Source: Psammoneis japonica
Taxonomy: Eukaryota
Assembly: GCA_008632985.1 (NCBI GenBank)
Contig: QPGO01000045.1
Coordinates: forward strand, 62,001-126,000
Length of the DNA: 64,000 nucleotides
Direction: 5' to 3'
Below the pieces are notes generated by a model. It saw only the letters and a program-made list of their open reading frames with translations. It was not told the origin of the DNA and ran no database searches. Positions 1 to 64,000 of this stretch are shown here, one piece after another (position 1 is the first letter of the stretch; the number at the start of each line of letters is the position of its first letter). The translations under genes and the position numbers were made by a program.

Positions 1-3000
1 ATCCAACCAACAAGGTCAAGCTCATCTCTGGCTCCACCAAAATGCTGCAAGCCTCTGTGAGTCTTTGATTGAGCCTCGCCCCATTCTTTGAAAGGGGGTG
101 AGAGACCTCATTGGTGTGTTGGACTCAATGGAGCTCATCACTTGGGCTCAGCAGATTGGCTGCATGTGCCAAAAGGTTTGCTTTGGAGTCTGGATTTCAT
201 GACTGAAAATTCTGGTTCAAGCCATCCCTGCACCTTGGCAGCCATTTCCAGCCCTGGCAGAGTGTTCTTCAACTCCACACTCTGCATCAAAGCATTGAAA
301 TCTTCCAACATGGCCATGTTTCACATGGAATGACAAGTGCAATTTTTGCACAAGTTGCCATGGCAGTGTGCTGTGTGGTTGTTTTTGGCAACTTTTTTTA
401 AGTTTGTGATTGCAGCAGTGGCACCAATTGACAACATGTGAAAAGGACATGATCAATGTGTGTCACAAAGCGCCAAAATGATGCACACTTTTTCCTGTTG
501 AAATGGCCCTGTCATGCTGCACTCAAGATCTTTTTCTGTCTTCTTGTTGCACTGCAGAAAGTCTGTAAAATGTCATGGCTTTTGTTCAAAATTTATCCGC
601 ACTGGATCAGATCCCTGTGTTCTTGACAAGGGCCGGTTGATTGTGGTTGAAGAGCCTTTCACAATTGTTGTGACATGTGAAGCAGGAAACAACACTGAAT
701 GAAAATTGTTCTTGCAGTGCATGTCATCTTAACAAGATGATCTTTGTGCACACCAAGAGTGATTTCAACATGACTCAGTTTTTGTTTGCAATCAATGTGG
801 CAGACAAAGCAGGAAACAATGGCAAACAAACCTTGTGACTTGCAAGGCTGTGTGCTGTTCACACAATCTGATTCTTGCACGCCACAATTTGTTTTTTTGG
901 CACTGAGTCTGCTTTTGCTCCCTGTTTTTTCTTGTTCTTTCCTCCTTGCTTTGTTGGCTCTTCTGCCAGTGCTGCCATTGCCCTTTGCTGTCTGCACATG
1001 ACAAGCCATCATCAGACATCTCTTGAGCCAGAGAGCCAGTGCTGAGTTCCTCCATCACCGGTGCACCATGATGAGAAAATCAATGTTTTTGTTGAACAAC
1101 CACTTCCCACCTTGTTCATTGGGAAAGACACCTCCATTGTTTGTTGATTGAGGCTCTTGATTGCTGCCAGGAAGCAACAAAAAGGAGAGACAAGTGTGAG
1201 GGATTGTCATCAAGAAGGTGTGGGGGGACATGAATCTGTTGGTGCTTGAGCAAAGGAAATTGTTGAGAGGTCCTGGCACATCCAAAGAGGAGCATGAGGC
1301 AAATTGTCACTTGAGGAGCTGACAGGGGAGGGAGGTGCATTGCACAGGCCAAAATGGAAGAAAGAAAAGAGTGCTGAGGACACCATTGAAAATGTCTGCA
1401 GAGAGCACACTGGCCATTGTTGTCAGACATCTGACCAGGAGGACAGAGTGGGTTGCATTGCAACAGGGATGTGCCATTGTCGTCAGTGCATGACATTGGA
1501 GGATGAGTTGTGCAGTGTCCAATGGGAAAAAAGGACAAATGCAGCAGAGCAGAAATGGAGCAAAACAAAGGCAGAAAACTGAAGGGTGGAAAAAAGCAAA
1601 CAAATGAAGTTGTTGGCAAGTTTGACATTTGGACAGAATGAACATCATCATTCATGAGTTAAAAGCCAGCATGAGACAAAATTTGCATTTGTGCAAATTG
1701 AGTGTTGTGGTCACAATCATCAGCACAAATGTGAAAATTGTGACAATTGGTCAGTGCTCTTCTGATGGTCAAGCATGGAAACATGTCACAAACTAAAGTC
1801 AGACTGTGAGGCAGCTAAATCAGATCCTTGCAACACATCAACACCTGTGTAGACTGGTGCAAATGTGGTGGACACAATGCCGTTGTTGTTCTGTTGAGAT
1901 GGCTTTTAGAGCAGAGTGTTGAAATGGCTGAAGACAAGGTTGCAAGAACTTTGCATTTTTGACAACAATTGCTGAAGTCACCAATGATGAGTGCAACATT
2001 TTTGCACTGGAAAATGACAAGGGATGAGCAGCACCTGCAAACTGACAAAAATGACTTGGCTCTGATGGCTTTGTTTTTGTCACGACAAATCAGAAATTTG
2101 GTGCCAGTGTGGGGGCAGTCATTGTCATGTTGGTCATTTGCTTCCCTTTGCTGTTTGTCACATTGTGGTTCTGGGCAATGTTTGTGCTCTTTTCACCTGG
2201 CTCTGGAACTTCTGTGATGGAATCTCATGTGGAGCGCTGCTTGCTTCATGCTGGTGACATCCATCATGGAGGCAAAGCATGGGGCTTCAAAGTGACTTTG
2301 GATTGTGGATTCCATGTTTTTCACCAACCTGTCTCAGACCCATTTCCCCCCTCCTTTTGTCTTGCCACCAGGAAACCAGCTCCTTTTCTCTCTCACTCTC
2401 ACACCATGTGAGAGAGCCAGGCATCCAGCAGCCACAACAAGGTTGGTGCATCATGCAAAACTCAGCTTGCAGCCAGCTGACCCCCAGCAGGAAACAAGAT
2501 GCTGTGAGCTGGTGCAATTCTGCACTTCCAACTCCATTGAAAAAAGTCAGCTTCTCTGCTTCAGGCTGCCCCTCCTCTGCTGCTTGTTGTTTTCTTGCTG
2601 GAAAGCTTGAGCATCACACACACCTTTGCCAGAAAAAAAGACACACTGGGGCCAGCAACAAACAGTTTGTTTGCATGGTCTTGACCACTTCTGTGGGCTT
2701 GTCATGTTGAAAGAGCAGCTGTGGTTGGTGCCAACAGAGGGGCAGCTCATCTTTGTTCTTTTTCTCAGCAGTTTTGCACAAAGGAGGTCAGACAGGCAGG
2801 CAGCCACTTGCTCTCATTTGCAGCAGTTGAAAAAGAAAACAGTTGCTTTTCTTTCTCTGGTTTGTCTGCCCACAATGTGCAGAGAGCTGCACACTCCCAC
2901 AGCACAGACGTGATGAACACCACCCTCTGGGGCCAAGAAGAGAGAGACTGGCTCAGATGCAGCAGTGGCGGTGGTGCACAACTTCCTGTGCTGCTGTTCT

Positions 3001-3190
3001 CCATGTGCAAGTCATGCAGGCGCCCCACCCAGAGCAGTGAGAGCACCGGCAGAGCACACCGCATGATGCTGGCAGCTGCCTGGAGCTAGCCACCGGCAGC
3101 AGAGGCCCTGCTGGATGGAGCTGCTCTCTGCGCCAGCACTGGCAACGGTGGAGTGCATGCAGCAGCAGAGAGATGGGCGACAGACAACAC
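1..3190. mobile_element. Hypermutated (CpG- and TpA-depleted) repeat/TE-derived block, family not identifiable
   Basis: Almost no CG or TA dinucleotides and a strong TG/CA excess. ORFs are short, Cys/His-rich and almost Tyr-free. Composition matches the recognisable TE blocks elsewhere in the window. Confidence 0.55.
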
Positions 3191-3535
3191 GAGCTCGTAG
3201 AGAGTTGTAGAGAGAATAAAAAACAAAAAACCCGGAGTTTCTCAACCCGAACGAACGAGCGCACGCACCGGCGCGCCATGAGGTCTCCGTACGTACATTT
3301 CTACGTGACATCAGTAGCCACCTAATACCGCTACCACCCTTTGCCTTTTTTCACACAACACAAAAAGAGCGAGCGAAAGACAAAGACAACGACCGCCGCT
3401 GTCCACCATCACGCCGCTAGAGGAGATTGTCCTTGACTCATATAGCACCATACAGTAACTGCATGGATCGACAAGAGTCGTTGTATTGTATTTTGTTGTC
3501 TTGTTGTTGACAAGAGTATACGCTCGCTCATCATC

Positions 3536-4561
3536 ATGTCTGCCGAATCACCGTCTGCAGCGGTCGCCGACAACGAAGCAATCACTACACCGCTGTCTCC
3601 CATGGATGTCAATGACACAATTCCTCCCGCAGCCTTTGTTACCGACACGCGTGTCTTTGCCAAGGACGAACACGGTGCCCTGTACGAAGCCATTGTCCGT
3701 CGACCCAATTATTCCAACGGAAGGTGGAAGTATTTGGTGCATTATCAGGGCTGGAATTCACGATGGGACCGTTGGTTGGAACAAGAGGAGCTCCTGCCGG
3801 ATTCCGAACAAGCACGTCAACAAGCACGACAAGAACAAGAAGCGAAAAAGGAAAAACAGCGTAAACGAAAAAAAGAAGAAGCTACGGTCAAGAGCAACAA
3901 GCGAAAAAGCAGCAGTGCTTCAGCAGAACAGCAACAAGAGAATTTGTTGCAATTGTTTCAGCAAGCGTGTGAGTTGCCTCTAACGCTAAAGACGATTTTA
4001 GTGGAGGATCAAGAACGAATTACACGCAGAGGATTTGACTCGCTCTACAATGGTTTTGATTCAGACGTGTTGACTTCGACGACAAAACCGTGGAGACCGG
4101 CACGTGATGTGCATCACTTGCCCGCGACTGTAACGATTCAAATGGTCCTCAATCATTACTGCAAAATACACAAGGAACCCGAAGCACGACGCTTTACTAC
4201 TGGTCTCGCTACACTCTTTGATGAAGCCTTACCCGTGTGTCTCTTGTATCCGAGTGAGCGTGCTCAATACAATGCCATTGCAGCCAAGTCGTCCTCCACA
4301 CGCAACAACAAAAAGGTGGAGTTGTATGGTTGTGAGTTCTTATTACGGCTCTTGGTGCGCTTGCCGCATATTCTGGCGCAAGCGCCGCCCGACAATGTCA
4401 AGGGCACGGCCAAGCAATTGGAGGATTTGATTGTATTGTTGCAAAAGAATCGAATGGCTTGCTTTAAACCAAAGTACCGTGAACCCAAACCAGAAGAACT
4501 TGTTGATTGGGAGTGTCGGCTACGAGACCGAACCAACAATGTCAATACGAGTAGTAGTTAG
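3536..4561 (+). CDS. EAF3: MRG15/Eaf3-family chromatin protein (chromo-barrel + MRG domain)
   Basis: N-terminal 'YLVHYQGWNSRWDRW' chromo-barrel. C-terminal MRG motifs 'LKTILVED', 'LLYPSERAQY', 'YGCEFLLRLLVRLP'. Confidence 0.9.
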   Translation: MSAESPSAAVADNEAITTPLSPMDVNDTIPPAAFVTDTRVFAKDEHGALYEAIVRRPNYSNGRWKYLVHYQGWNSRWDRWLEQEELLPDSEQARQQARQEQEAKKEKQRKRKKEEATVKSNKRKSSSASAEQQQENLLQLFQQACELPLTLKTILVEDQERITRRGFDSLYNGFDSDVLTSTTKPWRPARDVHHLPATVTIQMVLNHYCKIHKEPEARRFTTGLATLFDEALPVCLLYPSERAQYNAIAAKSSSTRNNKKVELYGCEFLLRLLVRLPHILAQAPPDNVKGTAKQLEDLIVLLQKNRMACFKPKYREPKPEELVDWECRLRDRTNNVNTSSS

Positions 4562-4625
4562 AAGTACGTACAGTATGGTTGTGATCTAAACAAAATTAGC
4601 TAAAAGTAAATTACAACTGTTGCAA

Positions 4626-5143
4626 CTACTTTTCGTCGTTGCTTTGTTTGACCATGACTCGTTGTTGCCTTCCGTTTTTCCATTCGACATTTTCTTTCCA
4701 AACGCTTTTCTCATCACCCTCGTATACTTCTCGTTTCCAAATTGGAATTCTAGCCTTTAATTCATCAATTAGATACTCGACACAATGCAAAGCATCCCGT
4801 CGATGCGGACTGCTCGCTGCCAAAATCACACTGGCCTGTCCAACAGGACAATCTCCCAAAATGTGAAGAGCCGCAATTTTCTTCACGTCATACTTGATAC
4901 ACGCGTCTTGACACAGTTTCAACAATTCCTTTTCCGCCATGGGAACGTAACCTTCATAACTTAGTTTCGACACTTGTTTGCCATTGAAATTGTCACGCGT
5001 AATACCGACAAAGGACGAAACCGCACCACACGAGGGATCCGAAACAAACGCGTGACATTCCTCAAGGGTGGGCAATTGTTCCGAGACGCGAATTAGAAAA
5101 TTGCTGCTGTTGGATGAGGCGTTTCTTCTTCTTCTTTTGTCAT
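4626..5143 (-). CDS. MOCS2: Molybdopterin synthase catalytic (large) subunit, MoaE family; start uncertain
   Basis: Motifs 'GAVSSFVGITRD', 'LSYEGYVPMA', 'SSPHRRDAL', 'IDELKARIPIWKRE'. The ATG at 5143 is out of frame with the MoaE ORF, so there is probably a 1-nt indel or a small upstream exon. Confidence 0.9.
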
Positions 5144-5503
5144 ACTATAATGTCGAAACAAATAAGTGCGTTTGGCGTATCGAAACCTTTGTTCTTGCTT
5201 GTACAATAACAACAAGTGTGATGTACAGTAACAATTTTGTTGAATGGCATCGGATGCGTGATGCGTGGAGGTCGCGTCGGCGGCATGTTTTGGTTGGTCG
5301 TGCGAGTCGGATCGTGTTCATTCGCGTGTATGTGCTGTTTCTGCGTACGCTTGCGCTCGTACGTAGGATCCGGTACATTTCTCACGTGAATGAATCTCGT
5401 GTCATCGCCCGCCAGCCACGACAAAGTCGCGCACCACCAAAACACACACTCACGCCGCAACAACACTCTGCGCTCCCCTTCAACAATTACAACGATTGCA
5501 ACA

Positions 5504-6832
5504 ATGATTGCAACCAAGAACCCGACAGAGGCAGCGGCCGCTGCCGTCATGCCGCCCACCACATTTGAAACGGCCGGTCCACCGGCTTTGGGAGCGTTAA
5601 CCACAAACATGACGGCGTCGTCGCTCACGAGCGGAGGCAACAGCTGCTTGGACGAACAAATCGAACGGCTCAAACGCTGCGAATACTTGAGAGAAGGAGA
5701 AGTCAAGGCACTGTGCTTGAGAGCAAGAGAAATATTAGTGGATGAGAGCAATGTACAGCGAGTGGATGCTCCAGTGACGGTACGTTGATGGTCATTGCTG
5801 CGTTTTCGAAATTCGGTTGCCAGAAGGGTATTTTACGGTTGAAAGACGTTATTTTTGTTATGTGATGCGAATTGGAGTTCGCGAGTCCTTAAATGGGCAT
5901 CCGTTTGATTTGAAAAAAGTCGTGCCGCGTGCGTGCCGCCAACCTTCGCATCGTCACGAATCAAGATGGGATTGGCTTTTTTTTTTGCGTTTCGTTTCGT
6001 TTCTCCTTTCACCACTTTCTAATCTGTACATTACTTGCTCTTATCTGTCTCTTTGTAGATATGCGGAGACATTCACGGTCAGTTTTATGATTTGGTAGAG
6101 CTCTTCAAAGTCGGTGGCGAGTGTCCCGACAAGAATTATCTCTTTCTGGGTGACTTTGTTGATCGAGGGTATTATTCGGTGGAAACCTTTTTGCTCTTGT
6201 TGGCATTGAAGGTTCGCTATCCGGATCGCATCACGTTGATTCGTGGAAATCACGAGAGCCGACAAATCACCCAAGTCTACGGCTTTTACGACGAGTGTCT
6301 CCGAAAATACGGTTCGGTCAATGTCTGGCGGTACTGCACCGAGATTTTTGATTATCTCAGTCTCAGTGCTATTATTGAAGACAAGATTTTTACCGTTCAC
6401 GGTGGACTCAGTCCCAGTATTAGCACACTGGATCAGATTCGCGTCATTGATCGAAAACAAGAAGTCCCGCACGACGGGGCCATGTGTGATTTGATGTGGA
6501 GTGATCCGGAAGAAATTGATGGATGGGGATTGTCACCGCGTGGTGCGGGTTATCTCTTTGGAGGAGACATTGTTGCCATGTTTAATGAGAGAAATGATTT
6601 GGATTTGATTGCACGAGCGCACCAATTGGTTATGGAGGGTCACCGAAGCATGTTTAACGATGCGCTGGTGACTGTGTGGAGTGCGCCAAACTATTGTTAT
6701 CGATGCGGCAATGTGGCGGCGATTTTAGAATTGGACGAGAATCTAGAACGGAGTTTCAAGATTTTTGATGCAGCTCCGCAGGAAGCCAGAGGAGTTCCAA
6801 TCAAGAATCCACCGCCCGACTATTTTCTTTAG
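5504..6832 (+). CDS. PPP4C: Serine/threonine protein phosphatase 4 catalytic subunit, 2 exons (intron 5780-6058)
   Basis: GDIHG, GDFVDRG, RGNHE, SAPNY motifs and C-terminal DYFL. PP4-type '[38 protein letters not shown]'. A GTACGT...TGTAG intron joins 'DAPVT' to 'ICGDIHG' in frame. Confidence 0.93.
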
Positions 6833-6962
6833 TTGTGCTTTACACTGCTTTGCGTTTGTGCAGATGACTAAGTTGATAGACCACCTTTTACATACTATAT
6901 TGCTATCTGACGGAACGTCTACTGATTTTCGTTAGTTTTGGAAATGTCAAATTCTTTTTAAT

Positions 6963-8432
6963 CTACTCTAGATCAATACCTGCTGCATGCAGTGCCTCCC
7001 GCACCCACGTTGGCACGTCTTCGCCGCCGTTTGGTTTTCCACGAAATTGATCGCTGACAAAGGTTCGAACAAAGTCTGGAAAGTTATCGTCCAAAATGGC
7101 TTGTCTCATGCTACGTGTCAGTGCCATCATGTAGGCAATGTTGTGCTGCGTCACGAGCTGGACGGCAAGAGGATTGTTTCGATTCAGCAACGTGTTGAGC
7201 CGCTTTCGAGAAATATTGTTGCAACACGCTTGGCACTTGCATCCTTGTTGAATCACGCGTTCGTCCCGTGCAAACTCGTTATTCTTGAGACGAAGCGGTG
7301 CGGGTCCGGGAACAAGAGCTACACCAAACCGTGCGGTTCGTGTCGGATAGACGCAATCGTACATGTCCACTCCAAGAGCGGTACAAACAACCAAATCCAA
7401 GGGATACCCGACCCCCATGAGATAGCGTGGTTTCGAATCCGGCAAGGCACGACAACACTGATCCACTACTCTCCAAAAATCATCCTTGGATTCTCCACCC
7501 GCCAATCCGCCAATGGCATATCCTACAATTTGATCATCGCGATTACGAAACCCCGCCAAGCACATTTCGCGCAGTCCACCCAAGGATGTGTCGAGTCCAC
7601 CCTGAACAATGGGAAACAAATTTTGTGTTTTTTGCTTCGAGTGTGCCTCGTAACAACGATCCAACCAACGCAGTGTCCGAAAGGTTGCTTCTCGAAAGCG
7701 CTCGTCATTGCACGTGACACTACTCACAACATCGTCCAAGGCCATGCACACGTCGCTGCCAATTTCTTCTTGGTGTCGAATCGAATCCTCGGGTTTCAAC
7801 AGCATTTTTTCGGAATCGTTATAGGGACTTTGGAATTCAACACCCTCCTCAGTGATTTCGGCGAGTTTGAGAAGAGATACCATTTGGAATCCACCAGAAT
7901 CTGTTAAAAGATTGCGTGGCCAACCCATAAATTTGTGTAGTCCGCCCATTTTTGCTAGTAAAGCAGTGCTTGGTTGCAATTCCAAGTGATAGGTGTTTCC
8001 TAAAATAATGGGACAGTCGAGCGCCTCCAGTTCTTGTACCGTCACTCCCTTGATACTTCCCTTGGTCCCAACAGGCATGAATACCGGTGTTGGTACAGCA
8101 CCGTGAGGCATGTGCAAGGTGCAAGCCCGTGCTCGACCACTAATGGCATGTACATAATGACAAAGTGCGGGACTTTTCTCTGTAAAGGATGGAACCGCAT
8201 CGATTGGAACCGTTGGGAGCGGTGGCGCCAATTTTGTTGGATCCTCCGGATCGGGGTATGGAGAATGCTTTCCCCATGTAACGCGGCGAGAGAAATCTAC
8301 GTTTTTCAATTCCAATGGGAGCAATGCCGGTTCCTTTTCCTGCTGTGCATTCTTCGACGAATCATTATCCTCTTCGGGTCGAGCTCGTTTCCGAGGCGGT
8401 GGAGTTGACTCTTTTTCCAGCGGTTCCGACAT
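6963..8432 (-). CDS. QTRT1: Queuine tRNA-ribosyltransferase catalytic subunit
   Basis: 'TPVFMPVGT', 'LGNTYHL', 'LTDSGGFQMVSL', 'KPRYLMGVG', 'DMYDCVYPTRTARFG' and the zinc site 'CKCQAC...HN'. Confidence 0.95.
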   Translation of the reverse strand: MSEPLEKESTPPPRKRARPEEDNDSSKNAQQEKEPALLPLELKNVDFSRRVTWGKHSPYPDPEDPTKLAPPLPTVPIDAVPSFTEKSPALCHYVHAISGRARACTLHMPHGAVPTPVFMPVGTKGSIKGVTVQELEALDCPIILGNTYHLELQPSTALLAKMGGLHKFMGWPRNLLTDSGGFQMVSLLKLAEITEEGVEFQSPYNDSEKMLLKPEDSIRHQEEIGSDVCMALDDVVSSVTCNDERFREATFRTLRWLDRCYEAHSKQKTQNLFPIVQGGLDTSLGGLREMCLAGFRNRDDQIVGYAIGGLAGGESKDDFWRVVDQCCRALPDSKPRYLMGVGYPLDLVVCTALGVDMYDCVYPTRTARFGVALVPGPAPLRLKNNEFARDERVIQQGCKCQACCNNISRKRLNTLLNRNNPLAVQLVTQHNIAYMMALTRSMRQAILDDNFPDFVRTFVSDQFRGKPNGGEDVPTWVREALHAAGIDLE

Positions 8433-8866
8433 GGTCACGAAGCAAGATAACGTACGAAACCGTTATACAAAAGTCTGCAGCTCAACTAGAGTGCTAACTA
8501 GTTTTTTGGGGACAGAAAGAAACAACGCTACAATAGCAGCAACATCAACACTGTGGCCGCGTTGATGCTGCGCCGCGACAACAACCTTCGCAATTCGATC
8601 GCAACCTACCGGTAAGCACGTGTTATGAGTACGGGGCCGCACGTAGCGAATCTCTGGTACTGAAAAGAAGTAGAAATTCTTGCCGTTGATATGCAGTAGA
8701 ATTGTTCGGCCAGCCCCGTAGCGTCATTATGCATAAATGTACCCATCTTTGAGGATGGGTATGATCAAGTAGCCGGCCCCGTACTGTCTACGTACTCGTA
8801 GAAATCGTGTGGCCCCGCACAAAAAGCTCCCCTTTACCAAATTTCTACTGAAGCGCTACGGGCGTC

Positions 8867-9016
8867 GTAGAAAGCCCGTAGGGAGCTACATGGCACTATC
8901 AAAATTTAAGTACCCATGTAGAAAGCCCGTAGGGACCTACATTGCACTATCAAAATTTAAGTACCTCCGTTGAAAGCCCGTAGGGATCTACAGTGCACTA
9001 TCAAAATTTATGTGCC
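8867..9016 (+). repeat. Tandem repeat, ~3 x 51 bp (GTAGAAAGCCCGTAGGGAnCTACAnnGCACTATCAAAATTTAAGTACC)
   Basis: Units start at 8867, 8918 and 8969 and differ by a few substitutions. Confidence 0.9.
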
Positions 9017-9048
9017 TTGGAGAGTGGAGAGCTGCCGCAGATGAGAGG

Positions 9049-9946
9049 ATGGCGACTGGCGACACACAACACAAAAAACACCATGGCGTCGTCCACAGAC
9101 GATCTCGTCCAAGACCTCCCAAGCCGGGAGTGGTCCAAGACGGATGGGACGATGACGTAGATGACTTGCTTTCCACCAATAACGACAACAATGGCGACGA
9201 CGACGACGATGCATGGTCGTTTGATGACGACAGTCTCTTGACCGAGAATACAGTAACAATCAAAGCAGAAGCAGCAGTTATCAACCTACAACACCTTCTG
9301 AGAAACAAAACGATACTGCGACTAGGGCCCTACACAACATAACAACGATAATGACAATTGGTCCTTTCATGACGACGACCTGTTGAATACACCGAAACAG
9401 TCACCAATGAAAAACGAGATTAAAAATACTCCAGACGACTTGGCAAGACAATTGACCGGATACGTACAATCCCTTCCGTATGTGCTGTCGTCGATGAATG
9501 CCTTACTCGAGGCGGAATACAACACACCCGAGCATGCTGCGGAATTGCGGAACTCTTTCAGTACTATCAAGAACAACCACAGCTACAAGCTACAAGCGTA
9601 TTCACTGGAAACGGAATTACCGCGTATTTTCAAGGGCAACATGTCTCTGTGGTATTCCGCCATTATTGTCATTGTGCTCCAGCTCTTCACAACCTACACC
9701 CCCGGTTTGAACGACACCATCTTTGGCATGTCCGGTATGGACGGAACCCAGTGGGGTATTACCATTTTGATGGCGGTTTCCGTCTTTTTGATCATGGAGG
9801 CCGAGAAAGCGCTCCGCCGTCGCCTCAAGGCCCAGGGTTCGGATACGGACGATCGCGAGGAGTGGATCTTTGATGAGCATGTTGAGCCTGCCCCGCAGGG
9901 CACCGAGCTTCTTCCAAAGGGAGCTTCCTTTGCTCAACTTGGCTGA
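9049..9946 (+). pseudogene. Chimeric ORF(s): acidic unknown N-terminal part joined at ~9623 to the C-terminal fragment of a P-type cation-transporting ATPase
   Basis: 'IFKGNMSLWYSAIIVIVLQLFTTYTPGLNDTIFGMSGMDGTQWGITILMAVSVFLIMEAEKALRR' matches the last two TM helices of type II P-ATPases. No upstream ATPase domains are present. Codon usage changes abruptly at the junction. Confidence 0.7.
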
Positions 9947-10298
9947 GTTGGACAGATAGAGTCCAGCTTGCGTATACTTTCAACGCCATTTTCAGCTGGG
10001 GACCTATCTGTCTCCAAGTACATGTGTATGTGTGTTGGTGTGCTTGCCATGATATTCAGAGAAAGAATAGCTTGACAATGTTGTAAATAATAATCAAGCT
10101 TGAAGTATGTGAAGTACGTTCTAACCAACAGCTTTTCATTTGTCCACTTAATGAGGTATCATATGAGTCGTAGACCGTTCGCTCCTAGCTCCTATCCCGC
10201 ACGAATGTTGTCAAGCAGGAACTTGGCTTAAGCTCTAGCTTTCGTGCTTTTAAGTAAAACAAACAGGAACATAATGAAAAGTTTGAAAGAGTCTTTTA

Positions 10299-12470
10299 CT
10301 GGCCATTTGTTGGGCAATGATGCCGAGACCATTTGGCCTGAGTTGTTGTGACAGCAGAAGTTGCAGGACGACAAACGACAACACACGTCGGAAGCACAGC
10401 AGTTCAAATCATCACCTGTCGGTGTCGCAACAGTTGATCACGTCATGAGTCTCCGAAATGACATTGAGATTGGCGCTGAGGAACGCCAAACGGTGTTTTG
10501 GTCAGGTTTTGACAGAAAAAAAAACGTTTTCCGGTTTTGTGTTCTCTGGGACTGCGCAGAAACCACGCAGCCGCCAGCACGCGAATCATCATGGCTCCAC
10601 GCTTTCCACTTTCGCATTCCATCTCACAAAACGGACAACTCATCTTTTGTTGTCAGCATCAAGCATCAACCATGTCGATCTCCCTCATGATCTTTGTTGT
10701 TCTCTTTGCTGGTGTGCAGTTTTCCCGCCATTTTTTGGAGTTTTCGACGAAAAACCAAAACAACTGACAAAAACAGAAAACCGAAAATTCGACGAAGAAG
10801 CAAACACAGCCTCAAGTTTCAAGTTCGTGGAGCAAGGAGCAACATGCCGACAGCACGACCGCACATCACATGACAGCCAGATGAGAGCAAAATGTCTTGC
10901 ATCAACAATGCCAAGCTAGCTTGTGTTGAGCACTCGGTTGTTGCACTCCTCCTCATTTGGCTCTGGGCAGCTTGGGGTTCTCTCACACCACATGCAGCAG
11001 CCGTGCGCTGGCTCCATTTGCGTGAAAAGCCAAAGTCTTGCTGCAAAAATGTGGGTGACGACAATTGGCAAGTGTGGGTGAGCAGCAACACTCATTTGAC
11101 AAATGACAACAGAGTCCTCTTCTTGGTGCTGCAGCAGCTCGGCACACCCACATTGTGAGCTCAGCTTTGTTGTTTGCCCTTTCCAGAGCTGAAGAAAAAC
11201 ACCATCAGCCAGGAACAGTCTGTCCTTGCTTGTGCAGCATGATGGACAGACCCAGCCTTGTGCCCTGTGTATGTGCTAGGCGCTGAAAAGAAGATGTGTT
11301 ACGACTTTGTCGTTGTGAAAATTATGAGCTAGTTTAGAGTAGAGAAAATGGGATCGTGCGAATAGGGAATCTTGCCAAATCCCTATTCGTTCGCATTTGG
11401 ATCGTATCAAATCGATCGTGCGTTCGCATTATGGATCGTGCGAATCAAGCCATCACGCGCTATGCACGAGTGATGTCATCGTGTGGAATCACGCTACCAT
11501 CGTGGGCCAGACGACGGGCTAGTGTGCTTCACACGGATGCTCTCTTAGCATCCTTCTGGAATTGCCCAAGACCTAGAGCCACGCCTTCCTGTGGTCGTGC
11601 TTCCCAGGTGCGCGTTAACAATGCTACGTTGCCACGTACAAGAGGCTCATGCACGGTCTCGCCGTGTTGTCCAGCAGCGAGGCATGCTGCACTTGCTTTT
11701 GCAAAAAGAGTGCTTGCTTTGATGCTGATTTTGGTGCCCTTCACCAGCCCTGGTGTTCTCTGTTGGGGCCAGGCTTGCACAAATTGTGCTGGACTCATTT
11801 GACTGGCACACACTGCCAGCTGCAAAGCTGCAAGCTCAAACATGTGTTGTGAGCACCTTTGCGACCTTTGTTCTTGTGCTTGTTGTTTGTCTTTGTTTGC
11901 CAAGTGAAAAGCCTGTCATTTTTTGCCTTTGTCAAAACAGCGGTCATCTGCAGCATTCCAACAGCTGCAGCTCAACCTTGTCATTGATTGGCACTCATGT
12001 TCAATGTGCTGTCATTGTCATTTCAACTCACAGAAATCACAAAATCTTCTGCCAATGGCCAGGCGATGACTCTTTGGATGATGGTGCAAGATGTCAGCAG
12101 CAAAGAGACTGCCAGTTTTGTGCTGCACATGTTTTTCCTTCTCTCAGAGATTGCACTCTGTGTTTTGCTGGCTGTTGCACATTGACAAATGGCAACTTGC
12201 ATGCACTGCTCCTGAATGCTGAATTCTTTGTGCTGTCAAGATGGGTTTGCACAATGAAAAATGTGGGCCACCCAAAACATGTTGCTTTTTGCTTTGAAGC
12301 CCACATGCACAGACAGCCCTTGCATTGTTCAAGAAGCTCTTCAGCATCTCTCTGCTCTCACTCACCTGATTCATTGTGTTTCAAGTGTGTCTTTGTGGAA
12401 GAGCATGCTGATGCCAGCACATCATGCACCCTTTTCTTGCAGGGACTCAATGAACTTTCCATTCTTTAAT
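10299..12470. mobile_element. TpA-depleted repeat-derived block, interrupted by an unmutated island at ~11270-11640
   Basis: No TA between 10299 and 10916. TA and CG are both depleted at ~11650-12470. No recognisable domain. Confidence 0.5.
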
Positions 12471-12474
12471 CCAA

Positions 12475-12900
12475 TGATGAGGTCAAGGATGGCTTTGGAG
12501 CCTCGGAATGCTTTGGAAGATGAGGCTGTTGTTCCAGATGCCAGAGCCTTTGAGGTTGCCACATCGCTGCACTTGACACAAAAAGTCTTGCCCGCCATCA
12601 AGGGCAAGTCAAAATTGGGAAACCAAGCCTTTGTCAATGCTCTTTTGATTGTCCCCAAGATGCTCAATGGAAATTCTGGACTTGATGTCCAAGGCACCCT
12701 CTTTTATTTGCAAGAAGAATGGCAATTGTCCGAAATGATGGTGGGTCTATAGACGTCAAGACGGGGAACCAGTCTTGCCAGCAAATGAAGGAGTCTGAGA
12801 CAATGCCCTTAAATCTGTCCACCACATTGGCCAGTCAACTGTTGCTGGTGGACGAAGTCATGCGCACTGGAAAACAAATGGGACAGCAACCCCAATTGAC
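12475..12900 (+). pseudogene. CCT6: Degenerate C-terminal fragment of chaperonin CCT-zeta (T-complex protein 1 subunit 6)
   Basis: 'NALEDEAVVPDARAFEVA', 'KGKSKLGNQAFVNALLIVPKML..NSGLDVQ' and 'ASQLLLVDEVMRTG' follow the CCT6 C-terminus. The fragment is frameshifted and has no N-terminal part. Confidence 0.8.
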
Positions 12901-13005
12901 GAGTAAACCAATAAATGCTAAAAGGAAAGAATCCAACCTGCTGCTGTGCACCTACAAAAAATAATGCAACCAAGTTGCCATCCGTTCGGTTCAATGGTCT
13001 TACGT

Positions 13006-13956
13006 TTACCCAGCCGCTGTTTCATTTTCTGTTATTCGCACCAGCCTCTCAAGAGGAAACGCTCGACCCATTCGCCTTCCAATGTCCATGATTCCATCTG
13101 CTGTAATGTGATTAGCACAGGGACCAGCTTCAGGGGGTTGAACGCCAAACTTTGGATCCAACTCATCCACACAAAGACAGCCGGCGACGGCTCCAGATCC
13201 TGCATCTTTCAATGCTTGATTTACAGTCTTTACTTTCTTTCCTTTCCATACTACAGGACTTACAACAATCGGCAACGAAGAATCGTCGGCAGTATAGCCG
13301 AATTCATGAAGATCGTGGCGCACATGCGTAGAATAGCGCTGAAAATTAGCAAGGTAGGCATTGGCATCTTTCGCCTTAGATGAGTCACTTTCACCTTGAA
13401 GCCAAAACATTCCCACCAAAGGTCGTAAGACAGTTCTATGCTCTTCGGGCGAGCTGGTTGGTTCGGATTGTCCATCATTCTGAAGTGTGTTCAAGGATTC
13501 CTTGCAAAATCGTATAAAGTCGCCATAGTATCCCCTCTTCTTTGGTGAAGTTTTGTCCGGCTCATTTTCTCCATTGGTATTATCGCCATCGTTTTGGATT
13601 TTAGTAGTTTCTGGATTCCAGTCGGTATGGAGATTGATGCTTCCCATTGCAAACTTGAGCATGTAAAATCTTCGGATTCCAATGTCTCCGAGCCGCAATC
13701 CAAGAGTTTCAGCCAATCCGAATTCAGGTCCAAAACAATCCATTTCAAGTCCTGGAGAATACTGACACTGCAGCTTAGTCCAGCCTTCACTAATTGATCC
13801 TGTTCCAAAATTCAGGTCGTTGTTCCAACAGAATTGGACGTCTACCTTTTGAGATAGTGAAGTTAGTGATTCTGGAGGTAGATCATTGCCGTTGCATCTG
13901 CCTGCCATGTTTGATTGCCCAGCCAAGAGGAAAACAGGTTCAATCACAACCATCAT
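13006..13956 (-). CDS. SASA (sialate O-acetylesterase / CE6-like) SGNH hydrolase
   Basis: 'FLLAGQSNMAG', 'FGPE', 'FWLQGESD' and a C-terminal His ('ANHITADG'). Confidence 0.85.
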   Translation of the reverse strand: MMVVIEPVFLLAGQSNMAGRCNGNDLPPESLTSLSQKVDVQFCWNNDLNFGTGSISEGWTKLQCQYSPGLEMDCFGPEFGLAETLGLRLGDIGIRRFYMLKFAMGSINLHTDWNPETTKIQNDGDNTNGENEPDKTSPKKRGYYGDFIRFCKESLNTLQNDGQSEPTSSPEEHRTVLRPLVGMFWLQGESDSSKAKDANAYLANFQRYSTHVRHDLHEFGYTADDSSLPIVVSPVVWKGKKVKTVNQALKDAGSGAVAGCLCVDELDPKFGVQPPEAGPCANHITADGIMDIGRRMGRAFPLERLVRITENETAAG

Positions 13957-14466
13957 GAAGAGCCAAAGGTTATGAAAGGTACGTATGCAGAAATATGACA
14001 CAAGATGAGAGGGAGGTGATGACATTGAAACCGTGAGACGTGAGACGCCGAGACGCCGCGTGAGACGTGCAAAGGCATTTTGATCGAACCAGTCGATTTT
14101 CAGCAATCTCAAGAAGGTCGAGAGCGGAGAGCACAATAGAATCACCCACCGTTTCCAATGAAGTAATCAACATAAGTGTCATCTTAGTCATCACTAAGAG
14201 ATAAGATCACCATTTTCTCTTCTGGCAAGCGGCAAGTAGACTGGTGTGACAGCAGATTTTCCTCTCTATGAGATCAAAACCATACTACCGGTATGTGGTT
14301 TGGTTTGGTGTGCTATCTGCAGAAAGATACCATTATTAAATACCGGCTTTCGCCGTAGATTTTGTGCACGTAGGTTTTCTACCAGTATCTACAGACGAGC
14401 GCCATGGTCGTTCCCCGTGGTGCATCCATCAACCATCAAGCGACCAAAAACAGCAGCCGCGAGACC

Positions 14467-17400
14467 ATGGCGAATTTCAGCCGTCGCCATGAAAGGCGCA
14501 GAAGACGACGACAATGGATAACAGTGACATTTGTGTCGAGTCTTGTGGTTGCTGGTGCTTTTTCACCGAGCATCTCCTCTCCGGCACTGACGAGTCCGTT
14601 GTTTCGGCATGTTTGCAAAACACCCCAACGAGAAACGTCCTGCTTTCGCATCTGGACGAGACTGAGACGAAGCAAGAGATCAAGTACGGCACGACACATG
14701 GTATTGAGAACACCCGAGAGTATCATTGAAGAGGCATCGACACAAAGTGAGTTGTAAACAGCAAAATCTGGATATGTTTTTTGATTCGCATACTGTTGTC
14801 TAAAACTCCATACTCCGCGTACTCTCTCGCTCTTGATTTTAGATTTACTGGACGATTTAATTGACGAGTCGGTACGAACGTCATCACGACGCCCCATCAT
14901 GATGCAGTTTGATCCGTCGAGTGGTTGGATATGGAGACGATGGTCCGGCACGGTGTTTAGTGAAACGTGGACGTCGTGCGTTCGCAACATGGTGTGGGCC
15001 ACTGTAGTTGCCTTTGTCTGCCATGCCGTTCCGGGAATACGAAAAGACGCATTTTCTAAATTTGATACACTGTGGGGACAATTGTTGTCTGTGACAACCT
15101 TTACACTGACATTCTTTTTGAATCAATCCTATGCGCTGTGGAGAAACTGTTATGGATACAGCCGTCGGTTGCAGGGACGGCTCAACGATTTGGGCATGAC
15201 GCTGGCGACACACGCCGCACGACAAACACCCGCCAACCCCAATGAGCCATCCACATACACACCGGCCAGTCGACAAATGCTGGAACTCATTAGTCGGTAC
15301 ATTCGTGTTTTCAATCTATTGACGTACGCATCCTTCACGCGGTCCCATCGTCCAATTTTGACTCCACGAGGCATGAGGCGATTGGTCGAGAGAGGCATTT
15401 TGACTCCACAAGAACGACAAGTCCTGGTGGATGCCCAAGTGCCGGCGACACAACGGCATAATGCTGTCTTGATTTGGATTACGCGCTTGTTTGTTGAGGG
15501 ACGTCGTGAGGGACACTTTTTGGGGGAAGCCGGATTTGAAGAACAATTCCTTGAAAAGTTTCACGTCATTCGTGCCCAGTACGGAGCCATTGGCGATGAG
15601 TTACAGGGGCGCATGCCACTGGCATACGCTCACATTGTACAGGTGTTGGTGGACGTCGTCTTGTGGTTGTACCCTTTCATGGCTTTTAGCATTGGCATGA
15701 CGCCACTGTTGGGAGCGCTGGGGACGGGATTTCTGACAATGTCTTATCAGGGTTTGTTTGATTTGGCCAAGCAATTCTTGGACCCCTATGACAATGAGAG
15801 TTTTGGCAAGGGCGAAGACCCGCTGTCGGTTGATACCCTGATTGCCGAAACTAATGCTGGTTCTGTTCGATGGATGAACGGGTTTGAGCAGCAGCCCTTT
15901 TCGTCCCAGCGCATCCGGGACGGAGAACTCTTTGACTACCAATTGCCGGTACGCGGATACTCTGTGGAAGAGCTTGTGCAGATGGAGGCGGAAAAGCTGA
16001 AAAGGGAACAAGAAGCACAAGAGAAACGGGAGCGGGAAGAAGCCGAGCGAATGGAGCGAGAAGCCGCTGAATTGGAACAGGAAGCTGCCGAACTAGAGGA
16101 AGCTCAACAGATAGACGAAGAGGCAGAGGAAGAAAGACAAGAAGAAGTTGAAGACACTAGTTCTGATAAAGAAGCGCAAGAGGAGGAGCCTGTCATTGAT
16201 GATGTTGGTGAATCCGTCAATGGAGAAGAGACGGAACACATCGTGGAGGAAACGAGGACGAGCGCCGATGAGTCGAAAGAGGTAGTGAGCGTAAATGGCG
16301 AGAATGAAAAAGAGGAAGAGGACGGCCTGGTCGAAAGTGATACTCGTGTTCACACCGTTACATCAATCGAGGGAGGCCTACCTGTTACTCTTGATAGAGC
16401 GGAACCTGACGTTGCTGAAGCTGAGATGGAGCCTACCGAAGATGAAAGTGACAAAGATTCGGATCCAGAGCTCGAACCGGAGAGTGTTCAAAATTCTACT
16501 AGAGATGTCGCTGTTCCCTCAGCATCAGAAAAGAGCAAAGGAATCGAACGGGGCGTCAATGGCTCTCGTGAAGTGAAGTCGGAGACAACAATCGAGGGTG
16601 CGAACATCGAGCAAGACGACGACAACGACGAAAATAGTTTCCTCGACGATGCGTACGATGAGTCAATGCTGTTAGACCCGGATGATTTGGAATGGTTTGA
16701 TGAAGTTGGGCCTGATGGTCAAGAGTATCGACTAAGTCAAATGATGGCCGACGAGGTTTGGGAGGAAGAGAAAATGTATGCCGAAGAAATGAAAAAGCAA
16801 AAGGCCCCAATGACTTTTGAAGAGTACACGCAAAAAGCAGCGGAAATAATGGAGCGAGTGGAAAACGAATTGATCGAAACAGAGGAAATCCTAAAGGAAT
16901 CTCCCGGGGCTCAGGCAGCCTTGGAAGCAAAGGAAAGGTCTTCCGAGGAGGGTGGATCATCTGCTGATGGGCGGGTGCTCGAATCACCGTCTCAACCAAA
17001 ACGAGCCGACGGTAAATCAGAAGACAAGAAAGAACCACTTTACTATGATCAGACGAAGCTTGATCCAATATCGCAGCTTTGGGGCTTACGGCCTGATGAT
17101 CCGGGAGCGCTGGGGATTAAGCCGCAGAAACAGGGTAAGATGCTGAATGAAGATGTGTCATTTGAGGGCATTTCGCAGCTATGGGGGGATCCAGTTGAGC
17201 CTTTATCCAAACCTTCGTCTTCAGAAGCACCAGAAATGCTTAAAACGGGAAATTTTGAAAGCATTTCTCAGCTATGGGGCCAAGATGACCGCACCGTGGA
17301 TGAGGAAGACGTTTTGCCGATCTGGAAAAGAAGTGATGACGGAGGGGAAGGAGGCATTCTGAATGCATTACCACCAGATATGAACTCCCCCGCTTACGAT

Positions 17401-17694
17401 ACTTTGGACTGGTTTGACGAAGTTGGTCCTGATGGCCAAGAATACAGGCTAAGTCAGATGCTAGCTGATGAGGTCTGGGAAGAGGAATTGGAGCCGCAAA
17501 TGATGGATGCGCCGGTAACTCTGGAAGAATACTCCAAACAAATTGCTGAGCTACAGGAAGCGGCAGAGGATGAGTTGAAAGAGACTGAGGCAATTCTCAA
17601 CATGCCACCCGGATCCGAAAATTTCGAGCTAGACAAAGAGGAAGCAGCTTCTCCATCATCGCCGCCGGACAGTGAACTACCACCAGCACAGTAA
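14467..17694 (+). CDS. Bestrophin-family channel, likely plastid-targeted, with very long acidic repeat-containing C-terminus; 2 exons (intron 14747-14842)
   Basis: Signal-like 'TFVSSLVVAGAFSPS'. Bestrophin-like core 'TTFTLTFFLNQSYALW', 'RMPLAYAHIVQVLVD', 'FLDPYDNE'. A GTGAGT...TTTAG intron restores the frame. Confidence 0.85.
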
Positions 17695-17929
17695 TAAGAA
17701 CAAAAAGTTCGAAGTGCGGACGACGGTCGATCATGCTGACGTCACGGATTTTCTTGTCGTCGCTATCGACATACACCATGACTGTCAAAGCGTTTGTTTC
17801 AAAGCGTTCGACACGTCGTCCCTCACTGTGTACTTGATATTGCAGAAATAGATGCGGCCATCTCTCCATACAATTATCCATATTGTGGTACCTTGGATTT
17901 GACTGTTGACGTGTTGGTCTCATTCGACA

Positions 17930-19354
17930 ATGAGTTTTCCGTCTGCCAGCGATCGAAGCGAAGTCGTAAACGACGAGAATGTTGATACGGAGTGGGGAAG
18001 AGCCATACGACAGGATGGTGCATCGTTAAACCCCGAAACCCATGTTTCTTGTCCTTCTCGGATTGAAGAGGATGTTGACGTTGCAATAGTCGGTGGAGGA
18101 TTGTGCGGTCTCGCTGCCGCCATTGGATTGAATCGACACGGAATCAATGCTAAAGTTTACGAGAAAGCACCGCAGCTTCGAAGCTCGAGTCAAGGCATTC
18201 TGTCAATTCAACCCAATGGTATGGAAGCTTTAGAAGAACTTCATCCAGATATTCCCGAGATGGTGAAGTCAGTTGGATGTGAGCGATGGCAACTTGTGCA
18301 AACCACGATAAGTTCGAACGGAACGTCAGAGGAAAAAACTACCAACACAGGAAAAGAAGCTCTCGAAAAATTTGGCAGACTTAAGGTTGCGCTGACATGG
18401 CATAACATGCAAAAAGTTCTTGCGTCACTTCTTCCGCCCAATGTCGTCGTGACGAATCGATCCTTAGTTTCCTTTGTGGAAGAAGATGACTCGGTGTTGT
18501 TGTATTTTCATGGTGAGAAAGACGCTCCAGTAGTTCGAGCGAAGGTAGTACTAGGATGCGATGGTGTTTTCTCTGTGGTGAGACGAACAATTTTCCCAGA
18601 GGATCGCCCTATTTACTTTGGACAGTTGAATTGGGCTTCGATCATAGATACGGACCAGCTGCCGCCGGGCATTCATCCTCCAAATGCCGTTCACTACTTC
18701 TCTTACAATGGCGAACCCCGCTGGATGTCCATGTTTAGTGATGGTGGCTCAGGTAAGACCTTTTGGCAGTTTCGAGTGGCTGACCCCGTAAAGGCGATGT
18801 CGTTATCAGCGAGCAAGGGACGCGGGGGACTAGGCCTCAGGGGTGTCAAGAAATCGATACTTCCGGTCGCCGCACCAAGCCAGGAGGTTCGGGCCGCGAT
18901 GGAACGTATCCCGGAAGAGCAAATATTTGAGCGATCTATTGTAGGTCGCATGCCTCTCCCGAATTGGCGAAGTAATGGTGGTAGAGTTGCCCTGGTAGGG
19001 GATTCGGCCCACGGCATGCACCCCAATATCGCTCAGGGAGCCAACAATGCGTTTGTGAGCGCTGCAGCCGTCGTCCGAGCCACGGTGTCTCACAAGAAAC
19101 AAAAGAGTGACTGGAAGTCAGCATTGCATGAATATGAACGAGAAAGAAAGCCTCGTGCGGATATCGTCCAAACGTTTGCAAACGCGATGGGCGTCACTCA
19201 GAGCACCGGGAAAGATTTTGTCGCACCCGAAGTTATCCGAGACGCTCTGGATTGGATCGTTGGAGGTGAATCTGTCGATAAAGCTCCTTCTGAGCTAGTT
19301 GAGCTACCAAGAACGTTTCACCCGCTGAAAGAACCTGGAGTCTCGCTATTGTAA
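17930..19354 (+). CDS. FAD-dependent monooxygenase (class A flavoprotein; zeaxanthin epoxidase/UbiH-like family)
   Basis: GxGxxG 'VAIVGGGLCGL', DG motif 'LGCDGVFSVVR', GD motif 'LVGDSAHGMHPNIAQGAN'. Confidence 0.9.
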   Translation: MSFPSASDRSEVVNDENVDTEWGRAIRQDGASLNPETHVSCPSRIEEDVDVAIVGGGLCGLAAAIGLNRHGINAKVYEKAPQLRSSSQGILSIQPNGMEALEELHPDIPEMVKSVGCERWQLVQTTISSNGTSEEKTTNTGKEALEKFGRLKVALTWHNMQKVLASLLPPNVVVTNRSLVSFVEEDDSVLLYFHGEKDAPVVRAKVVLGCDGVFSVVRRTIFPEDRPIYFGQLNWASIIDTDQLPPGIHPPNAVHYFSYNGEPRWMSMFSDGGSGKTFWQFRVADPVKAMSLSASKGRGGLGLRGVKKSILPVAAPSQEVRAAMERIPEEQIFERSIVGRMPLPNWRSNGGRVALVGDSAHGMHPNIAQGANNAFVSAAAVVRATVSHKKQKSDWKSALHEYERERKPRADIVQTFANAMGVTQSTGKDFVAPEVIRDALDWIVGGESVDKAPSELVELPRTFHPLKEPGVSLL

Positions 19355-19719
19355 GGGTATTCAAGAAGTACACTATCACTAAGCCTAGGTAGAGTTCAAC
19401 GTGTTTGCGGCTTTTCGCTATCACGAGCCCACCAATCACCAGTAGCTTCTTGGCACTCTAGCTCGGTTCTTCTTCGTTGACCGACGCAACTACAGCATGT
19501 CTCTCCAATAAAGCTTTGTAAGAGAGCGGATAACTGCTGTATTTAGCTTTCAATTTTGCGACTTCGTTGACAATGGGCTCCATACGGTGGCAACTGTCAA
19601 TTCCTTGATGATCATTGTACCGTTCGAGATCCCAGCGCGTCCGTGTGAAGAAACCCTCTGGATCAGGCATCAGTCAATTTTCTAGGTTCGATTCTATTCT
19701 AGCCGTGGTCGTTGTCATT

Positions 19720-21410
19720 CTTGCAACACAATTGCGTCAGATGAACTCGTTGTGGAAATGGCCACATTGCACCTGCCAAGGTGGGAAGACATTTGTTGGG
19801 TGCAAAGGGCTCTCGCACTAACTTCACTCCTTCCAACAGACCAACCTTCACCGATGCACAAAGACCTGTTTCTGTCATTGTACCTTGTGCAAATTCTCCC
19901 TTGAATGATTCCACCTCCAAAGATCGACAAATGACAAACCTGTCAATTGATTGCCCCACCTCAGCATCAAAGAAACATCACTCTGAACATGAGAGGTCTG
20001 TCTGTGAGAAGCAGACTTTTTGTCTGGCATCGGGTCACCATCACACTTTCTGACAGGAAAGGAAAAACAAAATCTTTTTTCAAAAGTGCTGCTGCACTTC
20101 CACCCAGCAACTCCGGCAACAATCTGGCCCACACCCCAAGCCCACACACAGTGTGCCACCCCTGCCAAACTCTCAAGAACCACAAGGAAACAAAACATCA
20201 ACCACACTGTTGCTCTGGTGGGCCACATTTCAGAGGCTGTGGTCACACACAACCACATTCCAGGAGAGCAAGACATCATCATGCACAGCGCTGGACAAAG
20301 GAAAAGATCAAAACTGACGCTGATTTGCAGAGGAGATGCAGAGTTTGCTTGAAAGCTTGAAACTTGCCAAATTTGACCAAAAAACCAGGTGTCCAGTGAA
20401 CTGGTCAAGATTTTGCTTGCTTGAGGTGGCCGGCACTTGCCATCCTTGGGAGACATCATCTCTCAACAAGAAAAGACAAAGCCCTGATGTCACCAGAGTC
20501 ACTGTTTGCCACATGAAACTTGGCTTTGTTGGCCTTGCAGAGCACCAACTGTGCTTCTGAGCTTGATTTTGTTTGGCTTGCATTTGACATTTCCTCCATT
20601 GACACCATGACAAAAATGTCTTGGTTTTCTTCCTCCTGGCTTGCAGAGTTGGCTTGACAGTGCTGCACACCCAAATCGACACAGCAGCATGGACGCTGCT
20701 TGAAAGCCAGTTTTGGCAACTTGACTGTGCAATCATGCACCAACAGCCTGGCTCAGAGTTGCGTGAAGCTTGACCCTGCAAGCTGTGTCTTCTTGAGAGC
20801 ACGCTGACACACACAAATGGCATCAAGAGCAAGCCAAGCCACCGCTTTTCTTGCGTTGTCTGGCAAGGACCCCCCAACAACATGATGGGCTCTTGTCCAG
20901 AAAACCCTGAAAAATGAAATCTCTCAAGTGCTGCAGTTGTTCAATGGTGGATCCTAAGTGGCATGTGCCTGCACCACATCATCATTGGCGACAATGCCAG
21001 TTGCCCAAGAGGACATGCCTCCTTTTTCTCACAGCAGCCGTGCCCAGCGCACTTTGCAAAGCACATCGATGCTGTTGCAAGATGAGTTCCATTCAGAGAA
21101 AGCATTGCCAGTCCATCCTGAAAAATTGCTTCACTGTGTTTTGTGCCAAAGCACAGGCTCTGTGGTGAAGTGAAAAGAAGGTTTTCTGCAGCTCAGCCGC
21201 CACGCACGAGAGACACCCGCGCCTGCTGTCTCGCAGCCCCTCCCCACAGCTCTCTTGCAGCAATTGGGCAACACAAATCATTCCACTCTCTTGTTGCTCC
21301 AGCATGCCCAAGGCTTCTGAGTTGCATCATCTATTGGTTCTTGAGACGAGACATCATCATGGCCATCATCTTGTGCAATTGCGTTTCGTTGACCTTTGAC
21401 AGATCTGCCA
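19720..21410. other. Hypermutated block, possibly an eroded minus-strand gene or TE
   Basis: Depleted in both CG and TA. An unmutated minus-strand ORF end lies directly adjacent at 19458-19670. Confidence 0.45.
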
Positions 21411-21591
21411 TTGGTTTATGAGGGACGAATTTTCGCGCGAAACGGTTGGTCTTCGCGCGGGTTATTTGCGCGCACACCAATCCCCAACGCACGCATCCAA
21501 CACCACGCATGCACAATGCTCAATGAATGCACAGCGCTGTTCGAGGTTCGAAGAGTGAGTCGTTCGGTGTCTCTGTTGGAGAAGGTCCACC

Positions 21592-22649
21592 ATGACGGGT
21601 CAAAAACGCTTTTCGCTTGTTCTTGCAGTCCATGCACTGATCATAGTTGAGTTGGTAGGGGCAAGACCGGGAGAAAGCACAATCCCGAGGTCGTCCAATC
21701 ATCGGTTGGCCTCCGTCGACGATTCCTCGCACACTCATCCTCCGTGGAACCCATCGGAACAAATCGACGATGATGGCTTCTTGAAAGAGAGCTACTGGCG
21801 CTTGCCGGGTGAATGGGAGAAGGAGGCAGACATTGGAGGAAAGCACGGGCCCAAGTCGCGTCGTTTCAAGCAATTTCCTGAAATCCCAGTCACTGTTCGA
21901 CAAGTTCCCGGTGACGGCAACTGTCTCTTTCATTCCATAGCGACATGCCTCGCCTTTGTTATTAACGGAACACACGTTTCCATGAAAGACACGGAACGCT
22001 TACGGGAAACTTCGGCTTGTCTTCGCCAAAAGGCGGTGGAGTGTCTAGAACGATCTCCGCGTCGTCTCCTCTTTTTGCAGGGCAACGAGTATCTTCGAGC
22101 TAGAGACTTGGTAGATGCTGCTGCGGCGCAATACGACTTGACGGGAGAACGGTATTGTGAACTCATGAAAAAGGAATCCTATTGGGGTGGAGGTCCAGAA
22201 ATTGTAGCTCTTTGCAATGTCTTGAAAAGACCGATTCACGTGTATGAGCTTGCGACACACCCCAAAACAATGTCAAGGCGCAGCAGTTTCGTTTGAGACG
22301 AATGGCGTGCTTTGGATCTCCAAAGTATGATCGACGAGAGCCACTTTGCATTTTATCAGCCGATTCTAGGTTTCCGGATGTTCCTCCTGGGAAGCAGCTG
22401 GCCAGCGGCAATCATTTCTTGGCCATGTTTCCGGCCTCTGTTGGAAAGAGTCGTGTTATTCGCGGTGGGGGGAGTTTGCGGCGGAAGCAGACACAAAACG
22501 AACAACAAGAAGAGGAACAAAGGGAACGTGTTAAGGATAAAGCACGCCGGATCAAGGATTCTGCGACGAAAACTTTATTTTCTTCGCAGAACGTTCTAAG
22601 CTCCGCATTTCAAAAATTCTCGAGCAAATGGTTGCCCAAAGGAATATGA
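21592..22649 (+). CDS. OTU-like cysteine protease with signal-like N-terminus; apparent 1-nt frameshift near 22260
   Basis: 'VPGDGNCLFHSI', 'WGGGPEIVAL', and the catalytic 'GNHF' in the following frame. Confidence 0.85.
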
Positions 22650-23560
22650 TGAGAGCATGTTGAATGTTGAGTAGTTTTAGGGGTGAAACGCATACCCCGA
22701 TAATGTTTATATAATGCCATAGGTAACGTAGGGGAATAACCCTAGGAGCGCTTAAACCCACAGGGGCTGAGTGACGCCATGGTGCTTCTGGAACTGCTGA
22801 AAGAGTATCTAGGTTAGAAACTACCGTACACTGTAGTGCAAGAACTACATGCAAGCAATTTTGAATGGATATAATGTGAAGACTATGATATGGATTAGTG
22901 TATCAGGTAAACGCTGCGGGAAAAATGCGTTAGTCCTCAGTCCTGGTGATTTCGAGTCAATATTATGTACTGTACAACAAAAATGAGAGATTGCAAGTCA
23001 TTCATTGCAAACTCTTGTCCGTGGCATCCCTCTTTGCACATGCTCGTACAAACGCAGAGTTCTCTCGTTTGAAAACAAAGCGAGATGAATCGGGACGGTA
23101 AAACGAACCTGGTCTCTTGTAACTGATGCTGTCTCGGAGATTCTTAAACCGCTGCGACCCCCATGATTCCTCGCTTTTCTTTTTCTTGAACAGAATTCCA
23201 AACTTGGACAGCCCTGACTTTTTCTCTTTTCCTGAAGACACGCCCCTTTGGTGGTCTAAAAGCAACGGAAACAAGAGCGGTTGAGATTGGCAGTCACACA
23301 ATTGACCGAGAGTCGCGACGGCACGGACGAACGTGCAACGAACGTAACCAACGAGATAGAATCTTCATACACTGTTGCTGCTCACAACCTTTCACTTACA
23401 GTTACTGTGGTTCATACTATTCATGGCACCAACGCTTACTCAAAAGAGTTACTGTATGTTACCTCTTTTGATTACGAGCGTGTAGTTAGTCGGCTGTCAA
23501 ACACCCTCTTCCCGCCCGAGCTCGGCTAAATTTTATGATCGTCATCTGTCTGCGTGTTGC
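22573..23560 (+). repeat. ~1 kb segment, copy 1 of a direct duplication (copy 2 at 25742-26750)
   Basis: Shared stretches such as GCATTTCAAAAATTCTCGAGCAAATGGTTGCCCAAA, ACTGATGCTGTCTCGGAGATTCTTAAA and GAGAGTCGCGACGGCACGGACGAACGTGCA. Confidence 0.9.
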
Positions 23561-23859
23561 AGTGTGGCTCCGGTATGTATCTATCTCGCGCGATGTCGAT
23601 GGTCAGCTCAGAGCCAAAATTCAAGAATGACTCTGAAGACTGCATGGTGTTAAATAAGAATGTATCCATTCCACGATTACTGTACAATCAACTCCACGAT
23701 TAGACTTCAAGATCCGTCTATCTCACGCACGGTCTTCGTGTGTGCACAATCGACTCCACGACACCGGTGAGCAACTGGACACTTCAAATCAAAGAAGATC
23801 TGTCTCTCAAGGTCTGTGTTGCGCACTCTGCTCTCTACCGGTAGAGTAGAGAGGGCCCC

Positions 23860-25640
23860 ACTTCTTCTCGTGCTTGTGCACTGTGGTGCAAGCAACATGA
23901 CATCGTGTGCCAACGCTGGTGCACATTCTTGGTGATGACTCAGGTGCTGCCAGCCTCTTGCAGCCAGCCACTGGACAGCGTTCCCAAATCACCTTGCAGC
24001 TCATGGGTCCCCTGCTCTCCACCTCCTCAAGATCCCCGCATGGTTGGTGCAAGAAGAGTGGCAGCATCATGCGGTGTCCGTTTGCAGAGTGCACAGAAAC
24101 TCAGGATCAGCAAACAGCGCGAAAGAGCAAACCCTGCCTCACTTGCACCACAAACACATCATGGCCTGCAACCTTTCCAACAGCAGGAGGGGCTGCATGC
24201 GTGCATGGTCAAAAAGATCTGTGCGGCTCTTGCACAGAGATCACACGTGCCATGGGTCAGCGACAAACCTCTCTCTGTGGTGCAGAAAGATCACACAGCA
24301 GTGCACACTCAGCATGACCCCCAAGCAATGTCAAGAGGTTGCTGTGCTCATTTTCTGCACATGAGAAGATGACTCATGATGTGTGTCAAAACAAAAAAAA
24401 GAGTGCAGGCCAAATGAGCACAGGCTGTAGAAGTGCACTGCCGTGCCTCCTCTTGTGTGGCCAGGGAGTGTGCAGCCAGCCACCTCTTTTCTCACAAGTG
24501 CTGTGTTTTTTCACACTGAACATCTGCCCCTGAGCATGTTGTGTGTTGCAGCTGCAGATGCTCCCAAGCAGCCAACACAGTGCTGGGTGTGGGCACAACA
24601 TCTGTTCTGTGGTGCACGGTGCACCACAAGCTGCCATGTTGCAAGAGTGGCGCGCCTCTTTTGTCAAGGCTGAAGCCTCAAATGAAGAGGGGTGGGCACC
24701 ATGTTGGTTGGCAACTTCTCAAATGGGCACAATGGGTGCTTTTCTCAAACCCACTGGAGGCTCTGCCAACCAAAACTCCCATCATTTGTGCTGCACTGGA
24801 AGCACAAGGGGGGGGGGGGGCACACAACACACCAAAAACCAAAGGTGGTGAGCCTGCCTGCAGCAGCTCCGGTGATCTGCAAAAAAGGAAAATCAACACA
24901 TCAGATCTCATGGAAGCAATTTTTGCAGATTTCATGTCTTGCTCCTCACATTTTGGCATCTCAGCTCAAGTGTAAAACAGCATGACAAGAGAGCTCAAAC
25001 ACCTGGATGGCATCATGCACATTTCCAGCAAAGTGCACAGGCCCCCTTCAGTGTGGGCTCTTTTTGTTCAAACGCAGAAGGGCTCTGCACACAGTTTGCA
25101 CACAAGCATCAGTGATGTGCAAATTGCAAAATGTGTCTGTGTGTGTGAATTTGAGCTGAGCCCAAGTTGTCTGCAGCAGTTGCACAGGCTGCACTCCTGC
25201 ACTTGGGCATGAGGTGTGGCTGGATTGCACACAAATAAAATCCACCACAGCTCGCCACTTGGGTGGTGCTGTGTCTCCAATGGCAGGTGCCTGAGCTCCA
25301 GCAAAAACATTCCTCATGCTTCACAACACCTTCCCCAGGCAAGATGGGTGCCAGGTGTGCTTGTGATGCAAGAGTGTGTTTTTGGGTGAGCTGTCTTGTT
25401 GGGCATCTGAGTGCCAGCAGCAACAACAAATCTGTGCCAGCCTTTGCCTGTCCACTGGGAGTGATTCCATCCAAGGGCACAAACCCAAAGATGGAGGCTC
25501 CAAAGCACCACTTGCATCACACAACTGCTTGATCCCGTCAGGATTGGGCCCGTTCTCAATGTTGCAATCACATGGGCTGAGTGACGCCACTGCATTTCTC
25601 GAACAGATGAAAGAGTGTCCAGGTCAAAAAAATCCACTGT
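23860..25640. mobile_element. Hypermutated repeat-derived block between the duplicated segments
   Basis: Near-complete loss of TA and strong loss of CG. No recognisable domain. Confidence 0.5.
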
Positions 25641-25741
25641 AGTTCAAGAACTGTGGGCAAGCAATTTTGAATTGATGTAACGTGCAGGCTATGGATTGAT
25701 CGGTAAGCTTAAAGCCGCAGGATCAATGCGCTAGTCCTCGG

Positions 25742-26750
25742 CTTTACTTTCTTTCCAGAACGTTCTGAGATTTGCATTTCAAAAATTCTCGAGCAAATGG
25801 TTGCCCAAATGAATATGAAAAGAATCTTCAGTAGTTTTAGGGTTGAAATGCCTACCCCGATAACATTATTATGAGATCCCGGGAGTAGGCTAATGATCGC
25901 GTTAACCCACATGGGCTGAGTGACGCCATTGTATTTCTCGAACGGATGAAAGAGTGTCCAGGTTTCCAACCTTCAAAAAACTTTATTGTAGAGTGTAAGA
26001 ACTACAGGTAAGCAATTTTGAATGGATGTAACGTGCAGGCTCTGGATAAGTATATCAGGTAAACGCAGCAGGATCAATGCGTTAGTCCTCGATCCTGATG
26101 ATTTCTAGTCAACATTCAACATGAATAAGAGATTGCAAGTCCTTCATGGTGCACTCTCGTCTTTGTCGTCTTTCTTTTCACGCGTGTCCGTGGTGTCTCT
26201 CTTTGCACAAGCTCGTACAAATGCTGAGTTCTCTCGTTTGGGAACAAAGCGAGATGATTGGGGACGAAAAAACGACCCTGGTCTCTTATAACTGATGCTG
26301 TCTCGGAGATTCTTAAATCGCTGCGACCCCCATGATTCCTTACTTTTCTTTTTCTTTTTCTTGAACAAAAGTCCAAACTTGGACAGCCCTGACTTTTCCT
26401 CTTTTCCTGTAGCCACGCCCCTCTGATGATCTAAAAGCAATAGAAACAAGATCGGTTGAGGCTGGCAGTCACACAACAAACCGAGAGTCGCGACGGCACG
26501 GACGAACGTGCATCGAACGCAAACCAACGAGATAGAATCATCTGTTGCTGCTCTCAACCTTCACTTACTGTTTCTGTCGTTCATATCATTCATGACACCA
26601 ACGCTTACTCGAGAGAGCTACTGTACGTTGCCTCTTTTGACTACGAGCATGTAGCCGGTTGTCAAACACAATCACTCTGCCACCACTACTTCCACATAAT
26701 TCTTCGGAACTACCGGCATCTCGTGTTGATCATCAACCTGTCTGCGTGTA
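25742..26750 (+). repeat. Copy 2 of the ~1 kb duplication; a partial third copy lies at ~25545-25740
   Basis: Direct alignment with 22573-23560. Both copies carry a similar short minus-strand ORF ('KSGLSKFG..FKKKK..ESWGSQRFKNLRDSISYKRPGSF'). Confidence 0.9.
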
Positions 26751-27719
26751 ATGTACAGGATGCTGGATGATCGAAGAGTGCAGTATTATCCGTTACCGTA
26801 GAGAGAATGACTCTTTCTTTCCTATCAAGACTGGAATTAGATCAATTATGTCCATTTCACGGTTAAGCGCCTATCTTTTTCAATTGATCGCGCATGCCGG
26901 TTCACGCTCGGTCAAGAAGATGACCCCGGCCCCCGCCCGCCACATTGCATGTCCGTCATGATGTATGGACATTGCACTTGCGTTGTTCTCGTGTGCGTCT
27001 CCTGTTGATCAAGGGATCAAGGGAATCCCTTTTGTTGATGTTGAGCCAAAAGGCGAGGCAGAAGATGCTTTGAAGGCAATCACATGAGCCACACTGTCAG
27101 GCCTCACAATGTTGTCAGAGCACCACACCAAAGCTGTCATTGTGTGCTGTGCGATTTCATGGTTGGCGTTGTTTTTTGGACTCTTCAGGGGCCAGCATGT
27201 GGCCATCTCCCCATCAATGACTCCTCTGGCTCCTTTGGAGTGAGTCTGTCTGTTCTCACTGGAGTCTCAAAATGTGCTGCTGGACATGTCAAAGCAGAAC
27301 TCCAGCAGCAGTGGCCCACACTGCGCGGGTTAAAAGCAGGAGGGTGGAGACCACCAAAAAAGATGACTTTCGAGCAGGCATCACATTTGGCCCTGTCTTG
27401 CCAGCACACAGAAAGACACTTGGATGGCAGCGTGTGTTGTGCTGCCTGTTTGCAAGTTGAAAGTTGAAGCTGTTTGTGGCCACATTTTTCCCAGTGCAGT
27501 GTCTCAATCTGGTGCCAAGTGCCAAGGATGGCGGCAGCACCAACGTCAGCAACAACAGGTTGTGTGTGCTGCCAGCGGCTCTTGTGAAAACTGCCAACAA
27601 GAACAAAAACATCTGTTCCACAAACAATGCATTCCTTGGTGGATTCTTTTGTTGTGCAGTGGAAAACCCCTCGTGGGGTGGGGCATTTTTTTTCTCCACA
27701 AGAAGCAGCCCCTGCTGTG

Positions 27720-30700
27720 TGCAATGTGTGTTGTTGTGCATGGACAAACACACATGTCCATGATTGCACATTGTGTCAGATGTGTCAATCTCACAACAAT
27801 CATGGATGAGACATCAGCATTGATCACATCCTGACAATCTGTTGTCACTGTTGGATGCTCCAAAAGGCCTTTGCTCTGCAGGAGCAGTGCAAAAGTGTTG
27901 GGCCATTGAGAGAATTCCTTCAAAGAATCCCACAATTGCAGTGCAAAATTTAATCTCACAATTTCCACTTTTTGTGATCTTTTCTGCTTTTGTTTGCAGC
28001 ACTCATCTTTTGAGCATGGCGCATTGTGTGTGCACACCACAGAAGGCAATTGCACAAAAATGAAGCTTTCACCCACTGCAATCAGTTTCAAGTCTTCCTT
28101 CATGCAAGAAAAAATTGTTCCTGTGCCATTGGAATTGATCTCTGAGCCAAAGACACACAAACCAAGTTGGCACCTTGAGATGGAGCAGTGTTTTCTCATC
28201 CTGAAGACAAGGAGAGCTGCGCCCACACTGAGAATGTCTCAAGTTCTGTCAGAAACAAGGTGTTTCCAAGTTCATCAAATTCCTCAAGGACTGCACTCAA
28301 CATTTGTTTGGCCAGAACATCAAGAAGCAAGCTGACAAGTTCCACCTGGTGCACACACTGCTGCAGGGAGACACTCGCCAAGTTTTTGAGAATGCTGCAG
28401 TGACTTTTGAATCCAAAGAGGACAAAGGAGGCTTCAAAAAATGTGTGCATTGCCTCTCCCAGTGCATCTTTCCAAAGAATGTGCTCCACATTAAAAAAAA
28501 ATGCCATTTGTGACATGATCTCAAGAAGCTGGAAATTGTGAAGATCTGAGAAATTGCCAATTGGGTCCAAGAAGTCAATGAAGACCTGAAGCACTGTCTT
28601 CCCTTTGAGTCAAATCAAGCTGTGGATGAAGAAGAACTCAAGGACATTGCACTCAAACTTGCAGCTTGCTGATGGCAGCATCAGTGGACCACCCAAGGTT
28701 TTGAAATTTTGAAGCATGCCTTTGATGAGTTGGTGGAGTTCTTGGAGCATCTGGTGGTTGCTGAGGACACATTCAACCAAGTCCATGCCAAGGGAGATCC
28801 TGGCAACAAGTCAGGTTTGAAAACCAAGGATGGCTCCACTCATGGTTCCAAAAATGGCCATCAATCTGGTGCCAAATTGTCCAAGTCTAACAAGCAGTGC
28901 AACAATTGCACAATGACCACTCATGATGTGGACAAATGCTGGATCATCAAAAGAGCAGCAAAGGAGCACCAGGAAAACTTTGAAAGAAACCCAAAATGGC
29001 AGCGTTTCAATGGCAGTTGCACGTGGTCACATGGCAACAGTGAAAATGCCTCTGCAAAAGAGGAGTTGAATGCCATGATCACTCAGACAGTTCAGAAAAC
29101 ACTCAAGGCAAGTTCCTCCAAGAAAGATTGAAAGTGCAAGAGCCAAGAATGTGGCTCTGACACCCTCAGTGAGGAAAACTGCCAATTTGAAAAATTGACT
29201 TGTCGCAATTCCGAGGAATGACCAGCACATGCAGAGGAAAATCACGTGCCACTGGACATTGAGAGACCCAGAAAAAGGGTCAAAGCAATGCACACCAGTC
29301 CAATTGTTGTTGCTTTTGTGAATGCTTCTCTTGGGGCAAAAAAGCAAAACAAACCTTTGTGTGTTCCACCCAACGGCGGAACATTGTCAACCACAACTTT
29401 GGGCAAATTTTTGAGGAAATTGAGAGTGAAAAAATCTGCCAACCAAACTTGGGAAACCAAGGGTGGACTCTTTACAACTGATGGTTGCTGTTCAATGCAG
29501 TTCTCATCACTTGAATTTGACAAGCACAAGAAAATAGAAGCTGCAACGCATGTTGGCAACAGTGCCACTTCTTCAAATTGCTGTGACATGATCATGGGAT
29601 GCAACTTGGTGAGCAGTCTTGGAGTCAGGCTCAATTTCACAAATGCAGAAATAAAATGGGAAGATGCAACAACACCCATGAAGAATCTTGGCACACTCTT
29701 TGATGCTGAAGTGTTCATGATGCTGACAGCCAATCAACTTGAGGAAATCTCATGCCATGAATGGTCTCAACAACAGGATCCACCACAAAATCCTTGATGC
29801 CAACTGCCATGCTGCCAACCTCAACAATGTGATGGCTGCAGCAACTCATCTCACTCCAGAGGAGCAAAAGCAACTTAACTTGCTCCAAAAAAACATTTGG
29901 GCCTCTTTTTGATGGTTCTCCTCTGGGCAAGTGGACTGGAAAACCAGTTGATCTTGTGGTGAAATCTGATGCAAGACTGCACCACACAAAACCTTTTCCT
30001 GTTCTGCAAGCCTTGGGGGCAATTGCATGGAAGGAGGTTGAAAGACTGTGCAAATTGAAGGTAAAAAATGAGTCATTTTGAATGGGCTGCTCCAACCTTT
30101 GTTCAACCAAAGAAAAATGGCAGAGTCAGATTCCTGTCTGACTTTTGTGAGCTCAGCAAGAGGAGGCCAGTGCGTGCTCTGTGTCCTCCACCCAACATCC
30201 GGGACATGCCACAGAAACTTGAGGGTTTCACACATGCAACCTCACTTGATTTGAACACAGGACACTGCCATGTTGAATTGACTTTGCACGCACATTGCTT
30301 GTGCACAATCGTGATGCTGTGGAGCAAGTGTGAGTGCTGCAAACTGCCTGCGGGAATCTGTCAAGCTCCGGATGTTTTGCAAGAGCACACGAGTGAGCTC
30401 ACAGCAGGTCTGGAGTTTGTCAGGACTCATGTTAATGACATGCTGTGCTTTGCAAAAGGTGACTTCCAAGACCACTTAAAAAAGCTTGAAACGGTGTTTT
30501 TGCGCCTTGAACAAGCTGGATTGAAGGTCAACATCAAAAAGGCTTCATTTGCCAAGTCCAAAGTGGATCATCTTGGCTTTCATGTCACCCAAAATGATGT
30601 CAAACCAACACCCAAGAAGACAGAGGCAATTCAAGCCATTGCAGTTGCCAAACCCACAAAGAATTGTGACATTTCAATGGCGTGATCAACTGTTGCCATG

Positions 30701-32600
30701 ACACATGGCCCCAATGGTCTCATTGCTTGCACCTTTGGCTAGACTCACCTCATCCAAGGTCAAATGGCAATGGAGAAGCACAGAACAAAAAGCCTTCAAT
30801 GACATGAAGCAAATCACATCAAAAGACATGTTGCCATCACATCCAAATTTCAATGAAACTTTTGAGACACATGCCAATGCAAGTCTCATTTGGGAGCAGT
30901 CATTGCCCAGAACAACCAACCTGTTGCCTTCTGCAGTCACAAGCTAAATGGAGCAGAGATGCAACACACAACGATGGAAAAAGAACTTCTGTCCACAGTG
31001 GAGACACTCAAAGAAGAACTCCAGAATGCACTGTTTGGCCAACAGACAAACATGTGCACAGATCATAAAAATCTTGCTCACAAGAATTTCACAATGGACA
31101 GAGTGTGTGTTGTCATCCAATGATGGGAAAATGCAGCCCCAAAATAATTTGCCTCAAGGGCAAGGCATGTCACTGCAGATGCATTCAGCTGACTTGCAAT
31201 GAAAAAAAAAACAGAACATGTGGAAAACCTCAGTGCTGAAGATTTGGCTGAGAAGGTCACACCAAAATCCTGCAACAATGTCCTTCCATTGACACACAAA
31301 GTTCTTGACATTGAACAAAAATGGGATGAAGACATTTCTCCAACTTGTTGGATGCAACATGTGACACATGGACTTTTTGTGGAGGCAAGAGAGACTGGAT
31401 GCTCCTGTGTTGCAAGGACAAAATTGTCATGCCAAAGACATTGCAAAAAGCAGTGTGTGACAGAGTTGCGTCATGCATGCCTTCTGCACCCTGGCATGAA
31501 TTGAGCTGAAGAGACAATCTCACAACACCCATGGTGGTCCACCTTGTGTGAAGACATGAAAAAATGCATGTCAAAATGTGCAACAGGATGGTTTGAAGTT
31601 GTGGAAATTCCAAACAAGGAATTCACAACTGTTGCTGGATTGCTGGAGTGGACGTGGCCAAGTGGACATCCTTGGCCATCGTCAATCACACATGACAGTG
31701 GAAGTGAGCTCATCAGACACCAGTTCAGAACTGTGGTTGAAGAGGACTGTGGCATTGAATGCAAGCCCAAAACTGCATGAAATCCACAAGCAAATGCCAT
31801 GATTGAGTGTGCGCATCAAGTGCCAGGCAATGTGCTGCACACATTTGACCTGCAAAACACACCCCTGGATGCAGAGGATTCTTTTGCTGGAATTTTGTCA
31901 GTGGCAGCCTTTGCAGTGCACTCAACACATCACACTGCTGTGCAAGCTGCACCAGGACAACTGGTCTTCAACAAAGACATGACATTTAATGTGCAACATG
32001 TTGCTGACTGGAAATTCATTCAGAGATGCTTGAGAAAATGCTCAATGCACTCCATGCACATGCAGAGTGGGAGAAAAGACATTGCTCAAGAAAGACCATC
32101 AAAAAACAGAACAGCCTCATGCTGGTGGGCCACGCATGATGACAACAGCACATGCTGATGGCACAGTGCAGATCAAATGTGGAGTTGTCGTTGGCACTGT
32201 CAACATCCATTGAATGACTCCATTCAATGATTGACTCCAATGTGCGGTTGGGGAGGCAAACGCAACATGCGTCATTGTGCATGGACAAAAAATGCACATG
32301 TTCAAACCAACTGTGTGTTGTTGTGCATGTCAGTTGCACAACAATCGTGGATGCATGCAAAGGTCAGATGGATCACACAGAATTGATCAGAAGTCTAAAA
32401 TTGCGGGTTCTGTTGTTGGACGATGTTGACACATGAGATGTCAATGTTGATTGCATCCAGACAATCTGTTGTCATGATTGGATTCTCTGAAAGGCCTTTG
32501 CTCTGCAGGAGCAATGCAAAAGCTTCAGGCCATTGAGAACTCATTTGGAGAATCCCCGGGGTCACAGTGTAAATTTCAATCTCACAACTTCAACTTTTCA
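27720..32600 (+). mobile_element. Degenerate Ty3/Gypsy LTR retrotransposon (5' LTR ~27720-27974, gag ~28040-29130, protease, RT ~29950-30650, RNase H, integrase ~31450-32020, PPT 32250-32260, 3' LTR ~32261-32600)
   Basis: RT 'EWAAPTFVQPKKNGRVRFLSDF', 'LEGFTHATSLDLNTGH', YxDD decayed to 'HVND'. RNase H 'PVAFCSHKL...EKELLS'. Integrase 'HDSGSE', 'NPQANAMIE'. Domain order is RT-RH-INT. The two LTRs align (e.g. ACAATCTGTTGTCA, AAGGCCTTTGCTCTGCAGGAGCA). Confidence 0.9.
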
Positions 32601-35600
32601 GGAGAGCAGCTGTCCTTGCCAGGCACCAGCATGGAGGAGGTGCCCATCACTTGTTGTGCAATGCACACATGTTGGGTGTGCTGTGGATCCAACCATTTTC
32701 AGTTGTCTGTTGTTCTTGTCTCCACTGCTTTTTCTGACTCTCTTTTGAGACTTGTCATTGATGAGAACAAAAAACAGCCAATGATGGTGGTGACTGGGGA
32801 TTTGCATCTGGTGGAGATGCTGCTGACAATCTCCCACAACACACGCAGATTGCATTGGAGGAAATGACCTTGATCATGATTTTCTCTGCCTGCAAAAAGC
32901 CTGGACTTTTCCTGGCTGACTCCAAGTTCCCAGATGTTGTCAAACAGTCATGCTGTGGGGACAGACATTCTGCTGTCAAGAAGATGCCATTTGATTGTTT
33001 GCCAGTGTGGCACAAGTGCCCCCTGTGATCTGATTTGCAGCTGCCCTTGCCAAAATGACTTGACTCTTCTCAATTGTCTTGCTCTGTTCAAGGATCATTT
33101 GCAAGTGTGCTGCATTGCAGCTGATGTTGATTCATCCTTGGATGAGTCATGGGAGCTTGACATCTTTGTCAGCAATGTGAAGCATGGTGACTGCCTTTGT
33201 CACAAGACCTCTGAAGCTTGTGAAGACAAGCAGAAGGCTCACAAGTTCAAGTCAAAGAAGATTGTTGAGACTTTGACAGCAGTCTTGAGTGAGCCTGACA
33301 GTCCTGCTGAGCACCCTGATGCTCCCAACTGTCTGAACCATCACATCTCAAATGAGAGCAACTGACCTCCACAAAACCCACACAGGAGAGTGAGCTCCAA
33401 CTAAAGCTCTTGCAAATGAGCCATTCATGTTTGACCCCCATCTCCAGAAGTTGTGGGTCCTTCTCCCTCTGTTGAGACAGACAACAAAGCTGTTCAAAGC
33501 CCTGGTCAATGAACTTGCCACCATGGAAATCCCTGATGATGACACTCCCCATGCTTCTCCATGGTCTTTGCACTGCAGGAACCATGCACCAAATCAAGCA
33601 GAATCCAATGGAGGCTGAGCACTGATGGTGCTTGGTCTGCAACAGCAAACATTGACATGCAGATTGTCCTTTCTGAACAATGCTGCCTTTCTTCATTCCC
33701 ATTTGATTTGATTTTGCAAGTTTGTTCAACATGAACAACACTCTCAGGATGCTGTTGCACTGCAAACAAACAATTGCTTGGAATTTCCTCCAGGCCATCA
33801 CTGACTTTGGATGTGCAATGCTGCCCAACTTTTGCCAACCCAAATCTGCAGAATGATTGTGCAGGGCAAATGTGAAAGAGGATCACCCTGATTCATCACC
33901 ACCTGCTGATGCTCCTCTTTCTCATCCATCCTTTGCCAATGACGTGCTCCACCAGGGTGCTTCAGATGCTCCTGATGTGGATGCCATTGCTGACAATGAT
34001 CCTGGGGAGGGCACAAGATGGCACAGAGGAGCCAACAAGGACTGCTCACATCTTCCATGCCTGACATTGGACATCTTGACTTTGAGTGTCTTGATGTGGT
34101 GGATGACTTGCCACATCTTGTGCCATTGAATTCTGTTTGCATTTCACCTGTTCTCTTGTTGTCAACTTCTCTTGCACTTTTTGACACCTTGGGTGCTCCA
34201 CCTGCTCCTGTCAATCACATTTTAAGTGACACATCCATTTGCCTGGCTCAGATTGACGCTGCAGCTTGGGTCTCTGGTGCTGGCCACTTGAACCTTGTCC
34301 ATCACCCATCACTGCCCACCTTTTGATGATGATCATCCATGTCCCGCTCAGATGTTGCCTGTGACAAAGGAGTGAGATGCAACTCCCCATGGACGTGGAT
34401 TCTTGCAAGTCCCTGCCAACAATGATCTTGGGTGCACATGTGTCCAAGCCTTCCAGCCACCACCCAAGCCTTCACTCTGCTCTCATTGATGAATGAGATT
34501 TTGCTCATGCACCCAGCATCTGTTCCCAAGATGCACATCTGAGGCACTTCAGAAGTCTCACAACATTTGCACTTGCTTGCATGTGGCAACTGGCAAATGT
34601 GACAAGCCACCTTGTGTGTCTGTTCCTGGTGTGCTGCAACATGGGAGAGCATTTGCCCAAGCATCGTTGCCACCTGCTGAGAAGTCTGCTCCAACTCAAT
34701 CATGTTTCCTGTTGCCAACAGTTGGAGCTGCTTTTGAAGATGGGTGACAATGTGCAGCTTCCTGCATTCATTCTTAACAGGAGCAGGACAACCAATGGCC
34801 CCACTTTTCAGAAGACCTCACTTTGTAATCCCTTGCTGCTGTGAAGATTGCCTCTGATCTTGAGGATGACACTTCACCAATTTTCCCCCTCAAGGTTGAA
34901 ACTGAGAAACTCTTGTGGCACCAACGTCTTGGTCATTCCAGTGGCCATTGTTTGCATCAGGCACACATGCATGTCAAAGAAATGCCAGTGTTTGCTGACG
35001 CAAATCCTGTCTTTGATGTTTGTCCCACTTCAATTCTTGCAAAACAGGCAAAGACTCCTGCAGGACCAAACTCCATTTGGTTGCTGCTGCCCAACCTCTT
35101 CAAGGTGGTTTGACCATTGATTGTGCTTTTGCTGGTCAGGACTCCAATGATTCCTCCCACACTGATGACTGCCTTGGTTTCAATGGTGAAACCAGCTGGA
35201 CTGCTGTGTGCAATCACCACTCTTGCATGTTCCACAGTGTTGCTTGGATCTCAAAAGCAAGTCCATTGAATTGCTTGTGCCACTGCCTCAAGAGACATTC
35301 TCTAAACTGTCATGATGGGCATGCACTTGTGGACCAGGGTGGCAAACTCCACAAGAACCCAAAGGTCTGGAATCCATTTCACAAGGAATTTTGACTGACA
35401 TTTGTCCCTCAGCTGCTGGTGCTTCCAATCAATGTGGACCTGAGGAACACTCACATTTGACTGTGGTGAATGCAACTTTTGATTGGAGCTGATGTTCCTG
35501 TCCATTTTTGGCCACACGCTTTTGATGATCCCTGTCTTTGGATCAAAAAATTCCATTCCTTTCAAGGATCAAGATGCAGCTCTGCTGATCACTGTTGCTG

Positions 35601-38492
35601 CTGGCAAAGTTGGTGATCTCAGTGCTCTTTGCGTGTTTGTTGGTTGTTGTGTTTGGGCTCAACCACCTGGAAAACATCCTGCCAACAAGATGTGTGGTCT
35701 TTCCAAAAAGGGTGCTTTCCTTGGTTTTCTTCCCAACGCTGCCATGAAGAACATCCTGTGGTGGGATCTGTCTGCTGACAAAGTCAAGATTGCAAAACAT
35801 GCCTTTGATGAAGGCATGAACAATGACCTGCCAATTGACAAACTTTCTCTGAATGTCATCCAACTCCAACATGCAGAGCAAGGCATGCCCCCCACCCCCA
35901 CCCTGCTGAGCCTTTGGACATGACTGTTCCTGAGTTTGCAACCTCATCTGGTCCTTTTGCACAGACACTTGCATGTGCTGTGAAATTTGTGTCTGCAGAT
36001 TGGACTTGTGGTCTTGAGTTTTTAACATGCAGCCTGATGGACAGAGCACATGCATTGGGTGTCAAGCCTGGCAGTCCAGCCTCTCAGCTCTTTTCTGCTT
36101 CTTGTGCCACATGCAACAAGATGCTGGGTGCCTGTTGCACTGAAGTTTTTTTTTCTTTGTGGATGCCAAGACTGCTCTGTGCAAAGTTTTTGATGAGTCT
36201 GTCTACCTTGTGAGATTGTCTGTGCACCAGAATGACAACTGCCATCAACCCAACTGCACTGTGCTTTGGAGGAATGCATGAAGCATGAATCAGGTCTCCC
36301 TGCTGAGGAAGCACATGTCCCTGAGATGGTGGCCTTGGATGATGTCCACCAGATTGCATTGACTCTTTTTCCTGACAATGATTTTTCTGAGGAAGCCACC
36401 CCAACTGACAAATTCTTCAACCACATCAATGCCATTTCATCTCAGGCTGTTGCTGGGGAGGGAGCAGCTCTTGATTGTTTCACATGTGCTTGTCTTGAAA
36501 AATTGACAGCTTGGCCAGAGTGGCAGGCTGGAGAATGAAGACAGCTGGACCAGCTTTGTCAACTTAGGATGTGTGGTCTCCAACTCAACCACAACCCCAT
36601 GGCACACATGTCATGCAAGCTCATTGGGGCTGCGCTCTCAAGCCCACTGGTCAATGCCATCCTCAACAATGTGGAGATGGCTCCAAGAAAGCTGTGCCAA
36701 CAATCCACTGTTTGACTTCAACAAGCTTTTCTTGTGCTGATCAATCCATCCAATGGCTGTTCTTTGCATTGAGTGCTGGTCTGACTTGTCATGTTTTTTG
36801 GGTGACACTTGTGATGCTTGTGCTCACTCACCTGTTCCTGCCAAAAGAGTCTTCATCTCTCTTGATGATGCACATCATGAGTGGCATTGAAATTGGTTTG
36901 GAAAAGATGTTGACCTGAGAAATGTCCTTCCTTTTCTCCATGCCCTTCAAGGTTGTCCTGAGGCAGGTGTGTTGTGGGAGAAGCACATCAGTTGTGCCTC
37001 ATCTGGTGTGAAGCTTTTGTTCTGCAATGCTGTGCATGACAAGTGTGTCTGCTCTGGGAAGTTCAATGGCATCAAGGTTTTTCTTCTCCATCAGATTGAT
37101 TGTTTTGCTCTTGCGTGTCCAACTGAAGATGTTGCTGTTGATGTTTTTGATTTTGTTGGTGAACTCTTCAGTGCCCCAATGAAGACACTCTTCTCTTCAA
37201 GTGCCTTGGACTGTGCACTGAATTCAATGGATTGAACATTGTCCAAAATGACAACTCAGTTGCTGTTTGCTGTTGCAGCTGCGCTGATTGTGTCTTCTTG
37301 CAGACTCATGGGTGGGATGCACCCAGCTCCAATGAGAGTGCTGTGGATTTCAAGGAGGCAACCCTGACATTGGTTGACTGCACTCCTGGGCTCTTTGCCA
37401 CTGCAGGTCCTGAGAAAGGCACTGATGCTCACAAAAAGATGGCTGCAAAGCATCAGCTCTAACATCAGTCTGTCCTTGGAGAGCTGATTTTTGCATGAAC
37501 TTGCTGCAATCTTGATGATGGCCACCCCATTGCAACCTTGTCCAAGTTCTGCAACATTGCTCCTGCTGACATGCACTGCAACTCTCTTTGCAGGGTTGCC
37601 AGGCACTTGCATTGCATGAAGGACTGGGGTCTCATGCACCAAAAAACCCACTGTGATCCTGGTCTTCCATCTCATGGTGCTCTTGAACGGCTTGAAGCTG
37701 ATCTCACATTTCCCAATTTCCCTGTTGCTTTGGATCCTTTCCAACTTCTTGGTTTTGTTGATGCAGCCCATGCAAACGCACACTCTGCCATCATTGGCCA
37801 ACCACTGGACATGCTCAGACTTTCAGCAGTTGCTGCTGTTGCATGTCGCTGTGCAGCTTGGACACTTGCCACTGTGCCAAGCTTGACAGAAGCTGACTTT
37901 CTTGCCAGTGTTGTGGGAACAAAGACAGCTCTGTGCTTGCACTCAGTTTGAAAGAACTCAGATTCCTGCAAAATGGTCTTGCCTCTCTCTTGATTGACAA
38001 CTTCTTGTTGGTGATCAAGATGATTGACCACCTTCTGGTTCCTGCTGAGTGGTCCACACATGTTGATGCCAGACAGTTTGCAATTCAAGACTGGCAGGAG
38101 GCAGGGGAAATTGTTGTTGGACACATTCCTGGTGTCATTGATGCTGTTGATGCACTCACCAAGGTGGTTGGGTGGGTGCTTCATGCCTGCCATGTTTGTT
38201 GATTGATGGGGCATTGTGGCTGATTTGGTTGGTTGATGTCTGCTTTGCTGCATCAACTGTTGTCAATTCTCTCCATGGACATTTTTTCTCTCTTGGTCTG
38301 TTTTGTCCCACTTCTTTCTTGGCTCTTATTTCTTCTTTGATTGGCAACCAGGATGCTCGTCAGGGGAGGGTGATGGCTGTTTGAGAGAACTGGATGTGCT
38401 GGATGCACACCCAGTGTGACTGCAGCACAGACATTGGCAGTCTCTCATCAAATCTCCAAACCACTTCCATCCACACCCATCTGTTCTCAACA
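32601..38492 (+). mobile_element. Degenerate Ty1/Copia LTR retrotransposon (protease ~34240, GAG-pre-integrase ~34910, integrase, RT ~36570-37300, RNase H ~37750-38200, PPT 38362-38370, putative 3' LTR 38371-38492)
   Basis: 'LWHQRLGH', 'DQGGKL', RT 'GDGSKKAVP' and 'LHQIDCFALAC'. RNase H 'GFVDAAHAN', 'TEADFLA', 'FAIQDWQEAGEI...HIPG..DAVDALTK..GWVLH'. Domain order is INT-RT-RH. Confidence 0.88.
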
Positions 38493-39935
38493 ACCCGCCT
38501 TTTTTCTGTTGACCAACAAAGTTCTTTGCTTTGCATGGAGAAAGCACTGCCTCAGTTGGTGCTCAAGGTCACAGAAAACAGTGTCCACATGTTGCAAGAT
38601 CTGACCTTCCCGTGCAAGATCCTTCCCGTGCAAGATCCAACATTTTTGCATCTGTGTGCATCAGAAGTTGTGACCAACATCCAACTCATCTCAACATTGA
38701 GCCACTCCATTCCACAACTTCAAATCCTGCATGGCCTCCTCTCTGCTTTGAGAGTTGACCACCATTTCTCTGTTTTTGCTGCAGCACTGGAAATTTCAAA
38801 AATGTGTCTTTCTCTTTGTTGCTGGCCAGTGCTCATTGAAGAAAAAAATCAAGGTGGCTTTTTGTTGTTGAACTGCACTCTGAATGTGACCATCTTTTGC
38901 TGTTGTGGTGTGGCTGGCTGCTGTGGTTGAAGACAAAAGAACACAACAAATCCCGTGTTGTGCACATTGTTTCCTTGTCCCCAGCAGCTGTCTCCCTGTT
39001 GGGCATTGCCAACAGATGGTGCCAATTCTGGCCAATCATTTTGTTCTTCTGCAGAAAGTGTGGGTTGGCCCACATCAGCTTTGCTTGTCAATGGTGTTGC
39101 AGCACCACAAACTCTGGATCTGCACTTTTTTGCCTCCCAGCAGGCGCTTCTGAAAAAGGAGTTGATCGTGCTCTTGGCTCCAATGAAGCAAGCAAATGTG
39201 CGGCCAATGCAGCCAAGAATCAGAAAAAAGAGAGATTGATTGCAGTGCTGTGGCAATCAGCAGGTTCCCCTGTTGTGAGAGCATCATAATTCTGGTCAAT
39301 TTGCCTGGCTGTTGGTGATTGCATTGATGGTGTTCACAGAGTTCTTGGGGTTAAAATGCACAAGTGCCAATCCACATGGTTGTCATGCCCTCTGCTGCCA
39401 CTGCCTTGGACTTGAGTGAAGAGACTGCCCTCTTTGACACCATTTGGGATTGTCTCTTTGCTGCTCTACAAACAATTGGACCACCGTCTGGTGCCTGTGC
39501 CAACTCCTCTGCTGCCCACAACAAACCTGCAAACCCAACCCTGCACTCACCCTCAAGTGCCCTGCTCATGCAGGCACCCAACTCAAGCCTGTTTCCTCTG
39601 CTGTTTCACCTCCAGCTCGCTGCTGCCCAGCCATCAATGCAGCTGTCCCAAACCTCCCCACCTCTCCAGCTCCTTGCTTGCCTGTCCCCAGCCTCAAATC
39701 TCAACCCTTTTGATGACACATGCACCATGCAGCAAGTGCCAAGCAGAAATTTGACGGGAACAACGAAACTCAACATGAGTCAACCCTCATTTTTTTAAAC
39801 CAAGCAGGCGTCCACCTCACTCTGTTTGCTGTTGATTGTCTGGGAGAGCATGAGGGCACTTTGCCTGCCCTGCTTTCTGTTTGGAGCCGCCGACCAAGAT
39901 GCTTTGGTTCCTTTCAACATCCAGCTGCCCGCGCG

Positions 39936-40077
39936 GCACTGCTTGCACCCACACCCAGTTCTTGCCCTCAGGGGTCTTCTCTGCTGCTGCTGCTGAGCAG
40001 CAGCAGGCACTGCTTGCACCCATGCCCAGTTCTTGCCCTCAGGGGTCTTCTCTGCTGCTGCTGCTGAGCAGCAGCAG
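39936..40077 (+). repeat. Tandem duplication, 2 x 71 bp, each ending in a (CTG)n-A-(GCA)n inverted motif
   Basis: Units 39936-40006 and 40007-40077 differ only at one CA/TG dinucleotide. Confidence 0.9.
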
Positions 40078-40911
40078 AGTGCCTCAACAACATGCCGCGC
40101 TTCTTGCTCTCACCCCACGCTGCCCTGCCAAGCCATCACCACCTCACATTGTTGGGGCCTCCAGAGGCTTGGCTTCATGGTCACCAAGTCTTTGGCTGAC
40201 CGGCTCGCCCATTGCTCCACCAAGCCACAGTCCCATCTCACCAACCGGTCCCCCAAACCAGACCCTTTCCCACCCACATGACTCTCACCGGCAGCAAGGT
40301 TGCGGTTACGGTTTTCACCCCTGTTCAGCGTCTGTCGTCTCCACCTCCCTCACCATTGAGTGACGTTAGTTGCCCGTCGCCCGTCGCGTCGTGAACTTTT
40401 CTCACCAGCAGCGCGAAGCGCGACACTTACTACAAATGCAAGACAATTGCGCGATTCACGTGCCCGAAGGTGGAATATCGTTGCCCGAAGCAACATTCTC
40501 CCTTCGCGCAGATGTCAATTCTACGTATGATGTGGTATCAAAATTTTCATTTTGGTCCCAGTCATTTCATCAAATGACCTTGTGGTACTCTCCTACGTGA
40601 TCTACGAAAATCGGAGCTTCGGGCTGGCTGGTACATTTTCTACAGGCTCTACGTGCGCGAAGCTCGAACTTCAACAATCACCCTGCCTTCGGGCACGTGA
40701 ATCGCGCAATTGTCTTGCAATTCGTAGTATCATAATGCTGTAAGGAGTATGAAATGGTTTCCGCAGCGCTCCGTATACCGCCGTGGAAGATGATTCTTCG
40801 TAGATTACTGGAATCCCAATACAGTAGACGAGAGACTTGCGAAACGTTGTGTGGCTTGTGTCAACCGTACAGTATAGGTATTCGACGTACCACATCTGAT
40901 CCATCGCCAAC

Positions 40912-42552
40912 ATGAGAAAGAGTCATGGTGACTGGTCAAAGCATAAGTCAATGATGCCCAGCGAAGGGAGTGTGACATCTCTCTCATTGCGTACACTGTC
41001 GCTTCGTGGGTCGTTCTATTCTACGGGATCTTCTTATCGACTGAATGATTCTTCGAGTGGTTGGGTGTGTACGAACTGTTCTTATCAGAATGGTTGCAGT
41101 GGCACCAATATATGCTCTATCTGCGGTGCACCTCGGCACAAAAAAGCACATCGAGCCGCTTCAATTAGCGAGGAAGAACCCTTCGAAGACGAATCGAAAC
41201 CGACAGCTGTCAACGAGGCCGCCGCTTTTCCAGCGTCCCGAAAAGGAAAGTTCCAAGCGAATGAGTACAGCGACTTCTTGGATTTCCCTCCTGTTCGTCC
41301 AGATGCAGATGACGAAGCAGTCGAAAAAGCGCAGCCAGCTGCTTCAATTAGAGAGGAAGAACGATTAGAAGACGAATCGAAACCGACATCCGTCAATGAG
41401 GCCGCTCCTCCAGCGTCCCTAAAAGGAAAGTTCCAAGCGAATGAGTACAGCGACTTCTTGGATTTCCCTCCTGTTCGTCCAGATGCAGATGATGAAGCAG
41501 TCGAAAAAGCACAGCCAGCTGCTTCAATAATTAGAGGGGCGGTACGCTTAGAAGACGAATCGAAACCGACATCGTCTCGAAAAGAAAAGTTCCAAGCGAA
41601 TGAGTACACAGACTTCTTGGATTTCCCTCCTGTTCGTCCGGATGCAGATGACGAAGCAGTCGGTAAACCTCATCCAACACGAATTCCAATTCAAAGTGAC
41701 GATAATAATGGAGAATCCGCAGAAAGCGATTCTTCCTCTAGCGATGAAAGTGGCGAAGCAGATGACATAGTCTTAGAGCTGATGAGAAAGGGGTCATCTG
41801 CACCAGATAGTAGGTATGAAGCATTGGCGGGGGCTCGTGAAATGAGTTTTGCCAATTGGTCCAGCAACGAAATTAAAGAGTGGGTTTGTGGATTGTGCAC
41901 CTATGTAAACGAGGATCCACTTCATTTGTCGTGTGCTGTTTGCGGTCATGCCCGAGGTCAGAAGGCAGTACCCGAGAATGGTGAAGCCATGACGTCTAGA
42001 CAAGGTAGTTTGAGCGAAGAGGATCAGGAGCTATACTTGGAGAAGCAACGGGAACTTGCTGAAGTAGCTGCGTTAGAGGAAATCAACAATGAGCGGTGGA
42101 GGGAATTTGTTGAGGAACAGATGGAGCATCTTGATGAAGTACAAGCCCAGCATCACAATATATTGCAGTCCTGCGAGGAGCAGATGAGTCAGCTTCTAGC
42201 TGAGGGTGAAAGATCCCAACAAGAAACCAACCTGACACTACAAGAATGCTCGCAGAAGTTGGCACAACTGGAACGTATTCATCGAGAGGAATTAAGAGAA
42301 CAGGAAGTGATGGAAGCTGTCCAGCAACAGCGAAAAGAGATTATCGAAGAAGAAGAAGGCCCGGATGCACTAGAACAGAGTAGTACCGGTCCTCGAAAAC
42401 TAGCAAGGAAAAGGACACTTGTGTGGACCGCACAGCAGCGTATGCTCAGTGATCGCAGACAAAACCTCAACACAAGAGAAGCGAGAATGCAGTCGATTCG
42501 ACAGCTTCAAGAAGAAGTCGAGAAAGAATCCGAATCAAGACAATCTTATTAG
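40912..42552 (+). CDS. Protein with two RanBP2-type zinc fingers, three ~60-aa tandem repeats and a C-terminal coiled coil
   Basis: 'WVCTNCSYQN....ICSICG' and 'WVCGLCTYVN....SCAVCG'. The repeat 'KFQANEYSDFLDFPPVRPDADDEAV' occurs three times (41155-41662). Confidence 0.8.
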   Translation: MRKSHGDWSKHKSMMPSEGSVTSLSLRTLSLRGSFYSTGSSYRLNDSSSGWVCTNCSYQNGCSGTNICSICGAPRHKKAHRAASISEEEPFEDESKPTAVNEAAAFPASRKGKFQANEYSDFLDFPPVRPDADDEAVEKAQPAASIREEERLEDESKPTSVNEAAPPASLKGKFQANEYSDFLDFPPVRPDADDEAVEKAQPAASIIRGAVRLEDESKPTSSRKEKFQANEYTDFLDFPPVRPDADDEAVGKPHPTRIPIQSDDNNGESAESDSSSSDESGEADDIVLELMRKGSSAPDSRYEALAGAREMSFANWSSNEIKEWVCGLCTYVNEDPLHLSCAVCGHARGQKAVPENGEAMTSRQGSLSEEDQELYLEKQRELAEVAALEEINNERWREFVEEQMEHLDEVQAQHHNILQSCEEQMSQLLAEGERSQQETNLTLQECSQKLAQLERIHREELREQEVMEAVQQQRKEIIEEEEGPDALEQSSTGPRKLARKRTLVWTAQQRMLSDRRQNLNTREARMQSIRQLQEEVEKESESRQSY

Positions 42553-42560
42553 ACAATCCT

Positions 42561-45460
42561 TTAGATAGGGAGACACCTTGTCTCGAAAATCCTATTGCTC
42601 ACATGCTGAACTCGAACTGTCAGATATCTGATGCATATCAAGTCAACCAGCCTGGCAACATGTGGTGATCCTTTTACGAGCTTGTTGTAGGCGTCCTCGC
42701 TAAGCGTGTATAGTACAGCCTCCTCGGATAGACACTGAACTGAACTCATGCGAGGCACGCCTTCGATCAGACCACTCTCTCCTATTGTGTTTCCGCTCGC
42801 AATGGTTTCGCTCGTTCCTGCTTCATTCTCCAGCAGCGAAATTAATGTACCCCGTACAAGGAGCTTTGTGCAGTTGCTGGGTGAGCCTTGCTTCCAAAGA
42901 AACTCGTCCTGGACAAACACCTCACGTTCAAACTCGGCAAATAAAGTTTGGAGGTGTTTCTTGTCGACTTTCCCTGGACACAAATTTTCCAAGTATGTTA
43001 ACGCCATTTCTCGTTCTTCCGTTAAGGAAGAAGAGTGAGAGAGTGCTCCGCCCGACACTCCGGTGTTCTCATCAAGCAGGGATGGATCCTCTCTATCAAT
43101 TAGTGCATTCTCGGCAAATATCAGTGCCAAGTTCAACGTGTCGCAGACGTGGCTGCCTGTAAATGCCAGGCTCTGCATTGCCTCGAACGAAGAGACAAGG
43201 GGCAGCAACAAAGTTCCTTCATTCGGGGCTTCGGGGTCGCCGTCATGCATACCCCCTGTTGGGATGGTGGGAGCAGATAGCTCTTTCGATAGGTCAAACT
43301 CACAGGGAAAACCATCATCTGAGCCACTAACAAAGATAGAGAGCTGAACATGATATCGCTTCCGCATGGCTGTCTTGAGCCTCGCCATGGCTTGAGCCGC
43401 AGACGAATCAATGCCCAGAACCAACGAAAAGTCAACAATAACAACAATCGGCTCATCAGGTGTGCCTTGTCTTTCTGATAGCAATTTATTGACATTCTCT
43501 GTCAGGTGGACCATGTTGCCAAAGAACAAGTGCCCCTGCAACTGGATGACCAGTATTCGGCTTCGACCAGTCGCAGGGTCGTCGAGAATTTTCCAAGCTT
43601 TATGATTTCGATTCAGTTGGCTACTTCTCAACGTGAATGCAGACATTGAACCTCTCACGGGGTTCACATACGCCATACTTTGAGCAACATATGTTGAGAT
43701 GGCTGTAATGACCCCAGCAATCATCGCGGCTTCCATTCCGTACAACGTCATCACGATTGTTATCAACCATATTCCTCCGTACTCCAGTTTGTCAAACTTT
43801 CCAAATGAATCATATACTCCTTCCAGAAAAAGATCAATTCCAACATGGACTAACAAAGTTCCTGCCATACACCGAGGAATGTACGAGGCAATCATTGGGC
43901 CGATAACGAATAATACCGCAGTTAGTACTGCAACGGCGACACCCGAGATCTTGCCCATGCCGCCGGATCTGTCATAAAGCACAGACTGTGTATACGCCTA
44001 GTAGAAATGATTATGTAGAGAGGAAGTGGAAACAAAAGAGAAGCAAAATGCATTGTGAGAAAAATAGAATGAACTGCGCATCGTAGAAGGTCTTTACCGC
44101 CATTTCTTGTACAGACCAAATAATTCTGGAGCCCTCCCACGGAACCGGCAATCATGTTTGAATATCCGTGCGCTACAAGCTCCACATTCATGTCTGCTTC
44201 TGTGTTTGTCGACAATGCAAAGGCCGGGATGTTTATCGGGACGTGGATCAACGAGAAAAGCGTGAGTGCCAAGAGCGTCGGAATGGAACTGGATATGGCC
44301 TTCCACGACACGACGGACAAGTCAATAAATCGCCACATATCCAAGAGATGAACGTTGAATAACGACTCGACAAACGTGGATGAGTTTCCCTTGTCATCAT
44401 CCTGCAATGAAGGGAAAAAGTATCCCAACTCCATGGCATGATAAAAATCGACACGAAACAACCATAAAGCGCCGTAGAACATTGGTGTAATCAGACAAAA
44501 GTAGATGGGAGAAAGAAGTGGCAACTTTGCTTTGCCATCTTTGTCCTTTGAGAACAGTTCAAGAAGGCGTAGAATGACTTCAAAAACGACGACAACCCCA
44601 ATCAGGTCAACATGGTTGGTCAAGGCGCTAACGGAAAATGCAGCATCCGTCGTCACTTCAATCCCAGTCTTGGCAATGTAAACTCCAATGCCACCAATGC
44701 AACCGACTAAAACGTGTGTTGGAAAGTAATACACGACTCTCCCGAGTTTCAAAACTCCCAAAACCCAAAACACAAGACCAACCACAAGCGAGGCAAGGCC
44801 GAATAAAACAAACAAGGTTGCCAATGCTTCGACACCATACCCCTGCTGTGAGAGGACGATATGCGAGAGCGCATGGCAAAAAGGCACATTCTCCACCATT
44901 TGTAGGCCAATGGGATTCTTGAATCCAGAGAAAAATGTAAATACTACTTGCCCAACGATTGTTGAAAAGAGAAACATGCGAATTCCCAGTGCCTCCTTTC
45001 CGGGAAGAGGAAATACACCAACGAAATCGTCAGCTTCCTCTTCCGTCGTCGTCGTTGGCTCGTCTCCGTTCCCCCACGATATGGGAAAATAACTCACTCC
45101 AAAAGGTATGCCAATCATGAGATGAAAAACTCCGATAAGAACGATAGCTGGTATTTGCTGTAATGCTTTGAGTAACGTTCCGTTTACACCTTTTTCCGGC
45201 GGCAATGTGCGCTCTCGTGTATGTGGCGTGTGGTCGGATAGTGTTCCTCTTCCCAAATTCGATTCCTTTGCTTGCGACTGTCGTTCCTGCTCACCACCCA
45301 CCATGGTCGACCGTAGTCGATCCATGGTTCCGGATACTTCATATTTACGAAAGGCTGAAGGTCTTGTCGGTGATTCGTGCATGGGTATGGAACTGGTTGT
45401 TCCGCCCGTCCAATCACTAGACGATCGTCGAGTTAGATGGGATCGATTATTTTCGCTCAT
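42561..45460 (-). CDS. SulP/SLC26 anion transporter with STAS and cyclic-nucleotide-binding domains; 2 exons (intron 43998-44116)
   Basis: TM domain 'YYFPTHVLVGCIGGIG', 'ELVAHGYSN', 'GGLQNYL|AYTQS'. STAS 'QLQGHLFFG', 'DFSLVLGIDSSA'. C-terminal cNMP-like 'GNTIGESGL'. Confidence 0.9.
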
Positions 45461-46127
45461 AAAACAGCTTTTGGAAAACTAAAATAAAAGGTGTTCGGCA
45501 AGAGCATCACCACTATGAGAACATCCTCGTCGACATGCATACACTTGTTTGTTGTTGATCATACGGATCTTTCCCCTGTCACGTTTCTGTTCTCCGGTTG
45601 CCCGTGGTTGTTACCAAGCATCAATAGCATCAAGCGAGAGATCTTTTTGCCTTTTTTATGTTGATTTTTGATTTTTTCGATCTTCGGGTGGCTTCTGAGT
45701 ACTGTGAGTGTGTCTGTAACTTCATTCTACGTAGCTGCCTCCCCATGTTTGTGCAAAAGTCATTGGGTTCTCTGGCAGTGCATGTCGGTCGCCAATTGTC
45801 CTCACGTAGAATTACGTAGAATATGTACTGAGATCCTCATGACCGTGAAGAAAGCAAGGGGCCGAGATCGAACAGGGAGACAGCGTTGAGAGCGGAAGAT
45901 CGACAAGAGCAACAAAGAACGCAACGTTGTTGCTTCAAACCGCGGCACACGTCCGCTTTGGAGTTGGAACAAGGTATCCGCAAGGTATCAGACGCTATAT
46001 TGTTGAACTCTTGATTGGAGCTTCGTTGTTGTCTCTATAGAACGTTGAGTTTTTGTTTGATCGGGTGGAGCGGTATTTTTGGCAGAGGCGCATCGCTTAT
46101 CCAACATAGGGAGACTGCACAGCCACC

Positions 46128-49100
46128 ATGAAGACGAATCTAAGTCACATCTTGTCGGTATCGGACGCGTGTAAATTGTTGGGTGAATCGACCGTCCGTC
46201 GGATCGTCAAGTCGGTGATACAATTCAAACTGTCGCTCGCGAACCAACGCAACAACACCAACACAACAACGTCCCCATAACTACGGATCCACAAGAAGAA
46301 GTGACTCTCTGCAAAGCTCTCTTTTATCCCGTCCCGCCACAACAAGATGACAAGTCGTTGCTTCCCGTTCCAGCCGAAGTGTCGTCGGCGTGGCAGCGAT
46401 TGACCCAACGGCCCGGTCCGCTGTCGATGGATAAGGTGAGCTTTTTGCGGTGGGCCGTGCCTCACTGTGCGGCGCCCTTTGCGGGACCCGGCGGACACTT
46501 GGGACTCTTTGATTGTGTCACGTATTCGCTTCAAGCTACGGCACAGCAACAGCACGGAGCAGCGGGAGGAGGAGCGACTGTGCCGGTGGTGCTCTTGCCC
46601 GATATCATTATCTTTTTTGCAATCTGTCGGGCACACGGAAATATCAAGAACCCCAATGTGCATTCCAAGGAAAACTTTGGAGCCATGCTACTCAGTGTCA
46701 TGGCGTTTCGGATTTACGATTCATATCAAAAGCGCGGAACCATCACACGAGACACCTTGCATAAATTCATGAGCGATGTCTATGGAGAAGAGAGTTACAA
46801 GTCAGGACCGGCGAGGGATGTGCTGGACAGTATGTTTACCGTTCCAGAACCAGCAGTACCTGCGGCGGCGGAGGAAGAAGATGCTGCCAATGCGGCTGGT
46901 AATGCTGCGGGTAGAGTCATTCCGTCCCTTACCGCGACTCAGTTTTGCAAGGGGATTTCCGAAACTCTTGCGGAGGGATCAACCAAGCACGTATTGTTGG
47001 ATTGGGTCGCGTCCCTGGGAATTGCCATGCTGCCTCCACACGATTTGGCGCATTCGACGCAGGCATATTTGGAAACCATTTCTTCCACAAATCGGTCCAT
47101 TGGACGACTTTGTCACAAGTACGCCTTGGAGGAGACTCGCTTGTACGAAATCAAACGACGATTCCATTCCATGGTGGAGTCCTCCAATGTTTTGATTCAC
47201 GGCGATGGATCCTTACCCATGACGGAACAAGAAGGCGAAGCCAGCAGTGGAGGTTCAGTGGCTGCGGTCGGAGATCGACCTCGTCATGTCATTACACAAG
47301 ATGCCTTTGTCAAGGCGGCATCGACACCCAACCATGAATTGGGGCACGGAGGATACCTACCCAAGGATCTCGCCAAGCTCACGTTTGATGGAGGGTGTCC
47401 TCCTCGCAACCCCGACAGTGACAACCCCACGTCCTATTGGGCCATGTACGATGTCCTCTTGTTTGGATCTTGTGCAGTACGCAAGGACGCACAGCAACAA
47501 AAGGACAAGAACAAGTCTACCTTTTCAGAAATACCATTGTTGCGATTTGTCTTTCGCTCCTTTTGCATCATGCCGGATGACGACACGTCGTCGTTGACAA
47601 CTGCATCGTCCGTCTCGGACGAGCCGGACCGGGTCTTGTCGAGATGGAAAATTGGAAAAATGTTGCTCTTGTTGTTGGAGCACGCGACCTTTCGATTGGA
47701 AGCGGATGCCGCCAAGGAGGATGAAATATTTGGTCTTGGGAGTTCAGAAGATGCTAAAAAGGAAACGACGGGGCAAGTGGATTCTGCGAATTTAGAAGAC
47801 ACGGTGGTGGATGTGACGGCGGCTTCTCTTTTAGGGATTTTACCGCTTTCCTTTTCCGCCAACGACAAGAGTGTAAAGCTCAGTGTTTTGATTGACTACC
47901 TCTTGGAAGAAGCCCGTACAGAAGGAGAAGATGTTCCGACGGAATTGTCCTTTGAGGGATTTTGCACGTGGTATCAGAACTCGTCTCACGCTGACAGAGC
48001 CTTTCTATCCAAGAACAACGCGTTGGCCCCTACTTGTTGGAACTACGTCTCGTTGCATCAGTTTTGTTTGGAATCCCTCCGTCAGAAGCTTCCATGGAGA
48101 GAGATATCGTGGACGAGATTCATTCTCGTCACAAGTACCGATACCCCCAACCGAAGTCTCACGTCGCGGACCGAGGGGAACCGTGTGGTATGTCATTGAT
48201 GACCTGTGGTACAACAATTGGCAAAATCATATCCAAAAGGCAATCGAGGAGGAAAAGACGGGAGCCAAGGACGAAGCGGGACCCCGGATTCTTGGTAAAA
48301 TCAACAATACCAGTCTCTTAGCGGACAATGGGAGTTTGGCGCTTCGGCCCAACATTCGTTGGAGACAAGATTATGAAGTGAGTTCGCCAACTGGGGACAA
48401 TTCCTGTTCTCGAATTGCATTTCGAATCGACTCACCAGCCGTTTTTTACGTTGTTTCCGGACAGATTATTGCACCGCTGGCTTGGTCCGCGTTGCAGGCC
48501 TGGTACGATGGCGGTCCTCCCATTTACAGAACGGTTGTTCCCTATATTCCCAAAGAGGGCGGAAAGAAGTCGCCCCACAGCCGATCGAATGAATTAAGGA
48601 TCCGAACCGAACACGAGATTGAACTCTATCCATTGTTTGTCACGGTCTTCTTGTGCGATGCCGCTTCTCGGGGTGAGGCTAGACCCTTTCAGCAGTACGT
48701 GCCCGTCAGTCGTGTAAGTCCACTCCGTGTCTTGCTGGTGCAGCTTTGCAAGGGACTTGATTTGGACCCAAAGTTTGGAAGAATCTGGATGATGGGAAAG
48801 GCCGCCAAGATGGGCAGTCAAAAGTCGCTATCTGTCGACAAATCCAAAAAAGAAGACGAGGAAAGAGACGATTGGTTGTTGAATTTGGACGTTAACATTA
48901 TGAGTCAGCACGATCGATCGGGTGAAGTTGTTGGAAAGGACGGGAATAACCAGTCAATGACGCTGTTGCTCGAAATTAAAGATGCGGAAACAGGAAAGTG
49001 GCCTCGTGGTTTGGACGGACGGCAATGGACCTTTCAGAAGAACAAGAGTTTGGGTGACGAGGAGGAAGAAACGCTGACTGGAGACGGAGTCGTTGGACTG

Positions 49101-51938
49101 TACAATATGGGGTAAGTGACTGGTCGTTGGGACATCGTTGGAGCGTAACGGAGTCCGCTCACATATTTGTCTCTGCGAATTATCACTTTCCCGACAGCAA
49201 CACCTGCTACCTAAATTCTTCGATACAATGCCTGAGCCACACGCCTATCTTCCGTGATTACTTCACTTCGAAGGCATATCTGAGGGATATCAACACCACC
49301 AATCCTCTTGGACACCAGGGACGCATGGCGCAAGTCAGCGCCGTCCTCATTAACTCGTTGTGGAAGAGGTTCAACCAGTCTGTTGTTCATCAGCCGAGAA
49401 GGGTCACCGCTCCTGGCCTATATGCTCCAGTGACTGCACCTGCCATTACCCCAAAGACGTTTAAGGAAGCACTTGGCAAGTTCAACGATCATTTTGCTGG
49501 AAACGAGCAACACGATGCCCAGGAGCTACTCGCCTTTCTCCTCGGAGGTTTGTCGGAAGATCTGAACCGAATCGTGGACAAACCATATATTGAAGCGCCG
49601 GACTCGGACGGCCGTCCGGACAGCGAGCTTGCGGATATCTGGTGGTCAAACCACTTGAAACGAGAAATGTCCATTATTGTTGCTCTGTTCACTGGTCAAT
49701 ACAAGAGCCTCTTGACCTGTCGCTCGTGCAAGTATGAGAGTGCGAGGTTCGAACCTTTCTCTTTCCTCCAACTCCCCTTGCCAGAGGACGACAAGATTCC
49801 TGTCAATTTGGTTCTCTATCCTCTAGCAGATTTGGCCGATACCATGAAGTACACTGTGCGTGTCCGTCACAATGGAAGACTACTTGATGTTCTCATGGCG
49901 TTGGGAAAGCTTTTGCACGATGAGTCCGTGTCGCAAAACGAGGAAGGGGGGACGACGATCGCCAAGAAAGCTGTTGACACAAAGGATCAGAATGATTCAG
50001 AAGACGGCTCTGCCGAGCAGCTTGCGCTCGAAGAAAAATATGCAGGAATAGCACAAAACATGGCCGTCGTTGATATGCGAGAAGGATTCATATTCAAGAT
50101 TGCACCGGTGCGTTCACCATATCTATCGTTTATTCCTATGTTTTTGCCTTGTTTGCCCGTTGCTTACTACTTTCTTTTTCCAAAATCGCTGCAGAATTCA
50201 TGGGCGTTGCCAGATCTGCAGAATAAAGAAACCGGAGAGCTACCGCTTCTTCACGTATATGAATTAGAACCAGTTGTGGAGACGGAGAAAACTCTTGCAG
50301 CGGCGAAGCGTGATTTGCCCTCTAAACCGGAAGTTGATGATTCATTAGACAATGTCAAGCCCATGGAAGTGTCTGAAGAAGAGGGAAGCGACGACGAAAG
50401 CTCATATACTTCTGACGGGACCAATGGAGAGAAGAAAACTACCAAGAACGAGCTCAACGGAGGAACCAAGCTGCAGAGGATGGACTCGTCGTCCTCAGAT
50501 GAAGTTAAATACTCGTTTCTCGCTATTGCGCAGAGAATGACTGAAGTTATTGGTCGCAACCAGCTCCACCCATTTTCGCACAGAGTCTTTGGTACTCCGC
50601 TGTTACTAAGGGTTATCGATTTGGAGGGCTACTCGGGGAGGGACTTGTACGACACCGTTGCGAAACGAGTTCGTAACTTTGTGCCCAAGTCAGCGCTGCG
50701 TTTTCTCGTAGACGACGACGAAGCTCTTCCCAGGGGAGAGGAAAAAGACGAGGGAAAGCAGAGGGGTTGGTCGCGTAATCGGCGTCAGCGAACAAGCTCT
50801 GAGATGGAAATGGTAGCAGCCGGATCTGTCCCTCGCTACGGATTTCGTTTGAGAGTCGTATCTCGGGATGGTCGTCGTTGTGCTCTTTGCCCTTGGTTCG
50901 AGTGTTGCATTGGGTGTCTTATCCCTGACGACGACTCGCCAACGATTGCAGTATGTGGCGATAGTATTGCTATCGACTGGCATTTTGCGGTAGATATTGC
51001 CACGTCTGGGTTTGGGCTTCGTAACCAGGCGGAAGGAACGGCGGTCCCTCCAGCCTTGCGAGCTCGGACTACCTGTGTGGCGGTGAAGAACCACCCTTCA
51101 TGTGATGGCGCAAAGCAGCAAGGATACGCCGGGGCAATCACGCTTGAAGACTGCCTTGATTCCTTTGCTAAGGAAGAGCGAATCCCTGAGGTACGTTGGT
51201 TTTGGTAATTTTTATGATGGTGATAGCTACTTTCCGTTGTGTGCTGATTCGTCGTTTTATCTGGTGTTCTTTGCTATTCTCTAGGCATACTGCTCGAGTT
51301 GCAAAGACTTTCGTGTGCAGACGAAGCGCATGAGCTTGTGGCGACTTCCCCCGGTTGTCATTATCCATCTGAAGCGCTTCCAGTTCACGCAGCACATGAG
51401 AAGGAAGCTCCGCGACCTAGTGGTGTTCCCCGTTGAAGGTCTGGATTTGTCACGCATTGTAGCATCGGATTCAGATCAGTCCGCTGAAATGATGGACGCT
51501 AATGGTGATAGTAGTCATGCCATGGACGAAGCAACGGAATCAACTGACGCGGAAACTGCGGACGAGACTGATGAAGGTTCATCCTCGATGCCTGCCATGT
51601 CACCCGCCTCCAAAAACGCCGGTAGATCCATCATGCTTTACGACTTGTATGGAGTCGTTCATCATCAGGGAGCACTATCTGGTGGCCACTATGTCGCCTC
51701 CCTGAAGTCAGAGTTGGACGGTCAGTGGCGGCTCTTCAACGACGCTCAAGTGTACGAGATTCACAGCCGAGATGTGGTTGACTCTTCCGCGTACATCTTG
51801 TTTTATATCCGACGCGATGTTGCCAAGTCGAACCTCCAGGATTACTGGGATATTAGTGCGCGAGAAGGAGAGGGCCTTACGGAAGAAGAGGTGGAAAAAT
51901 TAATCAAGGGTCGATCGGAGCGATGCGTGATTAGTTAG
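46128..51938 (+). CDS. Ubiquitin-specific protease, USP32/USP15-like (EF-hand-like region, DUSP, split USP domain); introns ~48379-48463, 49112-49197, 50108-50193, 51191-51284; apparent 1-nt frameshifts near 46270, 48010 and 48150
   Basis: Cys box 'GLYNMG|NTCYLNSSIQCL', 'QHDAQELL', 'IIHLKRF', His box 'HHQGALSGGHYVA', 'AYILFY'. DUSP 'WYVIDDLW...GKINN'. Confidence 0.9.
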
Positions 51939-52036
51939 GTTGTTCACGGCACAGTCACGATTGATGTAAAATTAAGAACATTTTCTTCAAAGTTACACTC
52001 TAGCAACAAGGATGAGGACTCATCATAACCATAAGT

Positions 52037-53023
52037 CTAATCTTTCATAAAGAGTTGCGGGTTCCCGAGAACAAAGTAAAACATCAAGTCGGGCGAATCC
52101 TTGATTCTTCTTGTTGAGAGAAGATGCGTCCATACATACGGATGAACATTAGCTTCCGTCAAGAGTCTCCTGCCGGCCAAGTTTAATCTAGTGTAGAACA
52201 GCTTTTCCTGTTGGAGGGATGGGTTCAGCAGCGTGCCCAGAAGAAGAGATGTGACGACACTGTTTTGTCGAAGTCCATCTTGAACGAGTGCACGCTGGCC
52301 GTCCTTGCCAAATCGATTTTCGCACAACATGAGTTGCTTGAGGGTTCGATTGAACTTGAGATTGTTTGCCAGAACCTTGGCACCCTCATCGCCAATTCTA
52401 TTTCCGTTCAGAGCGAGTTCTGTCATCGACTTGTTTTGTGCAATACCCTCTGCAATGCCCGTGATACCCTCATCACCCACTTCACACCACGCCAAGTAAA
52501 ACACTTTGAGCGTTCTTGTTGCTTTGAAAGCATTTCCAAAAGCCACTGCACCGTCGTTTCCAATGGGATTATTGCTTAGGTACAACACTTCAAGACAAGA
52601 AGCGTCTCTTTCCAAGCTTCTGGCAAGGGCCATCGCACCGGCATTGTTAATCTCGTTATCGGTAAGAACAAGCTTCTTGAGTCCCGTCTGGCCCACCAGC
52701 GAGAGTGCATCAGTAGCAGCATCTTCATCTTCTCCGATGCGATTATCACGAAGCCCAACCTTCTCTACAGAAGTTCCATAATGTATGAGCGTATTGAATA
52801 AGGCAGTTGCACCCACAGCGCTAATGTCGTTGGAGCACAAAATCAGACTCTTGACGCGACTATTGGTTCTCAGGGCTCGCGATAGAGCAACCACGCCGTT
52901 GTCGCCCATTTTCTTCCCTGTGTCATAACCTGCCAACTTCAACTCTTCTGGCAAGGATGCATCATTCTGGGATATTCTCTCACACAAGCGGCTTAGCGAC
53001 GGAGAGATACGGGTGGACGCCAT
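52037..53023 (-). CDS. RNI-like leucine-rich repeat protein (NLRC3/LRRC74-like)
   Basis: 28-aa repeats of the form 'LxxLxLxxNxIGxxGAxALA' throughout. Confidence 0.88.
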   Translation of the reverse strand: MASTRISPSLSRLCERISQNDASLPEELKLAGYDTGKKMGDNGVVALSRALRTNSRVKSLILCSNDISAVGATALFNTLIHYGTSVEKVGLRDNRIGEDEDAATDALSLVGQTGLKKLVLTDNEINNAGAMALARSLERDASCLEVLYLSNNPIGNDGAVAFGNAFKATRTLKVFYLAWCEVGDEGITGIAEGIAQNKSMTELALNGNRIGDEGAKVLANNLKFNRTLKQLMLCENRFGKDGQRALVQDGLRQNSVVTSLLLGTLLNPSLQQEKLFYTRLNLAGRRLLTEANVHPYVWTHLLSTRRIKDSPDLMFYFVLGNPQLFMKD

Positions 53024-53289
53024 TGTGCACCGCCGCTGCGGTAAAGGCTCGAGCGTTTTCTGGTTGTTGTTGTTTTTTTTTTTTGCAGAATGGCTTTTCG
53101 CGATATCATACGTCTGTCACGAGCGAGTTCCAGTCCCGAGTAATGGCACGTCATGTTTGCTGCAAGGGAAAACGCTGGTGCATTATCCCTTGTTTGTTGG
53201 CTCCATCGCTGCTCTACTAGAGTGCCTACATCGAGAGGAGGTGCCTCTTTGATGTAATGTTTAGCTCTTGTGGGATAAAAGCTAGCATC

Positions 53290-56200
53290 ACCTTTGAGTG
53301 AGGACACAGCAAGGATCCCGCATCCCATGTCATCTTGCTTGGAGCAAGAAAACAGATGATCGATGTTGTTGTTCTTCTGCATCTTGATCTCTTGGCCCCT
53401 GTTGTTGCTGTTGTCATTGCAACCTTTGACACAGCAGTGATGCTTCCTCTTCTTAGTTGGTCAAGCATTGGTCATGTTGTTGGGGTGGTGGATGTGTCAG
53501 AGAGTGCCTGCCATCACCATTTTGGTTGGTTGTCATTTTGGGCAAGTCAGCACGGTTCGCTGCTGTTGTGCGCTCTGACTGGCTTGACCCACCACGCTTG
53601 CATCCATTGTTTTTGAGAAGCAATGACAGCTTGTTGGTGGTCTCCCAAACATGCTTGCAGATGGTTAACATCTTGAGCAGTGACACTTTCTGTTGCTCAA
53701 TGCCGTCAAAGTTTGAGGCCGATTGGATCTTGTTTGACCCCATCATCATCCTGCTGGGCTGCCAAGCTTGCAAACCCTTCCTTCCTGAACACAGGTGAGA
53801 TTTTGTGTCCTCAACGATCCCCACATGTTTGAACTCCTCCTTTGTTGCCATGCCTTTGGGTGTGCTTGGCATTTTGTCTGCTGCTTCTGTGCCCCACAAT
53901 GTCAGTTCTTGGTGTTGCATTGTCTGCATCTGCCACACTGCTTCCTCTGCACCACCCTTGTCAGTTGGCACTGCATTGTCTCAAGCACTCCCATTGACAG
54001 CTGCACCTGCCATTTTCTCCACACTGCCCAAGTTGGTCAGCATCACACCATCTTTAGTGCTCCCATCAAGTGCCCCATGTTTGAGCACTCCTCCCATCAA
54101 GAGCTGAATCTTGAGCTCTCCTGTCCAGAGCTGTGCTCCATGTGTTTTGCTCAGCTTTCACAAGTGGACAAGCACATTTTACTTTGTTGCAAAACAAAAG
54201 ACCCAGATCCCATGGCTTTGGTGGCTCTCCTGGTGACATCTGTGTTCACCCGGCAGATTCGCCACAATTCTCCAGCAATTCAAGAAAGTTGTGTCAGACT
54301 CAGGCACAGGGAGGTGCTCACCAGAAGCTTGAATCAGCTGGATGAGAATGTCATCTCACAGGGTGTCATTTCTATCACAGTCACAATGGCAGCTCCTCTC
54401 TCTTTTCTGGTTCTTTGTCAGAGATCAAAAAGCACCTGCACAGCCATTCCTTGAAACAGCAACTGGCTCAGATGCCTTGGCTCTGTCATGCCATGAGTGC
54501 AAATTGCTCTGTCTTCCCCAAGCTTTGACACTTCATTGTTTTTGCACATTGCCATGCATTCTGCTGCTGGAAATTCATCTGTTGTGAAGGATGAAGCACA
54601 GGTGGTTTTTGTCAATGCAAGCATCTTGTGGCAAATGATGGCACACACTCTGTCACTGTGTTTTGCAATGGTCAGCTTTGCCACATCTGGAGTTCCTTCA
54701 TCTGTCACATGCCAGAGGCCCCAGCTGCACAAGTGCTGTCCAGCATGAACATGCACCACATTTTCTGCAAAATTTGTGACATCAGTCAGGAGCACATGTT
54801 TGTAAAAGTGCTTTTCTCACCTTTTCCACTCCCACTCACACAAGTCAGTGAAGCAAGTGCATGTGCAACTTCTGCAACAACTTTCATTTGAACATTGGAT
54901 TCACAATGATGTGTTCCATCTCAGACACTTGAACTTGCTTTGTCCATTGAAAGTGAGGCCATGACAGACACCATGCAAAGATGATGTCAAAAGTGATGTG
55001 AACTTGATGCTTCTGACAACCCGCTCAAAAATGTGCAGGGGTTGCCACATTTTCTGCAGTCTTGTGTGGACGCAACACTTCCATGTGCATTGCACTGGTT
55101 TGAGGCTGCTGGCCCATGTTGTTGCACATAAATTCATGCATCTCTCTGATGTGTCTTTGTCATGCAATGAACCAGACATGGACTCATGCGTGCAAGGGAC
55201 CCACAAGAGATGATCTCTTGCCAAGTCCAGATCCAACTCCTCTTTGCATCTGACAGAAATGGAAGAGTTTGGCTTTACAAACCATGCTTTTGCCAACTCC
55301 TTTAGCAGCAAAAAATGAACAAGGCAGAGAGGAGTTGCATCCCTCTGCAGCAGGCCCATCAACCACACTTGTGTCCTCATCTGGCAGACATCTCCAAATG
55401 TTTTCAAATGTCAGTGGCCACTTGTGAAGACGTCCGGTCTTGGTCTTTTACACAGCATTGCATGTGTCAGGCACAGGACAGAATCTTTGTTTTTGATGGC
55501 ACTGCCACCCAATTTGCTGATCTCAGTTGCCAAAGCCTCGTGCAGTTCCAGATCTGGCAGGTTTTTGATGCTTTGCCAGAAGGTCTGATGCAGCTGCTTT
55601 CAGGCCACAACCTGTGAGCCCCCTGGGATGTGCTCCACAACTGAGCATCAGTGCTGCCAACAACACACATGTTTTTGGGTGTTGTGCCCCACTGAGCACT
55701 GGGTGATTGGGAATGTGTTCTTTGTTTGTTTGAGAAAATGGGGGCACCTCCCCAGTTTTGAAAGAGGACTTTGTCAAGAAGCTCTCTCAACGCCAGGTTT
55801 TTGACCTGTGTGCATTCTAAACAAATGAATCTGCAGCTCACTGCATGTGGCAATTTTGATGTTTTTCACCATCACATCAGCAAGTTCTCCACTCAATTTT
55901 TTGCTTCGTCCAGCAGCATGCATGACAAAGTCAGAGTTGCCTGAGACCACAAATTGTGCATCCCCGTCTGCTGTCATCTTGTGGCAGTTCATGGATCTGC
56001 TTGAGTTGATCTGTGTTGACGATGGTGCTCCCCTTTCCAGCTGAATCACGTTCTTCAACATTTTTTTCCGGCTTTGCAGAGAAGTCAGATGGCAGTTGAT
56101 GATGCTTCGCGCAGCTCTCATGACTCTGAATCTTCTTTTGTGTCTCACTGATTCTGGTGGCATGCTCAATCATGTTGCATTGTTGTGCAAGGAGTGACCA

Positions 56201-56610
56201 CAATTCTGCTCTCACAGCAATGAGTTCAATGTTCATCTTCTTGACATCAGCCATGTCAATCAATGGCTCATGGCGGGCACGAACATTGTGCACTGTGCTG
56301 CTGCGCCACACATCTGAGGCAAGCAACATGTGAGGCTTGCAGCAGGAAACAACAATCACAAACTCTCACATGTAAAAAAAAGAGCTTTTTTGTTGACACT
56401 GCTGCCAGACAAGACCTCCAAGGTCATGCGCAATCAAGAGTGTGCCTTGAAAAACGACGATCTCTTCCCACGTCATGCCTGTGGTAAAAAGAGAAGAGCG
56501 AGGACTCCAGAAGTTTGGAGAAACAGGTCACAACTCAGCCATGTCTGAGCTGAAGCATGACCAATCGTGCACGCATTTGCAGCCAAGAAGGTTGGCATCA
56601 ATGACTCCTT
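53290..56610 (-). mobile_element. Hypermutated element with remnants of an XPG/Exo1-type nuclease and a possible SWIM-like Cys/His motif
   Basis: Minus strand: 'TQADP' ... 'FVVSGNSDFVMH' (XPG-I-like, ~55920-56010) and 'LMLSCGAHPRGLTGCGLKAA' (H3TH-like, ~55590-55660). 'ECMAMCK...ICTHG' lies at ~54490-54570. Confidence 0.5.
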
Positions 56611-56837
56611 TTAATTGTGAAGGGAGCTAGAATGTGCTTTGAAGTCGACACTTGCATTGACGGTGGCGCTTGCTGCGCGTTGCCGGTTATTGCCGTGTGC
56701 CGTTCGTCGACGGTCATTGCAGCAGACCGCTCGTCTACATACTTTTCTACGTAATTTTTGTACCGGTGTGCCCCGCCCCCGCCCCGCCGCCCCCACTCTC
56801 AAATCTTCTGTGAACGCGAGAACACCTTCATCACATC

Positions 56838-58779
56838 ATGATCCAACGATCAACGATGATCTTCAACTCGACCGCCATGCGCCACCTGGCAGCGATAGGG
56901 TGTTCTGCCCAACATCGATGCATGATGAGGGCGGGGAAAGGTGTAGCCAAAGCTAGCACTCGACGGGCGTCAGTATCCAAATGCAGGTCCTTCAACGGAA
57001 CTCGTTCCTTTTCGTCCTCTGCTTCTCATCAACCCGCACGAGGTATCTTGTGTCAAACCTACACCGCTGCTGCAGGAGGAACGTCCAGGCAGGACATGGC
57101 AGCCTTGGGAGCATTTGTTGCATCGCTGCTGGTGATGGGTGGATCGAGCGCCTGTGCAAAAATGGACGGCAGACACGAGGAAGATACCACAAGCTTGGAG
57201 GAATTGCAACGGATGGAGTGGGACAACTTCATGTTGAAGAGCACCGTCCCTGGAGAGGATGATGAAGACGATGAAGAGGATGAGGATGATAAAGACGATG
57301 ACGAGGAGGAGGAGGAACAAGAAGAGGACAGGGACGGAGAGGGCGAAGGAGGAACTGAGAGCAGTGATAAAGAGGAGTCACTAAAGGCCTGGCTCACGGA
57401 GATGATGGTCTCGGCAGATGCGTACTCTGCTGACACGCTTCTAGAATCTTTCCTCTTTGAAATGGACAAGGGGCTTGCCGCCGATACAAAATCATCGCTT
57501 GCAATGATTCCGGCTTACGTCAATGCTCAAGGGAACCTCCCAACGAACGATTCGGTAGCGGTGATCGATGCCGGTGGCACCAATCTTCGAATTTGCATCG
57601 CCAAAACCGACGAAATCGGCAGACTCACCGTGGAATCCCTACTTTCTGATGTAATGCCAGGCAAGATTGAGGAGATTTCCGCCGATCAATTTTATTCGGT
57701 TTTGGTTAATGCCTTGAAAGATCGAGCCGACGAATTCACCAAGATTGGGTTCTGCTTCTCGTATCCTGCCGAGATATCTCCTGACTACGATGGCATGCTG
57801 ACTCATTGGACCAAGGAGGTACGTGTCGGTTCGCGATGTGCGAAAAGTGTACGACTCTTTCGTGGATCTATTCTCGTCAGTATCAACTCACGCGCATCTT
57901 CTCCCCTCCTTTTTCATACAGATCAAGATACCTGAACTAGTTGGTTCTTACGTCGGTAAGGGCCTCATTAAAGCATTTGAGGGCATGGGCATCAGAGATA
58001 AAAAAGTTGTCGTACTAAATGACACCGTGGCTTGTCTTTTGGCTGGCATGGAGAAGGGACAGACCTTCAATGCCTCTTCCTACATTGGTTTCATTTTGGG
58101 GACCGGTACGAATACTGCATACGTCGAGAATAACGCCAATATTACGAAGACACCGGAGCTTCAAAATCTCACCATGGGAACGCAGGTAATCAACGTGGAA
58201 TCTGGCGGCTTTGCTACCTTTGAACGCGGACCGTTGGATCATAAGCTGGACAAGGACAGCGAAAATACTGGTTCGCATACATTTGAGAAGTGCATCTCGG
58301 GTGAGTATATTGGAAAGATTACACTGGGACTTCTCAAGTCGTTGGCGTCCAATGGCAATGTTTTCTCAGATGCCGGAGCGGAGGCGATCAAGAATATGTC
58401 TGAGCTTAAAAACGCGCATGTGAGCAACTTTGCCCGGGGTGACGACAACGTCGGCAAGCTCGAGAGTGATGCCTTTAGTGAGGACGACAAGAGCGCCATA
58501 CGCACAGTCTTCAACTCGGTTGTTGATCGCGCCGCGCTCTTAACCGCGGTCAATCTCCTTGCTGCTGTTGTGAAGAGTGGTGAAGGCAAGGATCCTGATC
58601 GCCCTATTTGTATCAATATTGATGGAACGACTTATTATAAAACCTACCAACTTAAGGAAAAGGTCCAGGAACATCTTGACAAGATGATGAAGGAGAGAGG
58701 GCTACATATCAAATGTATTCATGTGGATGATGCGCCCTTAGTAGGAGCTGCCATCGCGGGATTGATGACTTATCTCTAG
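56838..58779 (+). CDS. Hexokinase with N-terminal presequence-like, hydrophobic and acidic extension; 2 exons (intron 57819-57921)
   Basis: 'IDAGGTNLR', 'IGFCFSYP', 'WTKE|IK', 'LNDTVA', 'FILGTGTN', 'INVESG', 'FEKCISGEY', 'IDGT'. Confidence 0.92.
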
Positions 58780-59769
58780 AGAGTCAGCATCAACGGCAAT
58801 AACGATGGTGTTTCATATATTTTAGTATTTACTGATGGAATCTCATCAGATATATTTTAAAAATTACATTCAATGCACTAACAAATAACAATTGAATTCA
58901 ATCTATCTGATAATCATCAGAAGATGTATCAGGTTGGTGTCATCGCTTAAAAGGTAAGTAGCCATTTGACAACCAATGCGGTGCTGTACAACGAACATCT
59001 GGCCTAGGCTGAAGTTCCACATCCTCTCTCAAACCCCTTGCAAATAAACTTGAGAGCAGCACACAACCCACCTGCATGTGGGGCAAGGTCACCATTCCAC
59101 TTCATTTCATGGCATTGATGTCTGCGTGTGCCGGCAACACAATGCCAGAAGAAGAAGAGCCAGCCATCATCTGTGCCTGGATCTTGGCATTCACTTTCGT
59201 CTTGTCCCTCGGCAAGTCAAGTTTGTGCTTGTGGATGACAAATCTCACAATTGTCAATGAAGGTTGGAAGCAGTTTGGATCAAATGATTGTCAAGGACAC
59301 TGAAAATGACATGTCTTTGCTTCCCATTTGGTGAGGACTGAGCTTTCAGTGTGGGCTGGGCACCAGAGCCGTCTTGTGTCACAACAGGTTTGATGATGAA
59401 GGCTGTGAAAGGAGCACTCAAAGAACCTTTGGGGGACAGAACCCAAAACTTAACTAGCCCACAACTTGCAAAGAACAACAGTTGGTTGGTTCCTGACTGT
59501 CACATCCATTGAAGTTCTTTTGGTGATGTCTGACAAGGGATGCCTTTTTGCTCGGGACAAAAAGCGCAAAAATCTCTCAAAATTTGTCAAACGCACAGTT
59601 GCTCATGCACCAAACTTGCCCCATCAACTCACAATCATCTTCTTCTTAATGCTTGGATGCTCAAACTCAGTGCCTGTGCTGTGATGGATGCAGTGTCTTG
59701 TTGAGAAGACAAAGGATTGAATGGAGAGCGATGCCCCAGGCACACTTGTGCCAAGTTCTGAGAGAACTG

Positions 59770-60650
59770 TGCAGTGCCCTCTGCAAAATGCCCATGATGC
59801 CATCATCACCCACTTCACACCACACCAAGCAAAAAACTTTGTTGAGCACTCTTGCTTGCAGCTTTGAAAGCATTTCCAAAAGCCACTGCACTGTGGGGTT
59901 GCTGCTTGGGTGCAACACTTCAAGACAAGCAATGTTTCTTTCCAAGCTTCTGGTGGCAAGGGCCATTGCACTGGCATTGTTGTCAATTTTTTCATTGTCA
60001 GGGAGAACAAGCTTCTTGAGTCTCGTCTGGCCCACCAGCAAGAGTGTGAGAGTGCACCACCACCAGCATTTTTTATCTCATCCAGTGCAATTGTCATGAA
60101 GCCCAAGAACCTTCTCTGCAGCAGTTTTGAAATGGGTGAGTGTGTTGAATGAGTCAGTGTCACACCCACAGCACTGGTGTTGTTGGAGCACAAAATCAGA
60201 CTCTTGATGTGACTTTGTGTTTTCAGGGCTTGCAAAAGGGCAACCATGCCATTGTTGCCCATCTTCTTGCCCATGTGATGTCCTGCCAACTTCAGCTCTT
60301 CTGGCAAGCATGTGCCTTTTTGGGACAATCTCTCACACAAGTGGCTCAGCAACAGAGAGATGTGGGTGGACGTCATTGTGCACTGGTGTGATGGCTGTGC
60401 ATTTTCTTTTGTTTGCAGAGTGTTTTAATGATCCATCCATCACAATTCCAGTCCCAAGTGCATCAAGTTTGCCAGCTCAATCACAACTCTGGAGTGCCCA
60501 CATTGAGAGAAGGTGCCTCTTTGATGTTGCAGTCAGCTCTTGTGGGGCAAAAGCTGGTGTCACCTGCAAGTGATGACACAACAAGGATCCTGTGGCATCT
60601 TGGAAAATGTGGATGATCAATGTTGTGCATCTTGAGATCTCAGTCCTGCT
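59770..60650 (-). pseudogene. Hypermutated partial copy of the LRR gene (52037-53023) and its upstream region
   Basis: Aligns with ~52440-53400 (e.g. GCTTTGAAAGCATTTCCAAAAGCCACTGCA, TTGGAGCACAAAATCAGACTCTTGA). It carries frameshifts and CG/TA->TG/CA changes. Confidence 0.92.
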
Positions 60651-60849
60651 GAATGACTTGAGCCCTTCTGTGCTCCTTTTCTGGCTGCCTTCTCCAGCCA
60701 ACCAAATTTTGGACAAAAGCACTGTTGCACTGACTGCCAGTGCTCAAAATGGGGCAGTGTTCACTTCTAAAAGCAGTTCTAAAACCAACCATGGAAACTG
60801 CAGCCAGAGCTTGGTTCATGTTCATTGACCAAAAAACAAATGCATGTTT

Positions 60850-61110
60850 TTTTAATTGAAGCTGGGCCAATGTGCTGCCAGCTTTCCTTCTTGAACATCA
60901 ACGGCGACCATTTGACAATCGCTTGCATCAGTGCAGATGGTGTGGAAAGGGAGGTTGTGAGTGGGACAGTTCAACAGAGTTTTGGCTGACATTGCAGCCT
61001 TCATTTCATCCAGCGCTTGTTGCTCACATGAACACACACAGTTCTTTCAGACTCTCACAACTGCTCATCTGGGAATCCAGGCCCACCAAGGAAGTGGCTC
61101 AAATGCTCCA
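60850..61110 (-). mobile_element. Degenerate Gypsy RT-connection/RNase H fragment
   Basis: 'EQQALDEMKAAMSAKTLLNCPTHNLPFHTICTDASDCQMVAV..QEGK' matches the consensus 'LxYPDFxxPFxIYTDASDYQLGAV' with Tyr->Cys changes. Confidence 0.75.
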
Positions 61111-61949
61111 CTCGCGATTCAAGCTGCACAATGTGCGTGTCACCAAATCCTTCTCTTTCTTTTCCCATTTCTTTTCCTTTTCTGCTCATTTGTTCACACA
61201 TGCCACTGCTCTTGCTCTCAATTCTCTTTTTCCCCATTTTGTCAATTTGTTTCTCATCCAGCTCTGATGGACGGCTGCAGCCACAGTGCAAGCCAAAGCT
61301 CAGACAAGAGTGTTGATTTAACAAAACATTGTGTCAGCACACCAAAGGTGGGGAGTCGAGGTGCTTCAGTGATCACCTTTCAGCAATTTCCCATTCCCAA
61401 TGGCTGCTTTCATCTGGTGTCCAATTGGTTGTGATGTGTTGCAAACGGCGTGCAGGCACCAGAACACTCCAAACAGCATCCAATGACTTTCAAAGGCTTC
61501 GGGATTTCACAACAATTGCTGTGACAACAAAAACAAAACATGCCAAATTTGCGCTGTCTTGGTCATTTTTGGTTTGGATGCCATTGACTCCTGGCCAATC
61601 AATTGGCCATTTTTCTGTTTCAAGGTCATTTTTTTAAACTCATTTGAATGACTGTCGATTTTGTCTTTCAATTGTTTGCCTTCATCTGTGAATGCAATGT
61701 GTCACTTCTTTTCCATTGAGCAATGGATTTTTGGATCTTGTGCTTTTTGCACAAATGATCGCTTGCTTTCAAACCAGGGGTCATGCACAAACAACTCAAC
61801 CCCCTTTGCAAGGGCCATCACATGATGAAACCCAGATTGTTGCCACATTGTTGAAAATCCATGTCTGACAATTAAAGTCTTCAGCTGCAGTGCCTTGCAC
61901 GCACAGTCCTTTGCAGCAGGAGCAGCCAGAGAGGAGCCTTCTTGGAGCC

Positions 61950-63100
61950 CTCTCTTGTGCACCTGAAGTGAAGAAGGAACTCATTCAATGCCAATGACAT
62001 GCCCTTTGTTTTCTTGTCATCAAACTTCTTCCTAAGACAAAGCCCCTTTCTTGTTGCAACTCTGGACAAAACCACATGAACCCAGTTGTCTCTGCAGTCA
62101 AAGTTGTCAACAAAACCAGGCTCTCAATTGTCGTGCCCTGGAGCTTGTGTGCAGCTGTTGTGTTGTTGCACAAAACTGGGAACTGGGTCATCTGAATCCT
62201 CTGACTGATTCTTGGAGTTTTTTTGTCAATGAAACCCATGACAGGAGCAGGAAAGTTGATGATGCATGACTCTCTCCTTTTGGCCACAAGAAACAGACCC
62301 CCCATGCCTTCTTCTCATGCCTCAAGACAATGGGGGCTCAACTTGTGAAACACAGGCTGACCTCACCCAGCAACCAACAATCCTCATCAACTCCAAATTT
62401 TTCAAAGAAATTCAAAGAAACACCTTCCTTCTTCAGCTCAACTCCATCAAAAAAGCCAACAGTGCAATTGGCCTCCTTTTCTCAACATCTTGGCCATGGC
62501 AGAGCTTGAGAAGTGGGCTCACATGTCTGGTTTCATTGCCAGCTTGCTTGATGTGGGCATCTGGACAGACTGCAAACAAAATGTCCTTGGACAGCTCATC
62601 TTGAAAATCCACATGCTTGTGCCTTGTGTTCAACTTTTTCCACTTGAGGTTGCTTGTTCCTTGGGTGACAATGGCGCAGGTTGGAGGAGGCTGTGCAAGA
62701 GTTTTTGAGTGTGTTCCCTCTGGCACCTTCTTAAAAATGCCATCATTGGCAGCATTCCTGTCAAGATCAGTGGCAACAGCATGGGTTGCATTGCTTGGGA
62801 TGTTGCTTTCCTTTGGCCCAGTGTCACCAGGCCTGCTTCCAAACATTGCTTGGTCTTGCTGATGGTGCTTTTGATGATGTGCCACTGCAAGCTGCACTTG
62901 GCATTGCAGAGGGAAATGTCGAGGGCTCCACCAAAGATGGTTTCATCAGATGGCTTTGCTTCAATGGATGGCTTCCCCTTTTGTTCCAACTCTGGTCATT
63001 GTCTCATTTGCCGCTCTCCTCTGTTTGGACTTTCCATTGTGCAAATTCTGAGTGCATTCTTCACAGAAAGCATTTCTTGATGGTGAGTCCTCCCATGGTG
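61950..63100 (-). mobile_element. Degenerate PIF1-type helicase, probably Helitron-like
   Basis: 'MTQFPVLCNN..AHKLQGTT' and 'VLSRVATRKGL' (PIF1 motifs V/VI), with 'IFGG' upstream. The sequence is hypermutated. Confidence 0.7.
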
Positions 63101-63559
63101 ATCCCTCATCCCCGATGACGACGGTGCCATGAATGTCACCACACTCAATTCAAATGGCCTGCAAGACAACCTCAAGCTTTGCTTGAGGAGGGAAAGACAA
63201 AAACAAAGCATGTTTGTCAGAGAGAGATGGAGACAGGGAGAATTTGACAAGAGAAGCATGGACAAATGCAACAGCAGCACAAGGAAATTGGCTCAACAGG
63301 TGGAAAGGACAATGGTTTTTTGGGTCGATTTCAAACTCAACACCAAATCTGAGCTGTGATTTGTCATTTGACACCTGACAGAGCATCGAGCATCTCCCAA
63401 CGTCACTCTACAAACAGAAGCGACACACGAGATGTGCGATGAGGACATCAAAAAATGCAACAACAAAAAGAAATGAGTGGCACAAGACCAACACTCGCTG
63501 CTTGCAAGCCAACATCCAAACAACAAAAAAAAAACAGCAACCAGAAACTGACGGCTTTG

Positions 63560-63940
63560 CTGAGTTGGTGTTCCCCAAGCAAGTGTGCATTTTGGTCTGA
63601 CCAAATTGGCATTTTGGTCAAACCAAAATGCTTTTGCTGACCAAATTGCCAGACTGACCAAATCAATTTGGTTGACCAAATTGACATTTGCAAAATCTTG
63701 AGCAAATTCATTTTCATGCACATTTCCACACAAACAATGCTGATGCAGCTTCTAAAAAATTTGCGCAGCATTTTGACATGCGCATTTTCCAAGGAAGATT
63801 TCCACCAAAAGCACACCAGATTCTGCCAACCAAAATGACATTTTCAGGAAGCAAAATCATTTTGGTTGAGAGCATCAATTTCATCAACAAATTTGCACCG
63901 ACCAAAATGGCAATTTGGGCAGACCAAAGTGCACATTCAG
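63560..63940. repeat. Array of short GACCAAA(A/T)T / (A/T)TTTGGT motifs in both orientations
   Basis: Roughly ten copies are visible between 63590 and 63930. Confidence 0.7.
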
Positions 63941-64000
63941 GAAACACCACCTGAGCACCATTGATTCTTTCCAAGTCCCTCTTCACATCACTCAGTTTTC

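Follow-up and report, generated by a model that had tools for sequence, protein, structure and literature searches.

Layout of the locus and composition of the tract

The locus lies in a 64-kb stretch of DNA (the window, i.e., everything that was analysed) that appears to be diatom nuclear DNA, the assignment to diatoms coming from a single protein. The 3′ end of a P-type ATPase gene, with TA and CG at background, is the left neighbour of the tract studied here, and a chaperonin gene fragment lies in a depleted block on the right. From left to right, the features are as follows.

9383..9946, + strand: P-type cation ATPase gene, 3′ end (Pfam Cation_ATPase_C, E = 1.1e-12)
9947..10298, no strand: TA-rich spacer (15-17 TA per 200 bp up to 10297)
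10299..10800, no strand: TA-free, CpG-normal core (TA 0 versus 18.8 expected, CG 29 versus 30.4 expected)
10801..11288, no strand: tract continuation, TA-poor, CpG ~37% (TA 3 versus 18.3 expected, CG 11 versus 29.6 expected)
11289..11665, no strand: inserted very abundant repeat (17 TA and 31 CG, both normal)
11666..12750, no strand: block poor in TA and CG (11666-12500: TA 1 versus 31.2 expected, CG 4 versus 50.6 expected)
12504-12746, + strand: TCP-1/cpn60 chaperonin gene fragment (Pfam Cpn60_TCP1, E = 1.1e-9, profile positions 363-442 of 490 only)

The interval 10299-10916 (618 bp) had been singled out in a preliminary description as free of TA with about 33 CpG, and this was borne out: it holds 0 TA and 33 CG (CpG o/e 0.95), and the TAs flanking it start at 10297 and 10917 (start-to-start gap, 620). 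At the background rate of 0.0374 TA per bp, which the gene-like sequence of the window gives over 31,356 bp, 23.1 TA are expected (Poisson P = 9e-11), and 20,000 mononucleotide shuffles of the tract yielded a mean of 42 TA and a minimum of 24, which supplies the probability of zero TA that the same description had proposed as a check. The longest gap without TA in the gene-like background is 205 bp. CG numbered 33 versus 37.5 expected, and CA plus TG 119 versus ~87 expected (CA+TG o/e of 1.53 over the 618 bp). This CA+TG excess of ~32 approximates the sum of missing TA (23) and missing CG (4.5) and thus fits conversion. CpG depletion, the hallmark of 5-methylcytosine deamination, is absent in the tract and present in neighbouring blocks. 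The longest TA-free run of the window spans 1180 bp, and 10299-10916 is tied 14th; the tract is exceptional among such runs only in retaining CG. CA occurs 73 times and TG 46 times in it, a difference from which we claim no strand bias because CA/TG skews of 500-bp bins in the blocks match those of genes in size.

The TA-rich spacer reaches 10297, which gives the tract an abrupt left edge. Two read sets bear on this edge: X1, a public DNA run (single-copy word depth 63) that may share its sample with the assembly and is not independent, and X2, which looks transcriptome-like and has one GT..AG joint (14746/14843) lacking in X1. X2 contigs leave the window sequence at two points, 10257 and 10291, the second just before the start of an X1 joint (10292). 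Given the abrupt step and its coincidence with the points at which contigs of other copies diverge, the left edge looks like the terminus of a discrete piece rather than a decaying fringe. From here rightward the CG content steps down across the relic from normal to ~37% and ~8%, with TA absent or nearly so throughout, and the tract is the left part of this repeat relic.

The core 10299..10800 is without recognisable coding content, and a Pfam search of stop-to-stop frames of at least 35 aa over 10200-13000 returned nothing at E < 0.01 except the TCP-1 fragment. Long open reading frames in the tract (e.g., 10449-10916) exist because TA-free DNA leaves TGA as the sole stop, and their translations are non-coding in appearance. 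Relatives of the tract within the window were found neither by blastn self-comparison nor by a purine/pyrimidine-collapsed, transition-tolerant search, whose longest match (30) is at chance level. Rfam gave 0 matches at gathering score over the whole window, and a degenerate primer-binding-site motif gave 3 matches versus 1.9 expected, with 0 in the tract.

Depleted blocks and the conversion of TA and CG

Approximately 28 of the 64 kb lie in blocks without most TA and CG and with a gain of CA/TG. TA o/e in the blocks is 0.01-0.07 and CA+TG o/e is 1.7-2.0, at a GC content (0.44-0.53) similar to that of genes. The following features of the window inform on how this composition arose.

21200..21940, no strand: second TA-poor, CpG-normal zone (TA 7 versus 27.7 expected, P = 3e-6; CG 50 versus 44.9)
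26997..40200, no strand: largest depleted block, 13.2 kb (TA 6.5% and CG 10.5% of background)
30065-30682: RVT_1 relic in the 13.2-kb block (Pfam, E = 8e-7)
34829-35110: gag_pre-integrs relic in the 13.2-kb block (Pfam, E = 1e-5)
52437..53030, − strand: live LRR gene of normal composition, reference for the mutational spectrum (Pfam LRR_6 and related families on 52037-53023)
59768..60383, − strand: hypermutated LRR copy in a depleted block (78% identity to the live copy)

Comparison of the two LRR copies, for which alignment columns 40-690 of 971 were used and poorly aligned ends dropped, reads out the conversions directly. At the 31 CG sites of the live copy, the dead copy has TG (17), CA (12), or a retained CG (2); at the 24 TA sites it has TG (14), CA (4), or another dinucleotide (6), and none is kept. 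Indels and other substitutions also separate the dead copy from the live one. A control pair with both copies in normal sequence (85% identity) kept 31 of 42 CG and 26 of 43 TA, with 74% retention of other dinucleotides. Within the 13.2-kb block, the direct repeat 27806-27972/32433-32598 shows 6 TG↔CA double differences in 166 aligned columns, which indicates that mutation occurred in place. Both conversions are confined to blocks, and the balance of CA versus TG is near even in most of these. Survival of TA depends strongly on the flanking bases, and TTAA is mostly spared. A flanking-base rule operating per strand was nevertheless not established: compared with the products in the LRR pair, it was consistent at 8, inconsistent at 7, and tied at 2 among 23 sites, and the TG/CA outcome was not predicted. 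The sequences affected are retrotransposon relics and host gene copies (the LRR copy and the TCP-1 fragment), and no viral genes were identified among them.

The losses of TA and CG were compared across the window in 213 non-overlapping 300-bp windows. Both depletions mostly occupy the same blocks, their edges lying no more than ~130 bp apart, and the asymmetry between them is one-way, with TA lost where CG is kept: 10 of 213 windows had TA at less than 0.1 of background while CG stood at 0.3 or higher, and 0 of 213 belonged to the reverse class (CG below 0.1, TA at or above 0.3). Four CpG-retaining, TA-poor fringes had been proposed in addition to the tract. Three are indeed TA-poor, namely, 2950-3190 (TA 1 versus 9.0 expected, CG 8 versus 14.6), 21420-21640 (TA 1 versus 8.3, CG 21 versus 13.4), and 56400-56610 (TA 1 versus 7.9, CG 7 versus 12.8), whereas the depletion at 40300-40425 (TA 2 versus 4.7) is not significant.

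Other copies of the tract and explanations of its TA loss

X1 contigs less than 88% alike to the window were left out, and differences were counted among those listed. X1 depth at the variant sites of the tract is 139-433 versus 63, corresponding to 2-7 times single copy over 10301-10654, and by this measure the tract is multi-copy in the genome up to ~10680. One X1 contig (depth 71, 0 differences) covers 10680-11288, which makes 10801..11288 single copy. At 10301, 10304, and 10654, each TG or CA in the window, other X1 copies carry TA (with shares of 0.54 at 10304 and 0.64 at 10654); thus, among the differences listed in the tract, 3 of 5 restore TA, and 0 are TG↔CA double differences. The 28 differences listed for X1 include 15 transitions between TA and CA/TG and 3 between CG and TG/CA. 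The abundant repeat 11289-11665 (~1000 times single copy; X1 mean word depth of 40,638 in bin 11002-11668 versus 63) has TA in the window at 7 sites where 51-99% of the depth reads CA/TG, and the reverse at 1; all 8 of the differences listed in it are TA↔CA/TG, and none falls at its 31 CG sites. Candidate relatives of this repeat in metagenomes were rejected as chance, a 19-mer having led to 4 loci of ordinary composition that matched over only 19-25 bases. At depth 54-71, X1 contigs agree with the window over 10680-11288 and over the depleted blocks, save for 0-1 differences; the sequence is thus not an assembly artefact. X2 gives no cover over the depleted blocks and a word depth of 3-5 over the tract, contig cover being unable to rank expression.

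The scarcity of TA-restoring sites in the multi-copy left part suggests that most TA loss may predate the copies, and much of it may be inherited from their common ancestor rather than recent. The idea that the tract is a recently silenced element caught early is therefore left uncertain by the 2-7-fold depth, with TA restored at 3 sites among the differences listed. Homologous copies that are equally TA-free had been named in the preliminary description as speaking against its view, and TA loss that is mostly older than the copies would come close to this.

Together, these observations suggest that a TA-specific mutation process, separate from ordinary CpG decay, is at work in a diatom. We consider it probable that, as a whole, the locus is best explained by a TpA-specific transition process that purged the tract, with CpG decay as a second process. 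The tract would be non-coding, repeat-derived DNA directly downstream of the P-type ATPase gene, from which a transition of TA to TG or CA (A:T to G:C) would have removed every TA; the same process would be directed in this organism at blocks, kilobases long, that hold dead gene copies and relics of retrotransposons. A second conversion, CpG decay (CG to TG/CA, presumably by 5-methylcytosine deamination), would act in these blocks too. The leading 500 bp of the tract would so far have escaped it, owing to a lower speed of CpG decay or to a lack of methylation there. The enzyme may be a deaminase of the ADAT2/TadA type that targets adenine in DNA, by analogy with the proposal for Bigelowiella natans; silent chromatin probably guides the process to its targets, and we likewise infer how fast the two processes run relative to each other. 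The claim that TA loss is a separate process and no mere by-product of CpG decay is upheld by the tract, which lacks TA yet keeps CG, by the 10 versus 0 of 213 windows, by the 15 TA-type versus 3 CG-type differences listed for X1, and by the B. natans precedent.

A spatial account would have the TA mutator reach several hundred bp beyond CpG methylation, the tract being collateral damage in an unmethylated flank rather than an element of younger age. The stepwise fall of CG across the tract toward the depleted block agrees with it, as does the CG-normal zone 21200-21940 (TA 7 versus 27.7), which has a depleted block on one side and, on the other, the 5′ part of an OTU protease gene (21592-22296, + strand; Pfam OTU, E = 6e-16; an X2 contig covers 21560-22640). 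When TA and CG were each given their own change point at 12 block edges, TA lay more than 100 bp outside CG at 4 of them; however, the offsets were 6 positive and 6 negative with a median of −4 bp, at least 2 of the negative ones being confounded by spacers (9900-10300 and 58550-59000) that are AT-rich and CG-poor by nature, and the earlier proposition that TA loss spreads further is thus not consistently supported. The sudden drop from 15-17 TA per 200 bp to none at the copy-divergence points fits the end of a discrete piece better, and the abundant repeat between tract and depleted block retains its 17 TA. We regard this account as possible, if rather unlikely. Alternatively, the repeat family could have become TA-free long ago and multiplied afterward, possibly as it was no longer a substrate, in which case the state of the tract is inherited and silent on rates. 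Its elevated X1 depth over 10301-10654 and the outcome mostly shared among copies (3 TA-restoring and 0 TG↔CA double differences among those listed) would be expected from such a history. The three TA-bearing variants nonetheless imply that the process was still active after the copies separated, and the comparison draws on the X1 differences listed, from contigs at least 88% alike; escape of this kind appears improbable to us.

Neither an artefact nor a single process accounts well for these patterns. Modified bases can give systematic errors in long-read assemblies, and the T of the window at 10477 is C in every X1 contig. It is nonetheless hardly credible that the tract reflects miscalled modified bases or a TA-free run arisen by chance, in view of the chance probability (9e-11), the agreement of X1 contigs with 10680-11288 and the blocks, and the indels and other substitutions that also distinguish the dead LRR copy. 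A side effect of CpG methylation, through its deamination or repair, would be consistent with the coincidence of both depletions in the same blocks across most of the window (edges within ~130 bp), but we deem it very improbable that TA loss arose in this manner, since 10299-10800 lacks TA with CG at 29 versus 30.4 expected, the zone 21200-21940 behaves alike, and the TA signature of B. natans arises without C-to-T changes, according to the main text of its description (10.64898/2026.01.13.699255).

The TpA-specific process that we favour may extend beyond this locus. Diatoms would then run a TpA-directed DNA hypermutation defence of the chlorarachniophyte kind, perhaps widespread in SAR, that acts before and independently of CpG-methylation decay, drives silent repeats to a TA-free state (with TTAA mostly spared), also strikes host genes that have been duplicated, and can extend into live neighbouring genes at their 5′ ends, with tracts such as this one as an early or methylation-free footprint. 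We see this broader proposition as evenly balanced.

Significance and comparison with known systems

A TA-specific process is so far described only in one unrelated alga, B. natans. Should the signature prove genome-wide, a second and ecologically dominant algal lineage would possess a TA-specific mutator aimed at silent DNA, so that what was a curiosity of one species would become a candidate for a widespread system of genome defence, and TA versus CG depletion per repeat copy would provide an inexpensive readout, from sequence alone, for ordering silencing events in time. Repeats rewritten at all TA and CG evade homology-based transposon annotation, and TA-free DNA, which lacks TAA and TAG stops, generates long spurious open reading frames. 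A tract that has lost TA and kept CG is also the material needed for separating the two processes experimentally. Within the literature collection searched, queries on TpA hypermutation or depletion and diatoms returned the B. natans preprint as the sole relevant match, and the available text of Maumus et al. 2009 (PMC2806351) and Hoguin et al. 2023 (PMC9998398) makes no mention of a TpA signature in diatoms.

As in the CpG decay of methylated transposons, CG is converted to TG/CA in the blocks (29 of 31 sites in the LRR pair). Unlike in CpG decay, the tract is without CpG loss, and 5-methylcytosine deamination thus fails to explain it. To our knowledge, TA loss is no known consequence of 5-methylcytosine. 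Methylated transposable elements were reportedly found in diatoms by Traller et al. in 2016. They are also described by Hoguin et al. 2023, whose available text relates diatom DNMT4 enzymes, of unknown function, to the RIP factor RID (PMC9998398). The resemblance to fungal RIP is that dense transitions inactivate repeats and duplicated genes, a host gene copy being hit here. RIP changes CpA to TpA, with a gain of TA and a G:C-to-A:T direction. In the window, on the contrary, TA is lost, the direction is A:T to G:C, and block GC (0.44-0.53) is gene-like. ADAR A-to-I hyper-editing in animals prefers a 5′ U, and ADAT2/ADAT3 or TadA deaminate A34 beside U33 in tRNA. The process seen here likewise changes A to G after T (U), but these enzymes have RNA substrates, whereas genomic DNA is altered here in place and on both strands. 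RNA-level A-to-I editing fixed by retrotransposition was considered as an origin and rejected given both products in one LRR copy (14 TG and 4 CA), the modest CA/TG skew in most 500-bp bins, and the in-place copies with TG↔CA double changes. The ADAR/ADAT parallel is also drawn in the Discussion of the B. natans preprint (10.64898/2026.01.13.699255).

The closest comparison is with this preprint, on TpA hypermutation of integrated viral DNA in B. natans (Mettrop et al., bioRxiv 10.64898/2026.01.13.699255, 2026). Its main text reports that mutation-accumulation lines acquired de novo TpA-to-TpG/CpA changes in silent integrated viral DNA (210 of 211 mutations, with no C-to-T component) at ~1000 times the background rate, for which the authors propose an ADAT2-like deaminase (10.64898/2026.01.13.699255). 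From the 211 mutations, 6169 TpA, and 3132 generations given there, we calculated a rate of ~1e-5 per TpA per generation. Judged against that main text, both systems share the TpA-to-TpG/CpA signature, kb-scale silent regions, TpA depletion with CpA+TpG enrichment, and reverse-transcriptase domains among the targets. The tract 10299-10916 alone is shorter than the 3-kb cluster definition used there. Unlike the chlorarachniophyte B. natans, a rhizarian, the host here is a diatom, a stramenopile; the targets seen in it are retrotransposon relics and host gene copies instead of integrated viral DNA, and its depletion is near saturation, with block TA o/e of 0.01-0.07 versus 0.45 in the NCLDV region of B. 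natans. A flanking-base effect, with TTAA largely spared, is seen here, the comparison on this point being with the main text of the preprint. CpG decay joins TA loss in most blocks of the window, whereas the term CpG occurs 0 times in that main text. The lack of C-to-T changes in B. natans has its counterpart in the tract (CG 29 versus 30.4), not in the large blocks, where we attribute the loss of CG to the second process.

TA depletion and CG retention in the tract

Direct counting of the left part of a repeat relic, 10299-10916 (the tract), gave 0 TA and 33 CG (CpG observed/expected [o/e], 0.95), as the preliminary description had stated; the nearest TAs outside it start at 10297 and 10917. 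Six intervals of the window, 31,356 bp in total, were used as gene-like background (TA density, 0.0374/bp, o/e 0.56; CG density, 0.0606/bp, o/e 1.04; longest TA-free gap, 205 bp). This background predicts 23.1 TAs in the tract (Poisson probability of zero, 9e-11), and 20,000 mononucleotide shuffles of the tract yielded 42 on average, with 24 as the lowest count. The absence of TA is genuine, and chance is excluded. CG numbered 33 versus 37.5 expected from the same background, and CA+TG 119 versus ~87, an excess (~32) roughly equal to the combined shortfall of TA and CG. By length, the tract is tied 14th among the TA-free runs of the window; its distinguishing feature is that CG is kept, rather than its TA-free length. 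None of its frames matches any protein family in Pfam, and its long open reading frames (ORFs) arise because TGA is the sole stop left in TA-free DNA.

Features around the tract (TA and CG, observed versus expected)
Ending at 9946: 3′ end of a P-type ATPase gene, C-terminus matched
Up to 10297: TA-rich spacer, 15 to 17 TA per 200 bp
10299-10800: left section of the tract; TA 0 versus 18.8, CG 29 versus 30.4
10801-11288: right continuation; TA 3 versus 18.3, CG 11 versus 29.6
11289-11665: abundant-repeat segment; 17 TA and 31 CG observed
11666-12500: part of a depleted block; TA 1 versus 31.2, CG 4 versus 50.6

The segment counts over 10299-12500 therefore indicate that TA loss is complete over the whole relic and that CG loss rises stepwise. 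TA drops directly from the spacer level to zero where the tract begins on the left. Contigs of two runs from one public study, X1 (DNA) and X2, were compared with positions 9001-29000; X2 contigs cease to follow the window at two points, 10257 and 10291, and a joint in X1 begins at 10292, which places a structural junction at this left edge. A 51-bp tandem repeat (2.8 copies, 8866-9010) lies upstream of the ATPase C-terminus.

X1 (single-copy word depth, ~63) is possibly from the same sample as the assembly and confirms the sequence, not independent biology. Its contigs match the depleted blocks with 0 to 1 differences, one of 10,973 bases spanning 11666-22634. Depths of 139 to 433 at variant sites 10301-10654, versus ~63, imply roughly 2 to 7 copies of the left part of the tract, and 10680-11288 is single copy (one X1 contig, depth 71, 0 differences). 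Context was classified for the 28 listed differences with X1 support, a set apart from 12 X2-only rows and 36 further rows: 15 were TA<->CA/TG, 3 CG<->TG/CA, and 10 other. Five of the listed differences fall in the tract, one of them unrelated. The window has TG or CA at 10301, 10304 (share 0.54), and 10654 (share 0.64), where other copies have TA; at 10477, it has T (TG) and all X1 contigs have C (CG; depth 412, 6 contigs). The window's own letter at 10477 is absent from X1, and this mismatch may stem from faulty assembly or polishing of a multicopy stretch or from a strain difference. The earlier proposal that the tract was recently silenced is uncertain, because the tract is partly multicopy and its TA-free state is mostly common to the copies.

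The X1 bin containing 11289-11665 reaches a word depth of 40,638 versus 63, and this segment is therefore a copy of a repeat with on the order of a thousand copies. It sits within the TA-purged relic yet keeps its TA and CG. Each of the 8 differences listed for it is a TA<->CA/TG change. The window retains TA at 7 of these sites, against CA or TG in 51 to 99% of depth, and the opposite pattern (window converted, others TA) occurs at 1 listed site. None of the segment's 31 CG sites is among the differences listed. The segment has no Pfam or Rfam match; it contains short internal repeats, with GGATCGTGCGAAT occurring two times.

Depleted blocks, genes, and converted copies

Window genes are long, intron-poor, and eukaryotic, and encode a queuine tRNA-ribosyltransferase, an FAD monooxygenase, a SulP/STAS transporter, a ubiquitin hydrolase, a hexokinase, an MRG protein, an LRR protein, a metallophosphoesterase, an OTU protease, and the P-type ATPase C-terminus. 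The queuine tRNA-ribosyltransferase has diatom proteins as all of its nearest named relatives, led by Chaetoceros tenuissimus (68%) and followed by Seminavis, Thalassiosira, Skeletonema, Cyclotella, and Epithemia; none on record is identical. Judged from this one protein, the window appears to be diatom nuclear DNA. A 96-bp GT..AG intron (14747-14842) appears as a contig joint in X2 but not in the DNA run X1; the label of X2 is 'DNA?', but its behavior is like that of a transcriptome. ORF 40912-42552, with no Pfam match, contains a 180-bp tandem repeat (2.4 copies, 41141-41573).

In 1-kb windows, gene regions show o/e values of ~0.5 for TA and ~1.0 for CG, versus 0.01 to 0.07 for TA, 0.02 to 0.2 for CG, and 1.7 to 2.0 for CA+TG in seven blocks. 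The blocks total 28,260 bp, at 7.2% (TA) and 12.3% (CG) of gene-like density. Gene regions too are low in TA (o/e 0.56; CA+TG, 1.13), a deficit that could come from the TA process acting weakly across the genome or from ordinary TA avoidance.

Depleted blocks and relics
1-3046: depleted block
11655-12747: depleted block
12504-12746, + strand: TCP-1/cpn60 chaperonin fragment, profile positions 363-442 of 490
19820-21197: depleted block
24201-25599: depleted block
26997-40200: depleted block (13-kb block)
30065-30682: RVT_1 relic, frame match in depleted block
34829-35110: gag_pre-integrs relic, frame match in depleted block
53284-56428: depleted block
59006-64000: depleted block

The chaperonin fragment stands isolated at the right end of its block, and no further exons were found upstream of it. 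Beyond the named relics, scanning of 147 frames gave four matches, all under the curated family cutoff and from families with no evident tie to the setting. A direct repeat flanking the RVT_1 relic (27806-27972 and 32433-32598; spacing, 4627 bp) may be a pair of LTRs left by a dead retrotransposon. Between its two copies, both in the 13-kb block, 166 aligned columns include 6 TG<->CA double changes, the pattern that independent in-place hits on one ancestral dinucleotide would be expected to leave.

Conversion is seen directly in an LRR pair, a live gene (52437-53030) and its 78% identical block copy (59768-60383), compared over alignment columns 40-690 of 971 with the badly aligned ends excluded. 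The 31 CG sites of the live gene became TG (17) or CA (12) in the block copy, with 2 kept; its 24 TA sites became TG (14), CA (4), or other (6), with none kept. The dead copy is thus rewritten at nearly all CG and TA, so the process strikes duplicated host genes besides mobile elements. A control pair with both copies in normal sequence (22573-23504 and 25742-26669; 85% identical) retained CG at 31/42 sites, TA at 26/43, and other dinucleotides at 74%.

Separation of TA loss from CG loss and flanking-base effects

Among 213 nonoverlapping 300-bp windows, 10 combined TA at less than 0.1 of background and CG at no less than 0.3, including that at 10501 (CG at 0.94 of background), and the reverse class (CG <0.1, TA at least 0.3) was empty. 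Likewise, a 200-bp sliding window found zero TA with at least 8 CG at 10298-10916, 21021-21247, 24062-24271, and 52195-52398, and no zone with zero CG and at least 5 TA. Together with the tract, these asymmetric counts support well the proposal that TA loss and CpG decay are separate processes; that TA loss is also faster is plausible on indirect grounds. Its suggested further spread is borne out at some edges but not as a rule: separate TA and CG change points at 12 block edges were offset in the positive direction at 6 and in the negative direction at 6 (median, -4 bp), with some of the negative values due to naturally CG-poor spacers. Of four fringe zones named as CG retaining and TA poor, three are nominally TA poor and one is not. 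A second substantial zone of this kind, 21200-21940, has 7 TA versus 27.7 expected and 50 CG versus 44.9, and may reflect TA mutations suffered collaterally by a live gene adjoining a block. It takes in the promoter of the OTU protease gene, which X2 contigs cover, and the first ~115 codons.

The 76 TAs surviving in the blocks are nonrandom as to flanking bases.

TA survival by context (block density relative to gene-like density)
TTAA: 0.59 (25 versus 47)
CTAA/TTAG: 0.20
GTAA/TTAC: 0.08
ATAA/TTAT: 0.08
CTAG: 0.05
CTAC/GTAG: 0.03
ATAG/CTAT: 0.02
GTAC: 0.01
ATAC/GTAT: 0/199
ATAT: 0/84

The TTAA excess is significant (Fisher P = 1e-14), and among surviving CG the skew is smaller (GCGC, 0.375; other contexts, 0.07 to 0.22). 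This flanking-base dependence of TA survival is new here. It stands as an observation only, because a per-strand rule drawn from the ranking failed to predict the LRR-pair products (8 consistent, 7 inconsistent).

Comparison with known hypermutation systems

Fungal RIP acts in the opposite direction, gaining TA where the P. japonica blocks lose it; diatom DNMT4 enzymes, to which PMC9998398 assigns no known function, are relatives of RID, a RIP factor of fungi. Searching two diatom papers, PMC2806351 and PMC9998398, by term brought up no such TA signature. In the literature searched, the sole relevant report found was a 2026 Bigelowiella natans preprint (10.64898/2026.01.13.699255). According to its main text, in which 'CpG' and 'diatom' each occur 0 times, 231 of 302 nuclear mutations in mutation-accumulation lines fell in two silent integrated viral regions, nearly all of the viral-region mutations being TpA->TpG/CpA at ~1000x the background rate, and an ADAT2-like adenine deaminase was proposed. 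From its 211 mutations, 6169 TpA, and 3132 generations, we calculated ~1e-5 per TpA per generation. By analogy, a similar rate here would purge TA long before ordinary 5mC decay, which would fit the asymmetry of 10/213 versus 0/213. We file the tract as B. natans-type TpA hypermutation, new in a diatom, and for P. japonica we infer the enzyme, targeting signal, methylation state, and rate. P. japonica differs from B. natans in that TA depletion is near saturation, CpG decay accompanies TA loss in most blocks, and TTAA is spared.

Follow-up and report, generated by a model that had tools for sequence, protein, structure and literature searches.

Sharply bounded islands in the DNA of the diatom Psammoneis japonica have lost nearly all of their TpA and CpG steps, which were converted after integration to TpG or CpA by single transitions. 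The conversions are spread about equally over the two strands, and the adjoining genes and spacers are spared. The depletion is real and extreme, and the low TA and CG contents are mutational rather than ancestral. We consider it very probable that the phenomenon is a hypermutation acting in situ, at the DNA level and on both strands, and that it is local and dinucleotide-specific. These observations point to a local TA-directed DNA mutator in a diatom, an activity previously reported only in one unrelated alga. Below, 'the window' denotes the whole 64 kb stretch that we analysed.

TA- and CG-poor blocks of the window

The window contains 1344 TA and 2333 CG steps. Eight TA-poor blocks account for 31,412 bp of it (~31.4 of 64 kb). 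Pooled, they retain 104 TA (observed/expected ratio, o/e, 0.05) and 372 CG (0.21) and are enriched in TG (3573; o/e 1.84) and CA (3464; 1.76). The long ORFs outside the blocks (24,737 bp) have o/e values of 0.51 for TA and 1.03 for CG, and the spacers outside them (7,851 bp) values of 0.70 and 1.06. The first-pass annotation had described seven TA-poor blocks, with a TA deficit relative to genes and with neighbouring genes of normal TA and CG content. All seven match blocks in our computation; the deficit (0.05 in blocks vs 0.51 in ORFs), the normal surroundings (CG close to 1.0 in ORFs and spacers) and the confinement of the loss to sharply bounded islands were found as described. The stretch given as 10300–12700 is indeed TA-poor, but it consists of two blocks separated by a normal island of 300 bp.

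The main block (26865–40428; 13,564 bp) is composed of nested dead Gypsy and Copia elements and unclassified repeat DNA. It retains 36 TA (o/e 0.04) and 116 CG (0.15), together with 1629 TG (1.95) and 1457 CA (1.71); its TA content changes at 26875 and 40305 and its CG content at 27000 and 40285. The blocks at 1–3208 (TA o/e 0.05, CG 0.12) and 58988–64000 (0.05 and 0.18) continue beyond the start and the end of the window, respectively, and the former harbours the longest TA-free run, of 1180 bp (1907–3087). The other TA/CG-erased blocks are located at 11617–12748 (0.05 and 0.21), 23837–25690 (0.07 and 0.21) and 53277–56612 (0.06 and 0.19). The block at 10256–11300 is TA-poor, and that at 19701–21960 is TA-erased (0.07), with CG erasure (0.54 overall) only in 19750–21195.

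A neutral mutation bias of the whole genome, or selection disfavouring TA and CG, might in principle have acted for longer on old junk DNA and yielded such blocks with no targeting at all. TA is mildly low everywhere, including the ORFs, in keeping with this explanation. Nevertheless, it appears highly improbable given the TA and CG contents of the spacers, the abrupt change points at block edges, which fall within ~100 bp, and the duplicated gene described below, in which all 27 TA were lost while 70 of 569 other sites changed. Selection on the element transcripts is implausible, given how many stops the elements carry.

Long reads may be miscalled systematically at modified bases, and errors of base-calling, polishing or assembly at such positions could mimic hypermutation. 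We regard an artefact of this kind as exceedingly unlikely. Logan contigs of sequencing run X1, which were built independently, span the main block. One of them, of 7463 bp, aligns with 32523–39983 at a word depth of ~68, with three differing letters and two gaps; as X1 represents one sample, perhaps the window's own source, this agreement excludes an artefact of assembly or polishing but does not amount to an independent isolate. Four differences in total separate the single-copy part of the window from X1, three of them CG<>TG and one TA>TG; the last is the sole hint in these data of a raised de novo rate at TpA. Moreover, the Tyr-to-His/Cys replacements described below recur in unrelated public proteins and metagenome contigs. 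Run X2, from the same sample as X1, has contigs on the genic flanks only and no cover over 26569–39918, and no contig of run X3 was placed on the window; both runs are silent on expression.

Fates of TA and CG steps in host gene fragments and retroelements

The block at 58988–64000 contains a second, hypermutated copy of part of a host LRR gene (59627–60600, minus strand) with 78% identity to 52430–53330. The intact LRR gene (52037–53116, minus strand; Pfam LRR_6, E 6.8e-26), located 7 kb away, retains normal TA and CG contents and served as the unmutated reference paralogue. Taking this genic copy as the ancestral state, although it has itself evolved since, the in-block copy has kept none of 27 TA and two of 29 CG. 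Twenty-one of the 27 TA are now TG (14) or CA (7), and 27 of the 29 CG are TG (16) or CA (11). No double changes from TA to CG or from CG to TA were seen in the pair. The transitions are strongly context-dependent: A>G affects 16/27 sites after T and 12/141 after A, C or G; T>C, 7/27 before A and 13/149 elsewhere; C>T, 16/29 before G and 12/159 elsewhere; and G>A, 11/29 after C and 10/120 elsewhere. The proposed enrichment of A>G at TpA is thus borne out. What can be stated is an A:T>G:C transition at TpA, since A>G on one strand is indistinguishable from T>C on the other.

Another host gene fragment, of the chaperonin CCT-zeta (TCP-1), is found in the block at 11617–12748 (12501–12749, plus strand). 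Its recognizable piece of 80 residues matches residues 398–478 of T-complex protein 1 subunit zeta in a phmmer search of the PDB (E 2.7e-14) and Pfam Cpn60_TCP1 (E 1.1e-9). In the PDB, ORF 11729–12466 has no relative and ORF 12686–12961 no noteworthy one. The process had been viewed as directed at transposons. Dead Gypsy and Copia elements are indeed affected, but so are the LRR and CCT-zeta fragments.

The main block includes a degraded Ty3/Gypsy polyprotein (29264–32231, plus strand) with protease, reverse transcriptase (RT), RNase H and integrase regions interrupted by stops and frameshifts, which we mapped by tblastn with the intact relatives P0123 and P0126 (Pfam RVT_1, E 8.2e-7; RT_RNaseH, E 1.9e-13). 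Word depths of 500 to 1600 in run X1, as compared with ~68, indicate a multicopy family. A Gypsy RNase H remnant was also detected by tblastn with P0138 in the block at 58988–64000 (60867–61025, minus strand). None of the 47 Tyr residues of P0123 is retained in the Gypsy element of the main block; they are now 11 Cys, 10 His and 8 Phe, among others. In the RT ORF (30065–30682), all seven conserved Tyr, defined as shared by 70% or more of 24 intact homologues, are replaced by His (4) or Cys (3). The peptide strings quoted in the first-pass annotation as examples of Tyr replacement are located in this ORF. A degraded Ty1/Copia polyprotein follows (34247–38214, plus strand), matching residues 295–1450 of P0391 (1455 aa; PF13976, PF07727) and retaining none of 40 Tyr (10 His, 7 Cys and 11 Phe, among others). 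It was mapped by tblastn with P0391 alone: Pfam detected no domain in the six whole-frame read-throughs of 32700–39901, and the gag_pre-integrs match (E 1e-5) is weaker than Pfam's cutoff.

The Gypsy body is flanked by LTR-like direct repeats at 27800–27975 and 32427–32600 (plus strand), an assignment based on a 175-bp repeat on either side, and a contig joint 27808>32372 is present in run X1. The two repeats are identical at 128 of 174 positions and disagree (TG vs CA) at 8 of 29 TG/CA steps; a control duplicate of normal composition has 3 discordant steps out of 90. Of 28 inferred Tyr codons, 15 changed to CA and 13 to TG. Because the LTR-like repeats are discordant and His and Cys replacements about equally frequent, the process must have acted on both strands of integrated double-stranded DNA. 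Together with the LRR copy, the Tyr codons uphold the earlier claim of a both-strand loss of TA by transition to TG/CA, separate from CpG decay and additional to it.

These data contradict the view that retrotransposon RNA or cDNA was hyperedited, by ADAR-like A>I and APOBEC-like C>U activities, and then inserted. The sharp edges are those expected for the insertion of a pre-mutated element, and ADARs favour a 5' U. ADARs are, however, a metazoan family, the Tyr codons are hit symmetrically, both products occur in the LRR copy in quantity from TA as well as from CG, the LTR-like repeats are discordant, and host gene fragments are affected. Editing before integration therefore seems scarcely credible. 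Animal APOBEC3 and ADAR hyperediting resembles the diatom case in being a deaminase-type process that inactivates retroelements and prefers certain neighbouring bases. In contrast, those systems act on single-stranded intermediates with strand asymmetry, and the outcome in the diatom is symmetric and post-integrational.

We also looked at relatives of the Gypsy element in metagenomes. Among the matches listed, 78 loci belong to this Gypsy clade; their TA o/e values range from 0.27 to 1.18 and none is TA-free, which argues that the TA-free state is not ancestral. The search used a seven-row alignment and, because its best 80 loci are biased towards intact elements, the proportion that is eroded does not represent prevalence. 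In three relatives (L049, L073 and L075), RT Tyr residues are replaced by His or Cys at 9 of 10 positions with 9–10 of 14 Arg retained, and the P0143 family has similarly lost its Tyr and kept most of its Arg. Six Tyr-free RT proteins were found as well.

The first-pass annotation had listed four observations that would speak against its reading: TA as frequent in the blocks as in genes, intact relatives already TA-free, no preference of A>G for TpA, and bases not confirmed by reads. As far as they could be examined, none of the four was seen.

Separate TA and CG limbs and flanking bases

The TA and CG change points lie at most 135 bp apart at 10 of 14 boundaries. TA-only fringes of 415 to 740 bp are present at three boundaries. 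At 10300–10865, between the TA and CG change points, there are 0 TA and 4–7 CG per 100 bp, i.e. CG is near normal. At 21195–21935, CG returns at the first position and TA at the second; this fringe lies upstream of an OTU protease ORF (21559–22293; OTU domain, E 7.2e-16) and extends into its start. The third fringe is at 23850–24265, with TA changing at 23850 and CG at 24265. These fringes and the TA-only erosion of elements from other organisms indicate that the TA and CG limbs are separable, most likely two processes sharing one territory. The initial proposal of one system erasing both TpA and CpG is thus not favoured.

One enzyme for both limbs, either a DNA deaminase with dual A/C activity or a protein of the RID/DNMT4 type attacking the palindromic TA and CG steps, would account for the common TG/CA sink and for the boundaries that coincide. 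DNMT4 genes, which are related to RID and whose function is not known, have been reported from 31 of 60 diatom species (PMC9998398), and a recent preprint (bioRxiv 10.64898/2026.01.13.699255) cites ADAT2 enzymes with deaminase activity on A as well as C in DNA. We nevertheless deem a single enzyme improbable. The fringes, and the retention of Arg codons in L049, L073, L075 and the P0143 family, argue against it, as does the mutator described in that preprint, which is TpA-specific according to the same text. In addition, a preference for a 5' T would lead to the loss of TpC rather than of CpG.

Surviving TA steps in the block cores are mostly TTAA or TAA. TTAA makes up 25 of the 76 survivors (33%), as against 3.8% of genic TA and the 8% expected if new TA arise from CA or TG. 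ATAC, ATAT and GTAC, which represent 34% of genic TA, are absent among the 76. Since the survivors are mostly TTAA or TAA, we infer that TA followed by a pyrimidine may be the favoured target. In partly eroded metagenomic loci, too, no context is depleted more strongly than ATAT (0.05 of its intact share). The refractory context differs, being TAA in the window and TAG in the metagenomic loci. The preference suggested by the survivors is not plainly reflected in the changes observed directly: when the LRR pair and the Tyr codons are pooled, TAG is avoided (10 vs 2), and contexts involving TAA are split about evenly. Nor do the 21 events in the LRR copy and the 28 Tyr codons clearly support a rule by which flanking bases determine the strand that is struck.

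Candidate agents and known systems

In our proposed explanation, the CpG limb would arise as 5-methylcytosine deaminates within repeat DNA that is methylated, and the TpA limb would belong to the same type of local A:T>G:C hypermutation that affects viral DNA integrated in Bigelowiella natans. For the TpA limb, an enzyme directed to silent chromatin would convert the adenine of 5'-TA-3', on one strand or the other, into hypoxanthine by deamination, performing best at TAY and worst at TAA/TTAA, and the resulting I:C pair would be fixed as G:C through replication. The one-hit products TG and CA would no longer be targets, making them the sink of both limbs. Adenine deamination is our choice rather than a result. 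Taken as a whole, enzyme included, this explanation falls slightly short of being probable in our judgement, and a putative adenine deaminase as the agent of the TpA limb is a little more tentative still.

In our searches of the openly accessible literature, including PMC2806351, PMC3145265 and PMC6604790, we encountered no description of TpA being lost from diatom repeats. The first-pass annotation knew of no description, which stands for diatoms, but a 2026 preprint provides a precedent in B. natans, a chlorarachniophyte (Mettrop et al., bioRxiv 10.64898/2026.01.13.699255). According to its accessible text, integrated NCLDV and virophage DNA is hypermutated there at a ~1000-fold raised de novo rate, 230 of the 231 mutations that mutation accumulation (MA) lines acquired in two viral regions are A>G or T>C, every one of these at TpA, and an ADAT2 homologue is proposed as the agent. 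The likeness is close: in both cases A:T>G:C occurs only at TpA on either strand, depleting TpA with a gain of CpA and TpG, and is confined to foreign-derived regions while the remainder of the genome is normal, with host gene fragments as additional targets in the diatom. The TpA-poor coding sequences of B. natans are also enriched in reverse transcriptase and DDE domains. The two cases differ in that new mutations were measured in B. natans, a rhizarian, and the diatom case, in a stramenopile, is deduced from fixed substitutions. Depletion is partial there (NCLDV rho 0.45) and near-saturated in the diatom blocks (0.05). The accessible text of the preprint reports no CpG limb, in contrast with the CG o/e of 0.21 here, and its main text no flanking-base preference.

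Decay of CpG by 5-methylcytosine deamination, for which DNMT5-methylated diatom transposons provide the setting (PMC9998398), converts CG to TG/CA as in the LRR copy and explains the sharp limits. It cannot remove TA. Fungal RIP similarly kills repeats by permanent, local transition hypermutation and leaves a dinucleotide footprint. Nevertheless, RIP converts C to T mainly at CpA and enriches TpA, whereas TpA is destroyed in the diatom, a polarity opposite to RIP as originally claimed, and C>T before A affects 5 of 65 sites in the LRR pair. RIP also needs duplication and mutates both copies, unlike here, where the genic LRR copy is untouched. It requires RID (DNMT4-type) and a premeiotic stage. 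Error-prone synthesis by Pol eta (WA), one of the candidates put forward earlier, is disfavoured: it should produce A>G at both TA and AA, and AA is hit at 5 of 42 sites in the LRR pair vs 16 of 27 for TA, with an AA o/e of 1.28 in the main block.

The main rival to the adenine deaminase is thymine oxidation. We know of no 5-hydroxymethyluracil (5hmU) or TET/JBP enzyme in diatoms. A TET/JBP-type dioxygenase would mark the T of TpA in silent DNA as 5hmU, perhaps oxidizing it further, and mispairing with G or misrepair of the modified base would give T>C, so that TA loss would be an epigenetic footprint comparable to that of 5-methylcytosine at CpG. Being symmetric, the sequence data can be read as T>C at a T preceding A no less than as A>G at an A following T. 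The TA step is a palindrome, as CG is, and most of the block boundaries are common to the two dinucleotides. Against this rival, 5hmU is only weakly mutagenic in the T>C direction. In dinoflagellates, another SAR lineage, 5hmU prefers TA and TC, lies on repeats, and marks and silences transposons; the accessible part of that report describes no mutational footprint (PMC11572971). By contrast, TC is not depleted in the diatom blocks (o/e 0.98). On balance, we find thymine modification rather unlikely. Its broader corollary, that diatoms and other SAR algae carry on the TpA of silent DNA a second symmetric, copyable mark beside CpG methylation, with TA loss as its footprint, is to us similarly doubtful; if true, the TA-only fringes and the TA-only eroded metagenomic elements would represent this mark without 5-methylcytosine.

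If the preferred reading of TpA hypermutation is correct, such mutation of unwanted DNA is not peculiar to one chlorarachniophyte and operates to saturation in diatoms, which are major, genetically tractable primary producers. The near-saturated blocks add details beyond the MA study, namely the involvement of both strands, the post-integration timing, the independence from CpG and a possible flank preference with TTAA spared, and these narrow the search for the enzyme. Tyr-free reverse transcriptases and TA-free islands would represent a simple footprint for mapping the activity over eukaryotes and metagenomes. For genome annotation, domain searches miss the transposons hidden in TA-free islands, and the islands give rise to long spurious frames closed by TGA only.

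Composition of the depleted blocks

A 500-bp composition scan combined with a block finder, run over the whole 64,000-bp window, delimited eight stretches (1-3208, 10256-11300, 11617-12748, 19701-21960, 23837-25690, 26865-40428, 53277-56612 and 58988-64000) totalling 31,412 of the 64,000 bp, in which TA is almost absent and CG is scarce. Pooled, they contain 104 TA, 372 CG, 3573 TG and 3464 CA steps, with observed/expected ratios of 0.05, 0.21, 1.84 and 1.76, respectively. The block flagged by the first-pass annotation (26865-40428) holds 36 TA (0.04) and 116 CG (0.15) in 13.6 kb. Its G+C content is unchanged at 0.47, as expected if the gains from TA>TG/CA balance the losses from CG>TG/CA. The longest TA-free run is 1180 bp, and the block edges are abrupt: over some 100 bp, TA counts of 4-5 per 100 bp drop to 0-0.3. 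Outside the blocks, the ratios for TA and CG are 0.51 and 1.03 in long ORFs and 0.70 and 1.06 in spacers. Thus, depleted blocks do lie beside normal genes, as first noticed, and the depletion is local rather than a general trait of non-coding DNA; a genome-wide bias deserves hardly any credence. Between the blocks lie typical eukaryotic genes, coding for a queuine tRNA-ribosyltransferase (TGT), an MRG protein, a SulP transporter, a ubiquitin hydrolase, a hexokinase and an LRR protein. Those TGT relatives that bear a species name all come from diatoms except for one sandfly entry (52%), the best being from Chaetoceros tenuissimus (68%), and we take the window as diatom DNA.

TAA and TAG are nearly gone from all the TA-poor blocks. 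With TGA as the sole remaining stop, long open frames abound and overlap on both strands; a gene caller could take them for genes, and Pfam recognises very little in them. Elsewhere, a 969-aa open frame at 14785-17694 has no Pfam family and sits in a strong purine excess of the + strand (GC skew 0.19 and AT skew 0.23 at 16001-18000). Tandem repeats of ~180 bp are found at 41141-41676, within a 550-aa ORF (40900-42552). The sequencing runs covering the window stretch, X1 and X2, come from one sample; their contigs deviate from the window at these repeats, one of them 'going back 156', and the copy number may vary.

Direction of the changes and reality of the bases

An intact LRR gene (52037-53116) provides the reference for a copy, 78% identical to it, at about 59760-60600 inside a TA-poor block. 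The copy keeps none of the 27 genic TA steps (14 TG, 7 CA and 6 other) and two of the 29 genic CG steps (16 TG and 11 CA). A>G changes are enriched at TpA over other contexts, as had been proposed (16/27 after T vs 12/141 after other bases), and the other transitions follow the same steps: T>C (7/27 before A vs 13/149 otherwise), C>T (16/29 before G vs 12/159) and G>A (11/29 after C vs 10/120). Sites outside TA and CG changed in 70 of 569 cases. The block state is mutational, its direction being from TA and CG to TG or CA. No double change from TA to CG or from CG to TA was seen in this pair, which indicates that the target is gone after one hit. Pol eta, an earlier candidate, is disfavoured because AA is not affected in the same pair.

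The two retroelements of the flagged block had been said to carry His or Cys in place of conserved Tyr residues, and this proved correct for both. An exhaustive profile search with the reverse transcriptase (RT) ORF of the Gypsy element (29264-32231, + strand, located by domain and protein-relative matches) collected 24,111 relatives. At the seven RT positions with Tyr in at least 70% of 24 intact relatives, the window has His (four) or Cys (three). Relative to P0123, an intact public polyprotein, all 47 aligned Tyr are lost (11 to Cys, 10 to His and 8 to Phe), and Arg survives at 11 of 57 positions. Similarly, the Copia element (34247-38214, + strand), mapped with the public protein P0391, keeps none of 40 Tyr (10 His, 7 Cys and 11 Phe).

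X1-only contigs with a word depth of ~68 cover the flagged block. One of them, of 7463 bp, matches 32523-39983 with three letter differences and two gaps. These contigs reproduce the block and exclude an assembly or polishing artefact; X1 is possibly the assembly's own sample, hence no independent isolate. Altogether, we regard an artefact as scarcely credible. All four single-copy differences between the window and X1 fall at hypermutable steps, namely TG/CG at 30715 and 33658, CG/TG at 34665 and TA/TG at 36566.

Across 27637-32976 the summed word depth reaches 500-1600, vs ~68 elsewhere, which corresponds to roughly 8-24 related copies of at least 90% identity in run X1. By their identity figures, 414 of 702 X1 contigs are 90-95% alike, about the divergence expected were sister copies to pick TG or CA independently. 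At one TG step (32452-32453) other copies vary at both adjacent bases, T>C in seven contigs and G>A in six, which would represent TG vs CA discordance if both occur in the same contigs.

Timing, targeting and separation of TA and CG loss

On the sense strand, the 28 inferred Tyr codons comprise 15 CA and 13 TG outcomes, and both outcomes are present in the LRR copy, for TA as well as for CG. Such mixtures argue against an edited single-stranded RNA or cDNA intermediate, which would give one outcome. The LTR-like repeats on either side of the Gypsy body (27800-27975 and 32427-32600, 128/174 identical) are discordant, TG vs CA, at 8 of 29 TG/CA steps; the figure is 3 of 90 for a duplicate of normal composition (22573-23504 vs 25742-26669). 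The repeats therefore mutated independently, after integration, and editing before integration is highly improbable. The duplicate itself, 930 bp in direct orientation and 753/886 identical, flanks the TA-poor block 23837-25690.

Host gene fragments are affected too, namely the LRR copy and a CCT-zeta piece of 80 residues (12501-12749), so that the presumed restriction to transposons does not hold. As the nearby functional LRR gene is spared, these fragments favour targeting by place over a RIP-like duplication trigger. The analyses show in situ, DNA-level transitions on both strands, dinucleotide-specific and restricted to islands of dead repeats and fragments of genes.

Change-point fits placed the TA and CG boundaries at 14 edges, and at 10 of them the two lie at most 135 bp apart. 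At three edges the TA-poor zone extends 415-740 bp past the CG-poor zone (10300-10865, 21195-21935 and 23850-24265). The reverse is seen once (58550-59050), in an AT-rich spacer where CG is scarce anyway. TA-only erosion is also found elsewhere. Among 78 metagenome loci from the clade of the Gypsy element, TA ratios range from 0.27 to 1.18 and none is TA-free; the TA-free state is thus no trait of the Gypsy family, whose relatives were not already devoid of TA. RT Tyr residues are replaced at 9 of 10 positions in three loci (Arg kept 9-10/14), at 7 of 10 in two and at none in 56 of the 78, a set of best matches that favours intact elements, so that the eroded share is not an estimate of prevalence. 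In these five loci (L049, L073 and L075; L053 and L070), with TA ratios of 0.27-0.57, the erosion to His or Cys is graded and TA-only, Arg being mostly kept.

In six of the best 150 RT relatives among public proteins (P0143, P0161, P0166, P0218, P0226 and P0259), Tyr is absent or almost absent and Cys and His are abundant; P0271 and P0272 are also of this type. P0143 has Cys or His at all 14 aligned Tyr positions and retains 12 of 16 Arg, and its sister P0272 is half-way (14/18 Tyr replaced, 22/25 Arg kept). One RT family spans intact, half-eroded and fully eroded members, and 'Tyr-free RT' may offer a cheap screen for the TA-loss footprint.

Based on the TA-only fringes and on the TA-only erosion elsewhere, we conclude that TA and CG are lost by two distinct processes, which in the window mostly occupy common territory. 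Of the single system erasing both steps that the first-pass annotation envisaged, the second, TpA-directed activity is supported; the TA-only cases weaken the idea of one enzyme behind both, which we consider improbable.

Precedent, chemistry and sequence context

A 2026 preprint on Bigelowiella natans (Mettrop et al., bioRxiv 10.64898/2026.01.13.699255) describes the same kind of event as TA loss in the window. There, an integrated giant virus and virophage together gained 231 new mutations, of which 230 were A>G or T>C, each of these at TpA. The viral regions mutate at ~1000x the genome rate, in some lines only, TpA-poor CDS are enriched for reverse transcriptase and DDE domains, and the authors propose an ADAT2-like adenine deaminase. 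Our searches of the open literature found no report of TpA loss in diatoms, the matches being this preprint or fungal RIP papers. Term look-ups in the classic diatom retrotransposon paper (PMC2806351) and in a stramenopile epigenetics review (PMC3145265) returned no mention of point-mutation footprints. In the sections consulted, the mutagenic contexts given for Phaeodactylum by a mutation-accumulation paper are CG, CC and TG, not TA (PMC6604790), and 31 of 60 diatom species are reported to carry DNMT4 genes that are related to RID and have no known function (PMC9998398). The phenomenon has ceased to be a new category: it carries a finding only months old over to diatoms. What is added is saturation, a timing after integration, the separability of TA loss from CpG decay, a preference for certain flanking bases and a footprint in environmental sequences.

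Deamination of 5mC would account for CpG loss, and an enzyme brought to the same silent domains for TpA loss. Adenine deamination at 5'-TA-3' is our tentative proposal for the latter, with somewhat less than an even chance of being right. It would be the simplest A:T>G:C chemistry, and TadA/ADAT-fold deaminases accept a 5' pyrimidine. The main rival, thymine oxidation at TpA, has a parallel in dinoflagellate 5hmU, which is reported to silence transposons and to prefer TA and TC (PMC11572971). TC is not depleted in the blocks, which weakens the analogy. We rate this rival as unlikely.

The 76 TA steps surviving in block cores, spread across all blocks, are biased in context. TTAA accounts for 25 of them (33%), vs 3.8% of genic TA and 8% expected were new TA made from CA or TG; CTAA/TTAG account for 19, and ATAC, ATAT and GTAC, 34% of genic TA, for none. 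Immediately 3' of the adenine, 59% of survivors carry A and 19% a pyrimidine, the genic figures being 21% and 59%. In the partly eroded metagenomic loci, depletion is again strongest for ATAT, at 0.05 of the intact share, and CTAG is spared best, at 3.0; the survivors of the five eroded loci show an excess of CTAG and CTAA and a deficit of ATAT. These survivor contexts suggest that the preferred target is TA followed by a pyrimidine, which on the opposite strand means TA with a 5' purine; direct outcomes are too few to confirm strand choice. Surviving CG steps in block cores are biased as well, with GCGC at 3.0x and ACGC/GCGT at 1.8x their genic share and TCGA, CCGA and ACGA depleted, reflecting either a flank preference of CpG loss or unmethylated GC-rich patches.

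Follow-up and report, generated by a model that had tools for sequence, protein, structure and literature searches.

A truncated LRR gene copy in a chromosomal domain of probable regional CpG and TpA conversion to TpG and CpA

In sum, our analysis of a 64-kb window (the whole stretch of 64,000 nucleotides) points toward a regional, context-specific hypermutation that turns CpG and TpA into TpG or CpA, and a broken copy of an LRR gene near the right end of the window probably lies in a chromosomal domain shaped by it. In such domains, nearly all CpG and all TpA would have become TpG or CpA by a single transition. The process is confined to discrete, sharp-edged tracts without a recognizable gene, which carry retroelement relics, a multi-copy repeat, and the pseudogene, and it left the genes and their non-coding spacers untouched. 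The features on which the argument rests are listed in Table 1.

Table 1. Coordinates of the gene/copy pair, the depleted tracts, and the internal controls in the window
Feature	Position	Strand	Basis and details
LRR gene (RNI-type, 328 aa), unmutated comparator	52037..53023	-	intact ORF; LRR_6 match; normal CG/TA density
5' flank of the LRR gene, counterpart in copy	53024..53322	-	local alignment; RY-BLAST
Pseudogene, converted first ~590 bp of the LRR CDS	59768..60383	-	alignment; indels; in-frame TGA
Converted copy of the LRR gene 5' flank	60384..60594	-	local alignment and RY-BLAST
Tract holding the LRR copy	58804..64000	.	HMM: CG-depleted 58804-64000, TA-depleted 59046-64000
Tract starting ~210 bp upstream of the LRR ATG	53233..56611	.	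CG-depleted 53233-56428, TA-depleted 53284-56611
Largest depleted block (13.4 kb), decayed retroelement traces	26873..40306	.	HMM and Pfam
Depleted tract at window start	1..3197	.	HMM: 10 TA, 21 CG in 3197 bp
Depleted tract	11638..12730	.	HMM
Depleted tract, right part (21198-21937) with TA loss only	19701..21937	.	HMM
Depleted tract, left part (23848-24261) with TA loss only	23848..25639	.	HMM
Isolated TA-loss segment, 1 TA left, 39 CG kept	10298..11269	.	HMM and 250-bp bins
Unconverted duplicated non-coding segment	22532..23559	+	partner 25704-26728; divergence similar to LRR pair
Direct repeat flanking the RVT_1 trace	27793..27974	+	partner 32420-32600; BLAST-defined core

The product of the LRR gene matches the Pfam family LRR_6 with an E value of 3e-26 (89.8 bits; cut-off, 23.4). 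Local alignment pairs gene positions 52437-53300 with positions 59768-60572 of the copy, and a BLAST search with bases collapsed to purines and pyrimidines (RY-BLAST) widens the pair to 52436-53042/59767-60395 and 53192-53322/60467-60594, with 93% agreement in the second block, which lies in the flank. The homology therefore continues past the ATG for ~300 bp of upstream DNA and ends at 53322/60594, and since it extends that far, the duplication took place at the level of DNA and not by way of a retrocopy. Neither target-site duplications, a poly(A) tail, nor homology limits at transcript ends were seen at the copy, no poly(A) tract was seen in the sequence at either limit of homology, and the copy does not have the features of a processed (retro)pseudogene (transcript-limited homology, poly(A), no promoter). 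The 3' end of the CDS (the last ~400 bp) is missing, 15 codons of the reading frame contain indels, codon 98 is an in-frame TGA, and the longest frame (250 aa) matched no Pfam family, LRR families included. With ~590 bp of CDS and ~300 bp of promoter-side flank, the copy represents a truncated and dead duplicate made at the DNA level.

In the CDS alignment (gene 52437-53023, copy 59768-60383), 483 of 579 columns agree, and the differences comprise 75 transitions and 21 transversions. Not one of the 23 TA of the gene is kept; 13 read TG in the copy, 1 reads TG with a 3-bp insertion, and the others read CA (4), GG (2), AA (2), or TT (1). The 30 CG became TG in 14 and CA in 12 cases, one was split by an 8-bp insertion, one was deleted, and only two, at 60024 and 60371, survive. 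These counts agree with the initial annotation, a hand alignment in which about 23 TpA had left no survivor and about 18 read TG or CA (17-18 in the formal count), and its figure of about 27 of 29 CpG converted was essentially right (26 of 30). Counted by context and per strand, TA sites indeed mutate far more often than other A sites, as it had held: A>G occurred at 19 of 44 TpA versus 16 of 235 other sites (Fisher P = 9e-9). C>T occurred at 26 of 57 CpG versus 14 of 226 other sites (P = 1e-11), with 5 of 90 at CpA. The long stretches free of CG and TA that had been described as identical are found again in 7 identical runs of at least 15 bp (147 bp), which contain 1 CG and no TA, and the additional A>G changes before T exist but are modest (9/51 versus 7/184; P = 0.002, post hoc). 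The CG changes are split evenly between the strands (14 versus 12), and those of TA unevenly (A>G, 15 on the plus and 4 on the minus strand), although the latter numbers are too small to interpret. Over its full length (59768-60594), the copy has 2 CG and 2 TA, compared to 46 CG and 35 TA in the matching 886 bp of the gene. Since the pair is saturated and carries a background divergence of ~10% (46 changes at 461 non-target sites), the spectrum of changes can be read from it, but rates cannot.

The direction of change, from a gene-like ancestor to the copy, had been deduced from the intact ORF of the gene and is supported in addition by the broken state of the copy, by composition, and by an outgroup protein. 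With P0001, a single distant sequence with 50% identity to the LRR gene product, as outgroup, TG/CA appears to be mostly the derived state: at 55 non-synonymous codon differences, P0001 sides with the gene in 26, with the copy in 7, and with neither in 22. At codons altered solely by a TA-type step, it agrees with the gene in 5 cases and with the copy in none, and at those altered solely by a CG-type step, the numbers are 5 and 1, so that the pure CG/TA codons together favor the gene by 10 to 1. It might be, as already suggested from the few transversions, that the copy descends from a close paralog, with an ancestor unlike today's gene or with more members in the family. Such an ancestry fits three observations: the copy agrees with the outgroup in 7 codons, gene and copy show 8 TG<->CA double differences, and the match of one run contig to the copy begins only at 59975. 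A close paralog of the LRR protein was not found in the protein database, in which the best match has 50% identity. In any case, with ~10% background, 7 outgroup-like codons, and 8 TG<->CA doubles, the copy falls short of a clean "after" state.

The copy is part of a much larger phenomenon. Segmentation with a two-state HMM, applied to CG and TA separately, assigned 30,982 bp (8 segments) to TA-depleted and 27,946 bp to CG-depleted DNA, with 27,627 bp in both, or ~31 of the 64 kb. From outside to inside the tracts, TA drops from 37.9 to 2.7 and CG from 59.2 to 6.9 per kb, and TG plus CA rises from 141 to 225 per kb. Since this gain (~84) equals the loss of CG plus TA (~87), the tracts arose by conversion and not from DNA of different origin. 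The GC content is 47.6% in the tracts and 48.2% outside, and the observed/expected ratio of CG in the tracts is 0.02 to 0.2. The longest run without CG or TA in the window measures 674 bp, compared to at most 93 bp in 50 shuffles, which, together with the 2 CG and 2 TA of the copy, excludes chance. By the depletion criterion for 500-bp windows, 74 of 255 are depleted. The same criterion found no depleted and no TA-only windows at 80 metagenome loci with relatives of the tRNA-guanine transglycosylase (TGT) of the window, 12 of them eukaryote-like (53 to 71% identity) and the rest bacterial; because the eukaryote-like contigs are short (1.7 to 14 kb) and gene-centered, this result validates the criterion and is silent on tracts in relatives. 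Those homologs of the TGT that carry a name come from diatoms.

All recognizable genes of the window lie in the normal blocks. The tract with the LRR copy (5.2 kb) begins just past a hexokinase stop codon at 58779, and its part from 61.3 to 64 kb is a multi-copy repeat, with a depth in sequencing run X1 of 341 to 737 over 61343-64000 compared to ~60 elsewhere. The largest block contains traces of RVT_1 (30065-30682; E = 8e-7) and gag_pre-integrs (34829-35110; E = 1e-5). Out of 108 tract ORFs, 103 had no Pfam match, and a viral domain was not found among them; matches to D8C_UMOD, GDNF, and a DCAF4 beta-propeller were below the cut-offs and were taken as chance. Scans of the window with Rfam and for tRNAs gave no match, and the asymmetry between TG and CA by strand parallels local A/T skew within the tracts, with no clear signal. 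Six non-coding spacers within the normal blocks have 82 to 127 CG plus TA per kb, and since these spacers are unaltered, coding constraint is not the cause of the difference.

The losses of TA and CG are not fully congruent. Loss of TA only extends over 3,355 bp, compared to 319 bp for loss of CG only, and five 250-bp bins have at most 1 TA but at least 8 CG, with no bin showing the reverse. The occurrence of TA loss without CG loss over 3.4 kb reveals two separable components, of which the TpA step reaches further and is more complete. A Pfam search with the ORFs of the TA-only segments gave nothing. The TpA step also has a footprint wider than the dinucleotide: TTAA has mostly escaped, and ATAC/GTAT, GTAC, and ATAT have been eliminated. 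Among 85 residual TA in the tracts, 25 are part of TTAA, compared to an expectation of 8.0% for fresh creation (P = 7e-9) or 4.3% for normal DNA (P = 1e-14), and only 2 belong to ATAC, GTAC, and ATAT together.

How could two such components act together? The tracts may be silenced chromatin, in which the CpG step would be deamination of 5-methylcytosine and the TpA step the work of an enzyme that deaminates adenine in DNA to hypoxanthine, a base read as G. A candidate for the latter, by analogy to what has been proposed for Bigelowiella natans, might be an ADAT/TadA-like enzyme. LTR retrotransposons of the diatom Phaeodactylum tricornutum are described as CpG methylated in the available part of the report (PMC2806351). 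The combined steps would amount to genome defense or decay, in which coding capacity is destroyed and the GC content stays unchanged. However, TpA is palindromic, and therefore, A:T->G:C changes cannot separate adenine deamination from a modification of thymine.

A thymine modification is at the center of an alternative that we regard as unlikely, in which a TET/JBP-type dioxygenase, i.e., one enzyme family, oxidizes thymine in TpA as well as 5-methylcytosine in CpG, and mispairing or mis-repair leads to T>C and C>T. Oxidized thymine mispairs with G. A single targeting system would fit the large overlap of the two losses (27,627 bp of 30,982 and 27,946 bp). Furthermore, TET/JBP homologs of dinoflagellates, which also belong to SAR, produce 5-hydroxymethyluracil from thymidine in DNA, enriched in repeats, and inhibition of its formation activates transposons, according to the accessible portion of PMC11572971. 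That is a SAR system which chemically modifies thymine of repeats in DNA and silences them. However, the same portion of PMC11572971 treats 5-hydroxymethyluracil as an epigenetic mark and describes no mutational conversion, and the TA-only segments, one of them isolated (10298-11269), argue that the two halves can uncouple.

Passive decay would do without any targeting: with a genome-wide bias of CG and TA toward TG and CA, the tracts would be old, unconstrained DNA at equilibrium, and the normal blocks would be kept by selection or transcription-coupled repair. This is improbable, although it would account for the lack of Pfam matches in 103 of 108 tract ORFs and for the location of all recognizable genes in normal blocks. 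The spacers within those blocks have kept their CG and TA, and the switch between tract and normal DNA is abrupt at 250-bp resolution. A duplicated non-coding segment (22532-23559/25704-26728) has diverged by 16% (818 of 970 columns identical) with a flat spectrum of 73 transitions and 79 transversions and has retained 35 of 50 CG and 27 of 47 TA. Transcription-coupled repair may nevertheless shield whole multi-gene blocks, promoters included, a variant that is not separable by inspection of the DNA. Methylation-driven CpG decay as in vertebrates and plants resembles the CpG step in its symmetric change of CG to TG and CA (14 versus 12) and its location in non-genic, transposable element-bearing DNA. 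However, it leaves the loss of TpA, the TA-only segments, and the sparing of TTAA unexplained, and the depletion of CG is much deeper here.

The same control pair bears on a homology-triggered mutation of duplicated DNA like RIP in fungi. Its attraction is obvious, as the LRR copy is a duplicate, the DNA from 61.3 to 64 kb is multi-copy, and conversion has affected both direct repeats, at 27.8 and 32.4 kb. Moreover, fungal RIP (PMC2621366) likewise inactivates duplicated and mobile sequences in the DNA itself through heavy, context-specific transitions. But it changes C to T mostly in CpA, creates TpA, lowers the GC content, and hits both copies, none of which is seen here: the contexts are CpG and TpA, TA is lost rather than made, and the GC content does not drop. 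Since both the control pair and the parent gene (46 CG and 35 TA in 886 bp) are unconverted, the process is not triggered by duplication, and a RIP-like mechanism is very unlikely. The direct repeats indicate what happens instead. Over 180 columns, they differ by 11 transversions and 34 transitions, 20 of which form 10 TG<->CA double differences, and therefore, each copy was converted independently; the process acts on DNA after duplication, separately for each copy.

Editing of a transcript, ADAR-like (A>I at UA) together with C>U, followed by reverse transcription and insertion, would agree with the retroelement traces within the tracts and with the 5' U preference of ADAR (cited in the available text of bioRxiv 10.64898/2026.01.13.699255), which matches TpA. 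Yet it is extremely unlikely, given that the copy reaches ~300 bp past the ATG into the 5' flank, both strands were changed (CG, 14 TG and 12 CA; TA, 13 TG and 4 CA), and the conversion continues over kilobases of unrelated flanking DNA. Animal APOBEC/ADAR editing (PMC4866542) likewise leaves a neighbor-specific transition signature in dead copies of elements. Those deaminases work on intermediates of the element's own replication, either single-stranded DNA or double-stranded RNA, whereas here whole chromosomal domains are affected on both strands, and a gene fragment with its promoter is among the targets. That base-calling or polishing errors at modified bases mimic conversion has a next to negligible probability: some differences between window and run X1 do fall at CG/TA<->TG/CA sites, but X1 contigs reproduce the tracts (not fully independently, since the window may have been assembled from that sample), indels and transversions also separate the copy from the gene, and the choice of TG or CA varies between repeat copies.

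X1 and X2 are two runs of one sample, and X1 may be the source sample of the window assembly. X1 contigs (word depth ~60) agree with the tracts over 7,383 bp except at 20 letters. Among the differences listed, which are all but 21 of the total, 22 between window and X1 lie in tracts; in 6, the window has CG/TA and the run TG/CA, 3 are the reverse, and 1 is a TG<->CA swap. The residual CG of the copy at 60371 is one of the 6, and residual CG/TA make up only ~2.6% of the bases in the tracts. The conversion is possibly still active, but the differences could also be alleles, strain differences, or assembly errors.

Run X2 is cDNA-like and skips four GT..AG stretches, and a spliced contig covers the LRR gene up to 53054. 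The homology to the copy extends beyond this end, which is a weak hint of duplication at the DNA level, as contigs do not mark transcript ends. X2 contigs also end near tract edges (53054 and 58878), again a weak hint only, and the run has no cover over 53339-56673 and 59342-63343, which is no evidence of silence.

The closest known counterpart to the conversion described here is found in B. natans, whose mutation accumulation lines showed de novo TpA->TpG/CpA hypermutation, with ADAT2 as a candidate, according to the available text of a preprint (Mettrop et al., bioRxiv 10.64898/2026.01.13.699255, 2026). As far as that text goes, the two cases share a TpA-restricted change of A:T to G:C that gives TpG/CpA and discrete regions with depletion of TpA and enrichment of CpA/TpG, and the depleted CDS of B. 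natans are enriched in reverse transcriptase and transposase domains, as a tract here has a reverse transcriptase trace. However, B. natans is a rhizarian and its targets are integrated NCLDV and virophage DNA, whereas a fragment of a host gene, retroelement relics, and a repeat were hit in the diatom-like genome; viral regions in B. natans retain 3.3% TpA of dinucleotides, compared to 2.7 TA per kb here, in tracts that make up roughly half of the window. The CpG class is not elevated in B. natans, with the main text of the preprint silent on CpG and flanking context, whereas CpG is as converted as TpA here, and the sparing of TTAA is new relative to the available part of that report. The CpG class and the viral targets argue that the two systems may be unrelated.

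A more speculative extension of our model, which we consider possible but doubtful, would place both under an old, SAR-wide defense system shared by diatom-like stramenopiles and Bigelowiella. It would mark silent or foreign chromatin domains and enzymatically rewrite TpA and methylated CpG, the two self-complementary pyrimidine-purine steps, to TpG/CpA in double-stranded DNA, with a tetranucleotide footprint that spares TTAA. If true, a DNA editor for A:T->G:C, or a modifier of thymine, would exist in nature and be targeted to domains, and genes and transposons would be erased at constant GC content and, hence, escape the customary scans for unusual composition.

Hardly any natural case of targeted A:T->G:C mutation in chromosomal DNA is known; in the openly accessible literature, we found one report, the TA-only case of B. 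natans, and for diatoms and other stramenopiles none that describes conversion of TpA or of CpG and TpA jointly. Its TpA signature, now also seen in a diatom-like genome, would thereby extend to a second, ecologically dominant lineage, in which it approaches saturation over about half of the 64 kb and is coupled to an equally deep loss of CpG. The LRR pair, the unconverted control, and the independently converted repeats form an internal experiment that separates the process from RIP and neutral decay, and the TTAA-sparing footprint offers a concrete biochemical lead toward the enzyme. A natural editor of adenine or thymine in double-stranded DNA would be of interest for base-editing work. For the genomes themselves, the consequences are twofold. 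TAA and TAG stop codons vanish from converted DNA, and therefore, long open frames arise at normal GC content. Furthermore, converted DNA loses its homology, and transposons and pseudogenes in such genomes would be missed or mis-annotated as genes.

The intact LRR_6 gene and its degraded partial copy align locally over 52437-53300 and 59768-60572, and BLAST in a collapsed purine/pyrimidine alphabet gave 89.7% identity over 52436-53042/59767-60395 (score 367 versus 52 for the best reversed-sequence control) as well as a second block at 53192-53322/60467-60594. The coding part aligns in 579 columns, of which 483 are identical, 75 are transitions and 21 are transversions. Not one of the 23 TA sites of the gene is kept in the copy; they read TG (13), TG with a 3-bp insertion (1), CA (4), GG (2), AA (2) or TT (1), which bears out the initial annotation (about 23 sites, none surviving, about 18 as TG or CA). 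The 30 CG became TG (14) or CA (12), two were kept, one was split by an insertion, and one was deleted, in line with the annotated loss of about 27 of 29. Counted per strand, A>G affected 19/44 A in TpA versus 16/235 elsewhere (p 9e-9), and C>T affected 26/57 C in CpG versus 14/226 elsewhere (p 1e-11); TA sites are thus hit above other A sites. Outside TpA, A>G was modestly more frequent before T, in line with the annotation (9/51 versus 7/184, p 0.002, post hoc). Changes at non-target sites numbered 46 of 461 (30 transitions and 16 transversions). Between 59768-60383 and 52437-53023, TA changes are uneven between the strands (A>G: plus 15, minus 4; small numbers) and CG changes are even (14 versus 12).

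The polarity of these changes was read from P0001, the top homolog of the LRR protein in the database (50% identity over 99% of the query); a closer paralog was not found in the protein database search. The 195 aligned codons comprise 102 identical, 23 synonymous, 15 indel-containing and 55 non-synonymous ones, and at the last, P0001 agrees with the gene 26 times, with the copy 7 times, and with neither 22 times. At codons changed solely by a TA-type step it sides with the gene 5:0, and at those changed solely by a CG-type step 5:1. Together with an in-frame TGA at codon 98 of the copy, this supports the proposed direction from gene to copy. The copy lies 7.3 kb from the gene in the same orientation and is a DNA-level segmental duplicate, since it includes ~300 bp of 5′ flank from the gene but not the final ~400 bp of coding sequence; the flank rules out a retrocopy. 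The seven codons shared by copy and P0001, eight TG<->CA double differences between gene and copy, and a run contig that matches the copy only from 59975 onward suggest that the copy's ancestor was not identical to the present gene or that more family members exist, in agreement with the earlier caveat of a close paralog.

The copy exemplifies a mosaic of depleted and normal blocks that alternate along the window. In 1-kb counts, normal blocks have observed/expected ratios near 1 for CG and near 0.5 for TA; in depleted blocks (tracts) the ratios are 0.02-0.2 for CG, 0.00-0.07 for TA, and 1.6-2.3 for TG and CA. Two-state models assigned 30,982 bp as TA depleted, 27,946 bp as CG depleted and 27,627 bp as both. 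Tract DNA has 2.7 TA and 6.9 CG per kb where normal DNA has 37.9 and 59.2, a summed loss of ~87; TG+CA gains ~84, going from 141 to 225. Since loss and gain match and GC content is alike (47.6% in tracts, 48.2% elsewhere), the tracts look like the usual local DNA with CG and TA converted one for one. The longest run without CG or TA is 674 bp, whereas 50 shuffles gave none above 93 bp, and a strict criterion classed 74 of 255 500-bp windows as depleted, but none in 80 metagenome loci.

Positions of genes, depleted segments and the duplicated control pair in the window
Feature	Position	Strand	Source
MRG	3536-4561		Pfam
Calcineurin-like phosphatase	6092-6832		Pfam
Queuine tRNA-ribosyltransferase (TGT)	6963-8438	minus	Pfam
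FAD monooxygenase	17906-19354		Pfam
OTU	21592-22296		Pfam
SulP/STAS/cNMP transporter	42561-45460	minus	Pfam
DUSP-USP ubiquitin hydrolase	46301-51938		Pfam
LRR_6 protein	52037-53023	minus	Pfam
Hexokinase	56838-58779		Pfam
Depleted segment	1-3197		Two-state models
TA-depleted, CG-keeping segment, isolated, 972 bp	10298-11269		Two-state models
Depleted segment	11638-12730		Two-state models
Depleted segment	19701-21937		Two-state models
Depleted segment	23848-25639		Two-state models
Depleted segment	26873-40306		Two-state models
Depleted segment	53233-56611		Two-state models
Depleted segment, contains copy	58804-64000		Two-state models
Unconverted duplicated pair, ~1 kb, non-coding, with indels (control)	22532-23559 / 25704-26728		

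The TA step is separable from the CG step, wider and more complete, because TA-only loss covers 3,355 bp versus 319 bp of CG-only loss, five 250-bp bins have at most one TA and at least eight CG with none showing the opposite pattern, and the isolated TA-depleted segment holds 1 TA and 39 CG. Among the residual TA of the tracts, 25/85 (29%) lie in TTAA, versus 8.0% expected if fresh from TG/CA (p 7e-9) and 4.3% if they resembled normal DNA (p 1e-14); ATAC/GTAT, GTAC and ATAT make up 2/85 versus ~32% of TA in normal DNA. TTAA stands at about half its expected number (26 sites, e.g. 398, 27330, 34222, 60425 and 62731), other TA contexts at 0-19%. TTAA could survive because of the enzyme's specificity or because a mark or protein shields it, or the sites could stem from new insertions. 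The bias of residual CG is milder, with GCGC retained most and TCG-containing contexts least. Two observations suggest a weaker, secondary A>G activity at ApT. Tracts have more GC dinucleotides than normal DNA (70 versus 57 per kb) and fewer AT (57 versus 63), and some double changes turn AT into GC, both in the LRR pair and at window positions 56009-56010 compared with run X1.

The window is nuclear DNA of a eukaryote, and every gene recognisable by Pfam across its 64 kb lies in normal blocks. The named TGT homologs among the best 120 are diatoms (Chaetoceros, Seminavis, Cyclotella, Thalassiosira, Skeletonema, Epithemia, Mayamaea) at 57-68% identity, except one insect entry; other matches among these reach 69-74%. 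The host is therefore diatom-like and not Bigelowiella. Contigs of the cDNA-like run X2 skip four GT..AG stretches (49110-49197, 50106-50194, 51188-51283 and 57816-57920), and these joints show that the USP and hexokinase genes have short introns (86-103 nt). A single X2 contig spans the USP gene and the convergent LRR gene to 53054; the parent gene is therefore present in cDNA-like data. Two intact ORFs of normal composition, 14833-17694 (+, 953 aa) and 40912-42552 (+, 546 aa), matched no Pfam family; the latter contains ~180-bp tandem direct repeats (41141-41676). Further tandem direct repeats occur at 8866-9018 (~51-bp unit) and 39935-40078 (71-bp unit, just inside the margin of the largest tract where TA alone is lost). 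A Cation_ATPase_C domain stands alone at 9326-9943 (+, E 1e-12), adjoining the TA-only segment; no N-terminal P-type ATPase part was recognised in the nearby ORFs scanned, and the domain could belong to a broken gene piece or to a gene divided by introns.

ORFs of at least 90 aa are common in tracts because TAA and TAG stops are lost, and 103 of 108 had no Pfam match; the informative matches are traces of RVT_1 at 30065-30682 (E 8e-7) and of gag_pre-integrs at 34829-35110 (E 1e-5). The depth of run X1, from the same sample as X2, is ~60 elsewhere and 341-737 over 61343-64000, which therefore is a multi-copy repeat. Many X1 contigs there are 90-95% alike, which indicates a repeat family, wholly converted; if each copy took TG or CA independently, differences of ~5-10% between copies would be expected. 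Direct repeats flanking the RT trace (27793-27974/32420-32600) differ by 34 transitions, 20 of which form 10 TG<->CA double differences, as predicted for separately resolved ancestral CG or TA. Hence, conversion comes after duplication, independently in each copy. Being duplicated does not in itself provoke conversion, as shown by the untouched parent gene and the unconverted control pair (818/970 identical, 73 transitions, 79 transversions; CG kept 35/50, TA 27/47). Both control copies lie in short islands of normal composition between depleted tracts, share 94% identity in purine/pyrimidine space over 23016-23492/26185-26661, and gave no Rfam, tRNA or Pfam signal. Coding constraint as the cause of normal blocks is contradicted by six non-coding spacers within them that have 82-127 CG+TA per kb.

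Over 7,383 bp, contigs of X1, which may be the source sample, reproduce the tracts except for 20 differing letters. Among 22 in-tract differences listed, six have CG/TA in the window and TG/CA in X1 (including the copy's residual CG at 60371), three the reverse, and two neighbouring positions together form a TG<->CA swap. Residual CG/TA makes up only ~2.6% of tract bases (segmentation counts). The pattern is compatible with recent or ongoing conversion, but the change may run either way, and alleles or assembly errors would give the same picture.

In sum, CpG and TpA are converted to TpG/CpA regionally, at the DNA level and after duplication, in two separable components with a TTAA-sparing footprint, and genes and their spacers are spared. 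This description is close to certain, and we regard regional hypermutation as its probable cause. In our model, the tracts would be silenced chromatin in which CpG is lost by deamination of 5-methylcytosine and TpA by enzymatic deamination of adenine in DNA. ADAT enzymes normally act on tRNA A34, directly 3′ of the near-invariant U33, which would rationalise a TpA preference. The adenine step follows the hypothesis of a preprint on Bigelowiella natans (bioRxiv 10.64898/2026.01.13.699255), whose authors measured de novo TpA->TpG/CpA mutation in two stretches of integrated viral DNA at ~6e-7 per site and generation and proposed an ADAT2 homolog. CpG methylation is carried by LTR retrotransposons of P. 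tricornutum (PMC2806351). The main chemical rival, a TET/JBP enzyme that oxidises thymine and 5-methylcytosine, is made plausible by the 5hmU marking of dinoflagellate transposons (PMC11572971); since TpA is its own complement, sequence alone cannot separate this oxidation from adenine deamination. RIP is ruled out by the wrong contexts, the destruction of TA, the unchanged GC content, the intact parent and the untouched control pair.

The initial annotation is thus confirmed in its observation and supported in its interpretation. The openly readable literature yielded no description of such tracts from diatoms or other stramenopiles, and within it the B. natans preprint is the only precedent found. 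Both systems share the defining TpA signature and regional confinement. However, the targets are viral in B. natans and non-viral here, and CpG, converted here, is not involved in the B. natans description; CpG and flanking context go unmentioned in the preprint's main text. What this window adds is a second lineage, a signature that joins CG with TA, conversion close to saturation, targets that are not viral and a footprint at the tetranucleotide level.
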